A DNA stretch of 59,628 nucleotides, counting the filler. It is 6 parts of 6 records of this genome, joined end to end, with 100 filler letters (N's around TTAATTAATTAA, not from the genome) between each part and the next. Parts side by side here need not be neighbours in the genome. Positions count along the whole stretch, not along the records: positions 1 to 6,821 come from SRR2962707_2715; 5 more parts are not named here. One strand, given 5' to 3'. A program made the position numbers and the translations under genes. The notes beneath the pieces were generated by a model. It saw only the letters and a program-made list of their open reading frames with translations. It searched no databases and had not been told where the DNA came from. Below, piece by piece: positions 1 through 59,628 of the stretch; position 1 is the first letter of the stretch; every line of letters starts with the position of its first letter.

Positions 1-22
1 CTCTCTCTCTCTCTCTCTCTCT
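1..22. repeat. (CT)n microsatellite at contig end
   Basis: 11 perfect CT units at the start of the window; likely cause of the assembly break. Confidence 0.95.
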
Positions 23-357
23 TGAGTCTCCCTCTCAAACTTCAGTGTGTGCGTCTGTGTCTGCGTCTCTCCGCCTTGCTGCCTTGGTCTCGCGAGCTAC
101 ACTCGGCGAATCTCGACGTTAGTTCTCGAGTGCACTTTGTGTGCGGGAACAGAGTCCTGCTTTCTTTGTGTTTTGTTTGTTTTGTTTTTGTTTTACTGGT
201 TTTTGCTCTTTCAAGCTTTGTTGGCTTCGGATTTTTTTTTTTGAACAGTTTCGTAAAGTGTGACCCAGTCACAAAAGAAGAAAGTCCGAGTATCGAGGCG
301 CTTGCCTGTGTGCGCGTGTGTGCAGCCACGCAGGAGAACGACCAGAATCCTCATACC

Positions 358-2571
358 ATGATGTTGGGTGTGCGCCCTCTGAAGCTGCTGATACTCGCCG
401 CTGCTTTGCTGGGCCTTTGCACACGAAGCCTCCTCGCTGAGGCAGGTGCGAAGATGAAAGCGACTCGCACGCGCCACGAAGACGAGGGCGACGTACCTCT
501 GACGGATTTCGAGACCACTCTCGATGCCAAGGTCATGCCGACAGGCCGAGTGCCCGAAGGTGTCATCAACCCGTACGTGACGAGCTCGAAGCTCGTGACG
601 AAGAAGCGGACGATCTTGGTGAGTGCACCACCGGCAGTCGCAGAAGGCGGCGAAGCCTCTCAGATTGAGGTCAGCGTCAGCCGGTACGACACCTTCGATG
701 ACATCATGCAGCAAGTGGAGGACAAGCTCGGTGTGAAAGAGGGTGACGGAGCGTGGCGCCTTGTGTCGGCGACCACCGGGCAAACTTTGCAGGTGAAAGA
801 TCTGGGGTGGCTGGCGGATGGGTCGAACGTGCGGCTTGTTCTTCCGGGACAAGGTGACGAGCACCTGATTAGCGTGCGCACGATTTCTGTGCTGAGAAAC
901 GGTGAGGTGGACGGTGGTGTGAACTATCGGCTCACGCCCCACGACACCTGCGCTTCTGTGATTGAAGCGACTGGGCGCGACGTCGGTATTGACAAGGCTC
1001 ACATGGATGACGATCCGCAGTTGTTCGACGAAGGAGGCCTGCGTCTCACCGATGCAGATCTTGGCTGGCTTGACGATGGTGCGAAGGTGTGGATTGTGCC
1101 ATCCCACAGGTACTACTTGTGGCCCAAGTATGATGTTGGGCAAACGATTCGGATCCAGCACCCCGAGTCGCCGATCCCAGGCAAGCAAATTGAGCTCACT
1201 ACGTTGAGCAACACGCCGAAGCTCATTCAAATCGACAATTTTATGTCCGACGAAGAAATGCAACACCTCATCGATAGGGCATCGGAGCGTCTGGAGCAGT
1301 CGGTCACTGGTGCAAACGCTGACGGAACTCACACGCACCGCACCAGCACCAACGCCTGGGAAAGCAACACGGCGATTTCCAAACGTTTGATCCATCGTGC
1401 TTTCTCTCTTGCTCGCGTCCCGTACGTTTGCAAGAGCGGTGGAGATTGTGCGCGTCTCCAAGTTTTCATGCAAGATTTTCTTTGTTTTTACCCATGTTGC
1501 ATTTATCATTGGGTGCTCTGGCTCGTGCAGATACAAAGACAACCAGCGTGATGCGATCCAAATTCTTCACTACGGCCATGGAGATCGGTACATTGTTCAC
1601 ACGGACTGGTTTTCCGCTGGAGGTTATGAAGGATGGAATACGTCTGTCATTGGCAACACCAACCGCTACGCTACCGTATTCTTCTACCTCAACGACGTCG
1701 AAGCTGGGGGCCACACTGTGTTCCCGCGAGCAACGGTATGTTCCGATCGTTTCTCTGCGTCGAGACCATGTTGGTACATCTTGCCTCATCGACAGTCTCA
1801 CGCGTCTTTTGAACTCACTCGCAAAGGCTGCTCCTCCGCACGACATGACGTACACTGTGACCGAAGAGCAATGGGAGTCGCTGCCTGACGAAGCAAAAGT
1901 GATGAAAGAGTGCAAGCCTGGGTCTCCCGGCATTCATGTTCCTGCCAAAAAGGGCACAGTCAGTACAAACAATGTTGAGATGGCACATGCTTGCCGCCCG
2001 CGCTCCTGGCGCAAAGTGCTAAACGTTCTGAAACATCGTTCGTTTGTGTGTTTTCTCTGTTCACACGTCGTACAGGCAATCATCTTCTATAGTTCCGACG
2101 CTTTTGGAAATCTTGACCCTCTGTCGGAACACGGCGCCTGCCCAATAATCTCTGGCGAAAAGTGGGGGGCCAACGTGCGTTGCTTTGCTGCTGCCTTCTT
2201 GGTTTGGTCCACACGCTCTGTGTCTGTTTTCAAACTCGCAACGTCTTTCAGCTCCAGTACAAATGCAAACACAAACGCAGGTCTGGATTTGGAACTACAA
2301 GCGACCACCGATGAAGTCCAACAAGAAGAACCCGCGCGCCATATCGTTTTCATTTCACAACAAACGGCCTCAGGCAGTGGACCTTTCCTACTCTCCGGGA
2401 AAAGGCGAAGAAGACCAGTTCTTCTCGACGATCGACCCGGATGCAGAATATTCAGTTACCACCTACTCCGGTCACGGGTGGACAATAAGAGAGCATGGCA
2501 AGGACGAAGTTGTTGATCGTTTCATTGTCCCACCGAAATCGAAGGGTGTCACTTCGCTCGACATCTTGTAA
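358..2571 (+). CDS. Eukaryotic prolyl 4-hydroxylase (Fe/2OG dioxygenase), 5 exons: 358-1421, 1531-1735, 1827-1958, 2076-2174, 2281-2571 (596 aa). Architecture: signal peptide, two Ub-like repeats, P4Hc domain, VHL-beta-like C-terminal domain
   Basis: Four GT-AG introns (109, 91, 117, 106 nt) join into a 1791-nt frame. Splicing restores the P4H motifs: IQILHY..GDRYIVHTDWF (HxD), RYATVFFYLNDVEAGGHTVFP, KKGTAIIFYS, SEHGACPIISGEKWGANVWIWN (distal His and 2OG-binding Lys). N-terminus MMLGVRPLKLLILAAALLGLC is hydrophobic. Confidence 0.9.
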
Positions 2572-2729
2572 AGCGTGTCACAATGGCACTAGCCAGCACG
2601 TCTTCTGTTCGTGCCAGTTGGTTCCGGCCTCGCTGTTTCCAATGGCCATGCGTATGTTGATAAATAAATACTGTCTTGATCAAGCGCTGCGTTTATTATT
2701 AAAATACGTGTTCAAAATTATTCAAGGTG

Positions 2730-5700
2730 TTACACAGGTGATGTGCTGCGGCTCGAGTCTTCGTCAATCGGCACAAACACGCTGCCCACACTCGCGCGCA
2801 ACTCCATTCCGGATTCTCCAATACTATTGCTTAGTAATCCTTCGTCATCTTCTTGAGCATCGTGTTCCTCTGTTGCCCTGAATGAGACGAATTCCATCAC
2901 ACCAACCGGTCAGCGCATCAGAACAGCTCAGCGGTAGCCGCGAGAAAAAAAAAAAAATATGACGCACGGTTGAAGTCCGAAGTCAAGAGGTTGGCTGCGC
3001 ACAGACAAACTCCCGACACGATAGGAGTTACGAGACGGCGAGGTTTCCTCTTCGAAACGAGGGCACGGGCAGCAGCGCTTTTTTTGGCTCGCACTGGAAC
3101 CGTAAATACTTTTAAAGATGGCAGCTGTGTACCTGCATGTTTGTTGAGCAATCGCAACGGACCGCGTGTAGGTCAAACATACTGACGAACCACAAGGACA
3201 CGGTCGGACATCAAAGGAGCCATAATGCATCGGATGGCGCTCTACACGTACACGTGATCGAGTTGCCTGCGTGTGACCATCCCAACTGCTTCACATTCCG
3301 ACGCAGAGGACTCGTCTGTAATCACCATGTGCCGCAGACCCAAATGTCGGAACACCTTGAACGTGCGCATCAGAGGCGCATGCGCGGGGTCGGTGTAGGG
3401 GATTCCCATGTACCTAACGATAAAAAATCACAAGCTGGAAGTTCATAACATGCAGGTGAAGAAAATACATGAGCAGGCAATACTTCCCACTGGTACATAC
3501 GGCGAAAGGTCAATCCAACTGTTTCGCTGCTCGGGTGTTAAGGTGTCACGAATGTCTGCAATGTCTGGGTAACGTGGATAGGTTTTCTCGAGCGTCCCGA
3601 ATCCGACAAGTTTTCGTTTATCAGTCAAAAACTTTTCGAAAAGTTTCGCACTGTGTACGTCTACTTCCGCCGGGCGCTCAGACGCTGGGTAACTACCGTT
3701 CAAGTGGTTGCAAGTCGTGAAACACTGGGTAAGCGCAAGAGGCGATGCTTCAAGCGCGCCACAAAAAAAAGTTGCGGGCAGTGAATCGACAACGAGACCA
3801 GCCACGATCATTCGAAGCAGTGTCTTACCGCACGGTTTCGATGGCGCGCTTTGATAGCAGCACCAGAAGGTGATTTCGTAGCATGATTCCAGACAGCTTC
3901 CCCTTTACAAGGGCATTCCAATTCAGGTCCGCAGGGGGCTCATGTCTTTGTTCAGCGGGTCGAATAATGACAGGAAATCCGTGGCACTTTGTGTTGCACA
4001 GAATTTGAAATATCCGCTCGACCTTCTCCACCTGTCGAAGGCAGATCGGATCCTTCTTCATCACGTCCTGAGTCAGCAGATGATGGAAGTACTTGGGCGC
4101 ACTCCACTCCAGAAAGCTGACACGCTTCTCGTCAATGTATCTATGAACAGCGTCAGTGTCAAGTCAGAAAGAATATCGCCTGGGGCTCGTTTGCCACGGT
4201 GAAGGTGCACTGCGCCTGAAGTCGCACCGGTCATAGAGGCCATGCCCAAATCGTGAGGAAACCCACTTCGCCACGAAGAGCGCAAACATTATCGGCAATG
4301 CTAGATTCAGACCGTTGGTGCACTCAACGACAATCACCGTTAAGGATATGACCATGTGCGTGACGCCTCCCAGCATACTGGCAGCGCCAACAACAGCGTA
4401 AACGCCAGGGTCGACAGTGAAGTTCGAAATCGCCCTGTGTTGAATAATAACGTCAAGGATTCTGAGCGCATGATTAACGAGTCGAATCCAGCGCGCTAAG
4501 GAGCACATTCAAGTGGCTGAACAATTCGCAAGGGAAGCAACAACTCACCCCGAAGCATTGTAATGGTTGTCGTAGTATCCTTGAAGCGCCCCATCGTAGA
4601 GCTGACCAAACAGCCGTCCCATCAAGGCTCCACACATGAGTGACGGCACAAAAACACCAGCCGGGACTCCAAGTCCGAAAGTGATGCACGTCAAAAACGA
4701 AAAGAACACAAACGCGATTCCCAAAGTCGCGTCAGAAAACGCAGTATAGTAAATGGTCGAAGCGACTTCTGGTGAGTAAGAAAAGTAAAACAGCTGCTTG
4801 ATGGCGCTCTCGAATCCGGTGAACGTTAACGTTGCCAGCTGAAACACAGGAACGCAAATCATAATTTTGAGGGCCCTTTGAAACAGAAAACAGGTGGACT
4901 GCAACTAGGTGCAAGCAAAAAGTCATTGGTGCACACCTGATTGTAGTATTGCCCTTGGTCGTCTTCATCAGAGCAATAGAAGGTTACAAACGACGTCCCT
5001 TCGATGCGACGGTCTTCGGGAGGCATTGGAACGCACTCTCCAAAAAACAACGGCAGCCCGAACGCAACCAGCGAAACGAGCACCGATATGCACATTGCTT
5101 CGAGTAAACTTCGACATCTTGAGCTGTGGATATGCTTCATTCGCCACAGCAAGATCTTGTGGTTGGAAAAGTTGAACAAAGCGCCAGCAAAACCGCCAAT
5201 GACTCCGATACAAACAAACATTGGCAAGTCCCACCAATGGTAATAAAACTGCAAAGATTTATCCGTCGCAAAAGTGCCTGATGTATCAATCGTAAACCAC
5301 AGGGGCCGTTGTCATTCAAACCGAAGCGCAACGGCGCCAAATTCACCGAGCAGAGGCAACACTAGTACGAGTTCATGTTCATGACGATTTTCAAATTCTG
5401 CCCCTGTACACACCTGGGGCCGACAGGTTTGTTGCAAAACCACTTGAGTCCCAAAACCCCTCCTCATTAACCCCGGACATGATAAGCGTGGATAGAAAGC
5501 ACGCGAGAATCGTGCAGAAAAACGTCTGCGTTGTGAGATTGGGATGCCACCATGAAGCCCCCTCTTCCAGGCAAAATAGCACACCGCCAATAGGTGCACC
5601 AAACGCGGCTGACACGCCGGCTGCAGCACCACATGCAATGAAGTCAAGCTTTGCCTTGTCGTTTCGAAACTTGTCAACCTTGGACCATTTGCCAATCGTC

Positions 5701-6492
5701 GTTTTTCCCTACGAAGGCAATGGGCAGCACACACAAAAGTGAGTCGAGAGCCAATGAATGCGCTTGAATAAACCGCAAGAACTGCACTGTATTATTCACC
5801 TGCGAGATGCCGGCACCAACCACCGCGCCAGAATGGATCATTGGTCCCTCTTTGCCGACGGGAAGACCACTCGCCGATGCACCAATGACCCCCAACACTT
5901 TCATCGCTAAGGTTTTGACACGAACCGCATACTTAATCTTCACGCCATTCAACCAACACCGCACCTCTGGGATTCCCGAGCCCGCTGCGATGCGCGCCCC
6001 GAAAATTACGGTGAAGCACGCCAATATGACGAGAACCAGGTTGAAGGCGATGTAGACCATGCAGGTGACGCCAAGGTTGCGCGAGCCGGCCATCTCACTC
6101 TCGATGAGCGGGTTCACGACTTTGATAAACTTGAGGTACATGATCAGGCGCGCTGCCCACGTGATGACCACCGCCGCAAGACTCGTGAACACAGCCACTC
6201 CACACAAAAACAACCAGCGGCGGGCTTTGCTCAGGTTGGCCTTGGATTTCTTCACGCTCAGGTCCGAGATTTGCCGGAGCTGGTGGACGGCGCTGCTCAG
6301 CTCGTCGACGTCGATGCTCTCGAAGTCGACCGTGCGCTCCTCGACTTCGACAGCGCCGGTTCCGTAGGTACCGGCCCAGTTTTCATCCCGGCGCTTCGTG
6401 ATCCACCGGGTCTGGATGGGATCCAGACCGTCGTCTGTGTCGGCTGTCCCGCTCGACGCCGAGCGGCCGCGCCGGCGTCTAGCGCCACTCAT
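2730..6492 (-). CDS. CLC family chloride/proton antiporter (CLC-6/7-like) with two CBS domains. About 9 introns: 5799-5709, 5413-5278, 4936-4839, 4548-4435, 4227-4141, ~3833-3725, 3500-3414, 3251-3133, 2967-2878
   Basis: Signature motifs GSGIPE, GKEGPMIHSG, GVSAAFGAPIGGVLFCLEE, GVPAGVFVP, YAVVGAAS and GLYD are present, plus CBS2 FKVFRHLGLRHMV..VGMVTRR. All introns are GT-AG with consistent phase. Intron 6 and the last two exons are less certain; there is an alternative stop near 3242 if intron 8 is not spliced. Confidence 0.88.
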
Positions 6493-6795
6493 TGTGAGGG
6501 TCGACGCTTTGCGTCTTTGACGAGTGACCGCGAGTCTGGTCCCGTCACGCAGGCGCGTCGGCAGGAGTTCCAGAGTGCCCAGACTCTATGCGCCGGGGGT
6601 CTCCGAAGTCAAAAGAAACCGGCGAGAAAGAGAGCTGGCGAAAGAACGTGGAAAAAAAAGGCCCGTGCTTTCCAGTTCCCCACGAACGAACGGCGAAGAA
6701 AAAAAAAAAGAAAGGGACCGAAATACTCGCGGCAACGACAACGACGAACCAAAACACGGAGAGCCGAGCCACAAGTCGCAGGAGGCCAACGCAGC

Positions 6796-6821
6796 CACTC
6801 ACTCACTCACTCACTCACTCA
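6796..6821. repeat. (CACT)n microsatellite at contig end
   Basis: Tandem CACT/ACTC units running into the N gap. Confidence 0.9.
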
Positions 6822-6921
6822 NNNNNNNNNNNNNNNNNNNNNNNNNNNNNNNNNNNNNNNNNNNNTTAATTAATTAANNNNNNNNNNNNNNNNNNNNNNN
6901 NNNNNNNNNNNNNNNNNNNNN
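6822..6921. other. Artificial contig linker
   Basis: 100-nt N run with central TTAATTAATTAA (stops in all six frames); composition changes abruptly across it. Confidence 0.98.
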
Positions 6922-6950
6922 GCGGTGGTGTAGAGATCGTGAACAGGCTC

Positions 6951-7355
6951 TTAACCACCGCGCCGGCTGTCGCGCAGGGCCCGCAACACGTGACCGCGAG
7001 TCAGTAAACCGATCAGCCGGCGCTTCTCGTCCACCACCGGATAGATTTTCGGCTTCTGTTTGAGCATCAGCTCCGCCAGATCCACCAACGATTCCTCCAC
7101 GTCCACGGTGAGCGGATCACCGTGCATCACCTGCTCCACACGCACCGCGCCTTCACTGTGATAGCTGGAAACCAGCAGTTGCCGCAGGCAATCCTGCTCC
7201 GACACGAAGCCGATGACACGGGTTTCGTTATCCACCACCGGCAAACCGGTGATGCGGTATTGCAGCAGCGTGTCCACCACCAGGGTGAGGTCCATATCGG
7301 CCGGGATGGACATGGGATGCTTGATCATCACGTCTTTCACCAACAGACCCGCCAT
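6951..7355 (-). CDS. CBS domain-pair protein
   Basis: VKDVM..., ITGLPVVD..RVIGFVSEQD, IYPVVDEKRRLIGLLTRGHVL; GGGAG RBS upstream of ATG 7355. Confidence 0.9.
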   Translation of the reverse strand: MAGLLVKDVMIKHPMSIPADMDLTLVVDTLLQYRITGLPVVDNETRVIGFVSEQDCLRQLLVSSYHSEGAVRVEQVMHGDPLTVDVEESLVDLAELMLKQKPKIYPVVDEKRRLIGLLTRGHVLRALRDSRRGG

Positions 7356-7598
7356 AATGCTTCTCCCTACATCGCGATACTGCAAAAGCCTTCACAGGGC
7401 CCTTTCCCAACCCTTTTCGGGGTAGCCGCCATGGACGGTGGCCATAAAAATCGTCCTTGTTTCGACTATAGCACCCCGGCCAGCCGAGTGAAGCGCAAGA
7501 GCCGGTCTTAGGGCTCTTACGGATGACGCCCCTCCCCCGGCTCCCTACAATGGGTCGAACCCGTCGAAGGACAGGGCGGACAGGGACAAGGAGACACT

Positions 7599-10298
7599 AT
7601 GGGGCTTCGCTGGTTTATGTCGATGGCCGGGCTGCTGCTGGCTTTCGCCGGCCAGGCCAACGCGGCCACCGAAACCACCTGCGCCCGGGAACAACGGCAG
7701 TTGGAGCAATGGGAACAGCAAACCGTCAGCATGGATCGGCAGGTGGAGCCCCTGCAGCGTTTGCTGGACGGAACGCCCATTGCTCCGGACACGTTGAATC
7801 AGGCGCTTGGCGCACCGGCGGACGCCGCCAACCGGCCTCCGCCCGGCCCCATCACGCCACCCTCGCTGAGCTGCGAACAATTGGAGGAGCGCCTCAATCA
7901 GGCGGTTACCGAACGCCGTGGCGTCCGCGCCCTGCTTGATGACCAACGCGACCAATGGTTTTCCCTGTCCCGTCAGGAACGCGCCGCCGCATTGGCGTTG
8001 CTTGAGGAATACCAGTCCCTGACGGCCCTGGAAACCGATCCGCTGGTCCCCTCCGGGCCATTGCGTGATCATCTCACCGCGCTGATCGCCCTGCTCCCGC
8101 CCTTGCGCAACCAACCGGCCAACGCGGCCCGCCAGATCGACGTTCTCTGGCCGCCGCCGGTGGCGGACATCCAGGCGGATATCCCCGCCCCGCAACGTCT
8201 GGCGCTATGGCGTCACCACTATGAAACCCGGCGGCAACAATTGGCGCTGCGCTCGGGGCTGTGGCAGCGCCAGGGCGTGCTGCGACTGTGGCTCAGCTAC
8301 GCGCCGGCGGAGTGGCTCCCGCTGCTCGGCCTGGAGGCACGGATGACCGTCGACCGCCTCCATCAGGGTTTGGCGCAGACCTACCGGGAATGGACTCTGA
8401 ACCGGGAGATACGCCATTACACCCCGCTGGTCAGCAATGCTCTGGCGGTGATACTCGGTCTCGCCATCCTGGCGCTGGTGATGAAACTGGGCCGGCGCGG
8501 CCGCCGTGCCCTGCTTCGCCTGCATGAGCGTCTGGTTTCCCGGGCTGGCCAGAAGCGCTGGCTGTGGAACGCCAGCCGGCTGCTCAGCGGCATCGCGCCC
8601 CTGGTGCCCTGGCTGCTGCTCTGGCTGGTGATCCATCTGCTGGCACCGTTGCTCGATTCCCCGTCCACCCAGGTGGTGCGCTGGCTGTTGCCGCTGGCAC
8701 GCCTGTATGTGCTGTTCGGTCTGCTGTGGTTATTCGGAGAATGGCTGGTGTTCCGGGTTTGCCAGAGCGCCCACAGCTATCTCAACGATGCCCAGATCAC
8801 CGAGGCCAGCGCTCTGGCCCGCCGTCAGGCACTGTGGATGATGCTGCCGTGGGCGCTATGGTTCGCGGTGGACCGGCTGATTGGCCAATCTCTTATCGGT
8901 TTGCTCTGCACGGTGCTGGTGGGAGTGTGTCTTTATGTCGCCATCGGCCGGCTGCTGGCGTTCCGCCGTGACGATTATCTGCTGTGTTTACAGAATATTC
9001 TGCCATCGGTCCTGGATCCGGTGGCGGAGCGCCTGCTCAAGGGCCTGCGTTTTGGCTGGACCGCACCGGTGCTGTTACCGGTGGCGCTGGTGAATTTTCT
9101 GTTTCATTACCTGGACATGCTGCTCGGTGAACTGGATTGGTACCTGCGCCTCAAGGCGCGCTGGTTCCGGTTACGCACCAAAGGGGTCGGAGAGGATGAG
9201 GAGCCGGTTCGGGAAGACACCAGCGAGGCCGGAAAGGAATATCAAAAGTGGTTCGCCAATCAGTTGCCGGACGACCAGGAAACCCCGTTTATCGACACCG
9301 GCCTGCTCAATGCGATGATCAAGGCGGTGGAGCAATGGCATTCTGAAAGCGTGGAAGAAAACGCTTTGCTGGTGACCGGCGAAAAGGGCAGTGGTAAAAG
9401 CATGGCCATGCGCAAGCTGGTCAGCAAAATGGAAAAAGAACAACCGGACCTGCGCCTGGTGACAGTATCGGTGCCGCCGCGCACGGTGACACCGGAAGCG
9501 GTGACCTCGATGATCGCCGACGCTCTCGGCGAATCCCTGGACGAAGGCCCCGCCAGCCTGGTAAAGAACGACGAGCAGCGCCCGCCCACCCTGCTGATCC
9601 TGGACGAAACGCAAAACTGCTTCCTCGCCCGTATCGGCGGGCTGGAAGGCTGGCAGACCTTGCTCACGCTCACCAACGCCCGTCTGGATAACCTGTTCTG
9701 GCTGGTATTGATCAACAACCAGAGCTGGTCCTATCTCTCCAATGTGTTCGGCCGTGACTACCAGTTCCGCCGGGTCATCAAGGTGAAACGCTGGGATCAA
9801 AGCGAGATCCGCTCACTGATCCTGTCACGCCACCACCTCAGCAAGCAGAAGCTGCGCTACGATGATCTGCTGCTGTCCTCGCGGGGTCCGGAGGCCGGCA
9901 ATATGCGCAATGCGGAACAGCGCTATTTCAGTTTGCTGTGGGACGCCTGTGGCGGCAACCCGATGGTCGCGCTGAAACTGTGGCTGACATCGATCAAGGT
10001 CACCCCCCGGCAGGTGCTGGTGGGCCTGCCGGCACAGCCTTCGTCGGCACTGGCCGCCGGCCAGTCCGGCGATTCCCTGATGTTCGTCTACGCCGCCATC
10101 GTCAGCCATGAGAATCTGTCCGGCGATGAAATCGTCGCTGTCACCGACCTCTCCGAGAATGTAGTGCGTTCCGCGCTCAAGGCAGGCCAGGACGCCGGGT
10201 TCATCTATAAGGGGGAAGACAGCCGCTACCGGGTGGTGCCGATGTGGTATCGCACCGTGATCAATCAACTGAACAGGAAGAATCTGCTCCATGAATGA
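7599..10298 (+). CDS. Large membrane protein: signal peptide, periplasmic helical region, multiple TM helices, P-loop NTPase, C-terminal winged-helix-like region
   Basis: Signal peptide ending AGQANA; several hydrophobic segments; Walker A GEKGSGKS (9378-9401); Walker B LLILDE; AAGGAG RBS. Confidence 0.8.
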   Translation: MGLRWFMSMAGLLLAFAGQANAATETTCAREQRQLEQWEQQTVSMDRQVEPLQRLLDGTPIAPDTLNQALGAPADAANRPPPGPITPPSLSCEQLEERLNQAVTERRGVRALLDDQRDQWFSLSRQERAAALALLEEYQSLTALETDPLVPSGPLRDHLTALIALLPPLRNQPANAARQIDVLWPPPVADIQADIPAPQRLALWRHHYETRRQQLALRSGLWQRQGVLRLWLSYAPAEWLPLLGLEARMTVDRLHQGLAQTYREWTLNREIRHYTPLVSNALAVILGLAILALVMKLGRRGRRALLRLHERLVSRAGQKRWLWNASRLLSGIAPLVPWLLLWLVIHLLAPLLDSPSTQVVRWLLPLARLYVLFGLLWLFGEWLVFRVCQSAHSYLNDAQITEASALARRQALWMMLPWALWFAVDRLIGQSLIGLLCTVLVGVCLYVAIGRLLAFRRDDYLLCLQNILPSVLDPVAERLLKGLRFGWTAPVLLPVALVNFLFHYLDMLLGELDWYLRLKARWFRLRTKGVGEDEEPVREDTSEAGKEYQKWFANQLPDDQETPFIDTGLLNAMIKAVEQWHSESVEENALLVTGEKGSGKSMAMRKLVSKMEKEQPDLRLVTVSVPPRTVTPEAVTSMIADALGESLDEGPASLVKNDEQRPPTLLILDETQNCFLARIGGLEGWQTLLTLTNARLDNLFWLVLINNQSWSYLSNVFGRDYQFRRVIKVKRWDQSEIRSLILSRHHLSKQKLRYDDLLLSSRGPEAGNMRNAEQRYFSLLWDACGGNPMVALKLWLTSIKVTPRQVLVGLPAQPSSALAAGQSGDSLMFVYAAIVSHENLSGDEIVAVTDLSENVVRSALKAGQDAGFIYKGEDSRYRVVPMWYRTVINQLNRKNLLHE

Positions 10299-11109
10299 GA
10301 ACGGCGACATTGTCAGCGACCTGGCGGTGGTGATCGACCTGTTCAACGCCTACGCCATACTGCTGCTGATTCTCGGCGGGCTGTTTCTGTGGGCGCTCAA
10401 TTGGGGGCTGAACCGGCTCGGCCATTCCCTGATGGAACGGTTGCCCAGCCGCCGCTTCCTGATTCTCCAGTTCATCACGCTGGTCAGCTTTCTGATTTAC
10501 ACGCTCGGTACCGGCGCCCTTATCCTCGGCGTTCTGAACCCGCCCAGGGAGTTCATTCTGGCCGCCGCCGGTTCCCTGGCGGTGGCGCTGGGTTTCGCTC
10601 TCAAGGATGTGGTGGCATCGCTGGTGGCCGGACTGCTGCTGTTGTTCGACCGGCCATTTCAAGTGGGCGACCGGGTGCAGTTCGGCGATACCTACGGCGA
10701 GATCGTGGCCATAGGTTTGCGCGCGGTGCGGCTGCAGACCCTGGACGACAATCTGGTCACCATCCCCAACTCCCTGTTCATTACCGACGCCGTCGCCTCC
10801 GGCAATGCCGGCGCCCTGGATATGATGGTGGTGTCGGACTTTCATGTCGCCCTGGACGCGGATCTGGAGCAGATCGAAGCGCTGATTCGCGAAGTGGTGG
10901 TCACCAGCCGCTACGCTTATCTGAAAAAACCGGTGACCTTCGCCATCGAAGAAGTGGAAATCGGCAATGCCCTGGCGATCCGTTTCCGCACCAAGGCGTA
11001 TGTCCTGGACGTGCGCTACGAGACCGCCTTCCGCAGCGACGTGGTGGTGCGCGTCACCACGTTGCTCAAGGAGCGCGGGATTCCCCGCCCGCGCATCCTG
11101 CGTGGCTGA
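10291..11109 (+). CDS. Small-conductance mechanosensitive channel family protein (MscS)
   Basis: Three TM segments, then ALGFALKDVVASLVAGLLLLFDRPFQVGDRV..GEIVAIGLRAVRLQTLDDNLVTIPNS; overlaps the upstream stop (ATGAATGA). Confidence 0.92.
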   Translation: MNENGDIVSDLAVVIDLFNAYAILLLILGGLFLWALNWGLNRLGHSLMERLPSRRFLILQFITLVSFLIYTLGTGALILGVLNPPREFILAAAGSLAVALGFALKDVVASLVAGLLLLFDRPFQVGDRVQFGDTYGEIVAIGLRAVRLQTLDDNLVTIPNSLFITDAVASGNAGALDMMVVSDFHVALDADLEQIEALIREVVVTSRYAYLKKPVTFAIEEVEIGNALAIRFRTKAYVLDVRYETAFRSDVVVRVTTLLKERGIPRPRILRG

Positions 11110-11197
11110 CGGTAAGGTGGTTGACGTGAATTGCACTTGCCGGTCAGCGGGACAAACCGACAATGGGAGCCAGTCTGTTCCCGGAACCGTCCCGACC

Positions 11198-12190
11198 ATG
11201 CTCATCGATGCCACCATGTCCCGCCAGAACTTCCATCATGTGGTAGCGGCCCTGGATGCACGCGTGCCTGGCGGGAGGCTGGATCAGGCGCTCAACGAGT
11301 ACCATTTGGAACGCTGTACCGAAGCGGAGCGGATCAATCATTGGCGTTGCGCCGATCTGACCGCCCGGCTTGCCGATCAGCAGGGCGATCCGGCACTGCT
11401 GGCCCGGGGGTTTCAGGCGCTGGAACAACAGCGCCGGCTGTTCCCCGGCCTGTCGCCGATCCCCGGCGACATTCTGGACCGGGTCAACCAGTACCAGCGC
11501 TACCTGTGCCTGCATTCGGAGCTCGGTGATTACCGTCTGCGGATCGGCGCCGAGGACAGCAGCCTGCAGCTGTTCCGCCGCCCCGGCTTCGAGAGTTACG
11601 ACGGCCAGGCCCTGGCATTGCTGTATTCCACCTGCCGCCTGTTGGAACGCGGCGGCCCCTTGCGCATACGGCGCGTTACTCTGCGCGCCCGCCATGGCGA
11701 ACGGGGCCGCCGGGATCTGGAGGCGCTGCTGGGCGTACCGGTCAGTTGCGGGGAAGAGCAGGACGGCGTGGTCTTCAGCAACGCCCACCTGCTGCAACCT
11801 TCCGCCACGGCCGGCAGTCTCGACGCCCTTGGCCAGCGTGAGCGGCAACTGCGGCGTATGCAACCCGGCCTCGGCTGGAGCGACTCGGTGCGCGGCCTGC
11901 TGCCGACCGTGGTGGGGCTGCCGGGCAAGCCGCTGGCGCTGTGCGCCTCGCTACTGGCGGTGAGCGAACGCACCCTGCAACGGCGGGTGGAAGCGGAGGG
12001 GCAGGATTTCCGCTCCCTCCTCAGTGACAGCCGCCGGCAACTGGCGCTGACACTGATGCCCTGGCGCGATCTCACCACCGAGCAACTGGCGGTGCGGCTC
12101 GGTTACAGTCAGACAGCGCAGTTTTATCGCGCCTTCCGCGACTGGTTCGGTGAATCACCGGGCCGCAAACGCGTGGCCATGTACGGTTGA
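11198..12190 (+). CDS. AraC family transcriptional regulator
   Basis: C-terminal double HTH: SERTLQRR..EG..F, LAVRLGYSQTAQFYRAFRDWFGESP. Start codon uncertain. Confidence 0.85.
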   Translation: MLIDATMSRQNFHHVVAALDARVPGGRLDQALNEYHLERCTEAERINHWRCADLTARLADQQGDPALLARGFQALEQQRRLFPGLSPIPGDILDRVNQYQRYLCLHSELGDYRLRIGAEDSSLQLFRRPGFESYDGQALALLYSTCRLLERGGPLRIRRVTLRARHGERGRRDLEALLGVPVSCGEEQDGVVFSNAHLLQPSATAGSLDALGQRERQLRRMQPGLGWSDSVRGLLPTVVGLPGKPLALCASLLAVSERTLQRRVEAEGQDFRSLLSDSRRQLALTLMPWRDLTTEQLAVRLGYSQTAQFYRAFRDWFGESPGRKRVAMYG

Positions 12191-12244
12191 GTGATCCTGT
12201 TCACCCCGGGAGCCAATAAGGATTAAAACCATCGGGAGAACACC

Positions 12245-13543
12245 ATGTTACAAAGCCTCCGTTACGGCTTGGCGGCCACGGCCCTGTTGATCACCAGCCA
12301 GAGCCATGCCGACACACCTCAACTGCCGCCACCGGAAAGCACCACTTTGTCCAAACTGCAACTGATGCAGGGCTTCCCTCCACCGCCGGACAAGCTGGTC
12401 ACCCAGGCTAATTTCAACCGTTTCCCCAATGGCCGCTGGGCACTGCATCACATGCGCGAACTGCAACCCTCACGGGGCATCGCCCGCGATCCGCTGGCGG
12501 ATGTGGCAAAGTTGAAGTACAAGGACCGCGGTCTGGGCGATCTCCGTTTCGACGACGGCAGCGGCCAGACCACCACCGTTTCCGAATGGCTTCGCGACAC
12601 CTATACCGACGCTTTCATCGTACTGCACAAGGGACGGGTGGTGTACGAGACCTACGCCGATGGCATGGATGATCAGGATCAGCACATCCTGTGGTCCGTT
12701 ACCAAATCAGTCACCGGCTTGCTGGCCGCCGACATGATTCAACGTGGCGAGCTGGACCCGGACGTCACCGTGGCCCATTACGTGCCGGAACTGAAAGACA
12801 GTGCCTGGGGTGACGCCACCGTACAACAGGTACTGGATATGACCGCCGCGGTGCGTTACCGCGAGGACTACAAGGACTTCACCTCCGACGTTTACCGCTA
12901 CGCCTTCTCTTCCGGCATTCTGCCAAAACCGAAAAACTATCAGGGTCCGGCTTCCCTTTATGAATTTCTCGCCAGCCTGACCGAGAAGAGCGGCGAGCAC
13001 GGTAAGCAGTTCACCTACCAGACGGTGCAGTCGGAAGTGGTGGCCTGGATCATCAGCAAGGCCTCCGGGCGGGACTACACCGACCTGCTGTCCGAACGTA
13101 TCTGGAGCAAGCTGGGCGCCGAACGGGATGCCTATGTTCTGGTGGATCCCCACGGCACACCGCTGGCCGGCGGCGGCATGAACGCTACTTTGCGCGACCT
13201 CGCCCGCTTCGCCGAAATGGTGCGCCGCAAAGGCCATTACAATGGTGAGCAGATGGTCAGCAAGGCCGCCATCGAGGACATCTTCAAAGGTGGCGAGCGA
13301 TCCAAATTCGAGGGCGGTGGTCTGGATTTCCGTCGGGGGCAGTCCTATCACAATCAGTGGTATCAGACCCACAACGACCATGGTGCCTTACAGGCCGCCG
13401 GCATCCATGGCCAGATGATTCATATCGATCCGCAAGCGGAACTGGTGGTGGTGAAGTTCTCTTCTCACCCGGTGGCCAGCTCCAGCTTTACCTATACCTC
13501 CACCACGGCGGCCCTCGACGCCATCACCGAAGCTCTGCAATAA
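12245..13543 (+). CDS. Secreted serine hydrolase, beta-lactamase fold, NylB (6-aminohexanoate-dimer hydrolase)-like
   Basis: Signal peptide; LMQGFPP, HILWSVTKS (SxxK), LLSERIWSKLGAE, GIHGQ motifs. Confidence 0.85.
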   Translation: MLQSLRYGLAATALLITSQSHADTPQLPPPESTTLSKLQLMQGFPPPPDKLVTQANFNRFPNGRWALHHMRELQPSRGIARDPLADVAKLKYKDRGLGDLRFDDGSGQTTTVSEWLRDTYTDAFIVLHKGRVVYETYADGMDDQDQHILWSVTKSVTGLLAADMIQRGELDPDVTVAHYVPELKDSAWGDATVQQVLDMTAAVRYREDYKDFTSDVYRYAFSSGILPKPKNYQGPASLYEFLASLTEKSGEHGKQFTYQTVQSEVVAWIISKASGRDYTDLLSERIWSKLGAERDAYVLVDPHGTPLAGGGMNATLRDLARFAEMVRRKGHYNGEQMVSKAAIEDIFKGGERSKFEGGGLDFRRGQSYHNQWYQTHNDHGALQAAGIHGQMIHIDPQAELVVVKFSSHPVASSSFTYTSTTAALDAITEALQ

Positions 13544-13551
13544 CGACGATG

Positions 13552-13580
13552 GCCGGCGGCAACTCCGCCGGCTATTTTTT
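13552..13580 (+). terminator. Rho-independent terminator
   Basis: GCCGGCGG-caact-CCGCCGGC followed by a T-run, between convergent genes. Confidence 0.8.
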
Positions 13581-13583
13581 GCT

Positions 13584-14447
13584 TTAGCCGACGCCCTGAA
13601 GCTCTGGACGATCAAGCATCCGAGACAGCTTTTTCAGCGCCTGTTCACGTACCGCGCGGCTGTCCTTTTTTTCCGGATGGAAAGATGGCTTGTAATACGC
13701 CACATAGGACCGTCCGAGGCGCCGGAGCCAACCCGGCCGGCCGAACAACCAGTTCAGCCCGTTCCCCACGGAACGAAGATCCCGTTTATCGTCCATACCC
13801 TGACGCAACTGGATATAGTGAAAAATGGTGAAGCCGATGAATTCCACCGTGGTCAGCGCCATTTCCGAAGTGCGAATCCAGTAGCTGCCGACCTGATCCG
13901 CGTACACGTCGTAGGCCACCGCCTTATGCTCACTTTCCTCCACCGCGTGCCATAGCCAAAGAGGCAGCATGCGTTCGTCCATGCCTTCGAGAAACTCCGG
14001 GTTTTCCAGAATCAGTTCCGCCAGCATGGCGGTGAAATGCTCCAACGCGCAGGTCTTTGCCAATTGCCGCTCCGGAGACAGGTTCTTGGCGATCCACTTC
14101 ATGCCGTTGTGCACGAAGTCATGGACCTTGCGGGTCGGCACGCCCTTTTCTTCCATGAAATCATTGAACGCTTCGTGCTCCTTACCGTGGTGCGCCTCCT
14201 GGCCGATGAACCCTTTCACCCGCTCGCGCAGATCCGGATCGGAGATTTGCTTTTGATAGTGGCGCACGGCGCGGACGAAGAAACGTTCGCCCTCTGGAAA
14301 GGTGCAGGATAAAGCCGTCAGCAGCGTGGTTTTGAATTGATCGTCGGCGAACCAGTAGCGCGACATGGACGGATCGAACTGGAAATCCATACGGCGCGGC
14401 TGGATGTCGCTGGCGTTGGTGCGCATGGCGGTCACTTTGGCGTTCAT
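13584..14447 (-). CDS. Predicted metal-dependent hydrolase
   Basis: FPEGERFF, FIGQEAHHGKEH, LEHFTA, WHAVEESEHKAVAYD motifs. Confidence 0.85.
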   Translation of the reverse strand: MNAKVTAMRTNASDIQPRRMDFQFDPSMSRYWFADDQFKTTLLTALSCTFPEGERFFVRAVRHYQKQISDPDLRERVKGFIGQEAHHGKEHEAFNDFMEEKGVPTRKVHDFVHNGMKWIAKNLSPERQLAKTCALEHFTAMLAELILENPEFLEGMDERMLPLWLWHAVEESEHKAVAYDVYADQVGSYWIRTSEMALTTVEFIGFTIFHYIQLRQGMDDKRDLRSVGNGLNWLFGRPGWLRRLGRSYVAYYKPSFHPEKKDSRAVREQALKKLSRMLDRPELQGVG

Positions 14448-14680
14448 GCCCGGTCTCCCGATGAACTTCTCGAATGGCCTTCACTATGCGATCACGGCGA
14501 TTCGGCACGCCAGTGCCGCTTGTGCCATTTTGCCCTGCCCGGAATGCCAAAAACGGCCTGGCGGACGCCGGGCGCCAGCCGATCAGGGTCCATGAGCGGT
14601 GCTACGAAGCCCCTACAGCGGCTCCGTAGCCCTTTCGATAGGAAACGGTTTCAGACTGATAAGTGAATGGGGCTCACCGC

Positions 14681-14708
14681 AAAAAAAGGCCGGCGGGGAG
14701 CCGGCCGA
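14681..14708 (-). terminator. Rho-independent terminator downstream of the Prx-Grx gene
   Basis: On the minus strand GGCCGGC-loop-GCCGGCC followed by T7. Confidence 0.8.
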
Positions 14709-14783
14709 GGAAGGGGAAGTCACTTGGGGAAAACAGTGGGCGCGCGTCCTTGTGCGCCGCTACCCGGTGAGCGCGGGTAAGGG

Positions 14784-15527
14784 TCAGGAAACGGCGGCCG
14801 CCAGCCACTGTTCCAATTCATCGGCGCCGCCAATACGTTCGCCTTCAATATAGACCTGCGGGGTGGTACCGGCGCCGGTCACCGCCGCCAGAGTGCTGTA
14901 GCTGAGGCCACGGCTGCCCAGCTCGATTTCCTCGAAACTGTAACCCGCCTCTCGCAGCGCGTTCTTGGCGCGGGCACAGTGCGGGCAACCCGGTTTGCTG
15001 AATACCGTCACCCGCTTGGGCAACGCCGCCTCGCCATTGATATAACCCAGCATGGTGTCGGCGTCGGAGACTTCGAACGGGTCACCGGGCTGGTCCGGCT
15101 CGATGAACATCTTATCGATCACGCCGTCCTTCACCAGCATCGAGTAACGCCAGCTGCGGGAACCGAAACCCAGCTCCTTCTTGCCCACCAGCATGCCCAT
15201 CTTCTCGGTGAACTCGGCGTTGCCATCGGGAATAAAGCGAATGTTCTCCGCTGCCTGGTCGCCAGCCCAGGCGTCCATGACAAAGGCGTCGTTAACGGAC
15301 AGGCACAGAATGTCGTCCACGCCATTGCTTTTGAACACCGGCGCCAGCTCGTTGTAGCGCGGCAGGTGAGTGGAGGAGCAGGTCGGCGTGAAAGCCCCCG
15401 GCAACGCGAATACCACCACCGTCTTGCCCTGGAACAGGTCCGTGGTGGTCACGTCCCGCCATTCATTGCCTTCCCGGGTGCGGAAGGTGACTTCCGGAAC
15501 ACGCTGGCCTTCCCGATTGCTCAACAT
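14784..15527 (-). CDS. pgdX: Hybrid peroxiredoxin (Prx5)-glutaredoxin
   Basis: PGAFTPTCS Prx5 active site plus C-terminal Grx domain GCPHC...TTPQVYI; GAGGAG RBS. Confidence 0.93.
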
Positions 15528-15602
15528 GGACACTCTCCTCGTCTTTCATTCATTACGTCTCTGATAGACAAGGAGCATAAGGACAGAGTCTTAATTAATA
15601 AA

Positions 15603-15639
15603 AACGTTTGCCTCTATTTTTGCCATAGCCCTTCACTAT
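15603..15639. promoter_or_regulatory. OxyR binding site
   Basis: AACG-N7-CTAT-N7-ATAG-N7-CTAT matches 3 of 4 tetramers of the OxyR consensus with exact spacing, upstream of a peroxiredoxin. Confidence 0.8.
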
Positions 15640-15657
15640 GCGAACACGCCTGGCTGG

Positions 15658-17079
15658 CTATTCGCCGGGTTCAGGGCGGGCTATACGCTGGATCACCGGG
15701 TCATCCAGGTCCCAGCCGCCGCCTATGGCGGCGGCCAGTTCCGCCGCTGCCTGCAATTGCTGGCTGGTGATGTCCAGGCGTGAGCGGCGCGCTTCCAGGG
15801 TGAGATTCTGCGCCGTGGCCACCTCCAGGAAAGACACCATGCCGGCACGGTAGCGGTTGGTGATGACGCTTTCATTCTGTTCCGCCAAGGCCAGCAGCTC
15901 ATCCTGCTGTTCCGCTTTCTCGCGAAGAATTTGCATCGTCGCCAGGGCGTCTTCCACATCGCGCAGACTGTCCAGAACGGTCTGTCTGTAGTTCGCCACC
16001 TGCTCATCGTACTGGGCCACCGCGATATCGCGGGTGGCGCGCCGGCGGCCACCATCGAACAATGTCAGCGCCAGTGACGGCCCCACCGACCAGATTCGTT
16101 GCGGCGCATCGAACAAGCCCGAGAAGGTGTCATCCTGCAAAGCGCCATAGGCGCTCAAGGTGAGATCCGGCAACCAGGCGGTCTGGGCCACGCCGATCAG
16201 CGCATTGGCCTGGGCCACGCCCCGTTCCGCCACCACCACATCCGGGCGGCGCGCGATCAACACCGATGGCAGGGCCGCCGGCAGTGCCGGCAACAACGGC
16301 AGGTCATCGGTGGCGGCGATGCTGAACGACACCGGCGCCACGCCCAACAAGGCCGCCAGCGCATTTTCTTCCTGGGCTCGTTGTTGTTGCAGATCATAGA
16401 GCTGCGTGCGCAGAGACTGGCGCTGGGTTTCCGCCTGGATCACATCGGACCGGGACACGATACCGGCGTTGTACTGATTGCGAGTCAACTCCGCCGAGCG
16501 ATCGTATGCCGCCATGGTCAGTTCGAGAATATCGCGCTGGCGATCCAGCGCGCGTACCCGAACATAGCCCTGCACCACCGCTACCTGAAGGGTCAGTCGG
16601 GCAGCGGCGATGTCGGCGGCGCTGGCGGCCAGACCAGCACGCTCCGCTTCCACCTGGCGCCGCACCCGCCCCCAAAGATCCGGCGCCCAGCTGATATCCA
16701 GACGGCCACTGAACAAGTTGCCGGGGTCGGTATCGCTGCCGCCGCTACGAGTACCGTTCACGGACGCGTCCAGTCGCGGGCTGTACTCACCACGGGCCAG
16801 ACGCCACTGCGCCTCGGCGGCGCGGAAACGGGCTTCCGCCTGGGCCAGGGTTTGGCTGGCCTGATCCGCGCGCCGGATCAGATCGGTCAGCACCGGATCG
16901 TCAAACGCTTCCCACCAGGTACCCTGGGCCACCCAGGGTTGCTCCGGCATGGTTCGCCAGCCATCCTGGTATTGGAATCGCGCCGGAATGGCACTCTCCG
17001 GCGTGCGATAGTCCGGTCCCAGGGTGCAGCCGGCAAGGGCCAGCAAGCACAGCAGGGAAGTGGCGGATAGACGCATCAT
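15658..17079 (-). CDS. RND efflux outer-membrane lipoprotein (NodT/OprM family)
   Basis: Lipobox LAGC, then TLGPDYRTP, WWEAFDDPVL, PDLWGRVRR, RRPDV. Confidence 0.92.
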   Translation of the reverse strand: MMRLSATSLLCLLALAGCTLGPDYRTPESAIPARFQYQDGWRTMPEQPWVAQGTWWEAFDDPVLTDLIRRADQASQTLAQAEARFRAAEAQWRLARGEYSPRLDASVNGTRSGGSDTDPGNLFSGRLDISWAPDLWGRVRRQVEAERAGLAASAADIAAARLTLQVAVVQGYVRVRALDRQRDILELTMAAYDRSAELTRNQYNAGIVSRSDVIQAETQRQSLRTQLYDLQQQRAQEENALAALLGVAPVSFSIAATDDLPLLPALPAALPSVLIARRPDVVVAERGVAQANALIGVAQTAWLPDLTLSAYGALQDDTFSGLFDAPQRIWSVGPSLALTLFDGGRRRATRDIAVAQYDEQVANYRQTVLDSLRDVEDALATMQILREKAEQQDELLALAEQNESVITNRYRAGMVSFLEVATAQNLTLEARRSRLDITSQQLQAAAELAAAIGGGWDLDDPVIQRIARPEPGE

Positions 17080-17095
17080 TACAGGCCTCTTCTCT

Positions 17096-18984
17096 TCATA
17101 CCGACTCCAGAGGGTTATCGCCTGACCGGCGGCGCAGGGTGCGCTGGCGCAATGTTTCCAGATACAGATAGATCACCGGCGTGGTGTACAGCGTCAACAG
17201 CTGACTGAACGCCAAACCGCCGATGATGGTAATCCCGAGCGGCTGGCGCAGCTCTGATCCTTCGCCGAGTCCCAGTACCAACGGCACCGCGCCGAGCAGA
17301 CCGGCCAGGTTGGTCATCAGAATCGGCCGTAATCGCAACAACGCCGCTTGACGGATCGCCGCCAGCGGGGCCAGGCCATCCCGCCGCTGCGCTTCCAGGG
17401 CAAAGTCGATCATCAGAATGGCGTTCTTCATCACGATGCCGATCAGCAGGAACAATCCCAACAGCGCGATCAGGCTGAATGGCGTATCACTGATACGCAG
17501 CGCCAACAAAGCGCCAATACCGGCGGAAGGCAAAGTGGAAAGAATGGTAAGCGGGTGCAGGGTGCTTTCGTACAGCATGCCCAACACCATGTACACCGCC
17601 AGCAGTACCGACAGAATGAGCAGAGGCTGACTGAGGTTGCCTTCGAAATTGGGCCGGTCGGAACCCGGCCCGGCATACACGCTCGGCGGCAGCATAATGT
17701 CGTTGAGCGCCTTCTGGATCGCTTCTTCCGCCTGTATCGGCGTGACCCCGGGGGCCAGCGCATACCCTATCCCCGTGGCGGCGAACTGAGAGTCGTGGCG
17801 AATGCGGTCGTTGGTCAGTCCGTATTCCCAGGTCGCGAAGGTGGACAGCGGCACGCGCGCGCCGTCGTCGGTCAACACTTCCAGTTGCTCCAGTACCGAA
17901 GGTTGTTCGGTGTAGCGCGGCAATAACTCCATCACCACCCGGTACTGGTTCAATTCATCGTAGAGCGTGGCCACCTGCCGCTGGGAAAAGGAGTTGTTCA
18001 ACACCGACGCCACCGTCGCCATGTCGACCCCGTGCACCCGCGCCGCTTCGCGATCAATATCCAGTACCACCTGTTGCGCTTCCTCGTCACCGGCGGAGTC
18101 CACGTCCACCAGTTCCGGCAGTTTCTGCATCGCTTCCGATGCCTTGCGTGACCAGATATCCAGCAACTCCAGGGAATCCGAACGCAACACCAACTCATAA
18201 TCACTGCGACTGAACCCTCCCGATAGCCGGATATCCTGATCCACCATCAGAAACATCATGCCACCGGGAACATGAGGCGCCTTGGCCCGCAGCCGGTTGA
18301 CCACCTCTTGAGCCGACACCCCCCGTTCCGCCAGCGGCTTGAGGTTGATGGTGAGCTGGGCATTGGTGATACCGCCATCGCCACCGCTGGTGCCGGTAAC
18401 GTCCTGCACCGCCGGATCGTCCATGATCAATTGCCGGAACACTTCGATCTTCGGCTGCATCAACTGGAATGAAAAACCGTCGTCACCGCGGACGAAGCCG
18501 CGAATTTGTCCGGTGTCCTGCGGCGGTAGCGTGGTTTTCGGGATCGCCACATACAGCCACACATTGACCGCCACCACCGCCAGCAAGGTAAGCAGGGTAA
18601 TCAGCCGATGACGCAACGCCCAGTCCAGACTGGCGGCATAGGCGTGTTGCAGGGAATGGAACGCGGCCTCACTGCGCCGGGCCAGGGCCGAGGGCGCGCC
18701 GGTGGCTTTTCCCCGCAACCAAAGCGCGCACAGGCTGGGAGTCAGGGTTAGCGAGACCAACAAGGAAATCAGCATCGCCGCCGCCAGGGTAATGGAGAAC
18801 TCGCGGAACAAACGCTCGACAATGCCGCCCATGAACAGGATCGACACGAACACCACCACCAGCGCCACATTCATCGCCAGCAGTGTGAAGCCCACTTCGC
18901 CAGCCCCCTTGATCGCCGCCTGCAACGGCGGCAGCCCGTTCTCGATATGCCGCTCGATGTTTTCCAGCACCACGATGGCATCGT
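17096..18984 (-). CDS. RND efflux permease (MdtB/MdtC-like), 5'-truncated by contig end
   Basis: DAIVVLENI, GIVMKNAILMIDFA, RLRPILMT motifs. Confidence 0.9.
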
Positions 18985-19084
18985 NNNNNNNNNNNNNNNN
19001 NNNNNNNNNNNNNNNNNNNNNNNNNNNNTTAATTAATTAANNNNNNNNNNNNNNNNNNNNNNNNNNNNNNNNNNNNNNNNNNNN
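18985..19084. other. Artificial contig linker
   Basis: 100-nt N/TTAATTAATTAA spacer. Confidence 0.98.
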
Positions 19085-19535
19085 CAGCGCGGGCGGCATG
19101 CTGATGGGCGCGGTCTCGAACATGGCGCCCGATCTCTTCAAGGGGATCATAGCGGAGGTGCCGTTCGTGGACGTGCTGGCGACGATCCTCGATGCCTCAC
19201 TGCCGCTGACGCCACCGGAATGGAACGAATGGGGGAACCCGATTGAAAGCCGGGAAGCCTACGAATACATGGCGTCCTACTCGCCCTACGACAATGTGAA
19301 GCGCCAAGCCTATCCGCATATCTTCGCGCTCGGTGGGCTCACCGATCCGCGCGTGACCTATTGGGAGCCCGCGAAGTGGGTGGCGAAGCTTCGCGAGGCC
19401 CGCACGAATGACGGCATCACCATGCTCCATATCAACATGGATGCCGGACATGGCGGCGCATCGGGCCGCTTCGAGCGGCTGAAGGAAGTCGCGCGCGTCT
19501 ACGCCTTTGCGCTCGCCGTCACCGGCAAGGCCTGA
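19085..19535 (+). CDS. ptrB: Oligopeptidase B (S9A), C-terminal fragment
   Basis: [45 protein letters not shown]. Confidence 0.9.
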
Positions 19536-19620
19536 GCCTGAAACGGCGCGGGCCGCGCTCCCTCCCGAACGCGGCCCGCAAGCGCCCTGCCCTATCGGGC
19601 GATAGAGCCGGTCGCCGATA

Positions 19621-20163
19621 CTAGTCTCCGTATGGCATGCAGACAGAGGATGCGCGCAGCGCGTCGAGCCTCGGCATGGCGGCGTCGTTCTCAATGACGC
19701 GGCGGACAAGGGCGAGACCTTTTTCCGTCGGCGCGGTAACGGCCTCGACGCCTTCCGGCAGTTCCGCCGGGATGTCGCCCGGTGCGGCGACCACGAGCGT
19801 AATCGGCACGCCCTCGGCGAGACCGCCGTCCTGCCTGTTGTTGCGGACATAGTAGTTGTCGGTGATCGAGGCATAGAGCGCGAGCGACGTGTAAGGATCG
19901 CTGGCCGGCACCTTGATCGTCACCGGCCCCTCCGACAGATCGAGTACGCATATCGAGTAGGCGAGATCGGGGCTTGGACGGACGACGGTACGCCATTTGT
20001 CCGTGGACCGCGGAGGGTGGATGAAATCGTTGAGAGCGCCGGAACCGCCGAGTTTCGACATGGCTACCGACATGACGACGCGCGGGACCGCCCATATCAC
20101 TGCGAGGTGAAGGATGACGGCAAGTGCCGCGACAATGGCGAGCCATTGAACGGTGCGCTTCAT
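19621..20163 (-). CDS. DUF1254-like membrane-anchored protein
   Basis: N-terminal TM; RPSPDLAYSICVLDLSEGPV; ATGA overlap with the upstream gene. Confidence 0.7.
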   Translation of the reverse strand: MKRTVQWLAIVAALAVILHLAVIWAVPRVVMSVAMSKLGGSGALNDFIHPPRSTDKWRTVVRPSPDLAYSICVLDLSEGPVTIKVPASDPYTSLALYASITDNYYVRNNRQDGGLAEGVPITLVVAAPGDIPAELPEGVEAVTAPTEKGLALVRRVIENDAAMPRLDALRASSVCMPYGD

Positions 20164-20729
20164 TTGCAGGTTTCCTTCACGATAGAGGGCAGCACGGCCA
20201 CCGCGGGGTCGACGTGGACAGATGGTTCTGGATTGTAAAAACGTGCCGTCAGATCGAAGGCCTCGCCGGCCTGAACCGGCAGCCAGTTTTTCTCCTGACG
20301 GTCGGTGGAAACGCGAATGACAAAGCGGCCATCGGTCTCACGCTCGGTCGTGGTTTTGGAGAAAGAAAAGACATCGTCCTCGTTGGGGATGAGGAAACTG
20401 TCGGCGTTATAGGCAGTGATGCTCCACCAATGGGCAGCGAGGTCGTCCCCTTCGACACGGTAGGTGCAGTTGCCGGTGAGCCCGTCGCCATCGCTGTCGA
20501 CGCGCGCCTGGTAATACATGGTCTCGCGCTTATCGAGTGCGAGAAGGCCGAAAAGCGCCACACGCGCGCGGCTGTACATCCCCGCATCGACGCTGCCGAA
20601 GACGGTGGAGGTGGTCCATGGACCGACGCGGTAGCTGCCGTCGTAGTCGGTGACGACCCACCATGCAGTGCCCAAAGCGATGACCAGTGCCGCCGCCAGA
20701 GCGGAGCCCCAGTAGATAAATGCTTTCAT
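20160..20729 (-). CDS. DUF1214-like membrane-anchored protein
   Basis: N-terminal TM; ETMYY..DSDGDGLTG.CTY, WWSITAY, NWLP, RFYNP. Confidence 0.75.
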   Translation of the reverse strand: MKAFIYWGSALAAALVIALGTAWWVVTDYDGSYRVGPWTTSTVFGSVDAGMYSRARVALFGLLALDKRETMYYQARVDSDGDGLTGNCTYRVEGDDLAAHWWSITAYNADSFLIPNEDDVFSFSKTTTERETDGRFVIRVSTDRQEKNWLPVQAGEAFDLTARFYNPEPSVHVDPAVAVLPSIVKETCK

Positions 20730-20758
20730 TTTTCTCTCTTGTGTTCGCGCCGCTGCGC

Positions 20759-21616
20759 TCAACGCGGCCGGTCTCCGATGATCGTCACTCGTTCCATCTT
20801 GCGTACAGCCGGCCAGTAATCCGAGGCGGCATAATGCTGACACGCGCGGTTGTCCCAGAAGGCAATCGAGTTCTTCTGCCAGCGGAAGCGGCACTGATAT
20901 TCGGGAACCGCTGCCTGCGCGTAGAGATGCGCGAGCAAGGCGTCGGACTCGGCCTTTTCCATGCCGACAATGTGCTGCGTAAAAGCAGCGTTCACATAAA
21001 TGCCCTTGCGGCCGGTTTCCGGATGGGTGCGCACCACGGGATGCTCAACCATCGGATATTTCTGGTTCATCTCCTCGATTTCTTCCGCCGACTTTCCGAG
21101 CTTCGCCATCATCACGCGGAAATGCGCGAAATCGTGGATCGCCATTGCGCCATCGACCTTTTTCTTTACATCGTCGGAAAGACCATCATAGGCGGCATAC
21201 ATATCCGAGAAGAGCGTGTCGCCGCCGACATCGGGCACCTCGACAGCGCGGAGCACAGAACCCAGAGACGGGCATTCGCGCCAGGTCACATCGCTATGCC
21301 AGAGGTTCTCCTTGCCCGGCCGTTCGCGGTTGTGCGTGATCGCGAGCACTTCGGGATAACCCTCCTTGTGCGGCGCGAAGGGGTGCACTTCGAGTTCGCC
21401 GAACTGGCGCGCGAAATCGAGATGTTCCTCGGTCGTGATGTCCTGATCCCTGAAGAAGATGACCTTCCACTGCAGCAAGGCGTCGCGCAGAGAGGCGAGC
21501 ATGTCATCGTTCATCGGCTTCGACAGATCAATGTCATGAATCTCGGCACCGATGGCCGGGGTCAGGGGCAATATCGAAAACAGCGCCGTTTGCGGCGCAA
21601 CTGCGGCTTGGCTCAT
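20759..21616 (-). CDS. TauD/TfdA family 2-oxoglutarate dioxygenase
   Basis: WHSD, GGDTLF, HPVVRTHPETGRK, WDNRACQH; GGAGGA RBS. Confidence 0.93.
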   Translation of the reverse strand: MSQAAVAPQTALFSILPLTPAIGAEIHDIDLSKPMNDDMLASLRDALLQWKVIFFRDQDITTEEHLDFARQFGELEVHPFAPHKEGYPEVLAITHNRERPGKENLWHSDVTWRECPSLGSVLRAVEVPDVGGDTLFSDMYAAYDGLSDDVKKKVDGAMAIHDFAHFRVMMAKLGKSAEEIEEMNQKYPMVEHPVVRTHPETGRKGIYVNAAFTQHIVGMEKAESDALLAHLYAQAAVPEYQCRFRWQKNSIAFWDNRACQHYAASDYWPAVRKMERVTIIGDRPR

Positions 21617-21701
21617 GGGTTGTCCTCCTCCGGGGTTCCTCCGATCCGGTGAGCGGAAGTCTAGTGCCGCGTCACGCGCCGCCGCTCCCTGGAAATTTGG
21701 C

Positions 21702-21720
21702 AATTCCGCTTCGCGGAATT
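21702..21720. promoter_or_regulatory. Probable IclR operator palindrome
   Basis: AATTCCGC-TTC-GCGGAATT perfect inverted repeat between divergent tauD and iclR; related copies at ~21644-21658 and ~21724-21738. Confidence 0.7.
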
Positions 21721-21749
21721 AGACTGCGCTTCGCGGAGGAGGAGGTTCC

Positions 21750-22541
21750 ATGCCGCACTCATCGGCGGAGACGGAAGGCGTGCAGCCCGTTCTCCGAAGC
21801 CTGAAGCTGCTCGAAGCGCTGAATGCCGCCGGAACGGCGACGTTGGCGCATCTGCATGCGGATACGGACCTGCCGAAACCCACACTTGTCCGCTTGCTCG
21901 ACACGATGATTTCCGCCGGCTATGTGCGGCGGCTTTCGCGGACCACCGGCTACAGCCTCACGGAGCGGGTCCTCCGGCTCTCCAGTGGTTTCCGGCATAC
22001 CGATCTCGTGGTGGAGGCATCCCGGCCATTCCTTTCCGGGCTGACCGCCGAACACAAATGGCCGGTCGCGCTGGCGACACTCGATCACGAGGCGATGCTG
22101 GTGCGCAGCTCAACGCGCCACGAGAGCCCCTTCAGCACCGATCCCGACTGGCTGAACCGCCGCCTCGCCATGCTGGTGTCGGCGCTGGGGCGCGCTTACC
22201 TCGCCTTCTGCCCCGAAGAGGAGCGGCGTCTTATCCTTGCCGTCCTCCGCAATTCGAAAGCGGCGATGAACGCACAGGCGCGCGACGAGAAATATGTGTC
22301 CTCGATGCTTGCAGCCATCCGCAAGCGCGGTTACGCGACGACGGCGCCGATGCGCGGCGAGCCGGCAATGGGCCTCGCTGTCCCGGTTATGGATGGCGAG
22401 CAGGTCGCCGCGTGCATTACCATGCGTTACCTCGGCTCGACCATGAACGAAGCGGAGGCGGCCAAGCGCTATCTCGAACCCATGCAGCGCGCGGCGAGCG
22501 GTATCGCGGCCGCGCATACACGTCTTGTCAGCGCCGCGTGA
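21750..22541 (+). CDS. IclR family regulator (MhpR-like)
   Basis: N-terminal HTH LPKPTLVRLLDTM; SALGRAYLAF; IRKRGYA. Confidence 0.9.
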   Translation: MPHSSAETEGVQPVLRSLKLLEALNAAGTATLAHLHADTDLPKPTLVRLLDTMISAGYVRRLSRTTGYSLTERVLRLSSGFRHTDLVVEASRPFLSGLTAEHKWPVALATLDHEAMLVRSSTRHESPFSTDPDWLNRRLAMLVSALGRAYLAFCPEEERRLILAVLRNSKAAMNAQARDEKYVSSMLAAIRKRGYATTAPMRGEPAMGLAVPVMDGEQVAACITMRYLGSTMNEAEAAKRYLEPMQRAASGIAAAHTRLVSAA

Positions 22542-24498
22542 TCATCACGCCCACCTTGGCCGAACCGATGGCATGAACGCGCAGGCTCTGGTTTTCATCG
22601 TCGCGCGTCGCCTCTCCGCCCTCGACTTCAACGTCATAGCCGTTCGGATATTGCAGTTTCGGCACGAAGATTTCGGTATCGCCTGTTCCTTCCGCCTCGT
22701 AGATGAAACGGAATGCGCCGGTCTCGCGCTTGAATTTCATCTTCAGCGGCCGGCCGGCAACGGTGCGGGCGTAGGGGCGCACGAAGCCCTTCAAGCCGCG
22801 CCCGCCGCTGTTCAGGTCCGACGGATCGGTGCGCTGATCGACGCTGTAGGTCGAGAGGTCTTCCTGGTTCCAGCCGTCGCCCACCGCCTGATCGTTGCGG
22901 TTTGACGCCGTGTAGTTCCACTGCGTCGAATTCATCAGCAACTGGTCGAGCGCATTGTACATGAGGTCAAGCGCGATGACGTGCTTCTCCCACGGGCCCT
23001 CCGAGCGGTCGCCCGCGTCCCAGGCCTTGTAGGCGGCGGCCTCGTCGAGGTCGTAGGGGATGCCGAATTCTCCAAGAAGGGCCGGCGCACCGGTGCCGCC
23101 GTTCAGCGTCTTCGATGCATCCTTCAGGCGTCCGAGCTGGCGCGTATACGACGCCTCGATCGCTTCCGCGCCTTCGATGGTGCGGCCTGTATAGGGATTG
23201 ATCTTCACCGGAAAGTCGAAACGCTTCGTCGACAGCGTCACGATGTCGTACCAGTGGCTTGCATTCACCGTGCGCTCGGGCGTGTCCGGCGGAAAGCCGT
23301 GGCCGAGCCCCGCACCGGGGTCCAGCTCCGCAAACAGCAGCCAGTCCTTGTTGATCGCGCGCATTCGCTCGGCGACGCGCGCGAAGAAGGGGCCCATGAA
23401 ATCCTTTTCCATCTCGAATTTGCGGCCGTCACGCGCGACAAAGAAGTCCTCGTTCAACGCCTCGATCCCGCCGCCCGCGAGGCGATAGGCGCCTGCCCGC
23501 TCGAAGGGACACCTCGCGCCGTCCTTCCAGATGGAAACGCCTTCGGCATTCACGAGCACGTCGCGCTTCTTCACGACCGCGCGCTGCTCCCAGTCGATCC
23601 CCATTTCCGGGAGTTCGCGCGCGAGACCCCGCGCCGCTGCGAAGCCGTCGAGCACCGACCAGGCGAGACCCGGCCGCGCGGGGAACGGGTTCTGCTCGCT
23701 CGGTCCCGTGTGGCGATAGCTCAGCGGCAGGCCGACATAGCCGGAACCCGGCTCGTTCAGCGAGTCGAAGCCGATGACGTTGGGCAAATCCTTCACCCGT
23801 TCGGCGACAGCTTCCATCGCGCCGAAATAATGTTCCTGCAGGAAGTCCTGCGCGGGCCGCCCTTGCACCAGAAACTCCGGGCAGTAGGTGTTGCCCGCGA
23901 AGAAGAGCGTCCACATGATCGCATTGGCCGGATATTTGTAGTTCTGCGACCAGGTCATGGTCGGGTAGTTGTCTTCCTGCCGCCCGCCGCGCGCGAAATC
24001 GTACTTGTACTGCATGACGTGCGTCGCGCCCGCCGCATGGAACTTCGTGAAGTCGAGGCCGACCGCATCGAAAAGCCAGCCCGGCGCGCCGTCGCCGCCC
24101 GTCATGCGGCTCCAGACGTCCTGGTGGAAATCCACGAAGACATACATGCCGTAACCATCCGCGATGCGGCAGAGTTCGGCGAAATAATCGAGATAGGCCT
24201 CGTCGTAACGATAGGGGCCTTCATGTTCGACCGCTTCCCATGTCGTCAGCAGCCGCAGACAATTGAAGCCCCAGTTTTTCAGCCTGCCGAAATGCTCGCT
24301 GGCCTCCGCGAGCGGAAACGGGCGGCCGACGAAGGAAACCGTGCGGTGGTCCGAGAAGTCTGTGGCGAGGTTGGTGTGCCCGTTCGGCGTGAAGGGCACC
24401 TTGCAGTCGCCGCCGAGATTGACGCCCCGCAGGATATGCCTGCGGCCATCGGTATCCTTGAACCATTCCCCGTCGATCTCGATCCTCGGCAACGCCAT
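22528..24498 (-). CDS. Glycoside hydrolase family 5, endoglycoceramidase/steryl-glucosidase-like
   Basis: LRGVNLGG, WEAVEH, HQDVWSR..GGDGAPGW, acid/base NEP, nucleophile GEFGIP, C-terminal RPY beta domain. Confidence 0.85.
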   Translation of the reverse strand: MALPRIEIDGEWFKDTDGRRHILRGVNLGGDCKVPFTPNGHTNLATDFSDHRTVSFVGRPFPLAEASEHFGRLKNWGFNCLRLLTTWEAVEHEGPYRYDEAYLDYFAELCRIADGYGMYVFVDFHQDVWSRMTGGDGAPGWLFDAVGLDFTKFHAAGATHVMQYKYDFARGGRQEDNYPTMTWSQNYKYPANAIMWTLFFAGNTYCPEFLVQGRPAQDFLQEHYFGAMEAVAERVKDLPNVIGFDSLNEPGSGYVGLPLSYRHTGPSEQNPFPARPGLAWSVLDGFAAARGLARELPEMGIDWEQRAVVKKRDVLVNAEGVSIWKDGARCPFERAGAYRLAGGGIEALNEDFFVARDGRKFEMEKDFMGPFFARVAERMRAINKDWLLFAELDPGAGLGHGFPPDTPERTVNASHWYDIVTLSTKRFDFPVKINPYTGRTIEGAEAIEASYTRQLGRLKDASKTLNGGTGAPALLGEFGIPYDLDEAAAYKAWDAGDRSEGPWEKHVIALDLMYNALDQLLMNSTQWNYTASNRNDQAVGDGWNQEDLSTYSVDQRTDPSDLNSGGRGLKGFVRPYARTVAGRPLKMKFKRETGAFRFIYEAEGTGDTEIFVPKLQYPNGYDVEVEGGEATRDDENQSLRVHAIGSAKVGVMITRR

Positions 24499-24634
24499 CT
24501 CGTCCTCCCCTCGTTCTTGTTGCCATCGAGGATAACGATCCTGCCCCCCGCGCAACAGCCGCGAAGCGCATTATTTGCATCTCCCGCGGCGAGGAGGCAC
24601 GATCTGCGGGACCGGAATGTGGGAGTAAAGAGCC

Positions 24635-25690
24635 TTGAACGCACCGTCCAGAGACAGCCTTCCGCCCCTGCCAGCGCAGCCCGACGGGGTGGCGTGGCCG
24701 ACGCAAGAATGGCCACTCGGCGCGTTGCCCGACACCGCCGACAAGGCACGGTTCGCGAAGCTGATGGACCATGCTTTCGCCGCCGAAGCGCCCGCCGATC
24801 TCGGGGAGACGCATGCGGTCGTGGTCATCAAGGACGGCAAGCTGGTTCACGAGCAATACTGGACGGGCTTCGGGCCGGACGTCACCTGCCCTTCCTGGTC
24901 GAAGGGGAAGAGCATCACGCATGCGCTGATCGGCATTCTGGCCGCGGACAGCAAGATCGACATTCATGCGCCTGCCGACGTGCCCGAATGGGCCGACGCA
25001 AACGATCCGCGCCATGCGATCACGCTCGATCTTCTTCTCCGCATGTCGAGCGGCCTCGCCTTCCGCGAGGACTACGTACCGGAACATCCTTCCGATGTGA
25101 TCGAGATGCTCTGGGGTGCGGGAAAGGACGATACGGCGCATTTCGCCGCCTCCTTCCCGCTTGAGCATGAGCCCGGCAGCTACTGGTCCTATGCGAGCGG
25201 CACCACCAACATCGTGAGCCGGGCAGCCGCGCGGGCAGCCAACGCCTTCGGCCCCGATTTCGAAGCCTTCATGCGCGAGCGTCTTTTCGACCGCATCGGC
25301 ATGAAGAGCGCCATGCCGAAATTCGACGCCGCAGGAACCTTTATCGGTTCGTCCTTCTGCTTCTGCACGCCGCGCGATTTCGCGCGCTTCGGGCTTCTCT
25401 ATCTCCGCAACGGCGTGTGGGACGGCAAACGCATCCTGCCCGAGGGCTGGGTCGACTACGCCCGCACGCCGACATGGCAGCAGGCGGACGCGGAAGACCT
25501 CTATGGCGCGCATTGGTGGCTCGGCATTGCCGGGCCCGGGAGCTTCTCCGCCAACGGCTTCGAGGGGCAATATACCGTCGTTGTGCCGGAACTCGACATG
25601 GTGGTCGTCCGCCACGGCAAGACCTCGCTCGAAGCGAAGCTCAATCCCAAAGCGTGGATCGCGGAAATCGTGGACTGCTTCAGGTCCTGA
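24635..25690 (+). CDS. Serine hydrolase (beta-lactamase fold)
   Basis: SWSKGKS (SxxK), LLRMSSGL, RDFARFGLLYL, GFEGQ; TTG start uncertain. Confidence 0.85.
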   Translation: MNAPSRDSLPPLPAQPDGVAWPTQEWPLGALPDTADKARFAKLMDHAFAAEAPADLGETHAVVVIKDGKLVHEQYWTGFGPDVTCPSWSKGKSITHALIGILAADSKIDIHAPADVPEWADANDPRHAITLDLLLRMSSGLAFREDYVPEHPSDVIEMLWGAGKDDTAHFAASFPLEHEPGSYWSYASGTTNIVSRAAARAANAFGPDFEAFMRERLFDRIGMKSAMPKFDAAGTFIGSSFCFCTPRDFARFGLLYLRNGVWDGKRILPEGWVDYARTPTWQQADAEDLYGAHWWLGIAGPGSFSANGFEGQYTVVVPELDMVVVRHGKTSLEAKLNPKAWIAEIVDCFRS

Positions 25691-26078
25691 AGCGGAGACT
25701 CCAGCCGCACAGTCCAGCCGTCAAAACACCGGGCAGGATAACGCCTGCCCAGTCGGTTGCCGTGCCGCCCGGTGCCGCGGCGCAGCCTTCCGCTATTTCG
25801 ACGAGGTGAAGGATGCCATGACCGGCCATGAAAATGGTGGCAACCAGCAAGGCTCCGGTTGCGGCTGACGGTCGCCAGAGCGCCAGCGCAAGCCCCGCTG
25901 CCGAGGCGAGATAGGCCGTACCGACGTCGCGGATCAGGTGGCCGTTGGCCGCCCCGGTGACGGCGAGGTCGGGGATCGAAGCGAACCAGCCGATCGGGTC
26001 CAGCACCATGCGACCGCCGTTCAGCATCGCAAGAACGGCCAGAACCCCGCAGATTGCTCGAAAAACAATCAATTCCAT
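25680..26078 (-). CDS. Small four-TM membrane protein of unknown function
   Basis: Hydrophobic segments with NGHLIRDVG motif. Confidence 0.65.
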   Translation of the reverse strand: MELIVFRAICGVLAVLAMLNGGRMVLDPIGWFASIPDLAVTGAANGHLIRDVGTAYLASAAGLALALWRPSAATGALLVATIFMAGHGILHLVEIAEGCAAAPGGTATDWAGVILPGVLTAGLCGWSLRFRT

Positions 26079-26191
26079 GGTCCGGAGACTATGGTGGCCC
26101 CCTCGGCACGGACAGAACCGCTCGCCGCGATTTACCGGAGCCAATTTCCGTTCGCTCTCGTGTAGACTGCGCACCGCGAACAACAAGGGGC

Positions 26192-26494
26192 GTGGCATTG
26201 GGAAGCGTTGTCCGTTTTCCGGGCGATCTCATCACCGAACATGACCGGCGGCGGCTCGCTTCCGCCGCCGATGGCTCGCCTTTCGACCTCGAGTTTCGCA
26301 AGAACGAGCAAGGCGTCCTCGCCCCCTACCTTACGCGCTGCGGGCATCTGCGCCCGAGCTACAGGCTGCGGAAGACGGCGGAAGGCTGGGAAGCAATTGT
26401 GCTCGGAAGCGACGATGCGGGCGCCATCGCGGCGCGGGCGCGCAACACCGATGACCTTTTCCGCGCGCTCACGGCGACGCCGGACCGAAACTGA
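26192..26494 (+). CDS. Hypothetical protein (~100 aa)
   Basis: GTG start after AAGGGG; fills the gap before the next gene; no recognisable family. Confidence 0.5.
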   Translation: MALGSVVRFPGDLITEHDRRRLASAADGSPFDLEFRKNEQGVLAPYLTRCGHLRPSYRLRKTAEGWEAIVLGSDDAGAIAARARNTDDLFRALTATPDRN

Positions 26495-26530
26495 ACACAG
26501 ACAAAGAAACAAACTGCGGGAGGAAACCGG

Positions 26531-27772
26531 ATGAACATCATGCCTCGTATCACAAAGCCCGAGGATGTCGGCCTCGACCCGGCGCGGCTATCCGCCATTC
26601 CGGAATATTTCCGATCCTATGTCGACCGCGGCAAGATTGCGGGCTTCTCGACGCTCATTTCGCGCCATGGCGAGATCGCGCATTTCGAGGTGGCCGGTCA
26701 ACGCGACCGTGAGCGCGGCTTGCCGATGGAAAAAGACACGATCTTCCGCATCTATTCGATGACGAAGCCGATCACGAGCCTTGCGCTGATGATGCTCCAC
26801 GAGGAAGGCCATTTTCAGCTGAGCCATCCTGTTTCGCGGTATATCCCCGCCTTCAAGAAGCTGCAGGTCTGGGCGGGCGGTACGGCGGAGAAATACGAGA
26901 CGAAGCCCTGCGAGCGGGAAATGACGATCCGCGATCTGCTGACGCATACATCCGGTCTCACCTACGGCTTCATGCAGGAGCATCCCGTCGACGAGCTCTA
27001 CCGCAAGGCGGGCATCGAAGGCGCGAACACGGTCCAATTGACGCTGAAGGAAACGGTCGAGGCTCTGGCCGACATTCCGCTGCTCTTCTCGCCCGGACAG
27101 CATTGGAACTATTCGGTATCGACCGATGTTTGCGGTCATCTTGTCGAAATCCTGTCGGGCCGTCCGCTCGATGAATTCCTGGCGTCGCGCATCTTCGCGC
27201 CGCTCGGCATGAACGACACATCCTTCTTCGTACCGAAGGACAAGCTCGACCGCTTCGCGACCAACTATTTCCGCAATCCGCAGACGAAGAAGTCCGGCAT
27301 CATGGATGTGGGCGACGAAACCAGCACCTATGCGCAACCGCCGCGCTTCCTGTCCGGCGGCGGCGGACTGACCTCCACGATGATGGACTATTGGCGTTTC
27401 TGCCAGATGCTGCTCAATGGCGGCGAACTCGAAGGCGTGCGCCTCTGCTCGCCGAAGACCATCGAATTCATGACGCTCAACCATCTGCCCGGCGGGCAGA
27501 CCATGAAGAAGATGTCGTGCTCCGCCTTCAGCGAACTCGCAGCCGAAAGCGCGGGCTTCGGTCTCGGCTTTCAGGTGCTGCTCGACCCGGCAGAGGCGCA
27601 GGCCATAGGCTCACCGGGAAACTTCTCCTGGGGCGGCGCGGCGTCGACCTATTTCTGGATCGACCCGGAAGAGGACATGGTCGCAATCTTCATGACGCAG
27701 CTCTATCCCTCCTCGACTTACCCGTTGCGCCCGCAATTGCAGCAGCTCGTCTACGGGGCGATCATCGAATAG
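26531..27772 (+). CDS. Serine hydrolase / family VIII esterase
   Basis: FRIYSMTKPI (SxxK), LLTHTSGLTY, WNYS, WGGAAST. Confidence 0.9.
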   Translation: MNIMPRITKPEDVGLDPARLSAIPEYFRSYVDRGKIAGFSTLISRHGEIAHFEVAGQRDRERGLPMEKDTIFRIYSMTKPITSLALMMLHEEGHFQLSHPVSRYIPAFKKLQVWAGGTAEKYETKPCEREMTIRDLLTHTSGLTYGFMQEHPVDELYRKAGIEGANTVQLTLKETVEALADIPLLFSPGQHWNYSVSTDVCGHLVEILSGRPLDEFLASRIFAPLGMNDTSFFVPKDKLDRFATNYFRNPQTKKSGIMDVGDETSTYAQPPRFLSGGGGLTSTMMDYWRFCQMLLNGGELEGVRLCSPKTIEFMTLNHLPGGQTMKKMSCSAFSELAAESAGFGLGFQVLLDPAEAQAIGSPGNFSWGGAASTYFWIDPEEDMVAIFMTQLYPSSTYPLRPQLQQLVYGAIIE

Positions 27773-27793
27773 GAAACGAGGCACCCGCCCATC

Positions 27794-28699
27794 ATGCCTC
27801 TCTGGATTCCGCTCACCATCGCGGCTGCCTTTCTGCAGAACGTGCGCTCTTCGCTACAGAAGAAGCTGACCGGCGAGATGTCGGCGCTCGGCGCCACTTA
27901 TGTCCGGTTCGCCTATGGTGTGCCGGTCGCCGCCGTCTATCTCGCGCTGCTCTTCGCGGTCACGGGCGCCGCCGTTCCCGATGCGCATCCGCTCTTTCTG
28001 CTCTACGCAGCGGTGGGCGGGCTCGCGCAAATTTGGGGAACGGTGCTGCTGGTCGCGCTCTTCGCGTATCGTAACTTCGCCGTCGGCACCACCTACTCCA
28101 AGACGGAGACGATCCAGACCGCCCTCTTCGGCATTATCGTGCTGGGCGATCATCTGAGCCTGGGCGCCTTTGCCGCGATCCTGATTTCTCTGGCCGGCGT
28201 TGTCGCAATCTCCATCGCGCAATCGCATCTGACGCTTGCCACCTTCTGGCGGTCACTCGGGGAACGGCCGACGCTGATGGGGATCGCTTCCGGTGCCTGC
28301 TACGGCGTCGCGGCGGTCTGCTACCGCGCTGCCTCTCTTTCACTGGAGCATCCCAACTTTCTGGTCTCGGCCGCCTATACGCTTCTCGTCGTCCTGCTCA
28401 TACAGACAGCATTGATGACGATCTGGCTGTGGCTGCGCCACCCGAAGGAACTCGCGGCATCCTTCCGCACATGGAGGATCAGCTCCCTTGTCGGGCTCGC
28501 GGGCGCCCTCGCCTCCATGGGGTGGTTCACCGCGATGACCATTCAGAACGCGGCCTATGTGCGGGCGCTCGGCCAGATCGAGCTTGTGTTTGCCTTTGCA
28601 TCTTCGCGCTTCTTGTTCCGCGAGAAGACAAACGCCCTTGAACTCGCGGGCATTGCGCTCGTTGTCGGCGGGATTTTGCTGCTGATCTTGTATCGCTAG
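27794..28699 (+). CDS. DMT/EamA family transporter
   Basis: About 10 hydrophobic segments; AYVRALGQIEL. Confidence 0.8.
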   Translation: MPLWIPLTIAAAFLQNVRSSLQKKLTGEMSALGATYVRFAYGVPVAAVYLALLFAVTGAAVPDAHPLFLLYAAVGGLAQIWGTVLLVALFAYRNFAVGTTYSKTETIQTALFGIIVLGDHLSLGAFAAILISLAGVVAISIAQSHLTLATFWRSLGERPTLMGIASGACYGVAAVCYRAASLSLEHPNFLVSAAYTLLVVLLIQTALMTIWLWLRHPKELAASFRTWRISSLVGLAGALASMGWFTAMTIQNAAYVRALGQIELVFAFASSRFLFREKTNALELAGIALVVGGILLLILYR

Positions 28700-28702
28700 G
28701 CG

Positions 28703-29047
28703 CACAAAAGCCCCCTCCCCGGGGCGCGACTCGGGCCGGCCCCGGGGGTGGCGGCTCGCGAAAATCTGTGCTGCCGCGGCGTTGGGGGGGGCAAGGGGTC
28801 GCCGGCAACTCTTCCGCATCCGCCGCGCTGGCATGCCAAGAGCACGCCGGCGGGTTCTTACAAGATGCCTTACCGGAGGACGAAGCGGGGGCGCTACATC
28901 TCTCCGGCAGAAAGCATCTGCCTCAGCCTGGAACAGCTATCGAGTTTGCCCGGACGGGGTTGGGGGGCTGTACTTCCGGACAAGCCCGACAAGAGGAGGA
29001 TAGTTCACACGGACGATCCATGAAAGAAGATTCGTCCGTAGACGCAC
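28703..29047 (-). ncRNA. Candidate structured small RNA (~345 nt) with C-rich loops
   Basis: At least five consecutive stems that pair better on the minus strand (G-U), an upstream TTGCGT-N18-CATAAG promoter-like element, and a terminal hairpin with a U-run; lies between convergent genes. Confidence 0.6.
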
Positions 29048-29104
29048 GATTCTACTTATGTCCCAGCGCGGGACAGAAACGCAACGCCGACCGGGTTCCA
29101 TTCT

Positions 29105-29974
29105 TTAATGAGGGGCATCACCCGCGACGGTCGTGCGGTGCATGACGCGCAAATGGCCGTCGTAGCCGCCATCCGCGAAATGCAGCGTGCAACGATTGTC
29201 CCACATGGTGAGCATGTCCGGCTTCCACTTGTGGCGGTATATGAGTTCATCACGTGTCATGTGATTGTAAAGAAAGCCGAGCAGCGCCGCGGATTCTTCC
29301 TGCGTCATGCCTTCGATACCGACGGTGTAGACGGGGCTCACATAAAGCGCCTTGCGGCCCGTTACCGGATGCGTGCGCACAAGCGGATGCGGGCAGGTTT
29401 TCTCTGCCTCTTCGCTGACGATGATCTTCATCGTCCGCTTTTCCGTCTCCTGCGCGAAGACGCCCTTCATACCGTAGGGCAGCGCCGCGCTGTGGATCGC
29501 GACAAGCCCTTCCAGCATGTCCTTCATTTTATTCGACAGCGTGTCGTAGGCACGCGTGCAATCCGCATAAAGCGTATCGCCGCCCACAGGCGGCACCACC
29601 TTGGAGTGAAGGATGGTCGCGGCGGGCGGCTCGTCCTGAAAGCTCCAGTCGGAATGCCAGCCCGCGCCGAAGTTACGCGCCTTTTCGTCGGGCTCGCGGC
29701 GAAGTTCGAGAATATGCGGCCGGTCTTCCATCGGCGCGATGAAGGGATCGTGACCGAACGGGCCGATCTGTTGCGTGAAGGCTTCGAGTTCGTCATGGTT
29801 GAGGGGCTGGTCCGGAAACCAGACGACCGCATGCGCGGCCCATGCCGCCTTCACTTCCGCCAGCACGTCCGGCGATAGCGGCTTCGACAGGTCGAGGCCC
29901 GCGATTGCGGCGCCGAAGCCGCTTTCATTGGGCGTGACGCGGATTGCACTTGTCTGTTTGGCTGTCTGAGACAT
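29105..29974 (-). CDS. TauD/TfdA family dioxygenase
   Basis: WHSDWSF, GGDTLY, HPLVRTHPVTGRKALY, WDNRCTLH. Confidence 0.93.
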   Translation of the reverse strand: MSQTAKQTSAIRVTPNESGFGAAIAGLDLSKPLSPDVLAEVKAAWAAHAVVWFPDQPLNHDELEAFTQQIGPFGHDPFIAPMEDRPHILELRREPDEKARNFGAGWHSDWSFQDEPPAATILHSKVVPPVGGDTLYADCTRAYDTLSNKMKDMLEGLVAIHSAALPYGMKGVFAQETEKRTMKIIVSEEAEKTCPHPLVRTHPVTGRKALYVSPVYTVGIEGMTQEESAALLGFLYNHMTRDELIYRHKWKPDMLTMWDNRCTLHFADGGYDGHLRVMHRTTVAGDAPH

Positions 29975-30037
29975 GTCTCTCTCCCCTGCCCTGTTACCGG
30001 ACGTTGGGGAGAGAGTGCCATATCGCGGGCGGCGGCT

Positions 30038-30877
30038 CTACTGGAGCGCTACGCCGCCAATTGTGACGCGGTGCATGAGCCGCTTTTCGCCGTGATAGTC
30101 GTTGACCGCGAAATGCCAGGTCGCGCGGTTGTCCCAGAAGGCGATCGAGCCGTCGTGCCATTCAAAACGGCAGGTGAACTGCGGCTGGGTAGCGTGGGCA
30201 TAGAGATAGTCGAGCAGCGCCTTGCTCTCGAAGGCGTTCCAGCCGACGAAATGCGTCGTGAAGCCGGGGTTCACATAAAGGGCCTTCCGGCCGCTCAGCG
30301 GATGCGTGATGACCACCGGATGCACGGCCTGGCCGACAAGGCTCTCGCCCTTGAAACCGCCGCTCTGGTCGCTCGACTTGTAGAAGCCACTCGCGCCAAA
30401 GGCCGCTTCGTTCGAATGCACGGCCTTCATCGTCGAGAGTGTCTCCTTCAGCCCGTCCGACAAGGCGTCGTAAGCCTTGTACATGTCGGCGAAGAGCGTA
30501 TCGCCGCCCGTTTCCGGCAGTTCCCGCGCAACGAGGATCGAGCCCAACGCCGGTTCGGCATCGTAAGAATGATCCGTGTGCCAGCCGCCGCCAATATTGA
30601 CCTTCTGCTCTTTCTCCTTCCGCACCTCGGCGATTTCCGGGTACTGGCCGTTTGCGGGAAAGAACTTGTTGATGTCGATCTCGCCCCAGCGCCGCGCGAA
30701 GGAGATGTGTTCTTCCGGCGTCAGTTCCTGATCGCGAAAGAAGATCACGCCGTAGTCGCTGTAAGCGGCACGGATCGTTTCCATGTCGCTGTTGCTCGGA
30801 TTTCTCAGATCGACGCCCAGCACTTCCGCGCCGCAGCCTGGCGTCAGCTTTCTGACGGTTGCCGTTCGATGCGCCAT
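30038..30877 (-). CDS. TauD/TfdA family dioxygenase
   Basis: WHTDHSY, GGDTLF, HPVVITHP, WDNRATWH. Confidence 0.93.
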   Translation of the reverse strand: MAHRTATVRKLTPGCGAEVLGVDLRNPSNSDMETIRAAYSDYGVIFFRDQELTPEEHISFARRWGEIDINKFFPANGQYPEIAEVRKEKEQKVNIGGGWHTDHSYDAEPALGSILVARELPETGGDTLFADMYKAYDALSDGLKETLSTMKAVHSNEAAFGASGFYKSSDQSGGFKGESLVGQAVHPVVITHPLSGRKALYVNPGFTTHFVGWNAFESKALLDYLYAHATQPQFTCRFEWHDGSIAFWDNRATWHFAVNDYHGEKRLMHRVTIGGVALQ

Positions 30878-30930
30878 GTTGTCCTCCCGTGACAGATTTT
30901 AGCTTGAGGATATGCACTTGCCGGGCCTAG

Positions 30931-30950
30931 ATTGTTACCAAAGTAACAAT
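30931..30950. promoter_or_regulatory. CRP/FNR-type operator
   Basis: ATTGTTAC-CAAA-GTAACAAT, i.e. TGTTA-N6-TAACA, between divergent tauD and crp-family genes. Confidence 0.75.
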
Positions 30951-30961
30951 TTGGGAAAATC

Positions 30962-31666
30962 ATGCCCGCGCCATCCGCTCAGGAGCGCATCGCCGCAGCC
31001 TTCGCCCGGAACCCATGGTTCATGCGCCGCCCCGCAGAGCTTCGGCAGGCGCTGGTCCGGCGCGCTCAGCTATCGGCGGTGGAGAGCGGGCACTGGTTCT
31101 ACGACACGGGCGACGAGGCGGTCGGCCTCTACAGCGTGTTGACGGGCTCCGTGACGACGCATGTCGTGCTCGACAACGGCGCAAGCGCGCCAATCAATAT
31201 ATCGGGGCCCGGCGCGATCTTCGGCTTTGCGGCACAGGTGCTGGGCGGGCGGCGCGTCACCACCACGGTCACGCGCGAGCCGTCCGAGATCATCTTCGTG
31301 CCGCAACATGCGCTTGCCGCCATCGCGCATGACCTGCCCTCGCTCTGGCTCCACTTTGCGGAACTCGCAACCGAACAACTTGTCTTTGCCACGCGCGTCA
31401 TTGCGGAGCGGACGCTTCTCAGCCCTCGTGCGCAGCTCGCGGCAAGGCTCCATGTCTATTCGCTCGGGTGGGGCGACGGGCGCGGGCCGGTAACCTTGCC
31501 TATCCTGCAGGAGGAACTCGCGGAACTGATGGGGCTCTCGCGCAAGACCGTGAACCGCATCCTGCGGGCTTTCGAGGCGGAGGATCTGGTGGAGACCGGC
31601 TATCGGAGCATTCTGATCCGCAATCCGCGAGAGTTGCACCGGATCGCGATGCAAATGGAAGAATAA
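30962..31666 (+). CDS. Crp/Fnr family regulator
   Basis: cNMP-binding-like N domain; HTH QEELAELMGLSRKTVNRIL. Confidence 0.9.
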   Translation: MPAPSAQERIAAAFARNPWFMRRPAELRQALVRRAQLSAVESGHWFYDTGDEAVGLYSVLTGSVTTHVVLDNGASAPINISGPGAIFGFAAQVLGGRRVTTTVTREPSEIIFVPQHALAAIAHDLPSLWLHFAELATEQLVFATRVIAERTLLSPRAQLAARLHVYSLGWGDGRGPVTLPILQEELAELMGLSRKTVNRILRAFEAEDLVETGYRSILIRNPRELHRIAMQMEE

Positions 31667-31700
31667 GAAAAGCCCGCGCCGTTTCCGGCGCGGGCTTTCC
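31667..31700. terminator. Bidirectional terminator
   Basis: AAAGCCCGCGCCG-tttc-CGGCGCGGGCTTT between convergent genes. Confidence 0.8.
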
Positions 31701-31719
31701 GAATGCTTCGTTGAAAGTC

Positions 31720-33869
<2,150 letters not shown>

Positions 33870-33961
33870 ACAGGCACGAACATTCCAATCCGCAACGCTG
33901 AACAACCACGAACAGACGATCCGGGCCATAGTGACCGGAACGAAATCCCGGAGGATACCCC

Positions 33962-34969
33962 ATGGCTCTGCCCGACCTTCTGAAAGACAAGCTGGAGATA
34001 CCCGTCATCGGTTCTCCGCTCTTCATCGTTTCCGGTCCCGAACTGGTAATCGCGCAGTGCAAGGCGGGCATCGTCGGCTCCTTCCCGGCGCTCAATGCAC
34101 GGCCCGAACATGTGCTGGAAGAATGGATCACGCGGATCAAAGGAGAGCTTGGCGAGTATCAGGCGAAGCACCCTGAGAAGAAGGTCGCGCCCTTCGCGGT
34201 AAACCAGATCTGCCATGCTTCCAACGATCGTCTGGCACATGACATCGACATCTGCACCAAGCTCGAAGTGCCGATCATCATCACCTCGCTCCGCCCGCCC
34301 GCCGAAGTGATCACCGCCGCGCATTCCTATGGCGGCAAGGTGTTCCACGACGTCATCAATGTGAAGCACGCGAAGAAGGCGGCGGAACAAGGCGTCGACG
34401 GTCTCATTCTCGTCTGCGCCGGTGCAGGCGGTCATGCGGGCACGCTCTCGCCCTTCGCGCTCGTGCGCGAGGTGAAGCAGTGGTTCAAGGGAACCGTGAT
34501 CCTGTCCGGCGCGCTGTCGGATGGCTGGGGCATCGCGGGCGCGCTCGCGATGGGCGCCGACCTCGCCTATCTCGGCACGCGTTTCGTCGCCACGGCGGAG
34601 GCGAACGCAGATCAGGCGTACAAGGATCATCTCGTCAAATATGCGGCCGATGACATTGTCTATACGAACCTCTTTACGGGCGTTCACGGCAACTACCTGG
34701 GGCCGTCGGTCGCCGCTGCCGGACTCGACCCGCACAACCTGCCGGAAGCCGACAAGTCGAAGATGAATTTCGGCTCGGGCGGCAACATGAAGCAGAAGGC
34801 GTGGAAGGATATCTGGGGCTCCGGCCAGGGCATCGGCCAGATCACGGACGCGCCGCCGGTCGCGGAACTCGTTGACCGCCTGAAGCGCGAATATGTGCAG
34901 GCCTGCCGCGAATTTGCCGAGCGTATGCCGGCTGAAGCCCTGACGGCCTCGAAGGCGGCGGCGGAATAA
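33962..34969 (+). CDS. Nitronate monooxygenase family protein
   Basis: SPLFIVS, SFPALNAR, GAGGHAG, AYLGTRF, WGSGQGIG. Confidence 0.88.
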   Translation: MALPDLLKDKLEIPVIGSPLFIVSGPELVIAQCKAGIVGSFPALNARPEHVLEEWITRIKGELGEYQAKHPEKKVAPFAVNQICHASNDRLAHDIDICTKLEVPIIITSLRPPAEVITAAHSYGGKVFHDVINVKHAKKAAEQGVDGLILVCAGAGGHAGTLSPFALVREVKQWFKGTVILSGALSDGWGIAGALAMGADLAYLGTRFVATAEANADQAYKDHLVKYAADDIVYTNLFTGVHGNYLGPSVAAAGLDPHNLPEADKSKMNFGSGGNMKQKAWKDIWGSGQGIGQITDAPPVAELVDRLKREYVQACREFAERMPAEALTASKAAAE

Positions 34970-34990
34970 TCCGCGTAGTGGAACGATCCA

Positions 34991-35020
34991 GGCGGCGGGG
35001 GAAATTCCGCCGCCCTTTTT
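34991..35020 (+). terminator. Rho-independent terminator
   Basis: GGCGGCGG-loop-CCGCCGCC followed by a T-run. Confidence 0.8.
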
Positions 35021-35061
35021 GTTGATCTTGCTTTTCCGGTCTCTATCGCGGCGAATAAGAC

Positions 35062-35835
35062 ATGGGTGAACGCCGCGCACTTTCTGGACTGCGTGTGTCC
35101 AGACAGGACATGTCTATCCTCATCAGAGGCGAGACGATCGATGTCGCGCCCCATCGTCACCACGCCCTTCAGGTTTCCTTGGGGCTCGATGGCCCGTTCG
35201 ATTTCGCATGCGGCGGGCAATCCTCTCTCATGGAGGGCGTTGTGGTGGATTCCGGCGTCCTTCACCGGCTGGACAGCAAAGGCAGCGAAATAGCCGTGCT
35301 GCTTCTCGAACCCGAGCAAGCCTGCGCAAGGCACATCAAGACGCACTGGCTTGGGGACGGCGCCTGCGCTGCCATACCCGCAGACATCGCCAACGAAATC
35401 CGTGCCCTGTTTGCCAAGCCCGGACATATGCCGCTGCCGGACGACATTGTGAGAATGCTTGCGCCAGAGACGAAGCCGTTGCCGCAACAGGACAGCCGGA
35501 TCGCAGGCCTTCTTGTCTATCTGCGTGCCCTGCCCGAAAAGCGCGTGACGCTTGCCGAGCTGGCGCAGGAAGCAGGGCTCTCGGAAGGCCGCCTCACACA
35601 TCTCTTCAAGGAGCAGACCGGTGTGCCGATCAGGCGCTATCTGCTGTGGCTGCGCCTCAACGATGCGATGAACAGAGCGATGGCCGGCGTCACGCTCACC
35701 GAAGCGGCGCATGCGGCGGGCTTTTCCGATTCCGCCCATCTCAGCCGCACCTGCGTAGAGATGTTCGGCATCAATCCTTTTGCCGTCGTACGCCATAGCC
35801 AGTTTTTTCAAGCGCAGAAAGGCAGCACTCCCTAG
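35062..35835 (+). CDS. AraC family regulator
   Basis: HRHHALQ cupin-like N-terminus; LSEGRLTHLFKEQTG; AAHAAGFSDSAHLSR. Confidence 0.88.
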   Translation: MGERRALSGLRVSRQDMSILIRGETIDVAPHRHHALQVSLGLDGPFDFACGGQSSLMEGVVVDSGVLHRLDSKGSEIAVLLLEPEQACARHIKTHWLGDGACAAIPADIANEIRALFAKPGHMPLPDDIVRMLAPETKPLPQQDSRIAGLLVYLRALPEKRVTLAELAQEAGLSEGRLTHLFKEQTGVPIRRYLLWLRLNDAMNRAMAGVTLTEAAHAAGFSDSAHLSRTCVEMFGINPFAVVRHSQFFQAQKGSTP

Positions 35836-35864
35836 GTTTCATCCGCAACCGGAAAGGACACGAG

Positions 35865-36200
35865 ATGCGGACGGAATTGCGGGTGGCATACGAGGCGGAG
35901 ATGGCCGAGGCGAAACGCCTCTACAAAAACAAGCGTTATGAGGACTGCCTGTCGCGTCTCGAACGCGCGCATATTCTCGGGCAGCGCAACTACATTCCCC
36001 ATGTCGCCAGCCACTACTGGATGCTGAAAGCAGGCTGGCGCAGCAGCGACTGGCAGGAAGTGCGGGGCCAGATCGTCAGGATCGTCGGCTCTGCGGGATC
36101 GCTGGTTGGGGCTGTGCCGCTGGGCAATACGGGCCGGGCCAATGTGAGCCCGATCAAACCCATGCCAATCCCCAACGATCTGGCGCGCTACTTCCGGTAG
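35865..36200 (+). CDS. DUF3703-like small protein
   Basis: LERAHILGQ...H..ML...E..GQ..R...P.GNTGRANVSPIKPMPIP.DL pattern. Confidence 0.8.
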   Translation: MRTELRVAYEAEMAEAKRLYKNKRYEDCLSRLERAHILGQRNYIPHVASHYWMLKAGWRSSDWQEVRGQIVRIVGSAGSLVGAVPLGNTGRANVSPIKPMPIPNDLARYFR

Positions 36201-36202
36201 TC

Positions 36203-36313
36203 TCAAACGAGGTACTGTTCGATCGTTTCGTGCAGGAAGCTCATGAGGTAGATCGTGAGCACCGCGACGGCGAACGTGTTGAACATGCTTTCGATGCGGT
36301 TCATGCGGGTCAT
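36203..36313 (-). CDS. Small 36-aa membrane peptide (MTRMNRIESMFNTFAVAVLTIYLMSFLHETIEQYLV)
   Basis: ATG overlaps the upstream stop (TGATG); AAAGGA RBS; one hydrophobic segment; fills the gap to the convergent gene. Confidence 0.55.
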   Translation of the reverse strand: MTRMNRIESMFNTFAVAVLTIYLMSFLHETIEQYLV

Positions 36314-37335
36314 CAGATCGTTCCTTTCGTGAGGTCAGCGTTTGCGGGGTTGCTCATGCGGATGTCCGCCATGTCGATGCAGCCGAGCCCGGAGAGCGTC
36401 GCGCGGACGGCGACGTCGAGGGGCGTATGGGGCTCGTGGCCGAGAAAGGCGACGAGCTTCGAATTGTCGAGCTTCACAGGTTTCTTCCAGAGGTAACGCA
36501 TCTCGCGCATTTCCCTGAAGGTCTCGACGAAGGGCGAGAGCAGCGTCAGCGCGAACCAGGGCAGGCGCTTCACCGGAACGTCCGGCTTGCGGGCGGCGTA
36601 GCGGATCGCATCCGCCATTTCGATGCCCTGTTCCAGCCAGTGCCCGCCGAAGTGAAATGTCTCGAAGGACGACAGTTCGCCGGCACGCATCAGCAGCCGT
36701 ACGACCGTCTCGGCCATGTCGGGCAGATAGGCCCAGTTGTGGCCGATGCGATGCGGACCCGGATAACTGACCGAACGGATCGCCCTGCCCTGTTTCACAA
36801 GCCCTTGTGCAAACCAGCTGCTGGCCGCACTGCGGCCGCCGAAGAAGTCGCCACCGCGCAGGATGAGAACAAGCACGCCCTCCTCCGATGCCGCGCGGAG
36901 ACGACGCTCCATCTCGACGCGCAGCTTTCCCTTTCGCGTCTTCGGATTCTGCGACGAAATCTCGGCGAGAAGCGGGAAGGCGTTGGGTCCGTAATTGTAG
37001 ACGGTGCCGGGAAAGACGACGCGGGCGCCCGCCGCCTTCGCTGCTGCAATGGTGTTGTCGAGCATCGGCACCACCGTCCCTGCCCAGTTCCGGTAGCCGG
37101 GCGGGTTCACGGCGTGAACGATGATGTCGGCGTTTATCGCGGCGGCATGGACGTCCTCCGCATTCATGGCATCACCCTTCACCCAGTCGATGAAAGGCAT
37201 ATCCGGCGACTGCTTCGCCGCCCGCTTCGGGTTCCTGTTGAGGGCGCGGATTTGCCAGCCGTGGCGGTGAAGCGCGAGCGCCGTTTCGCCGCCGAAACCG
37301 CCTGTCGCACCGAGGATGAGGGCCGTGGAAGTCAT
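36313..37335 (-). CDS. NAD-dependent epimerase/dehydratase family protein
   Basis: Rossmann ILGATGGFG; HAVNPPGY; PGTVYNYG. Confidence 0.88.
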   Translation of the reverse strand: MTSTALILGATGGFGGETALALHRHGWQIRALNRNPKRAAKQSPDMPFIDWVKGDAMNAEDVHAAAINADIIVHAVNPPGYRNWAGTVVPMLDNTIAAAKAAGARVVFPGTVYNYGPNAFPLLAEISSQNPKTRKGKLRVEMERRLRAASEEGVLVLILRGGDFFGGRSAASSWFAQGLVKQGRAIRSVSYPGPHRIGHNWAYLPDMAETVVRLLMRAGELSSFETFHFGGHWLEQGIEMADAIRYAARKPDVPVKRLPWFALTLLSPFVETFREMREMRYLWKKPVKLDNSKLVAFLGHEPHTPLDVAVRATLSGLGCIDMADIRMSNPANADLTKGTI

Positions 37336-37432
37336 CGTCTTTCTCCGGTTTGCCGTTTCGTTGACCAGAGAATGGGATATTCATTATCGAATATGAATTG
37401 GCTAAATACGTCGCCTGTGTATACGTATATGT

Positions 37433-38362
37433 ATGACTGAAGCATCACCCGGCTGGGAACTCTACCGGTCCTTTTTGGCTGTCGTTCGAGAGGGCAGCCT
37501 TTCGGGCGGTGCCCGGCTGCTTGGACTGACCCAGCCAACCGTCGGCCGGCATATCGATGCGCTGGAAGAGGCGCTGGGCGCCGGGCTTTTCACTCGTTCG
37601 CAAGGCGGTCTCGCGCCGACGGAACTCGCGCTTTCGCTGGTGCCACACGCCGAGGCCATGTCGATGGCCGCCGAGGCCTTGCAACGCGCGGCATCCGGCG
37701 AAGCGGAGGAAGACCGGGGCACCGTCCGCATCACGGCGAGCGAGATGATCGGGACGGAAGTCCTCCCGCCAATCCTTGCGCGTTTCAACGAGACGTACCC
37801 GCGCATCGCCGTCGAACTCGTGCTGTCGAACCGGAACGACGACCTTATCCGACGCGACGCCGATATTGCGATCCGCATGATCCGGCCGACGCAATCGTCC
37901 CTTGTGGCGCGGAAAGTCGGCATGATCGCCCTCGGCCTTCACGCTCACAAGAACCTGATCCAGCGTTTCGGGATGCCCCTGTCGGTCGACGATCTCATGC
38001 AATGTCCGATCATCGGCTTCGACCGTGAGTCCTCCATCCGGCGGTTGAAGGACCTCGGGGGCTTTCCGCTGTCGCGTGAGCTCTTCGCATTCCGCTGCGA
38101 CAGCGATGTCGGACAGTTCGCGGCGCTCAGGGCCGGGGTCGGTTTCGGCATGTGCCAGTATCCGCTGGCGCGGCGCTACCCCGATCTCGTCTCGGTGCTG
38201 CCAGGCACCATCGAGTTCGAACTCGACGTCTGGATCGCGATGCACGAGGACTTGAAGACGAGTCGCAGAATGCGCCTCATGTTCGACCATCTGGCCGAGG
38301 AAATGAGCGCCTACACAAAAGAGGTCCGGCCGGAACCTGCGGAAAACACGGGCCGCAAGTAA
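37433..38362 (+). CDS. LysR family regulator
   Basis: [28 protein letters not shown]; divergent from the epimerase. Confidence 0.92.
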
Positions 38363-38435
38363 GCTATCGCCCCGTCCGGCCCCGCCTGCTATATCACTCG
38401 CAAACAAGCCTTCCGCTACGTTTCGAGGAATGTTC

Positions 38436-39492
38436 ATGTCGCAAGCAGCCGAAGCCAACGCCACGAAGTCCGGCGAAAAGCCCAATCCGCCCCTCGCCTC
38501 CTTCAACTGGCAAGACCCGCTCCTGCTCGACGGGCAGCTCAACGAGGAAGAACGCATGGTGCGCGACAGCGCGCGCGCCTATTGCGAAGAAAAATTATTC
38601 CCCCGCGTGAAGGATGCGAACCGCAACGAAATCTTCCATCGCGAAATCATGAACGAAATGGGCGCGCAGGGCATGCTCGGCCTCACGCTCCCCGAGCAAT
38701 ATGGCTGCGCCGGTCTCTCCTATGTTTGCTACGGTCTTGCCGCGCGCGAAGTGGAACGGATCGACAGCGGCTACCGCTCGGCGATGAGCGTGCAGTCCTC
38801 GCTCGTGATGCACCCGATCTACGCTTATGGCTCGGATGCACAGCGCGAGAAATATCTGCCGAAGCTTGCGACCGGCGAATGGGTCGGTTGTTTCGGCCTC
38901 ACCGAGCCGGACCACGGCTCCGACCCCGGTTCCATGAAGACGCGCGCGAAGAAAGTCGATGGCGGCTACGTCCTCAACGGCGCGAAGATGTGGATCACCA
39001 ATTCGCCGATCGCCGACCTCGCTGTCGTCTGGGCGAAGACGGACGATGACGTCATCCGCGGTTTCGTCGTGGAGCGTGCCTTCAAAGGCTTCGAGACACC
39101 GAAGATCGAAGGCAAGTTCTCGCTTCGCGCCTCCATCACCGGCGAAATTTCATTGCAGGACGTGTTCGTGCCGGAAGAAAACCTGCTGCCGAATGTGCGC
39201 GGGCTCGCCGGTCCCTTCGGCTGCCTCAACCGCGCGCGCTACGGCATTGCCTGGGGCGCGATGGGCGCCGCCGAGTTCTGCTGGCATGCCGCACGACAGT
39301 ACACACTCGACCGCACACAGTTCGGCCGCCCGCTTGCCGCGAACCAGCTTGTCCAGAAGAAGCTCGCCGACATGCAGACCGAAATCACGCTCGGCCTGCA
39401 AGGCTGCCTGCAACTTGGCCGCATGTTCGACGAGAACAAGGCCGCGCCTGCTTCCATCTCTCTCATGAAGCGCAACAATTGCGGCAAGGCGC
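38436..39492 (+). CDS. gcdH: Glutaryl-CoA dehydrogenase-like acyl-CoA dehydrogenase, 3'-truncated
   Basis: [54 protein letters not shown]. Confidence 0.88.
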
Positions 39493-39592
39493 NNNNNNNN
39501 NNNNNNNNNNNNNNNNNNNNNNNNNNNNNNNNNNNNTTAATTAATTAANNNNNNNNNNNNNNNNNNNNNNNNNNNNNNNNNNNNNNNNNNNN
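39493..39592. other. Artificial contig linker
   Basis: 100-nt N/TTAATTAATTAA spacer. Confidence 0.98.
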
Positions 39593-39692
39593 CTATCACC
39601 AGCAATATCTGGCCAAGAACCCGGCTGGTTATTGCGGGTTGCAGGGGACCGGGGTGAGTTGCCCGATCGGACTGGGCGTTTCTGCTGCCTAG
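39593..39692 (+). CDS. msrA: Methionine sulfoxide reductase A, C-terminal fragment
   Basis: [26 protein letters not shown] (absent from the ORF track). Confidence 0.85.
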
Positions 39693-39785
39693 GCAAGCGG
39701 GAACAAATCTGGCTGACCAAGCGCTTGCCAGAGGGCCCTATTGGCTAACAGACTGTGCACCATGACTGTCACCGATAGCGCATTG

Positions 39786-40172
39786 ATGGACCGGACGGGC
39801 TTTGAAGCATTTGTGCTGAGCCTGCCCGGCGTGACGCTGGTGCATCAATGGGGCAATGCCAGCGTCGCCAAGGTCGGGGACAAGATATTTGCGCTGCTAT
39901 CGGGCTGGGCCACCGATGGCGATCTGGGGTTGAGCTTCAAGTGCTCCCCGATGAGCTATGACCTGCTGCCCGAACTCGAACAGGTTCGCCCTGCCCCTTA
40001 TCTGGCGCGTGCCAAATGGGTGCAGGTTTTGCCGGGGGCGCCACTGAGCAGCGATGAACTGCAAGCCTATGTGCGCGAGGCGCATCGGCTGGTCGCCGCG
40101 AAGCTGACGCGCAAGCGTCAGGCCGAACTGGGTCTGGAAGCGCTTATTGCGGCAGGACCGCAAAAGTCCTGA
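39786..40172 (+). CDS. MmcQ/YjbR family protein
   Basis: QWG..SVAKVGDKIFA, SFKC, PAPYLARAKWV. Confidence 0.85.
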   Translation: MDRTGFEAFVLSLPGVTLVHQWGNASVAKVGDKIFALLSGWATDGDLGLSFKCSPMSYDLLPELEQVRPAPYLARAKWVQVLPGAPLSSDELQAYVREAHRLVAAKLTRKRQAELGLEALIAAGPQKS

Positions 40173-41931
40173 GCACAGCATCGGTCGGGCTGACATCGAC
40201 CAGCCATGTCGGCAGGTTGCCGGCAGCGTAGAGCGCGGCGAAGCTGTCATCGGCGCGGTCGGCCAGACCGCGGACCTCGGACATGGCCGGACAGATCACG
40301 ACCAGACCAATGCCGCGCTGCTCAATGATGGCGCGCGCGTCGTCAATGGGATCGTTGAAAAAGCGGAAGGCATCGCGCACGCCCAGCTGGTTGCGATGGT
40401 AGGGGGCGGCGACGACCTCGTGCGGGGTGTAGAGCATGATGTGGGCGCCCAGATCGATGGGCGACATGATGCGCTCGGGCGGCAAGGCGGCGAGATCGGC
40501 AAAGGCCGCGGGCACCAGACAGGGCTCCTTGCTGGCGCGGGCCTGCGCCACGTCCTGCGCGCGACCGGGCGCCAGATTGACCATCAGCGTGACGACCAGC
40601 GCCAGCACCACGCCGGAAAAGGCGAGCCAACTGCCGGCCAACCCCAGAATTGTGCCCAGCCGGGGCTGGGCGAGATAGCGCTGGCGCGCCGCCACGATGA
40701 GCCAGGCCGCGGCCGGCATGGCCGGCATGACAGTCAGTCGGGCACCGCGTATCTGGGCCAGCATGATCAGCGCGGTGCACAGCACAAAGGCCAGCAAGAC
40801 GGCCCATTCGGCGCGCCCCTGCTGCACCCGCCAGAGGCGATAGAGCACGACCAGGGTACCGAGCAGCGCGGGAATGCCCACGGCAATGGCATAGGCGGGC
40901 AATTCAAAGACGCTGGCGGCCCATGGCTTGGCCTCGACGATGCCGGCGATCCAGTTGGCCTGTAGCCACGGGTCAAGCTCGCCATAGGGCCCATGCAGGC
41001 ATTGGGGGAAGGCCAGAGCGACCAGCCCCATACCCAGACCACCCAGCACCGCCAGTACGCCGAAACGCTGCCAGCGCCCCTGTACGGGCATCAGGCTTGC
41101 CAGCGTGAAGGTGGCCGCTACCGCCAGCGCTACGCTGAGGTAGACCGGCGAAAGCACATCGCAGGCCGCCTCAAACCACCGATTGGGCAGGCGGAAGATT
41201 GCCAGGTGAACGGCGCAACCTGCCGCAAAGGCCAGACCGAAATTGCGCATGGTGGCGGCTTTGGTGACAGCAAAGACCCATAGCAGGCCTGCGGCCAGAA
41301 TGGCGGCGGCGATGACCGGCAGGGATTCGGTGGCAATGGCCAGCGCCGTGGCGGCAAGCAGGCCACAGACAATGGCAAAGCGGGGCCGCCGCACAGATTC
41401 GACCGCAGCCCAGGCGGTGGCCAGAGTCAGAATGATGACGACGTTGTGGTGATCAACCCGCCCCGGCGTGAACTCGGCGGTGATGGCCGGATTGAGCACG
41501 GGCAGGACCAGGGCGGGCAGCACGCCTTCTGGCCCCACCAGGCGATTGGCCAGCAGCGCACTGAACCAGAGCAGCACGCCCAGCAAAGCCATGGGCCAGA
41601 CATAACCGGCGGCGATCATGGCCGTATCAGGCCCCAGAAGCGGGGTGAAGATCATGACCAGAATGGCAATGGGCATATCGACCAGGCGCGACCAGTGCAG
41701 TTCGGCGCCGAAGGGGGTATTGAGACGATGTGCCGTCAGATCATACCAAGGCTGGCCGTGCAGAAAGTCGCGGACCATGACCATGCGCATGGCATCATCG
41801 GTATCGGCGAAAAACGGCATGCCAGCGCGGCCAATCACGGCGCGAATGACCAGAATGGCGATGGCAGCCGCCAGCACCAGCAGAACCAGGCGCCAGTCGG
41901 GTGTGGCACGATGAGGGGCAGAATTGGTCAC
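40144..41931 (-). CDS. Polytopic membrane protein, GT-C glycosyltransferase-like
   Basis: Many TM segments; DTDDAMR, HWSRLVD, PGRVDHH, APYHRN motifs; function inferred. Confidence 0.6.
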   Translation of the reverse strand: MTNSAPHRATPDWRLVLLVLAAAIAILVIRAVIGRAGMPFFADTDDAMRMVMVRDFLHGQPWYDLTAHRLNTPFGAELHWSRLVDMPIAILVMIFTPLLGPDTAMIAAGYVWPMALLGVLLWFSALLANRLVGPEGVLPALVLPVLNPAITAEFTPGRVDHHNVVIILTLATAWAAVESVRRPRFAIVCGLLAATALAIATESLPVIAAAILAAGLLWVFAVTKAATMRNFGLAFAAGCAVHLAIFRLPNRWFEAACDVLSPVYLSVALAVAATFTLASLMPVQGRWQRFGVLAVLGGLGMGLVALAFPQCLHGPYGELDPWLQANWIAGIVEAKPWAASVFELPAYAIAVGIPALLGTLVVLYRLWRVQQGRAEWAVLLAFVLCTALIMLAQIRGARLTVMPAMPAAAWLIVAARQRYLAQPRLGTILGLAGSWLAFSGVVLALVVTLMVNLAPGRAQDVAQARASKEPCLVPAAFADLAALPPERIMSPIDLGAHIMLYTPHEVVAAPYHRNQLGVRDAFRFFNDPIDDARAIIEQRGIGLVVICPAMSEVRGLADRADDSFAALYAAGNLPTWLVDVSPTDAVLRTFAVLPQ

Positions 41932-42075
41932 GGCAGGGTCCTGGATCGGGGTGAGGCCAATGTGGACCGAGACGCGTTAAGATGACGTTTGACGACCCCA
42001 GCAATTAAACAAGCTATTGCTTTTTTAATTAAGCGGTATATCAAGGCATGGCTTGGAAAATGATGAGGGTACGCC

Positions 42076-43503
42076 ATGACTGACCAGAGCGAGAGCACGG
42101 GACGCTGGGCCGAAGTGTTCGGACCACGCTACGCGACCGTGACGCTGATCCTGTGTCTGGGCGTGGCGCTGCTGGCGTTTAATGTCTTCCTGACCTCGAC
42201 TGCGCTGCCGACTGCCGTTCAGGAGCTGAATGGGGTGGCGCTGATCAGTTGGGCGCTGACACTGTTTCTGGTGTTTGCCATTATGGGGGGCGCCGGAGCC
42301 GCCCTGCTCAAGCAATTGCTGGGCGCCCGAGTTGCGCTGCTGAGCGCGGCAGCAGTTTTCATGGCGGGATCGCTGGTCTGCGCCGGGGCCTCCAATATGG
42401 AGACCGTGCTGATCGGACGCATTCTGCAGGGGCTGGGCGAAGGCGTGGTCGCCGCGATCTGCTTTGCGCTGATACCCGAACTGTTCCCCTCCCGGCTGGT
42501 GCCCAAGGTGTTTGGCATGCAGGCCGTGGTCTGGGCAGTTGCCGCTTTTGGCGGGCCGTTGGGCGCGGGCATTCTGACCGAGTTCATTTCATGGCGGGCT
42601 GCGTTTTTGGTAAGCGTGCCGCTGGCGATCATTTTTGCCGCCATGGTTTGGCGCGTGGTGCCCAACAGCAAAGGAGCACCACAGGACAATGCTGACTTCC
42701 CCGGCGTTCGCCTGTTGATGGTGGGCAGCGGTATCATGCTGGTGGCACTGGCCAGCCTGAGTCTGCCCTTGCAGGCGGCTGGGCTACTGGTGGGTGCGAT
42801 GGCCCTGCTCTCAGGCATGGTCGTGCTGGACCGGCGTGCCCGCACCCGATTGATGCCGCCCGATGCGTTCTGGCCGGGCTCAGTAGTGGGGAGCGGGCTG
42901 TGGGTGGTATTGCTGATGCCCGTGGCTGGCGCCATGTCGGCGGTTTACCTGGTACTGTTGCTGCAGCAATTGTGGGGCTACGGGCCAACGCTGGCCGGCG
43001 CGACAGCGGCCGTGCTGTCGGTGGCATGGAGCCTGTCGGCCATTGCGGTGGCTAATGTGCGCCGGATCGAAACGCGGCGCGCGCTGATCATCAGCGGACC
43101 GATGCTGCTGGGCGTGGGTTTGCTGGCGGTGCTGGCGGGCCTGCTCAACGATCAGGTGGCGCTGGTTGTCGCCGGACAACTGTCCGTCGGGGCCGGGTTT
43201 GGGATGGCCAATGGCTATCTCAGCCTCACATTGATGGAAGCCGCGCGCAGCGGCGAACGCGACCGTGTGTCCGCCATGGTGCCGACCACCCAGTCGGCGG
43301 GTAATGCCATTGGCGCGGCGCTGGCGGGGGTAGCGGCCAATCTGGCTGGCTATGCCCAGGCGGTGAGCGTTACGGCAATCGAGCAGGCGATCATTCCGGT
43401 GTTCGTGCTGGCCGCCAGCATGGCAGCGTTGGGCTTTGTGGCCGCGGTGCGCATGACCCGGCTGATGGGCGCTTCACCCCAGTCGGCGGCGGTAACGCCC
43501 TAG
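42076..43503 (+). CDS. MFS transporter (14-TM type)
   Basis: GRILQGLGEG, FGGPLGAG, SWRAAF; many TM segments. Confidence 0.88.
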   Translation: MTDQSESTGRWAEVFGPRYATVTLILCLGVALLAFNVFLTSTALPTAVQELNGVALISWALTLFLVFAIMGGAGAALLKQLLGARVALLSAAAVFMAGSLVCAGASNMETVLIGRILQGLGEGVVAAICFALIPELFPSRLVPKVFGMQAVVWAVAAFGGPLGAGILTEFISWRAAFLVSVPLAIIFAAMVWRVVPNSKGAPQDNADFPGVRLLMVGSGIMLVALASLSLPLQAAGLLVGAMALLSGMVVLDRRARTRLMPPDAFWPGSVVGSGLWVVLLMPVAGAMSAVYLVLLLQQLWGYGPTLAGATAAVLSVAWSLSAIAVANVRRIETRRALIISGPMLLGVGLLAVLAGLLNDQVALVVAGQLSVGAGFGMANGYLSLTLMEAARSGERDRVSAMVPTTQSAGNAIGAALAGVAANLAGYAQAVSVTAIEQAIIPVFVLAASMAALGFVAAVRMTRLMGASPQSAAVTP

Positions 43504-43780
43504 CGTTTGCCGCGATTCACCAGAAAATGCTGCGGCGACAGGCGCGCGCGTACAAATACTGTTTTTTCGAATTTTCTGGCGCGCTCGAAAAACGGAAAAA
43601 ATACCAGATACTTAGTCGCCTCAGCGCAGACAAATGTCGCAACGATTAATGGTAGATGCGGAATTTATTCAATGGTTTCGAAATCATTTCCATCAACAAT
43701 GGGTTGGCCAGATGAAGCGTGACGCGCGCTTTGTCGACGATGTGAGATGGCGCTAACGAGCAGCGGAAGCGGAGTTTTTG

Positions 43781-44272
43781 ATGAGCACAGCAATGGAATT
43801 TGAGGTCGCCGAGCGCGGACAGGACAGCGTTCTCGCCGGTCCCGCCAACCAGTTCGTGACCTTTTCGGCTGGCGACAAGGGCTATGGCGTGGACATTATG
43901 GCGGTGCGCGAAATTCGCAGCTGGTCGCCGACCACCGAACTGCCTGATGGATCCTATTCGGCCTGTGGCGTGCTCGACATTCGCGGCACCGTGGTTGAAG
44001 TGCACGACCTTTCGGCCATGCTGGGCGGACAGCGCCTGCAGCCAGAACCCGGACATGTGGTGCTTGTGGTATCGCTGGGCGAAACCAATGTCGGCATTCT
44101 GGTGGATTCGGTTTCCGACATTATCTTTGCCAAGGACGATGAATTCCGCGCCGCCCCAAACAGCGGCGGTGATCCCGACAGCGCCAAGGTTTCGCGCCTG
44201 GTGCGCCAGGAAGACCGGCTGATCGCGATTTTGAACCTGCAGGCGCTCTTCCCCTACGCCAGCATGCACTGA
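43781..44272 (+). CDS. cheW: Chemotaxis adaptor CheW (orphan)
   Basis: FVTF..YGVDIMAVREIR, GVLDIRGTV, GILVDSVSDI. Confidence 0.9.
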   Translation: MSTAMEFEVAERGQDSVLAGPANQFVTFSAGDKGYGVDIMAVREIRSWSPTTELPDGSYSACGVLDIRGTVVEVHDLSAMLGGQRLQPEPGHVVLVVSLGETNVGILVDSVSDIIFAKDDEFRAAPNSGGDPDSAKVSRLVRQEDRLIAILNLQALFPYASMH

Positions 44273-44320
44273 TGAGGCGGGGCGGCTGATGCCGCCCGCC
44301 ACCATGCACCAGCGGACCGG

Positions 44321-44809
44321 CTATAGGCCGGGCCGCATCTTGTCGGCGCAGGCCGTGATTGCGGCGGTAAAGTCCGGTCCATTGATCTGCGCCTCGGTGA
44401 AGATGCAGGTGTGCTGCGGCGGCAGCCGAGACAAAATCATCATCTCCTCAATCGCCCGGCCGGGCGGGTACTTCGGACTGGTACCCGATGCCGTCACGAA
44501 CATTGCCAGGCGGGCATAGTGACGTCCATCGCGCCGCAGATAGCTGCGTATGGGCGGCGCAGGCCGCGCACCCCAGACCGGGGAACCCAGCACGATCATA
44601 TCCCAGACCTGATCGGCCTTTTCCGGAATCTCGACAGGCGGATTGCGCCCTGCCAGCACATCATAAGCCTTGCGGAACGGGCCCCAGAAGCCTTTTGCAT
44701 AGGCGCTACAGGTAATCTCGCACAGTTCGGCCCCCAACGCGCCCGCCAATGCCGTGGCAGCCTTACGGGTATTGCCAGTCGCCGAGTAGAACAGCACAAG
44801 CGTAGCCAT
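44321..44809 (-). CDS. Flavodoxin-like protein
   Basis: FYSATGNTRKAA; LGSPVW. Confidence 0.85.
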   Translation of the reverse strand: MATLVLFYSATGNTRKAATALAGALGAELCEITCSAYAKGFWGPFRKAYDVLAGRNPPVEIPEKADQVWDMIVLGSPVWGARPAPPIRSYLRRDGRHYARLAMFVTASGTSPKYPPGRAIEEMMILSRLPPQHTCIFTEAQINGPDFTAAITACADKMRPGL

Positions 44810-44907
44810 GGGCGTCTCCAGAATGCCCCGACAGGCTAGCGCATTGCAGCGCGACCGCGTTGATGCGGATCAAGCCAGTGGCCGTCTCGACAGGCCTGAC
44901 GGCGTCG

Positions 44908-46053
44908 CTAGACAGCGGCGTGGACGCCCGGCTCGGGCTTGCTGGCGCGCTTGTTCACATAAAGGGCCTGATCGGCCTGGTTGAACAGTTCCTCTGCCGT
45001 GCGCGCGCCGGTGGGGAAACGGGCACAACCAATCGAGCACCCGACCGAGAGCCGGTCGGCACAGACCTGCACCGGCGTGGTGACAGCGGCGTGGGCGCGT
45101 TGCACGCACTGGTCGGTGGAAAGGCCATCAAGCCGGATCAGCATGCCGAACTCGTCGCCGCCCAGGCGTGAGACCACCACATCGGCGCTGCACAACTTGT
45201 TGAGGCGATCACCAATGCCGGCCAGCAGGCGATCGCCGGCGGGGTGGCCGTAATTGTCGTTGATGGGTTTGAACTGATCGAAGTCGAGCAGGACCAGGGT
45301 GAACCGGGCATCATCGGCAATCCAGCGGCGCAGTTCTGCAAAAAAATGGCGGCGATTGGTCAGCCCGGTCAGCGCATCGGTATTGGCAAGACGCTCGTTT
45401 TCCGCATTGAGCTTTTCCACCTCATCATGGCGCGCGGTGATCTCGGTGCGCGCGCGGATCATGGTGGTAAAGGTATCAAAGGCGCGGAACAGCACCTTCA
45501 TCATCACCAGCACCACCAGCACCACATTGAGCGAGATGGCAAAGAACACCTGATCGACCCCGACATAGGCGTAGTAGCCGACATAAACCGGGGTCACCAC
45601 GAGCACGACCATGGTAGCCGCCTGGGGCAGATGCATCAGGCAGAACATGCTGCAGATGACGGTAGTGGCAATAAAAATAGCGGAATAGGCGTGCTCATGG
45701 GCGGTGCCATAGCCGTCGAGCAGCATGGCCCAGCCGATGAACAACACGGCCATTACGCCCGAAAGCCAGATGGTGCGGCGCAGATGGCGCAGCACATCGT
45801 CCTCGGATATTTCGAGCGCGCGCAGGCGTATCCAGAAGGGAATGCGCGACAGGCAGACTGCGGCGACGAAGGCCAGCGTCCCCAGGGTCATCCAGAGCGG
45901 CGCGAAATCGAAATAGGTCCAGGCCAGCAGCGCGGCACTTGAGATCAGCAGGCTATAGAGCAGGGGCAGATGGTTCTGCAGCTCCTGCAATTGTGCCCGG
46001 GCAATGGTCATATCTGCGTCGGCAAATGTGAGCCAAGTGATCAGTCTACGCAT
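44908..46053 (-). CDS. Membrane-bound diguanylate cyclase
   Basis: Several TM segments; DALTGLTNRR, FKPINDNYGH, RLGGDEF. Confidence 0.9.
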   Translation of the reverse strand: MRRLITWLTFADADMTIARAQLQELQNHLPLLYSLLISSAALLAWTYFDFAPLWMTLGTLAFVAAVCLSRIPFWIRLRALEISEDDVLRHLRRTIWLSGVMAVLFIGWAMLLDGYGTAHEHAYSAIFIATTVICSMFCLMHLPQAATMVVLVVTPVYVGYYAYVGVDQVFFAISLNVVLVVLVMMKVLFRAFDTFTTMIRARTEITARHDEVEKLNAENERLANTDALTGLTNRRHFFAELRRWIADDARFTLVLLDFDQFKPINDNYGHPAGDRLLAGIGDRLNKLCSADVVVSRLGGDEFGMLIRLDGLSTDQCVQRAHAAVTTPVQVCADRLSVGCSIGCARFPTGARTAEELFNQADQALYVNKRASKPEPGVHAAV

Positions 46054-46146
46054 GCCATGTCTTCTCCCAAGCCCGATTGTGCGCGGCAGCGATTAAGACG
46101 AGCTTACAGCGGGGCTGCAAAACCATGGCAAGGCCGGTTTGCGCAC

Positions 46147-46177
46147 AAAAAAAGGGCGGTAGCCAATGCCACCGCCC
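46147..46177 (-). terminator. Rho-independent terminator after the peroxiredoxin gene
   Basis: GGGCGGT..ACCGCCC stem followed by a T7 run on the minus strand. Confidence 0.7.
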
Positions 46178-46212
46178 AGTATCGTCAGGGAGAAAACTGT
46201 GCGCCGTCGCGA

Positions 46213-46528
46213 TCAATCGCGGGGCTGAGGAACAATGCGCAGATAGGGCTTGAGTTCCTTCCAGCCCTCGGGGAATTTCGCCTTGGCCGCATCATTGCTG
46301 ACGGCAGGGACGATGATGACGTCGTCGCCGTTCTCCCAGTTCACCGGGGTGGCGACCTGATGCTTGGCGGTCAACTGCAGGCTGTCGATGACGCGCAGGA
46401 CTTCATTGAAGTTGCGGCCCGTCGATGCCGGATACTCGATCTTGAGCTTGACCTTCTTGTCGGGCCCGATGACGAAGACCGAGCGCACGGTCAGCGAGTT
46501 GTCGGCATTGGGGTGGATCATGTCGTAC
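46213..46528 (-). CDS. 1-Cys peroxiredoxin (Prx6), C-terminal fragment
   Basis: TVRSVFVIGPDKK, YPASTGRNFNEVLRVIDSLQL, ATPVNW. Confidence 0.9.
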
Positions 46529-46628
46529 NNNNNNNNNNNNNNNNNNNNNNNNNNNNNNNNNNNNNNNNNNNNTTAATTAATTAANNNNNNNNNNNNNNNN
46601 NNNNNNNNNNNNNNNNNNNNNNNNNNNN
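46529..46628. other. Artificial contig linker
   Basis: 100-nt N/TTAATTAATTAA spacer. Confidence 0.98.
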
Positions 46629-47054
46629 GCCCGTCTTGCGGGTGATGTGATAGCGCATAGACATGCGGTGGATATGGGTAAAGGTTTCAAGCGCGAGTGC
46701 CCGCAACGCCCTCTGCCCGACACGGGCAAAGACCCCGTCGCGCAGCTGTTGAAACCCGACGTTCATCAGCCGCGCCACACCATAGGCAACCGTGAGCGCT
46801 ACCGCCCCCAGGGCCAGATCCGGCACCTGCCCCCCCAGCCTGTCGACGGCGGCCTTGTAGATCAGCGGCGTACCCACCGCGATCAGTTTGGCCACCAGCA
46901 AAAGCGCCATCGACAACGTCACCCGATGGCGCACCCACGGCGTATCATGCGGCCAGAGATATGGCGCAACCCGGCGGATCGTGCGCCAGCCAGAGGCCCG
47001 CTCTTCCTGAACAAGGGCCGCATTATTCACATCGTCTGAAGCGTCTGGCGGCAT
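46629..47054 (-). CDS. ATM1/ABCB-type ABC transporter, N-terminal fragment
   Basis: RRVAPYLWP, FQQLRDGVFARVGQRALR, SMRYHITRKTG. Confidence 0.85.
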
Positions 47055-47183
47055 CGTTTGTCCCTGCTCTGTGCACCGGGGAGATAGACCGCGACCACCG
47101 GAATGGCCAGTGCCCCGCCCCCACCGCCCTGCCCCAGCGGGGCACGCGGCGCCGCAGGACTCTGTCAGGTCAACACCCTCAGG

Positions 47184-47245
47184 TTTCATCTGTCCATAAA
47201 TACTCGGGGGGAGTCGCCCGTCCGAGCGAGGGGTGAAACGCCCCT
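47184..47245. repeat. Intergenic repeat element of Rhodobacteraceae type
   Basis: TTTCATCTGTCCATAAATACTC-GGGGG.. followed by short hairpins; resembles the elements at 56920 and 59585. Confidence 0.5.
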
Positions 47246-47265
47246 GCCCGAGGTCGCAATTTGCC

Positions 47266-49167
47266 CTAGTCAGGGATGGTGAACACCTGTCCAGGATAGA
47301 TCAGGTCCGGATTGCGGATGGCGTCGCGATTGGCCTCAAAGACGCGGACATAGGACGTACCTTCGCCATAACGGTCCCGCGCAATGGCCCAGAGCGTGTT
47401 GCCTGGCTGCACGGTGATGGCGCGAACGGCGGCAGATCCCGCTGCCTCCTCTGCCGCGGCGTCGAGCAATCGCTGCGCTTCGCGCAAAAAGGGGCTTTCG
47501 ACGCGGGATGTCACCGTGCCGCGCGGGTCCAGCTGATCAACACGCAGCTGGTAGGTGCCGCTCTTCACATCCTGCAGGGTCGCGCGCCAACGGCCGTCCG
47601 GCTGGATCGGTGCCGTGCTTATGGGCCGGTTGTCCAGATAGATCCGCACCGACTCGGTGCCTTTGCCGCGTCCGGTCAGAACCACACCGCCGTCGGCCTC
47701 ATAAGTGATCGCGTCAAGCGCGACCTCGGCCAGGGCGACGGGCCGTGCAGACGGGTCGGTCGGCGGCTGCAGCACGTCGATCCCGGCCTGGTTAGACAGG
47801 ATCACCGCCGGCGCCCGGGCTGGAACCGGTGCCGTTGGTGGTGCGGGCGCAACGGGGTCTGCGTCGCGGGCCACGGCCATGGCCGGTGCCTCTGGCGCGC
47901 CTGTGGCTGCTACCGGCAGGGGTGTTACGCCTATGGCCACGAGGGCGCCTACAGGGTCAGGTTTGGTGATTCCGCTGTCAGCCGCTGTAATCGCCGGGGT
48001 TGCGGTCTGTTCGGGCGAGGTGGCCTGCACAGCTTGGAGCACGGTTCCGGGGACGGCCTGCCCCGGGTCTGCCTGTCCGGCTTCGGGGGCGATAGTCCCC
48101 TCTGACGGCTCTGCCGCGTCAAGGGTGCCTGTGACAGGCGGGGCTGGTTCCGGCCTCAGGCCCGCGACGGTCATGTCGCCCGTATCAGCACTGGTCGATT
48201 GGGATTCAGGCGTGGCCTGCGCGAGTTCGGATGAGTCCGAAGACGCGGGTTGCGGCGATGTGATGTCGGCGGACCCAGTCGCCACTTCGGTTTCCGCTTC
48301 CGGCCCGGTGGCCACGGACGCGGCGGAACGCTGCCCTTCGCTTAGGAGCGTTACCGCTGCATCACCGGGAATTTCGGCGCGCGCGATCGCGGACGGCGCG
48401 GGCGTGCCTGCGACACTTGTGATGTCCTGGAATGATTGCGCGGCCCCTGCTGTGTTGCCGGATGGCGCGGGCACAGGTGCGCCGCTATCGGGCTGTTGCA
48501 CCGCGTTGCTAAGGGCGACCGCTAGGCTGGGCGCAAGGATAACCTCGTCCAGCGACAGGCGCGGCCCCGTTGCTGACGGCGACCGCAGGCTGATTACGCG
48601 GGCCAGGTCGCTGGCAGGAAGGCTTAGGAACATCACGAACCGTCCATCGGCATCGGCCCGCGTGGTTTCTGCAAGGATGCCGTCCACCAGCACGTCGATG
48701 ACGGTGTCAGGTTCGCCCACCCCGGCAACAAGGGTTTCGCCGTCCTGCTGAACGCGCACGATGTCAAAGCTGGGCAGACGCAGGTCTGTCCCGCCCGGGT
48801 CAATCTGTGCATCACTGCTGGCGGCGGGGGCCGTTTCGGCCTGGGGTTCGGAAGTGGGGGCCGGGGTCGGTTGCGCCGGCGCATCGGCGCGGGCGGTTGC
48901 TTCGGGGACATGGTCTGTAACCTCGGTCACCGGACCGGCAACAGGTTCATCCGTTGCGGGCGCGGAAACAGGCGAGGACGCAAGTTCAGAAACGGTTGTA
49001 GACGCTGGGACCGGACCGCCGTCTGGCAGCGTGGCGGCGTCATCGCCCCCGGTGTCCAAGATCGCGGACCGGCTCAGGAACAGCATGCCAGCGAGCATGA
49101 TGGCCAGCGCCGCCGTCGCACCCAATGCGACACCAGCCGCGCCCTGAAATTTTCTATGTCCGGTCAT
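47266..49167 (-). CDS. LysM peptidoglycan-binding protein with Ig-like domains and Ala/Pro/Thr-rich linkers
   Basis: C-terminal ITVQPGNTLWAIARDRYGEG...IRNPDLIYPGQVFTIP; N-terminal TM. Confidence 0.88.
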   Translation of the reverse strand: MTGHRKFQGAAGVALGATAALAIMLAGMLFLSRSAILDTGGDDAATLPDGGPVPASTTVSELASSPVSAPATDEPVAGPVTEVTDHVPEATARADAPAQPTPAPTSEPQAETAPAASSDAQIDPGGTDLRLPSFDIVRVQQDGETLVAGVGEPDTVIDVLVDGILAETTRADADGRFVMFLSLPASDLARVISLRSPSATGPRLSLDEVILAPSLAVALSNAVQQPDSGAPVPAPSGNTAGAAQSFQDITSVAGTPAPSAIARAEIPGDAAVTLLSEGQRSAASVATGPEAETEVATGSADITSPQPASSDSSELAQATPESQSTSADTGDMTVAGLRPEPAPPVTGTLDAAEPSEGTIAPEAGQADPGQAVPGTVLQAVQATSPEQTATPAITAADSGITKPDPVGALVAIGVTPLPVAATGAPEAPAMAVARDADPVAPAPPTAPVPARAPAVILSNQAGIDVLQPPTDPSARPVALAEVALDAITYEADGGVVLTGRGKGTESVRIYLDNRPISTAPIQPDGRWRATLQDVKSGTYQLRVDQLDPRGTVTSRVESPFLREAQRLLDAAAEEAAGSAAVRAITVQPGNTLWAIARDRYGEGTSYVRVFEANRDAIRNPDLIYPGQVFTIPD

Positions 49168-49277
49168 GTGGTCCCTTTTGCCCCGCCTTAACCCGGGCTG
49201 CGGCGCCCTGTACGGTTGAGAGTGTATAACAAGGGCGTTAACAGCGGTCAAAACGCCAAATTCAGTCAGGATCCCCC

Positions 49278-49829
49278 ATGTCCATCAAATCCATCTGTGT
49301 CTATTGTGGCAGCCGTTCCGGTGCAAATCCCGCCTTTTCACAAGAGGCCGAGGCCCTGGGGCGCGGCATCGCGCAGGCAGGCTGGCGTCTGGTCTATGGG
49401 GCGGGTGATGTTGGCCTGATGGGCGTGGTCGCGCGCGCAGCGCAGGATGCGGGGGCGGACACCTTTGGCGTCATCCCCGAACATCTACTGAAATGGGAGG
49501 TGGGCAAAACCGACCTGACCCGGTTCATTGTCACCGAAACGATGCACGAACGCAAAAAAGTCATGTTGATGAACGCCGACGCCATCGTGGTTATGCCAGG
49601 CGGTGCCGGGTCGCTTGACGAATTCTTTGAGGTGCTGACATGGCGACAGCTGGGCCTGCATGACAAACCAATCGTGCTGATGAACGTAGCAGGATACTGG
49701 GACCCGCTGCGTGGCCTGATCGATCATGTGGTCGCACAGGGTTTTGCCGATGAAAGCCTGAAAGGCTTTGTTCAGAGCGAAGCCTGCGCCGCGAGCGTTC
49801 TTGACGCCCTGCGCCGCACGCTTTCCTGA
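49278..49829 (+). CDS. LOG family protein (TIGR00730-type Rossmann fold)
   Basis: ICVYCGS, LVYGAG, MHERK, PGGAGSLDE. Confidence 0.92.
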   Translation: MSIKSICVYCGSRSGANPAFSQEAEALGRGIAQAGWRLVYGAGDVGLMGVVARAAQDAGADTFGVIPEHLLKWEVGKTDLTRFIVTETMHERKKVMLMNADAIVVMPGGAGSLDEFFEVLTWRQLGLHDKPIVLMNVAGYWDPLRGLIDHVVAQGFADESLKGFVQSEACAASVLDALRRTLS

Positions 49830-50686
49830 CGCAGGGAGGCGGCGGTGTAGAGCCCGAGCGCCGTCCAGATCAGCCCAAAGGCCACGGCATCCACCATTCC
49901 GAAGGCTTCGCCGAAAATCACCACGGCGCAAAAGAACTGCAACGTCGGGTTAAGGTATTGCACCAGTCCGATGGTGGCCATCGTCACCCGCTGTGCGGCG
50001 TAGGTGAACAGGATAAGCGGCAACCCTGTCAACACACCCGAAAACACTAGCAGCGAGGTGGTGGCAATATCCTGGCCGAACACGCCGCCCTCGCCATTGT
50101 GAGTATGCCACAGCCAGCCCAACGCCAGCGGAGTCAGCAACAGCACCTCGGCAGTGACGGACACAAGCGGGCCGACGGTGACACGCTTCTTGACCAGACT
50201 ATAAAGGCCAAAGGTCAGCGCGATCCCCAGCGAAATCCAGGGCGTCACCCCGGCCGAAACCGACAGTATCAGAACTGCGGTTGTGGCCAGCCCAACGGCC
50301 AGCCCCTGCGCGGTGCCCAGTCGTTCGTCAAAGGCCAACATGCCCAACAGCACGGCCACCAGTGGATAGATGTAATACCCCAGCGATGCCTCGGCTGTAT
50401 GACCGCTTTGAACCGAATAGATGAACAGAAACCAGTTCGAAGAAATCATAAGCGCTGCAAAGCCCAGCGCCACCACGCCCCGAGGCGTTCCCAGCGCATG
50501 GCGTAACCGCCCCAGACGGCCCTGCACCAACAATACAACGGCGAAGAAAACCCCTGACCACAGCGTGCGATGGGACAGCACCTCGAGCGGTGGCACATCG
50601 GCCAGCATCTTGTAATAGAGCGGCGACAGACCCCAGACAGTGCAGCTTGCCACCATTGCAAACACTCCGGCGCGGGCAGAGTGCAT
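49772..50686 (-). CDS. rarD: RarD (EamA family) transporter
   Basis: WGLSPLYY, HRTLWS, SLGYYIYPL, QYLNPTLQF; 3' end overlaps the LOG gene. Confidence 0.88.
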   Translation of the reverse strand: MHSARAGVFAMVASCTVWGLSPLYYKMLADVPPLEVLSHRTLWSGVFFAVVLLVQGRLGRLRHALGTPRGVVALGFAALMISSNWFLFIYSVQSGHTAEASLGYYIYPLVAVLLGMLAFDERLGTAQGLAVGLATTAVLILSVSAGVTPWISLGIALTFGLYSLVKKRVTVGPLVSVTAEVLLLTPLALGWLWHTHNGEGGVFGQDIATTSLLVFSGVLTGLPLILFTYAAQRVTMATIGLVQYLNPTLQFFCAVVIFGEAFGMVDAVAFGLIWTALGLYTAASLRQESVRRRASRTLAAQASL

Positions 50687-50774
50687 GAGGATACTTTCGG
50701 CGGCGATGCTTCGGTGCGCGGGTTCTAGCGCGCGGTCGCGGGCGCAGCAAGGCGCTGCGCCACGCGGCACGTCA

Positions 50775-51230
50775 TCAATTTGCCAGATAGTCGCGCAACA
50801 GATGTTCGATTTTATCGAGGGGATGGTTCGTAAGGGTTTTGTCGACCTCGGCCACGACGCGCGATGATACCTCGCTGTGCAGTTTTTTGCGCATTTCGCC
50901 CAGAATGTTAGGCGGAGCGACCAGAACGATACGGTCGAATGCGCCCCTATGGGCCAGTTTGTACAGCTTATCGGCCAGATCGTCAGCAAACCGTTCCTTG
51001 GCCAGTTCGTGCCAGTCGGTGTCCGCCAGCGCCGACTTTTGCCCTGGACCGTTGTCGGCCATCCGCCCCGGGCGGTTGGCCGATTGCTCGCGGTCCGACG
51101 GATTTTCCTGCGTCTCAATGCGCATCACGTTCAGGTCGGGGTTCATTTCGTCCAGGTCATTGCGCAGGAACAGCGCCTTTTCACCGTCCGCCACCAACAC
51201 CCATGTGCCGCCCGTCAGGATCGCCATCAC
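50775..51230 (-). CDS. Host attachment protein family (baeRF12, aeRF1-like domain)
   Basis: TWVLVADGEKALFLRN, RPGR, IVLVAPPNILGEMRK, EVDKTLTNHP. Confidence 0.85.
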   Translation of the reverse strand: MMAILTGGTWVLVADGEKALFLRNDLDEMNPDLNVMRIETQENPSDREQSANRPGRMADNGPGQKSALADTDWHELAKERFADDLADKLYKLAHRGAFDRIVLVAPPNILGEMRKKLHSEVSSRVVAEVDKTLTNHPLDKIEHLLRDYLAN

Positions 51231-51457
51231 ACCTTCTCCTTATCGCCGCTGCTATTCTTGTCCTGCCCCAAGGCGCGCGTGGCCCCGACCGAGGTTTCAT
51301 CGAACCGCTTGCCTTCGTCCCGGGTGCCGACCTTGCGCTGAAGTTCGCCGCCACTGCGACCCTGATGCGCGGGGCCGTCTGCGGCCTCCTCGGGCGATTG
51401 ACCAAGCACTTCTTGGGTTTCGCTGCGCCCGTCTTTGGATCTGTGACGCTCTGCCAT
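51227..51457 (-). CDS. Small hydrophilic stress-type protein (76 aa)
   Basis: AAGGAG RBS; QGRSGGELQRKVGTRDE motif; overlaps the next start codon. Confidence 0.7.
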   Translation of the reverse strand: MAERHRSKDGRSETQEVLGQSPEEAADGPAHQGRSGGELQRKVGTRDEGKRFDETSVGATRALGQDKNSSGDKEKV

Positions 51458-51486
51458 GTCATCTCTCCTTGATTGTTCAGTGACTT

Positions 51487-51511
51487 AACGCAGGCAGGCC
51501 GGTGGCGTTCC
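51487..51511 (-). promoter_or_regulatory. EcfG (general stress sigma factor) promoter
   Basis: Minus strand GGAAC-N16-CGTT, the alphaproteobacterial EcfG consensus, 30 nt upstream of the ATG. Confidence 0.8.
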
Positions 51512-51532
51512 CGCACGGGTTCGGGTAAGATG

Positions 51533-51570
51533 CAAAAACGCCCCGCAAAACCATGCGGGGCGTTTTAAAA
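51533..51570. terminator. Terminator after sod
   Basis: AAAACGCCCCGCA-loop-TGCGGGGCGTTTT. Confidence 0.8.
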
Positions 51571-51595
51571 CTCAGCAGCCTGGTGGCCGGATAGC

Positions 51596-52204
51596 TCAGG
51601 CCTTGGACAGGCGCTCGGCCACGTTTTCCCAGTTCACGAGGTTGTCGAGGAAGTTCGTGAGATAGGCGGGACGCTTGTTGCGGAAATCGATGTAGTAGGA
51701 ATGTTCCCACACATCGCAGCCCAGCAGCGCGGTCTGGCCAAAGCACAGCGGGTTCACGCCGTTTTCGGTTTTGGTGATCTTGAGGGTACCGTCGCCGTCA
51801 ACGACCAGCCATGCCCAGCCAGAGCCGAACTGTCCGGCACCCGCAGCTGCAAAATCATCCTTGAACTTTTCAACCGAACCGAACGCTTCGGTCAGGCGGC
51901 TTTCCAGTTCGGACGGCATTGCATGCGACCCCGGGCCCATCATTTCCCAGAACTGGGTGTGGTTCCAGTGCTGCGAGGCGTTGTTAAAGATGCCGGACTG
52001 CGCGACGGCGCCTGCATCATAGGTGCCCTTGACGATCTCTTCGACCGACTTGCCGTCCCACTCGGTTCCGGCAATCAGCTTTGAGCCGTTGTCGACATAG
52101 GCCTTGTGGTGGACGTCGTGGTGGAACTCGAGCGTTTCCTTGGACATGCCTTTGCTGGCAAGCGCGTCATGTGCATAGGGAAGATCGGGAAGTTCAAAAG
52201 CCAT
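51596..52204 (-). CDS. sodB: Fe/Mn superoxide dismutase
   Basis: FELPDLPY, HHDVHH, QFGSGWAWL, DVWEHSYY. Confidence 0.93.
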   Translation of the reverse strand: MAFELPDLPYAHDALASKGMSKETLEFHHDVHHKAYVDNGSKLIAGTEWDGKSVEEIVKGTYDAGAVAQSGIFNNASQHWNHTQFWEMMGPGSHAMPSELESRLTEAFGSVEKFKDDFAAAGAGQFGSGWAWLVVDGDGTLKITKTENGVNPLCFGQTALLGCDVWEHSYYIDFRNKRPAYLTNFLDNLVNWENVAERLSKA

Positions 52205-52296
52205 CGTGTGACCCCTCTCATGTTTTGAAATCGCTGTGTGTTACCTGATGCCTTGCGGCACGGACGTCAAGGCCGTGGTACTGCACCGCTGATGGA

Positions 52297-52704
52297 TCAA
52301 CGCGTCTCGACCTTGCAAGTTCCGTCGCCGCTGAACCGATTGCTATAGCCGGTCGGGCTTCCGGACAGCACCATCTTCTTGGCCCTTTTCAGATAGGTCG
52401 CCGTGTACAGAAAATTCCGTACAAACTGGCCCCTGTTATTCATCGTAAGAGACCAGACAAAAGTCGTGCGCTTGGCATTGTCGACTGCGACCTTACCTGT
52501 CACCGGGGCGCCGTCATTGTAAAAAAGAATGATGGGGTCGGAGACGGTCACAACGTCTGCACCATCTTCGTGACCGATAAACAGAACATTGGGAATCCAG
52601 CCGCTGTTACCCCTCTCTTTGATCTGGCAGATGTAGATCTGTGCCGCCTCGGCCATCGGCGCGACACAGAGGCAGGCAATCACAGCAATAGGTTTTAACA
52701 ACAT
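52297..52704 (-). CDS. Secreted hypothetical protein
   Basis: AAGGAG RBS; signal peptide; Cys near each end. Confidence 0.65.
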   Translation of the reverse strand: MLLKPIAVIACLCVAPMAEAAQIYICQIKERGNSGWIPNVLFIGHEDGADVVTVSDPIILFYNDGAPVTGKVAVDNAKRTTFVWSLTMNNRGQFVRNFLYTATYLKRAKKMVLSGSPTGYSNRFSGDGTCKVETR

Positions 52705-52867
52705 ACTCTCCTTGGAACGCGCGGTTCTGTGACCGCGCTGTTTTAGCAAACCTAAGAAGATCTATGTCCCTTGAACAGTATTGCCTACAACACGCCACGT
52801 TTCCGTGGCGTCGGCCCCAGATGTGGCGCAGAACGATCCAAGGAAGCAGAGCACCCGGGGGATGGGG

Positions 52868-53434
52868 TCAGAAAATGCCCACTTCGGTCCCCGGGGTCGC
52901 CGCATTGCACAGCAGCGCGTACATATAGGGCGCGACGGACCGGAAACAGATGATCCGCGCGGTCTGTGCATCCTCCAGCCAAACCGCCGCCGCGACCTGT
53001 GCAAACCGTGTGCGACGGATAATGCCGGGCTGGAACGCCGCCGGGGACATGTCCACCGGGGCCAGCTTTGCAATGACGTCGCGCAGGTGCGGCCCGCTCA
53101 GGGCAAAGACCGCCCGCGCGTCGGACACATCCACCGCCAGCGCATGGGCGTCGCCCAGCGCATCGGCAAGCCGTGTCACGGTTCCGCCAGCCTGATCATA
53201 GGGGCACATCAGCAACAATTCGTCCGGCGACATCCAGATCAGCGACATGTCGCCACCCGACACCACCGCGCGCTGGCCGGGCATGGCCAGCCCCGTGGCA
53301 TCGATAACCGCCTGGGCAAACCCGCTGTCGGCATGTTGGCCGCGCAGGGTGATCATCCCCTGCAACCCACAATCCCGCACGTGCACCAGTCCGTCAAAGG
53401 AGGCGCCATTCATGGCGCTGACAGGTTCAGACAT
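52868..53434 (-). CDS. soxG: Sarcosine oxidase gamma subunit
   Basis: GMITLRG, WMSPDELL, VDVSDAR, CFRSVAPY; overlaps the soxA stop. Confidence 0.88.
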   Translation of the reverse strand: MSEPVSAMNGASFDGLVHVRDCGLQGMITLRGQHADSGFAQAVIDATGLAMPGQRAVVSGGDMSLIWMSPDELLLMCPYDQAGGTVTRLADALGDAHALAVDVSDARAVFALSGPHLRDVIAKLAPVDMSPAAFQPGIIRRTRFAQVAAAVWLEDAQTARIICFRSVAPYMYALLCNAATPGTEVGIF

Positions 53435-53832
53435 TCTGTTTCTCCCCGTCCGGGTCAAAGAACACGGCGTTGACGATTTTGGTCGGGATGGTGGTCCCGT
53501 CGAGTTTGGTGAATTCCAGCACCTCGCCCACGCGGTCCGGGCCGTTCAGCACCAGCCCCATGGCGATACCGCGGTTCAGCGTCGGCGATTGATAGGTCGA
53601 TGTAACCCTACCCTGGGTATGGCGCTGCCCGTTCGCATTTGTGCCCGGCGCCACGGCCAGCGCACCGTCAGGCAGGACCGAACCATCCACAGTTTCAAGC
53701 CCGACCAACTGCCAACGGTTGGGGTCGGTCATATGGCTGCGGGCCTGTGCACGTTTGCCGATATAATCGGCCTTTTTCTTGGAAATGGCCCAGCCCAGCC
53801 CCAGATCCTGCGGGATCACGGTGCCGTCGGTT
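53427..53832 (-). CDS. soxA: Sarcosine oxidase alpha subunit, C-terminal fragment
   Basis: TDGTVIPQDLGLGWAISKKKADYIGKR, GRVTSTY.SPTL. Confidence 0.88.
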
Positions 53833-53932
53833 NNNNNNNNNNNNNNNNNNNNNNNNNNNNNNNNNNNNNNNNNNNNTTAATTAATTAANNNNNNNNNNNN
53901 NNNNNNNNNNNNNNNNNNNNNNNNNNNNNNNN
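53833..53932. other. Artificial contig linker
   Basis: 100-nt N/TTAATTAATTAA spacer. Confidence 0.98.
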
Positions 53933-54127
53933 GAGGTAGAACCGCACATCAAATTTCATCCGTGCATCGTCAAATGCGTTAAAGCCACATTCATATGCCG
54001 ACACTTTTTCAGGGTCCGGATTGCGCACCGCGATCACCACGGCTGCCAACATTAAAACAAGGCCAAGACCAATGGCCACAGCCAAGAAAATAAGGATTGG
54101 CAGGTATTCCCGCATCATCTCGTCCAA
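53933..54127 (-). CDS. nuoA: NADH-quinone oxidoreductase subunit A, N-terminal fragment
   Basis: [43 protein letters not shown] start after AAGGAG. Confidence 0.92.
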
Positions 54128-54308
54128 GGGGAAGCTCCTTTTGCGTATGGGGGGCGGCAATGCGCCTTACCTGTCAGGCGGCAAACCCGACTGATTGGGG
54201 TTTACCCCCCCGCTACGTCCGGGTCAACAGAACCTGCGACATTTGAAGCATCCATTTCCCGGCATAATTATGGCGCGATCATGGTCGGCTCAATGAATGT
54301 GCAGCGGT

Positions 54309-55208
54309 CTATTTTCTAACCGGATCAACATAGTCACGCCAGCTATGTTCCGGGGCAAAGCCTAGCATATCGCGGGCCTTATTATTCGCGAAAAATGTCT
54401 CGTTCTCGCCCATCTCACGGGTTTGCGGGACATCTTTATAATACTGCGCGATCAATTCCGCTGTTGTGCGGTCCACCGAATGGTCATCATTCGCGACATT
54501 GAACACCTCATAGCCCAGCCCGTCCGTCTCAAGGCACCGCGCCACCATCTGCCCCAGATCGCGCGCGTCGATGTAGGCGAATATATTGCGGCGACGCTGG
54601 TCGGGGTCATCAATGAAGTCGGGAAAAATACGCGCATATTCATCAGGCTCGATCACGTTGTTGATTCGAAGCCCATAGACATCCGCCCCCGTCCGCGCCT
54701 GAAAACTGCGCGCTGTCGCCTCGTTACAGACCTTGGACATGGCATAGCTGTCATGGGGAACCGTCGGGTGCGCCTCGTCCATGGGAATATACTGCGGCTT
54801 CATCTCTCCGTCGGCAAAACAGATACCATAGGCCGTCTCGGAAGACGCAAAGATCACCTTACGCACCCCGGCCTTGAGCGCGGCATCAATGACATTATAG
54901 GTGCCTATCGTGTTGACGCGGAATGTCTCGTTGTCTGACCGGATCAGAATGCGCGGGATCGCTGCAAAATGTACGACGGCATCGAACGCAGGCATGCCCT
55001 TGCCCGGTTCCAGCTCGGCCAGATTGGCATAGCTTTGCATAACATCGTACATCTGCCCTGCATCCGTGATGTCTGCGATGCGATTATCAACGCCGGGATG
55101 GTCCAGCGGTTCAAGGTCGACGTTCAACACCTGATGGCCTTGGTCGATCAGATAGGGCACCACATGACGCCCCGCCTTGCCGCTGCCGCCTGTAAACAAA
55201 ATCCGCAT
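54309..55208 (-). CDS. NAD-dependent epimerase/dehydratase
   Basis: ILFTGGSGKAG, ASSETAYG, YAMSK (YxxxK). Confidence 0.9.
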   Translation of the reverse strand: MRILFTGGSGKAGRHVVPYLIDQGHQVLNVDLEPLDHPGVDNRIADITDAGQMYDVMQSYANLAELEPGKGMPAFDAVVHFAAIPRILIRSDNETFRVNTIGTYNVIDAALKAGVRKVIFASSETAYGICFADGEMKPQYIPMDEAHPTVPHDSYAMSKVCNEATARSFQARTGADVYGLRINNVIEPDEYARIFPDFIDDPDQRRRNIFAYIDARDLGQMVARCLETDGLGYEVFNVANDDHSVDRTTAELIAQYYKDVPQTREMGENETFFANNKARDMLGFAPEHSWRDYVDPVRK

Positions 55209-55263
55209 GATGTTTCCCTCAATAACCGCGCTTAGGGGCGATCTAACGCAGCACGGGGGGTGG

Positions 55264-56049
55264 TCAACCCTTGGCCCAAGCTGGCTTGCGCTTGTCGAAA
55301 AAGGCACCGATGCCTTCGGCGGCTTCCTCGGTCTCCCATCTTGCGGCTAATGCTGCGATGGTATGTCCGACCACATCCGCATCAATGCGCGGCCCCAGAT
55401 CGCGGGCCAACTGCTTTGCTGCGGCCACAGCGCCGGGCGCACAAGACAGATAGGGCACGACTTCGGCCTCGATCGCGGCATCCAGATCATCTGCCGGAAC
55501 AACCCGCGCCAACAGCTCTAGATCGACCGCCTCTTGTGCCGAAAACAACCGTGCCGACATGAACACCCGGCGCGCGCGCCCCTCGCCCATGCGGGCCAGC
55601 ACATAGGGCCCGATGGTTGCCGGAATGATGCCCAGCCGCGTCTCGGTGAACCCCATCTTGAGGGTATCCACCCCAATCGCCACATCGCAGACGGCCGCCA
55701 TGCCGACCCCACCGCCAAAGGCGTTGCCCTGCACCCGCCCGATCAACGGTTTTGGCAGCGTGTTCAGCGCGCCCAGCATCGCGGCCAGCTTGCCAGCCTC
55801 GGCCGATCGTGTGGCCGCATCCATGTCGCGCTGCGCCTGCATCCACCCCAGATCGCCGCCCGCGCAAAAGCTTTTACCAGCACCGGTCAAAATAACCACC
55901 CGCACGGCATCATCCGCGCCCAGCTGCGCCGCCGCTTGGCTTAGCTCCGCGATCATCTGCGCCGACATCGCGTTGTGCTTGTCCTCGCGTTCAAGCGTCA
56001 GCGTGGCGACCCCCCGCGGGTCCGTCTCGACCCTTATCGTTTCGAACAT
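55264..56049 (-). CDS. liuC: Crotonase family, probable methylglutaconyl-CoA hydratase
   Basis: SFCAGGDLGWM, AFGGGVG, ETRLGIIPATIGPY; operon context. Confidence 0.85.
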   Translation of the reverse strand: MFETIRVETDPRGVATLTLEREDKHNAMSAQMIAELSQAAAQLGADDAVRVVILTGAGKSFCAGGDLGWMQAQRDMDAATRSAEAGKLAAMLGALNTLPKPLIGRVQGNAFGGGVGMAAVCDVAIGVDTLKMGFTETRLGIIPATIGPYVLARMGEGRARRVFMSARLFSAQEAVDLELLARVVPADDLDAAIEAEVVPYLSCAPGAVAAAKQLARDLGPRIDADVVGHTIAALAARWETEEAAEGIGAFFDKRKPAWAKG

Positions 56050-56906
56050 CAACCGTTCCTCATCTGCCGTGCCATCGCGGCCGCTTCCTCGATCAAGGCT
56101 TGATCCAGCCCCGTTTCATACCCCAATGCCATCAGATGCGCATTCACCGCTTCGGTCGCGACATTGCCCGCCGCACCCGGCGCAAAGGGACAGCCGCCAA
56201 GGCCACCCACAGCCGCATCAAACACCCGCACCCCCATGGACAGCGACGCATCGATGTTATCAATTGCCCGCCCGTTGGTGTCGTGGAAATGCCCCGCAAG
56301 CCTGCCCACCGGTACAACATCGCGCACCGCCAGCAGCATCTTTGCAATGCTGTCAGGTGTCCCTGCCCCGATGGTATCGCCCAAAGACACCTCGTAGCAT
56401 CCCATGGCAAACAGCCGGTCGGCCACCGCAGCAACCTGCGCAGGGGCAATCATTCCGTCATAGGGGCACTTGATAACACAAGACACATAGCCCCGAACTG
56501 GCATATCCACATGCCGCGCCTCTTCCAGAATGGGGGCAAACCGTTCAAACGCTTCGTCAATGCTGGCGTTGATGTTCTTCTGGCTGAACCCCTCACTGGC
56601 CGAAGCAAAGATCGCGATTTCATCCGCCTTGGCCGCCACCGCATCCTCATAGCCGCGCATGTTGGGGGTCAACGCCGCATAGCGGACACCCTCGGCGCGT
56701 TTGATCCCGGTCAACACCTCACCCGATCCCGCCATTTGCGGCACCCATTTGGGGCTTACAAAACTCGCCACCTCTATCCGGGAAAACCCCGCGCGGCTTA
56801 GCAGATCGACCAAGGCAACCTTTTCCGCCACCGGAATTTCGCGCGCTTCGTTCTGAAGCCCGTCCCGTGGCCCCACCTCGAATATCTCACAAACGCCCTT
56901 GTCCAT
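56049..56906 (-). CDS. liuE: Hydroxymethylglutaryl-CoA lyase
   Basis: EVGPRDGLQNE, SLGDTIG, HFHDT, GGLGGCPFAPGAAGNVATE. Confidence 0.93.
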   Translation of the reverse strand: MDKGVCEIFEVGPRDGLQNEAREIPVAEKVALVDLLSRAGFSRIEVASFVSPKWVPQMAGSGEVLTGIKRAEGVRYAALTPNMRGYEDAVAAKADEIAIFASASEGFSQKNINASIDEAFERFAPILEEARHVDMPVRGYVSCVIKCPYDGMIAPAQVAAVADRLFAMGCYEVSLGDTIGAGTPDSIAKMLLAVRDVVPVGRLAGHFHDTNGRAIDNIDASLSMGVRVFDAAVGGLGGCPFAPGAAGNVATEAVNAHLMALGYETGLDQALIEEAAAMARQMRNG

Positions 56907-56919
56907 TTCCGTCCCTCCC

Positions 56920-56941
56920 CTTCATTTTGCCAAATAAACTC
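56920..56941. repeat. 22-nt intergenic repeat, copy 1
   Basis: CTTCATTTTGCCAAATAAACTC; one mismatch to 59585-59606. Confidence 0.75.
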
Positions 56942-56959
56942 AAAGTAACGCCATTGGCT

Positions 56960-57613
56960 TCAGACGATCGGCCAAGGCTCAAAGAACGACTGCGCAAACA
57001 AAGGCACCCCTTGGGGCAGTGATTTCTGGAACCCCGCGCGCGCTGAAATGCGCCCGTACCAACCAGCCACCCGTGGATGCGCGTCCAGCTTGGCAAAGTG
57101 TTGCGCCATATAAACCGCTTGCCCCACGCCGATATCCGCCGCCGTAAAACCGCTACTCAACAAATAGTCGCGCCCCTCCAGCCGCGCCTCAATCGCATCA
57201 TAGCATTTCACCACCCTAGCGGCTTCCAGCTTCATTACAATCGGGCTGCGCATGCTGTCTTCACGCAGGGCGATATGCTGTTGGGTCAGTGCCGCGCAAT
57301 GCTGCGACAGGGTTTCGGCGAAATGCATCCAGACCAGCCACGCCATTCGGTCCTTTGATCCGGGCATCCGGCCAAGGTCATCGGGGCTGAACCGCTCGCA
57401 AAGATATTCGCCAATGGCCCCTGTTTCAAACATGGTCTGCCCGTCGATCTCCAGCGATGGTACCCGCCCCGCAGGCGAAATCGCCAGATAACCGGGATCA
57501 CGCAGGGATTTGTCGAACGGATGCACCACCACCTCGAATGGCACGTCCAGTTCATTCAACAGCCACAATGTCCGCATCGAACGGGTCTGTTCCGCATGGT
57601 GCAGCGTGATCAT
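56960..57613 (-). CDS. Glutathione S-transferase family protein
   Basis: RSMRTLWLL, SPAGRVP, FETGAI, FTAADI. Confidence 0.9.
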   Translation of the reverse strand: MITLHHAEQTRSMRTLWLLNELDVPFEVVVHPFDKSLRDPGYLAISPAGRVPSLEIDGQTMFETGAIGEYLCERFSPDDLGRMPGSKDRMAWLVWMHFAETLSQHCAALTQQHIALREDSMRSPIVMKLEAARVVKCYDAIEARLEGRDYLLSSGFTAADIGVGQAVYMAQHFAKLDAHPRVAGWYGRISARAGFQKSLPQGVPLFAQSFFEPWPIV

Positions 57614-59559
57614 GCGGCGGCCTCATCGGCTTCGGGCTCCAGCCGCACCAGCGCCGCCCCTGCTTCGACCTGATCGCCCGCAACGGCCAAAACCTCGGCC
57701 ACGATACCATCGCGCGCGGCCAGCAGGCTATGTTCCATTTTCATCGCTTCAAGCACCGCCAGACGGTCCCCCTTGGCAACGGCCTGCCCCACGACAGCAT
57801 CAACGCTGCGCACCAGTCCGGGCATAGGCGCTTCGACCAGGTTGCCATCGCCATGGCCACCGGCGGCACGGGCCAACGGATCGATCACATCAAAGACCAG
57901 CCCATAGCCGTCAAATACCGTGACCTGGCCGTCATGCACCGCGACAGCCTCCGCGATTTGTCCGCCCACTTGCCAGCCGCTGCCGACACGTTGTGCTGTG
58001 ATCTCGGTCCCGTCCACTTGCCAAAGCTGCTGGCTTGGCGACAATACCTGCACTTTCAACAGATGATCCTCGCCCGCCCAGCTCAGACCGACCTGACGCA
58101 ACAACGGTTGCCACAAGGTGAAGCCCGCATCCCCCGCCGGTTCCAGCAGACCCAAAGCGGCCATGCCTGCCAGCGCCGCGTGACGCGGCTGCACATCGGG
58201 CGCGACGGTCAGGCTGTCGATCTCACGGCCGATCAGCCCCGTATCCACATCGCCCACGCCGAACCCCTGATGCCCCGCAAGCGCGCCCAGAAACGCTAGG
58301 TTGGTGACGGTGCCGCCAACTTCGCACTGCTTCAACGCCGACCGCAGCTTGGACAGGGCGATTTCCCGCGTCGGTCCATGCACAATGATCTTGGCAATCA
58401 TCGGATCGTAGAACGGGCTGATTGTATCGCCCGCCCGCACACCGCTATCGGCACGGCACCCTTGCTGGAACGCCAGATGGGTCAAGGTGCCAGTCGCGGG
58501 CAGGAACCCTTTTGGCACGTCCTCGGCATACAGTCGCGCCTCGAAGGCGTGACCGTCGATGGTCAACTCCTCTTGCCGCTTGGGCAGGCTTTCCCCCGCC
58601 GCGACGCGCAATTGCCATTCGACCAGATCAACGCCGGTAATCGCCTCGGTCACAGGGTGTTCGACCTGAAGCCGCGTGTTCATCTCCATAAAGAAGAACC
58701 CGTCGGGGCGCAGCCCGTCCGATCCGTCCACGATAAATTCGATGGTGCCCGCACCAGCATAGCCGATCGCCTCGGCTGCCGTGACCGCCGCCTGCCCCAT
58801 GGCCGCGCGCATATCATCGGTCATGCCGGGGGCTGGCGCTTCCTCGATCACCTTTTGGTGGCGCCGTTGCAGCGAACAATCGCGCTCGAACAGATGCACG
58901 GCGCTTGTGCCATCCCCGAACACCTGCACCTCGATATGGCGCGGCTTGGTTACGAATTTTTCCACCAGCACATCGGCATTGCCAAAGGCGGTTTTAGCCT
59001 CGGACCGCGCACTGTCCAGCGCCGCCTGAAAACCATCAGCCGTCTCGACCAGACGCATACCCTTGCCACCGCCGCCCGCAACGGCCTTGATCAGCACCGG
59101 ATAGCCGATCTTGCCCGCCTCGGCCGCCAGCAACGCGTCATCCTGATCCGCCCCGTGATAGCCGGGCACAACGGGAACACCTGCCTTTATCATCAATGCC
59201 TTAGCGGCGTCTTTTAAGCCCATCGCGCGGATCGCCTTGGCGGAGGGTCCGATAAACACCAGCCCCGCCGCCTCGACCGCATCAACAAAATCCGGGTTCT
59301 CGGACAGAAAGCCGTAGCCGGGATGGATCGCCTGCGCGCCTGTATCCAAGGCGGCCTGAATGATCACATCACCGCGCAGATAGCTGTCAGCCGGGGCCGA
59401 TCCGCCAATATGCACGGCCACATCCGCCATCGCGACATGCTTCGCACCTCGGTCTGCATCCGAATAAACCGCCACGCAGCGCACGCCCATGGCTTGGGCC
59501 GTTTCCATCACCCGGCAAGCAATTTCGCCCCGGTTTGCAATCAGGATCGTGTCAAACAT
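57610..59559 (-). CDS. liuD: 3-methylcrotonyl-CoA carboxylase alpha subunit (biotin carboxylase + BCCP)
   Basis: ILIANRGEIA, GGGGKGMR, ERDCSLQRRHQK, EMNTRLQVEHPV, biotin site EAMKM; upstream of HMG-CoA lyase. Confidence 0.9.
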   Translation of the reverse strand: MFDTILIANRGEIACRVMETAQAMGVRCVAVYSDADRGAKHVAMADVAVHIGGSAPADSYLRGDVIIQAALDTGAQAIHPGYGFLSENPDFVDAVEAAGLVFIGPSAKAIRAMGLKDAAKALMIKAGVPVVPGYHGADQDDALLAAEAGKIGYPVLIKAVAGGGGKGMRLVETADGFQAALDSARSEAKTAFGNADVLVEKFVTKPRHIEVQVFGDGTSAVHLFERDCSLQRRHQKVIEEAPAPGMTDDMRAAMGQAAVTAAEAIGYAGAGTIEFIVDGSDGLRPDGFFFMEMNTRLQVEHPVTEAITGVDLVEWQLRVAAGESLPKRQEELTIDGHAFEARLYAEDVPKGFLPATGTLTHLAFQQGCRADSGVRAGDTISPFYDPMIAKIIVHGPTREIALSKLRSALKQCEVGGTVTNLAFLGALAGHQGFGVGDVDTGLIGREIDSLTVAPDVQPRHAALAGMAALGLLEPAGDAGFTLWQPLLRQVGLSWAGEDHLLKVQVLSPSQQLWQVDGTEITAQRVGSGWQVGGQIAEAVAVHDGQVTVFDGYGLVFDVIDPLARAAGGHGDGNLVEAPMPGLVRSVDAVVGQAVAKGDRLAVLEAMKMEHSLLAARDGIVAEVLAVAGDQVEAGAALVRLEPEADEAAA

Positions 59560-59584
59560 GCGCCTCTCCTTCGGTCCGTTCTAT

Positions 59585-59628
59585 CTTCATTTTGCCAAGT
59601 AAACTCCGGGGGTTTGGGGGCTGGCCCC
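59585..59628. repeat. Intergenic repeat, copy 2, at the end of the window
   Basis: CTTCATTTTGCCAAGTAAACTC followed by CGGGGGTTTGGGGGCTGGCCCC. Confidence 0.75.

Follow-up and report, generated by a model that had tools for sequence, protein, structure and literature searches.

Introduction

Animal oxygen sensing centres on the recognition of hydroxyproline (Hyp) by pVHL, which most PROTAC drugs also use as their handle. The signature residues of its pocket, N78, W88, Y98, S111, H115 and W117, include Ser111 and His115, which hydrogen-bond the hydroxyl group of hydroxyproline. The alpha subunit of animal collagen prolyl 4-hydroxylase (P4H) has an N-terminal, helical (TPR-like) peptide-substrate-binding domain, which is unrelated to VHL. 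The DPP-IV-type enzymes are proline-specific peptidases that act on Xaa-Pro, with no requirement for hydroxyproline. VHL is treated as an animal component in the literature that was found; the HIF/PHD/VHL pathway was not found in protists, according to work cited in PMC9618697, and the accessory protein of the type X retron is described in PMC7736814 as a bacterial VHL-beta protein.

The protist locus reported here lies in a stretch of 59,628 nt (the window). As judged from its sequence and modelled fold, the C-terminal domain of the encoded protein is a genuine member of the VHL-beta family fused to a P4H.

Structure and Splicing of the P4H-VHL Gene

The gene comprises five exons on the + strand (358-2571) and encodes a protein of 596 aa, as read from the sequence and checked by script (Table 1). 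The CDS of 1,791 nt is in frame with a single, terminal stop codon, all four introns are bounded by GT..AG, and no ATG was seen in the sequence between 241 and 357. The coding part of exon 5 (2281-2568, 96 aa) contains the end of the P4H fold (VWIWNY), ~12 linker residues and then the VHL-beta domain; its residues 1-20 were modelled with a pLDDT of ~51-53. One intron-free contig of 2,024 nt in the public run X1 was found to equal the gene with 0 mismatches, with the four junctions joined exactly and precisely 1422-1530, 1735/6-1826, 1959-2075 and 2175-2280 left out. Because this contig spans 2174/2281 without an intron, exon 5 and the P4H exons belong to one spliced molecule, and the 2174/2281 junction assumed in the preliminary description is real, 2174 being joined to 2281 with 0 mismatches. 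The 'RNA?' label of X1, the single run found to contain the gene, is a guess, and it is the intron-less contig itself that gives evidence of splicing. A CLC gene lies next to this gene, and its first exon is 31-51% identical to ClC-6/7-like proteins of many eukaryotes.

Table 1. Features of the P4H-VHL locus, in window coordinates
Feature	Position	Strand	Content and evidence
5' UTR (minimum extent)	235..357	+	X1 contig starts 65 nt upstream of 300
Exon 1	358..1421	+	Signal-peptide-like N-terminus, two beta-grasp domains, start of P4H; sequence and X1 contig
Intron 1	1422..1530	+	GT..AG; 109 nt absent from X1 contig between 1421 and 1531
Exon 2	1531..1735	+	P4H core with iron ligands His378 and Asp380 (VHTDWF)
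Intron 2	1736..1826	+	GT..AG; 91 nt absent from X1 contig, cut +1
Exon 3	1827..1958	+	P4H domain, variable insert region; script check and X1 contig
Intron 3	1959..2075	+	GT..AG; 117 nt absent from X1 contig
Exon 4	2076..2174	+	P4H C-terminal strands, distal His486, 2-oxoglutarate-binding Lys496 (EHGACPIISGEKW)
Intron 4	2175..2280	+	GT..AG; 106 nt absent from X1 contig between 2174 and 2281
Exon 5 start	2281..2337	+	Final P4H strand (VWIWNY) and short basic linker; alignment A1
VHL-beta domain	2338..2568	+	aa 520-596; seven predicted strands; sequence, profile and fold searches
Pocket-equivalent codon N527	2359-2361	+	
Pocket-equivalent codon Y537	2389-2391	+	
Pocket-equivalent codon F548	2422-2424	+	
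Pocket-equivalent codon T561	2461-2463	+	
Pocket-equivalent codon H565	2473-2475	+	
Pocket-equivalent codon W567	2479-2481	+	
Stop codon TAA	2569..2571	+	Read from sequence, script-checked
3' UTR	2572..2681	+	AATAAA-like run at ~2664-2676; X1 contig ends at 2681

Catalytic Part and N-Terminus of the Protein

The gene product is a predicted prolyl 4-hydroxylase of the collagen/plant/algal type of the secretory pathway. The catalytic residues HxD...H...K are intact (H378, D380, H486 and K496), exon 2 alone matched Pfam 2OG-FeII_Oxy_3 (PF13640) with 27.6 bits against a cut-off of 27, and a homologous motif of Cr-P4H-1 aligns to the exon 4 motif EHGACPIISGEKW. When a profile of the fusion clade was searched against the PDB, Cr-P4H-1 from Chlamydomonas (2jig) was the best match (E=9e-41), and the Bacillus anthracis P4H (5e-29), human C-P4H alpha-2 (4e-23) and P4H-TM (8e-23) were also found. 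All oxygenase matches of this profile were collagen-, plant-, algal- or bacterial-type P4H or P4H-TM; PHD/EglN chains were absent from the 34 PDB sequences at E<=1 in this general search with the clade profile.

The signal-peptide-like N-terminus that had been noted previously was seen again: aa 2-27 are hydrophobic (mean Kyte-Doolittle up to 2.2) and are followed by charged residues, the signal peptide (aa 1-~28) being assigned by hydrophobicity alone. Relatives have either a signal peptide or a membrane anchor at the N-terminus, and the P4H-VHL protein is presumably lumenal. Two beta-grasp (DCX/CIDE-N-like) domains, at aa ~84-161 and 171-258, are encoded by exon 1. In the AF2 model, a pLDDT of ~90 was obtained for aa 171-310, and the first beta-grasp copy was modelled at low confidence (pLDDT 40-67). 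For aa ~167-258, VIA-align gave Z=9.4 with CIDE-N and Z=8.7-8.9 with DCX.

Assignment of the C-Terminal Domain

Scanning of exon 5 with Pfam had been proposed as a check of the VHL assignment, and VHL (PF01847) was indeed the only match (E=0.0025), although its 18.2 bits fell short of the 21-bit cut-off. With phmmer, human pVHL was ranked first in the PDB, at an E-value of only 0.3, and 36 matches at E<=1e-3 were obtained over 1.84 billion representatives (best non-self E=4.9e-45). When 22 of these 36 relatives were scanned with Pfam, 19 were at or over the VHL cut-off, two were sub-threshold and one had no match; scores for Pfam VHL reached up to 346 bits. A word-index protein search with exon 5 gave none at E<=0.01 among 24 candidates, this method being too insensitive, whereas the full HMMER scan succeeded. 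A profile of eight domains including that of the window (A4) matched pVHL at E=2.7e-10, with the next non-VHL chain at E=0.47, and the A1 profile, also including the window domain, matched pVHL at E=3.4e-5.

The AF2 model of the domain (pLDDT 76.3) contains seven strands. In the Foldseek search the top match was pVHL (3ztd_C, E=4.8e-5, prob 1.00, TMq 0.65), and of 70 matches at E<=1e-3, pVHL was present in every row among the matches listed. With VIA-align over 48,161 chains, the two best chains were both pVHL, the first with Z=10.3 and an rmsd of 2.1 across 77 residues, the second with Z=9.9. At Z 9.5, the lumenal domain of HGSNAT is statistically level with pVHL, and because it lies within 1 Z unit of it, the fold alone is unspecific. 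The top ESM Atlas clusters were 'VHL beta domain-containing protein' (score 0.97). Because the relatives, the profile and the AlphaFold model all point to pVHL, the VHL identity was accepted despite the sub-cut-off Pfam score. The fusion of a P4H to VHL-beta stated in the preliminary description is thus upheld (by the splicing contig, the profile E=2.7e-10 and the VIA Z=10.3), and the structural match to pVHL whose absence would have refuted it was obtained (AlphaFold model, Foldseek E=4.8e-5 and VIA Z=10.3).

An alpha domain, a BC-box and a Cul2 box are absent from exon 5, in which Pfam found nothing else and the stop follows 29 residues past W67, the W117-equivalent; the model is all-beta through the final residue of the protein. 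The earlier reading that no VHL alpha domain or BC-box is present agrees with this, as does the earlier view that an E3 adaptor is unlikely, for which the signal-peptide-like N-terminus also speaks. Because the alpha domain is missing, the P4H-VHL protein has no E3-ligase role, and its VHL-beta domain stands alone.

It is extremely improbable that the fusion is an artefact, whether through an erroneous gene model, chimerism of the contig or chance resemblance of the last exon to VHL. Such an origin would fit the sub-threshold score of exon 5 by itself (18.2 vs 21 bits), the assembly of the window from several joined contigs and the guessed RNA label of X1. However, one 0-mismatch contig covers all five exons with the introns gone, the P4H-VHL gene is well away from the contig joint (6823-6922), the layout of a P4H with a C-terminal VHL-beta domain recurs in at least 20 independent proteins of other origin, and VHL was the common answer of the profile, fold and language-model searches.

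Distribution of the Fusion and of the VHL-Beta Family

The survey of P4H+VHL architectures that had been suggested yielded at least 20 further P4H proteins with a VHL-beta domain, all in one clade of the P4H tree and one of them from a labyrinthulomycete. In this tree, the 24 VHL-bearing P4Hs were all found within one supported set of 31 rows (SH-aLRT 97), the VHL label required 5 changes as compared with 21.5 in shuffles, and the spliced window protein was placed inside the fusion clade. The fusion is therefore not a one-off, as it had been taken to be, but an architecture that an entire P4H clade conserves. Automatic annotation already shows it: the architecture is visible in databases, one ESM Atlas cluster being auto-named '2OG-Fe(II) oxygenase superfamily/VHL beta domain-containing protein'. 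TgPHYb of Toxoplasma was considered as an orthologue and rejected, since PMC6437050 describes it as PHD-like, with a C-terminal catalytic domain, an upstream 'D2' and no C-terminal VHL. No paper on a P4H-VHL or DPP-IV-VHL fusion was found in the literature search. The main text of PMC4522959, on prokaryotic prolyl oligopeptidase architectures, does not contain 'VHL', and PMC11321763 is indexed for PF01847, a term absent from its main text; the supplements of both may bear on the question.

An independent bacterial sample was collected with Pfam's own VHL model, and the single protein P0022 served as query in the related-locus search. A VHL-beta domain was present in 41 of 301 genomes of Planctomycetota, and 21 of 30 listed planctomycete loci combined VHL with DPPIV_N, 20 of these also matching Peptidase_S9. 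Arrays of 9-12 VHL-beta copies were seen in bacteria and protists. No P4H ORF (P4H HMM, E<=1e-3) was detected in 16 bacterial VHL-beta loci of 5.8-21.7 kb with a flank of up to 10 kb, nor, at the same threshold, in 38 loci of ~3 kb, a weak negative given their almost nil flank. With a P4H in 0 of 54 bacterial loci, a general P4H-VHL link is without neighbourhood support. The idea put forward earlier, that the locus reflects an ancestral P4H/VHL partnership preceding HIF, gained no support: the enzyme is by its best PDB match of the collagen/plant/algal type and not PHD/EglN, and none of the 54 bacterial VHL-beta loci, 38 of them nearly without flank, had an adjoining P4H.

Pocket Residues and Proposed Function

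In the phmmer alignment of exon 5 to pVHL, the equivalences were W88 to Y37, Y98 to F48, S111 to T61, H115 to H65 and W117 to W67 (add 500 for protein numbers), that is, the same Y, F, T, H and W that had been read by eye. The HMMER alignments place N, Y, F, T, H and W at N78, W88, Y98, S111, H115 and W117; four of these six signature positions are identical or Ser-to-Thr, and two are aromatic-for-aromatic. The pVHL pocket residues were found to be the most conserved columns across the whole VHL-beta family. Among 20 other P4H fusions, the equivalents of N78, W88 and H115 were N, W and H, each in 20/20, and those of Y98, S111 and W117 were F15/Q3/Y2, T16/S4 and W17/F3, respectively. The corresponding counts in 133 domains of 31 other proteins were N 129, W 110, Y 75 (plus F 10), T 111 (plus S 18), H 112 and W 122. 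All 23 DPP-IV-fused bacterial domains kept N, W, Y, T/S, H and W (23/23 each), and the His was missing in only 4 of 21 other bacterial domains, whose partners are non-peptidase (two sulfatases, a SASA esterase and an LRR protein).

Because the pocket columns are the most conserved and the domain recurs on proline-acting enzymes, the binding of Pro/Hyp peptides by the VHL-beta domain is indirectly supported. We incline slightly towards the reading that it is a Pro/Hyp peptide-binding module that would tether the P4H, probably to hydroxylated residues, and thus make it a processive writer-reader. The domain would bind Pro- or Hyp-containing stretches through the hydroxyproline pocket of pVHL (here Tyr, Phe, Thr, His and Trp), and, with a short linker between it and the catalytic domain, would keep the enzyme on proline-rich secretory proteins. 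Already-hydroxylated residues would most probably be gripped, with Hyp preferred over Pro, and neighbouring prolines may then be modified processively by writer plus reader. Several observations stand against such a reader: of all the fusions, the window domain departs most from the canonical form, with a Tyr at the W88 position (0/20 other fusions), and by itself it stays below the Pfam cut-off; the Phe at the Y98 position of most fusions means that the Tyr hydroxyl of pVHL is missing there; and some VHL-beta partners are unrelated to proline (sulfatase, LRR, SAM-TIR, caspase and calpain).

The domain could instead recruit the unmodified proline-rich substrate and not the product, releasing the chain on hydroxylation, in the role of the separate peptide-substrate-binding domain of animal collagen P4H. 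The DPP-IV-type peptidase fusions in 21/30 listed planctomycete loci are consistent with this, as are Y98 to Phe in 15/20 fusions and W88 to Tyr in the window, by which the pocket differs from the Hyp-specific one. However, Thr/Ser and His are kept in 20/20 fusions and in 23/23 DPP-IV fusions, and a purely hydrophobic proline pocket hardly explains the strict keeping of two polar residues; we consider substrate recruitment somewhat unlikely.

Conservation of the pocket residues could also be structural and not ligand-related. The domain would then be a general beta-sandwich for protein contacts, oligomerisation, carbohydrate binding or stability, without Pro/Hyp specificity, in which these residues hold the fold. 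The partners are diverse (sulfatase, SASA esterase, LRR, SAM-TIR, caspase, calpain, PKD/SdrD_B and a T9SS sorting domain), similar sandwiches occur in HGSNAT (lumenal domain, Z 9.5), PepT2 (extracellular domain, Z 7.4) and CBM20 (Z 6.6), and the function of the prokaryotic VHL beta domain is given as unknown in PMC7736814. That such a general role is the whole explanation appears improbable, however, given that the top conserved columns are the ligand pocket of pVHL, including the polar Thr/Ser and His, that the His was lost precisely in the four non-peptidase fusions, as expected of a ligand contact rather than a core residue, and that two unrelated classes of proline-acting enzymes (P4H and DPP-IV) recruited VHL-beta independently.

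Evolutionary Implications

The data suggest that the VHL-type binding module arose long before animal oxygen sensing. If the domain is a Pro/Hyp-binding module, it is conceivable, and we put it forward tentatively, that the Hyp pocket of pVHL did not originate in animals but is the ancestral function of a widespread pre-metazoan reader of Pro/Hyp peptides. Bacteria and protists would then couple the module to enzymes that modify prolines or cleave at them, the hosts being a secretory P4H in SAR protists and DPP-IV or other peptidases in Planctomycetota and relatives; animal pVHL would be the reader with an added elongin-binding alpha domain, and the window enzyme would be a natural single-chain hydroxyproline writer-reader. 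The P4H-fused domain of 80 residues and its counterpart on bacterial DPP-IV offer two easily expressed test cases for pre-animal Hyp/Pro reading. If it is true, the origin of the pVHL pocket would be explained, the making of hydroxyproline-rich secretory proteins by protists would gain a writer-reader logic, and new natural Hyp-binding scaffolds would be at hand. If no Pro/Hyp peptide is bound, the strict conservation of the pocket from bacteria to eukaryotes needs another explanation.

Comparison with Known Systems

Among the P4Hs, the closest solved catalytic domain is that of Cr-P4H-1 and the plant/algal enzymes (2jig and 3gze), with which the window protein shares HxD...H...K and, as predicted, secretory targeting. 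Cr-P4H-1 is a single catalytic domain, whereas the window clade adds an N-terminal beta-grasp domain, present in two copies in the window protein, and a C-terminal VHL-beta domain; many green-lineage P4H relatives have a C-terminal ShK domain (PF01549) in place of VHL-beta. The animal collagen P4H alpha subunit (catalytic domain 7zsc) likewise unites in one chain a P4H and a separate module that would hold proline-rich chains, but the module of the window protein is a C-terminal beta sandwich, and no sign of a PDI beta subunit was seen. The database proteins P0017, P0029, P0037, P0039, P0040, P0043, P0044 and P0051, and the 'Prolyl 4-hydroxylase subunit alpha-1' of Hondaea fermentalgiana (P0047), share both the P4H+VHL architecture and the P4H clade, although identity between the window protein and these database entries is just 30-35% over 348-425 aligned residues, and the Cys-rich insert present in the P0017/P0029 subgroup is missing from it.

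Bacterial VHL-beta proteins have the family and the conserved pocket in common with the window protein, and in them, too, the domain is an accessory module on a larger protein; their partners differ from P4H and include an IHF-like DNA-binding domain, DPP-IV, sulfatase and metallopeptidase. With pVHL (beta domain ~63-154), the window domain shares fold and family, the signature N...W...Y...P...(S/T)Y.GH.W and, within it, the hydroxyl-binding Ser/Thr-His pair and Trp117, while Trp88 is replaced by Tyr and Tyr98 by Phe. The window protein has no alpha domain, BC-box or Cul2 box and hence no means of elongin/cullin recruitment, and, bearing a signal peptide (by hydrophobicity), it would not be cytosolic or nuclear. 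Finally, pVHL acts in trans on the product of PHD/EglN, whereas the window domain is covalently attached to the hydroxylase itself.

Gene structure and genomic surroundings

The prolyl 4-hydroxylase (P4H)-VHL gene is located on the first contig of the window (1-6822, GC about 0.51), and its five exons form a coding sequence of 1,791 nt for a protein of 596 amino acid residues, with every intron of the GT..AG type. The preliminary description had joined the last exon to the P4H exons across 2174|2281. This junction was confirmed in X1, the sole public sequencing run with this stretch, whose 2,024-nt contig begins about 65 nt upstream of position 300, ends at 2681, just beyond an AATAAA-like run, and shows 0 mismatches while lacking exactly the four introns. 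X1 was labelled RNA by guess only, and its contig is taken as a spliced molecule because it is intron-free.

The window is made up of six contigs, with five N-run joints carrying the spacer TTAATTAATTAA at 6866, 19029, 39537, 46573 and 53877. The first contig is eukaryotic and contains two intron-bearing genes, the P4H-VHL gene and a gene for a ClC-6/7-like chloride transporter. Since the best database relatives of the latter share only 31-51% identity, the source organism of this contig is without a close sequenced relative in the collection. The later contigs have a GC of about 0.60-0.63 and bacterial-type genes at the places sampled; given the eukaryotic first contig, the source of the window is therefore mixed or contaminated.

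Features of the window with their coordinates (nt)
Feature	Position	Strand	Remarks
Exons of the P4H-VHL gene	358-1421, 1531-1735, 1827-1958, 2076-2174, 2281-2571	+	sequence reading, script check
Beta-grasp domain, copies 1 and 2	607-840 and 868-1131	+	aa ~84-161 and 171-258; tandem, upstream of P4H domain
ClC-6/7-like chloride transporter gene	~3240-6492	-	several introns; Voltage_CLC and CBS-like ORF pieces
First exon of ClC-6/7-like gene	5800-6492	-	
First joint (N run)	6823-6922		spacer TTAATTAATTAA
Beta-lactamase-family protein	12227-13543	+	
OEP (outer-membrane efflux protein)	15658-17172	-	
AcrB/ACR_tran	17096-19036	-	
LysM	47266-49284	-	
Biotin carboxylase	57610-59580	-	

Catalytic and N-terminal regions

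The catalytic part has the three iron ligands and the lysine that binds 2-oxoglutarate (H378, D380, H486 and K496). When a fusion-protein profile was compared with solved structures, Chlamydomonas Cr-P4H-1 ranked first (E=9e-41); next came bacterial P4H, human collagen P4H alpha-2 and P4H-TM. Judged by its sequence, the window enzyme is a P4H of the collagen/plant/algal type and apparently not of the HIF-PHD type. The N-terminus shows a hydrophobic, signal-peptide-like stretch; related proteins start with a signal peptide or have a membrane anchor there. The window protein has a beta-grasp domain in two copies, compared with one in the fusion-clade relatives; the second copy was well modelled (pLDDT about 90) and resembles CIDE-N, ELMO RBD and doublecortin domains (Z 8.7-9.4), whereas the first was poorly modelled. 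In one subclade of relatives (the P0017/P0029 subgroup), the P4H domain carries a Cys-rich insert of ~60-70 residues (CVGW...DCDP...C...C.C...C...C...C), which is absent from the window protein.

Identity of the C-terminal VHL-beta domain

Exon 5 alone (96 aa) gave VHL as its sole Pfam match, at a sub-threshold score (18.2 bits against a 21-bit cut-off, E=0.0025), and pVHL was the top match among PDB sequences at only E=0.3. When 1.84 billion representatives were scanned exhaustively with exon 5 (HMMER), 36 proteins were returned at E<=1e-3; among the 22 of these compared with Pfam, 19 reached the VHL cut-off, 2 were sub-threshold and 1 had no VHL match, and the highest score was 346 bits, in 10 stretches. 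The match to pVHL was E=3.4e-5 with a 7-sequence profile and E=2.7e-10 with an 8-domain profile, for which the next unrelated chain stood at E=0.47. The AlphaFold2 model of the domain (pLDDT 76.3, seven strands) gave 70 Foldseek matches at E<=1e-3, with pVHL in every listed row (best E=4.8e-5, TMq 0.65), and a fold scan of 48,161 chains that did not depend on Foldseek placed pVHL first (Z=10.3, rmsd 2.1 over 77 residues). Because the HGSNAT lumenal domain scored close to pVHL in the same scan (Z 9.5), the fold alone is not decisive; a language-model search of the ESM Atlas also pointed to VHL.

The HMMER alignments bore out the pocket equivalences read by eye, namely Y537, F548, T561, H565 and W567 for pVHL W88, Y98, S111, H115 and W117; the numbering and the hydroxyproline-holding role of these residues are those we take from pVHL-HIF structures. 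The protein stops 29 residues after W567, so the alpha domain and BC-box are absent, as had been proposed. The observation of a P4H-VHL fusion is correct and robust. A stand-alone ORF of 86 aa (P0001), which starts at an internal Met and is 94% identical to the VHL-beta domain of the window, is probably exon 5 of a close relative's orthologue called without splicing.

Distribution of the fusion among P4H proteins

A profile built from four fusion proteins recovered 99 P4H relatives at E<=1e-10. Precomputed Pfam annotation showed PF13640 with PF01847 in 8 of them, and a local HMM of the C-terminal domain detected VHL-beta in 18; together with P0028 and P0033, two relatives from the exon-5 HMMER scan, 20 P4H proteins carry the domain, and three further relatives match the HMM weakly. 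One fusion protein is the 'Prolyl 4-hydroxylase subunit alpha-1' of the thraustochytrid Hondaea fermentalgiana. Atlas clusters point to Cercozoa and diatoms, and one is automatically named '2OG-Fe(II) oxygenase superfamily/VHL beta domain-containing protein'.

The catalytic domain by itself was used for a quick maximum-likelihood tree (LG+G4; 96 rows, with six short ones dropped). Every one of the 24 rows with VHL-beta, the window included, fell within one supported set of 31 (SH-aLRT 97), and the VHL label required 5 changes, compared with an average of 21.5 after shuffling. Seven rows of this set were without VHL-beta. Three are shorter, P0042 (432 aa), P0049 (370 aa) and P0058 (410 aa), and P0058 stops within the catalytic domain in the alignment; P0048 shows part of VHL-beta there as a remnant; and P0062, P0064 and P0100 may truly lack the domain. 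Animal P4H-TM was placed outside the set, as were the P4Hs of the green lineage, many of which carry an ShK domain at the C-terminus. The window protein is divergent, sharing 30-35% identity with the others across 348-425 aligned residues, and the fusion of P4H with VHL-beta is a family trait.

Pocket conservation and bacterial VHL-beta domains

At the pVHL-equivalent positions, the 20 other P4H fusions had Asn at N78, Trp at W88 and His at H115 (each 20/20), with F15/Q3/Y2 at Y98, T16/S4 at S111 and W17/F3 at W117. Among 133 domains from 31 other proteins, the corresponding counts were N 129, W 110, Y 75 plus F 10, T 111 plus S 18, H 112 and W 122. On these alignments, the pocket residues are a signature of the VHL-beta family.

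An independent bacterial sample was drawn with Pfam's own VHL model. VHL-beta was found in 41 of 301 genomes of Planctomycetota, the phylum of an Aureliella MAG, and the commonest architecture among the 30 loci listed was a fusion with a DPP-IV-type peptidase (21 loci with DPPIV_N, 20 of them also with Peptidase_S9); the rest were sulfatase (2), SASA esterase (1), LRR protein (1) and VHL-only or cut-off ORFs (5). DPP-IV enzymes (family S9B) cleave after proline. In these fusions (L026-L030, L032-L037, L039-L042, L044-L049, also L013 and L024), the VHL domain lies ~120-340 residues from the open-frame start, right before the main DPPIV_N match. Partners in other genomes included a metallopeptidase (M90/ATLF-like), a TAP-like alpha/beta-hydrolase and a caspase.

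In the sample of 44 domains, all six signature positions were kept in the 23 DPP-IV-fused domains (with Thr in 22 and Ser in 1 at the Ser111 position), and the only domains without the His were four of the 21 others, fused to sulfatase+SGSH_C (L019, L054), SASA esterase (L053) and LRR (L051). These have Ala (three) or Asn (one) in its place and retain N, W, T and W. Kept with peptide-handling partners and lost with others, the His behaves like a ligand contact, not a core residue.

VHL-beta also occurs with proline-unrelated partners (SAM-TIR, LRR, sulfatase, calpain and caspase). Further architectures, represented by P0009, P0031, L017, P0026 and P0007, were SAM+TIR+VHL (three cases), 2xVHL+calpain, VHL+caspase (C14), VHL+T9SS sorting domain and VHL+PKD+SdrD_B; some look immune or cell-death-type, and others secreted and adhesin-like. 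Twelve large relatives (P0002-P0006, P0008, P0010, P0011, P0014, P0016, P0018 and P0023; 1,700-2,140 aa) have an N-terminal half with 5-12 VHL-beta domains in tandem; in P0002, Pfam recognizes nothing in the ~1,000-residue C-terminal half, whose end is formed by hydrophobic segments.

Putative role and relation to HIF signalling

Because the pocket is a family signature, with which the bacterial DPP-IV fusions agree, we infer that VHL-beta is a module for proline- or hydroxyproline-containing peptides. It could keep the catalytic domain attached to secretory substrates rich in proline, and might grip the hydroxylated product so that neighbouring prolines would be hydroxylated processively. The invariance of the hydroxyl-binding Thr/His pair among the fusions favours binding of the hydroxylated product. 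Several observations count against this reading: the window domain is the least canonical fusion, with Tyr where all others have Trp and a score below the Pfam cut-off; the Tyr98 position is Phe in most P4H fusions; and VHL-beta also has the proline-unrelated partners listed above. The putative peptide-binding interpretation is plausible, with indirect support.

A search of openly available papers, supplements apart, turned up no publication that describes VHL fused to P4H or to DPP-IV; the P4H-VHL architecture can already be seen in automatic annotation and appears to be undescribed in print. PMC7736814 reports a retron-associated protein that contains a VHL beta domain and states that the function of such prokaryotic domains is unknown, and PMC9002001 analyzes a hypothetical protein of bacterial origin in which a VHL domain occurs. 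PMC9618697 cites earlier work according to which the HIF/PHD/VHL pathway is not found in choanoflagellates or other protists, and itself reports a VHL homologue in Salpingoeca.

No P4H ORF was found near bacterial VHL-beta genes in 16 loci with flanks of up to 10 kb, nor in 38 further loci of about 3 kb, whose shortness makes this a weak negative. Since the hydroxylase, in addition, appears to lie on a different branch from the HIF-PHDs, the suggestion that a P4H/VHL partnership predates HIF signalling is not supported as stated. The ancient element looks to be the reader module rather than its pairing with P4H, and the origin of hydroxyproline reading becomes directly testable with small, easily expressed domains.
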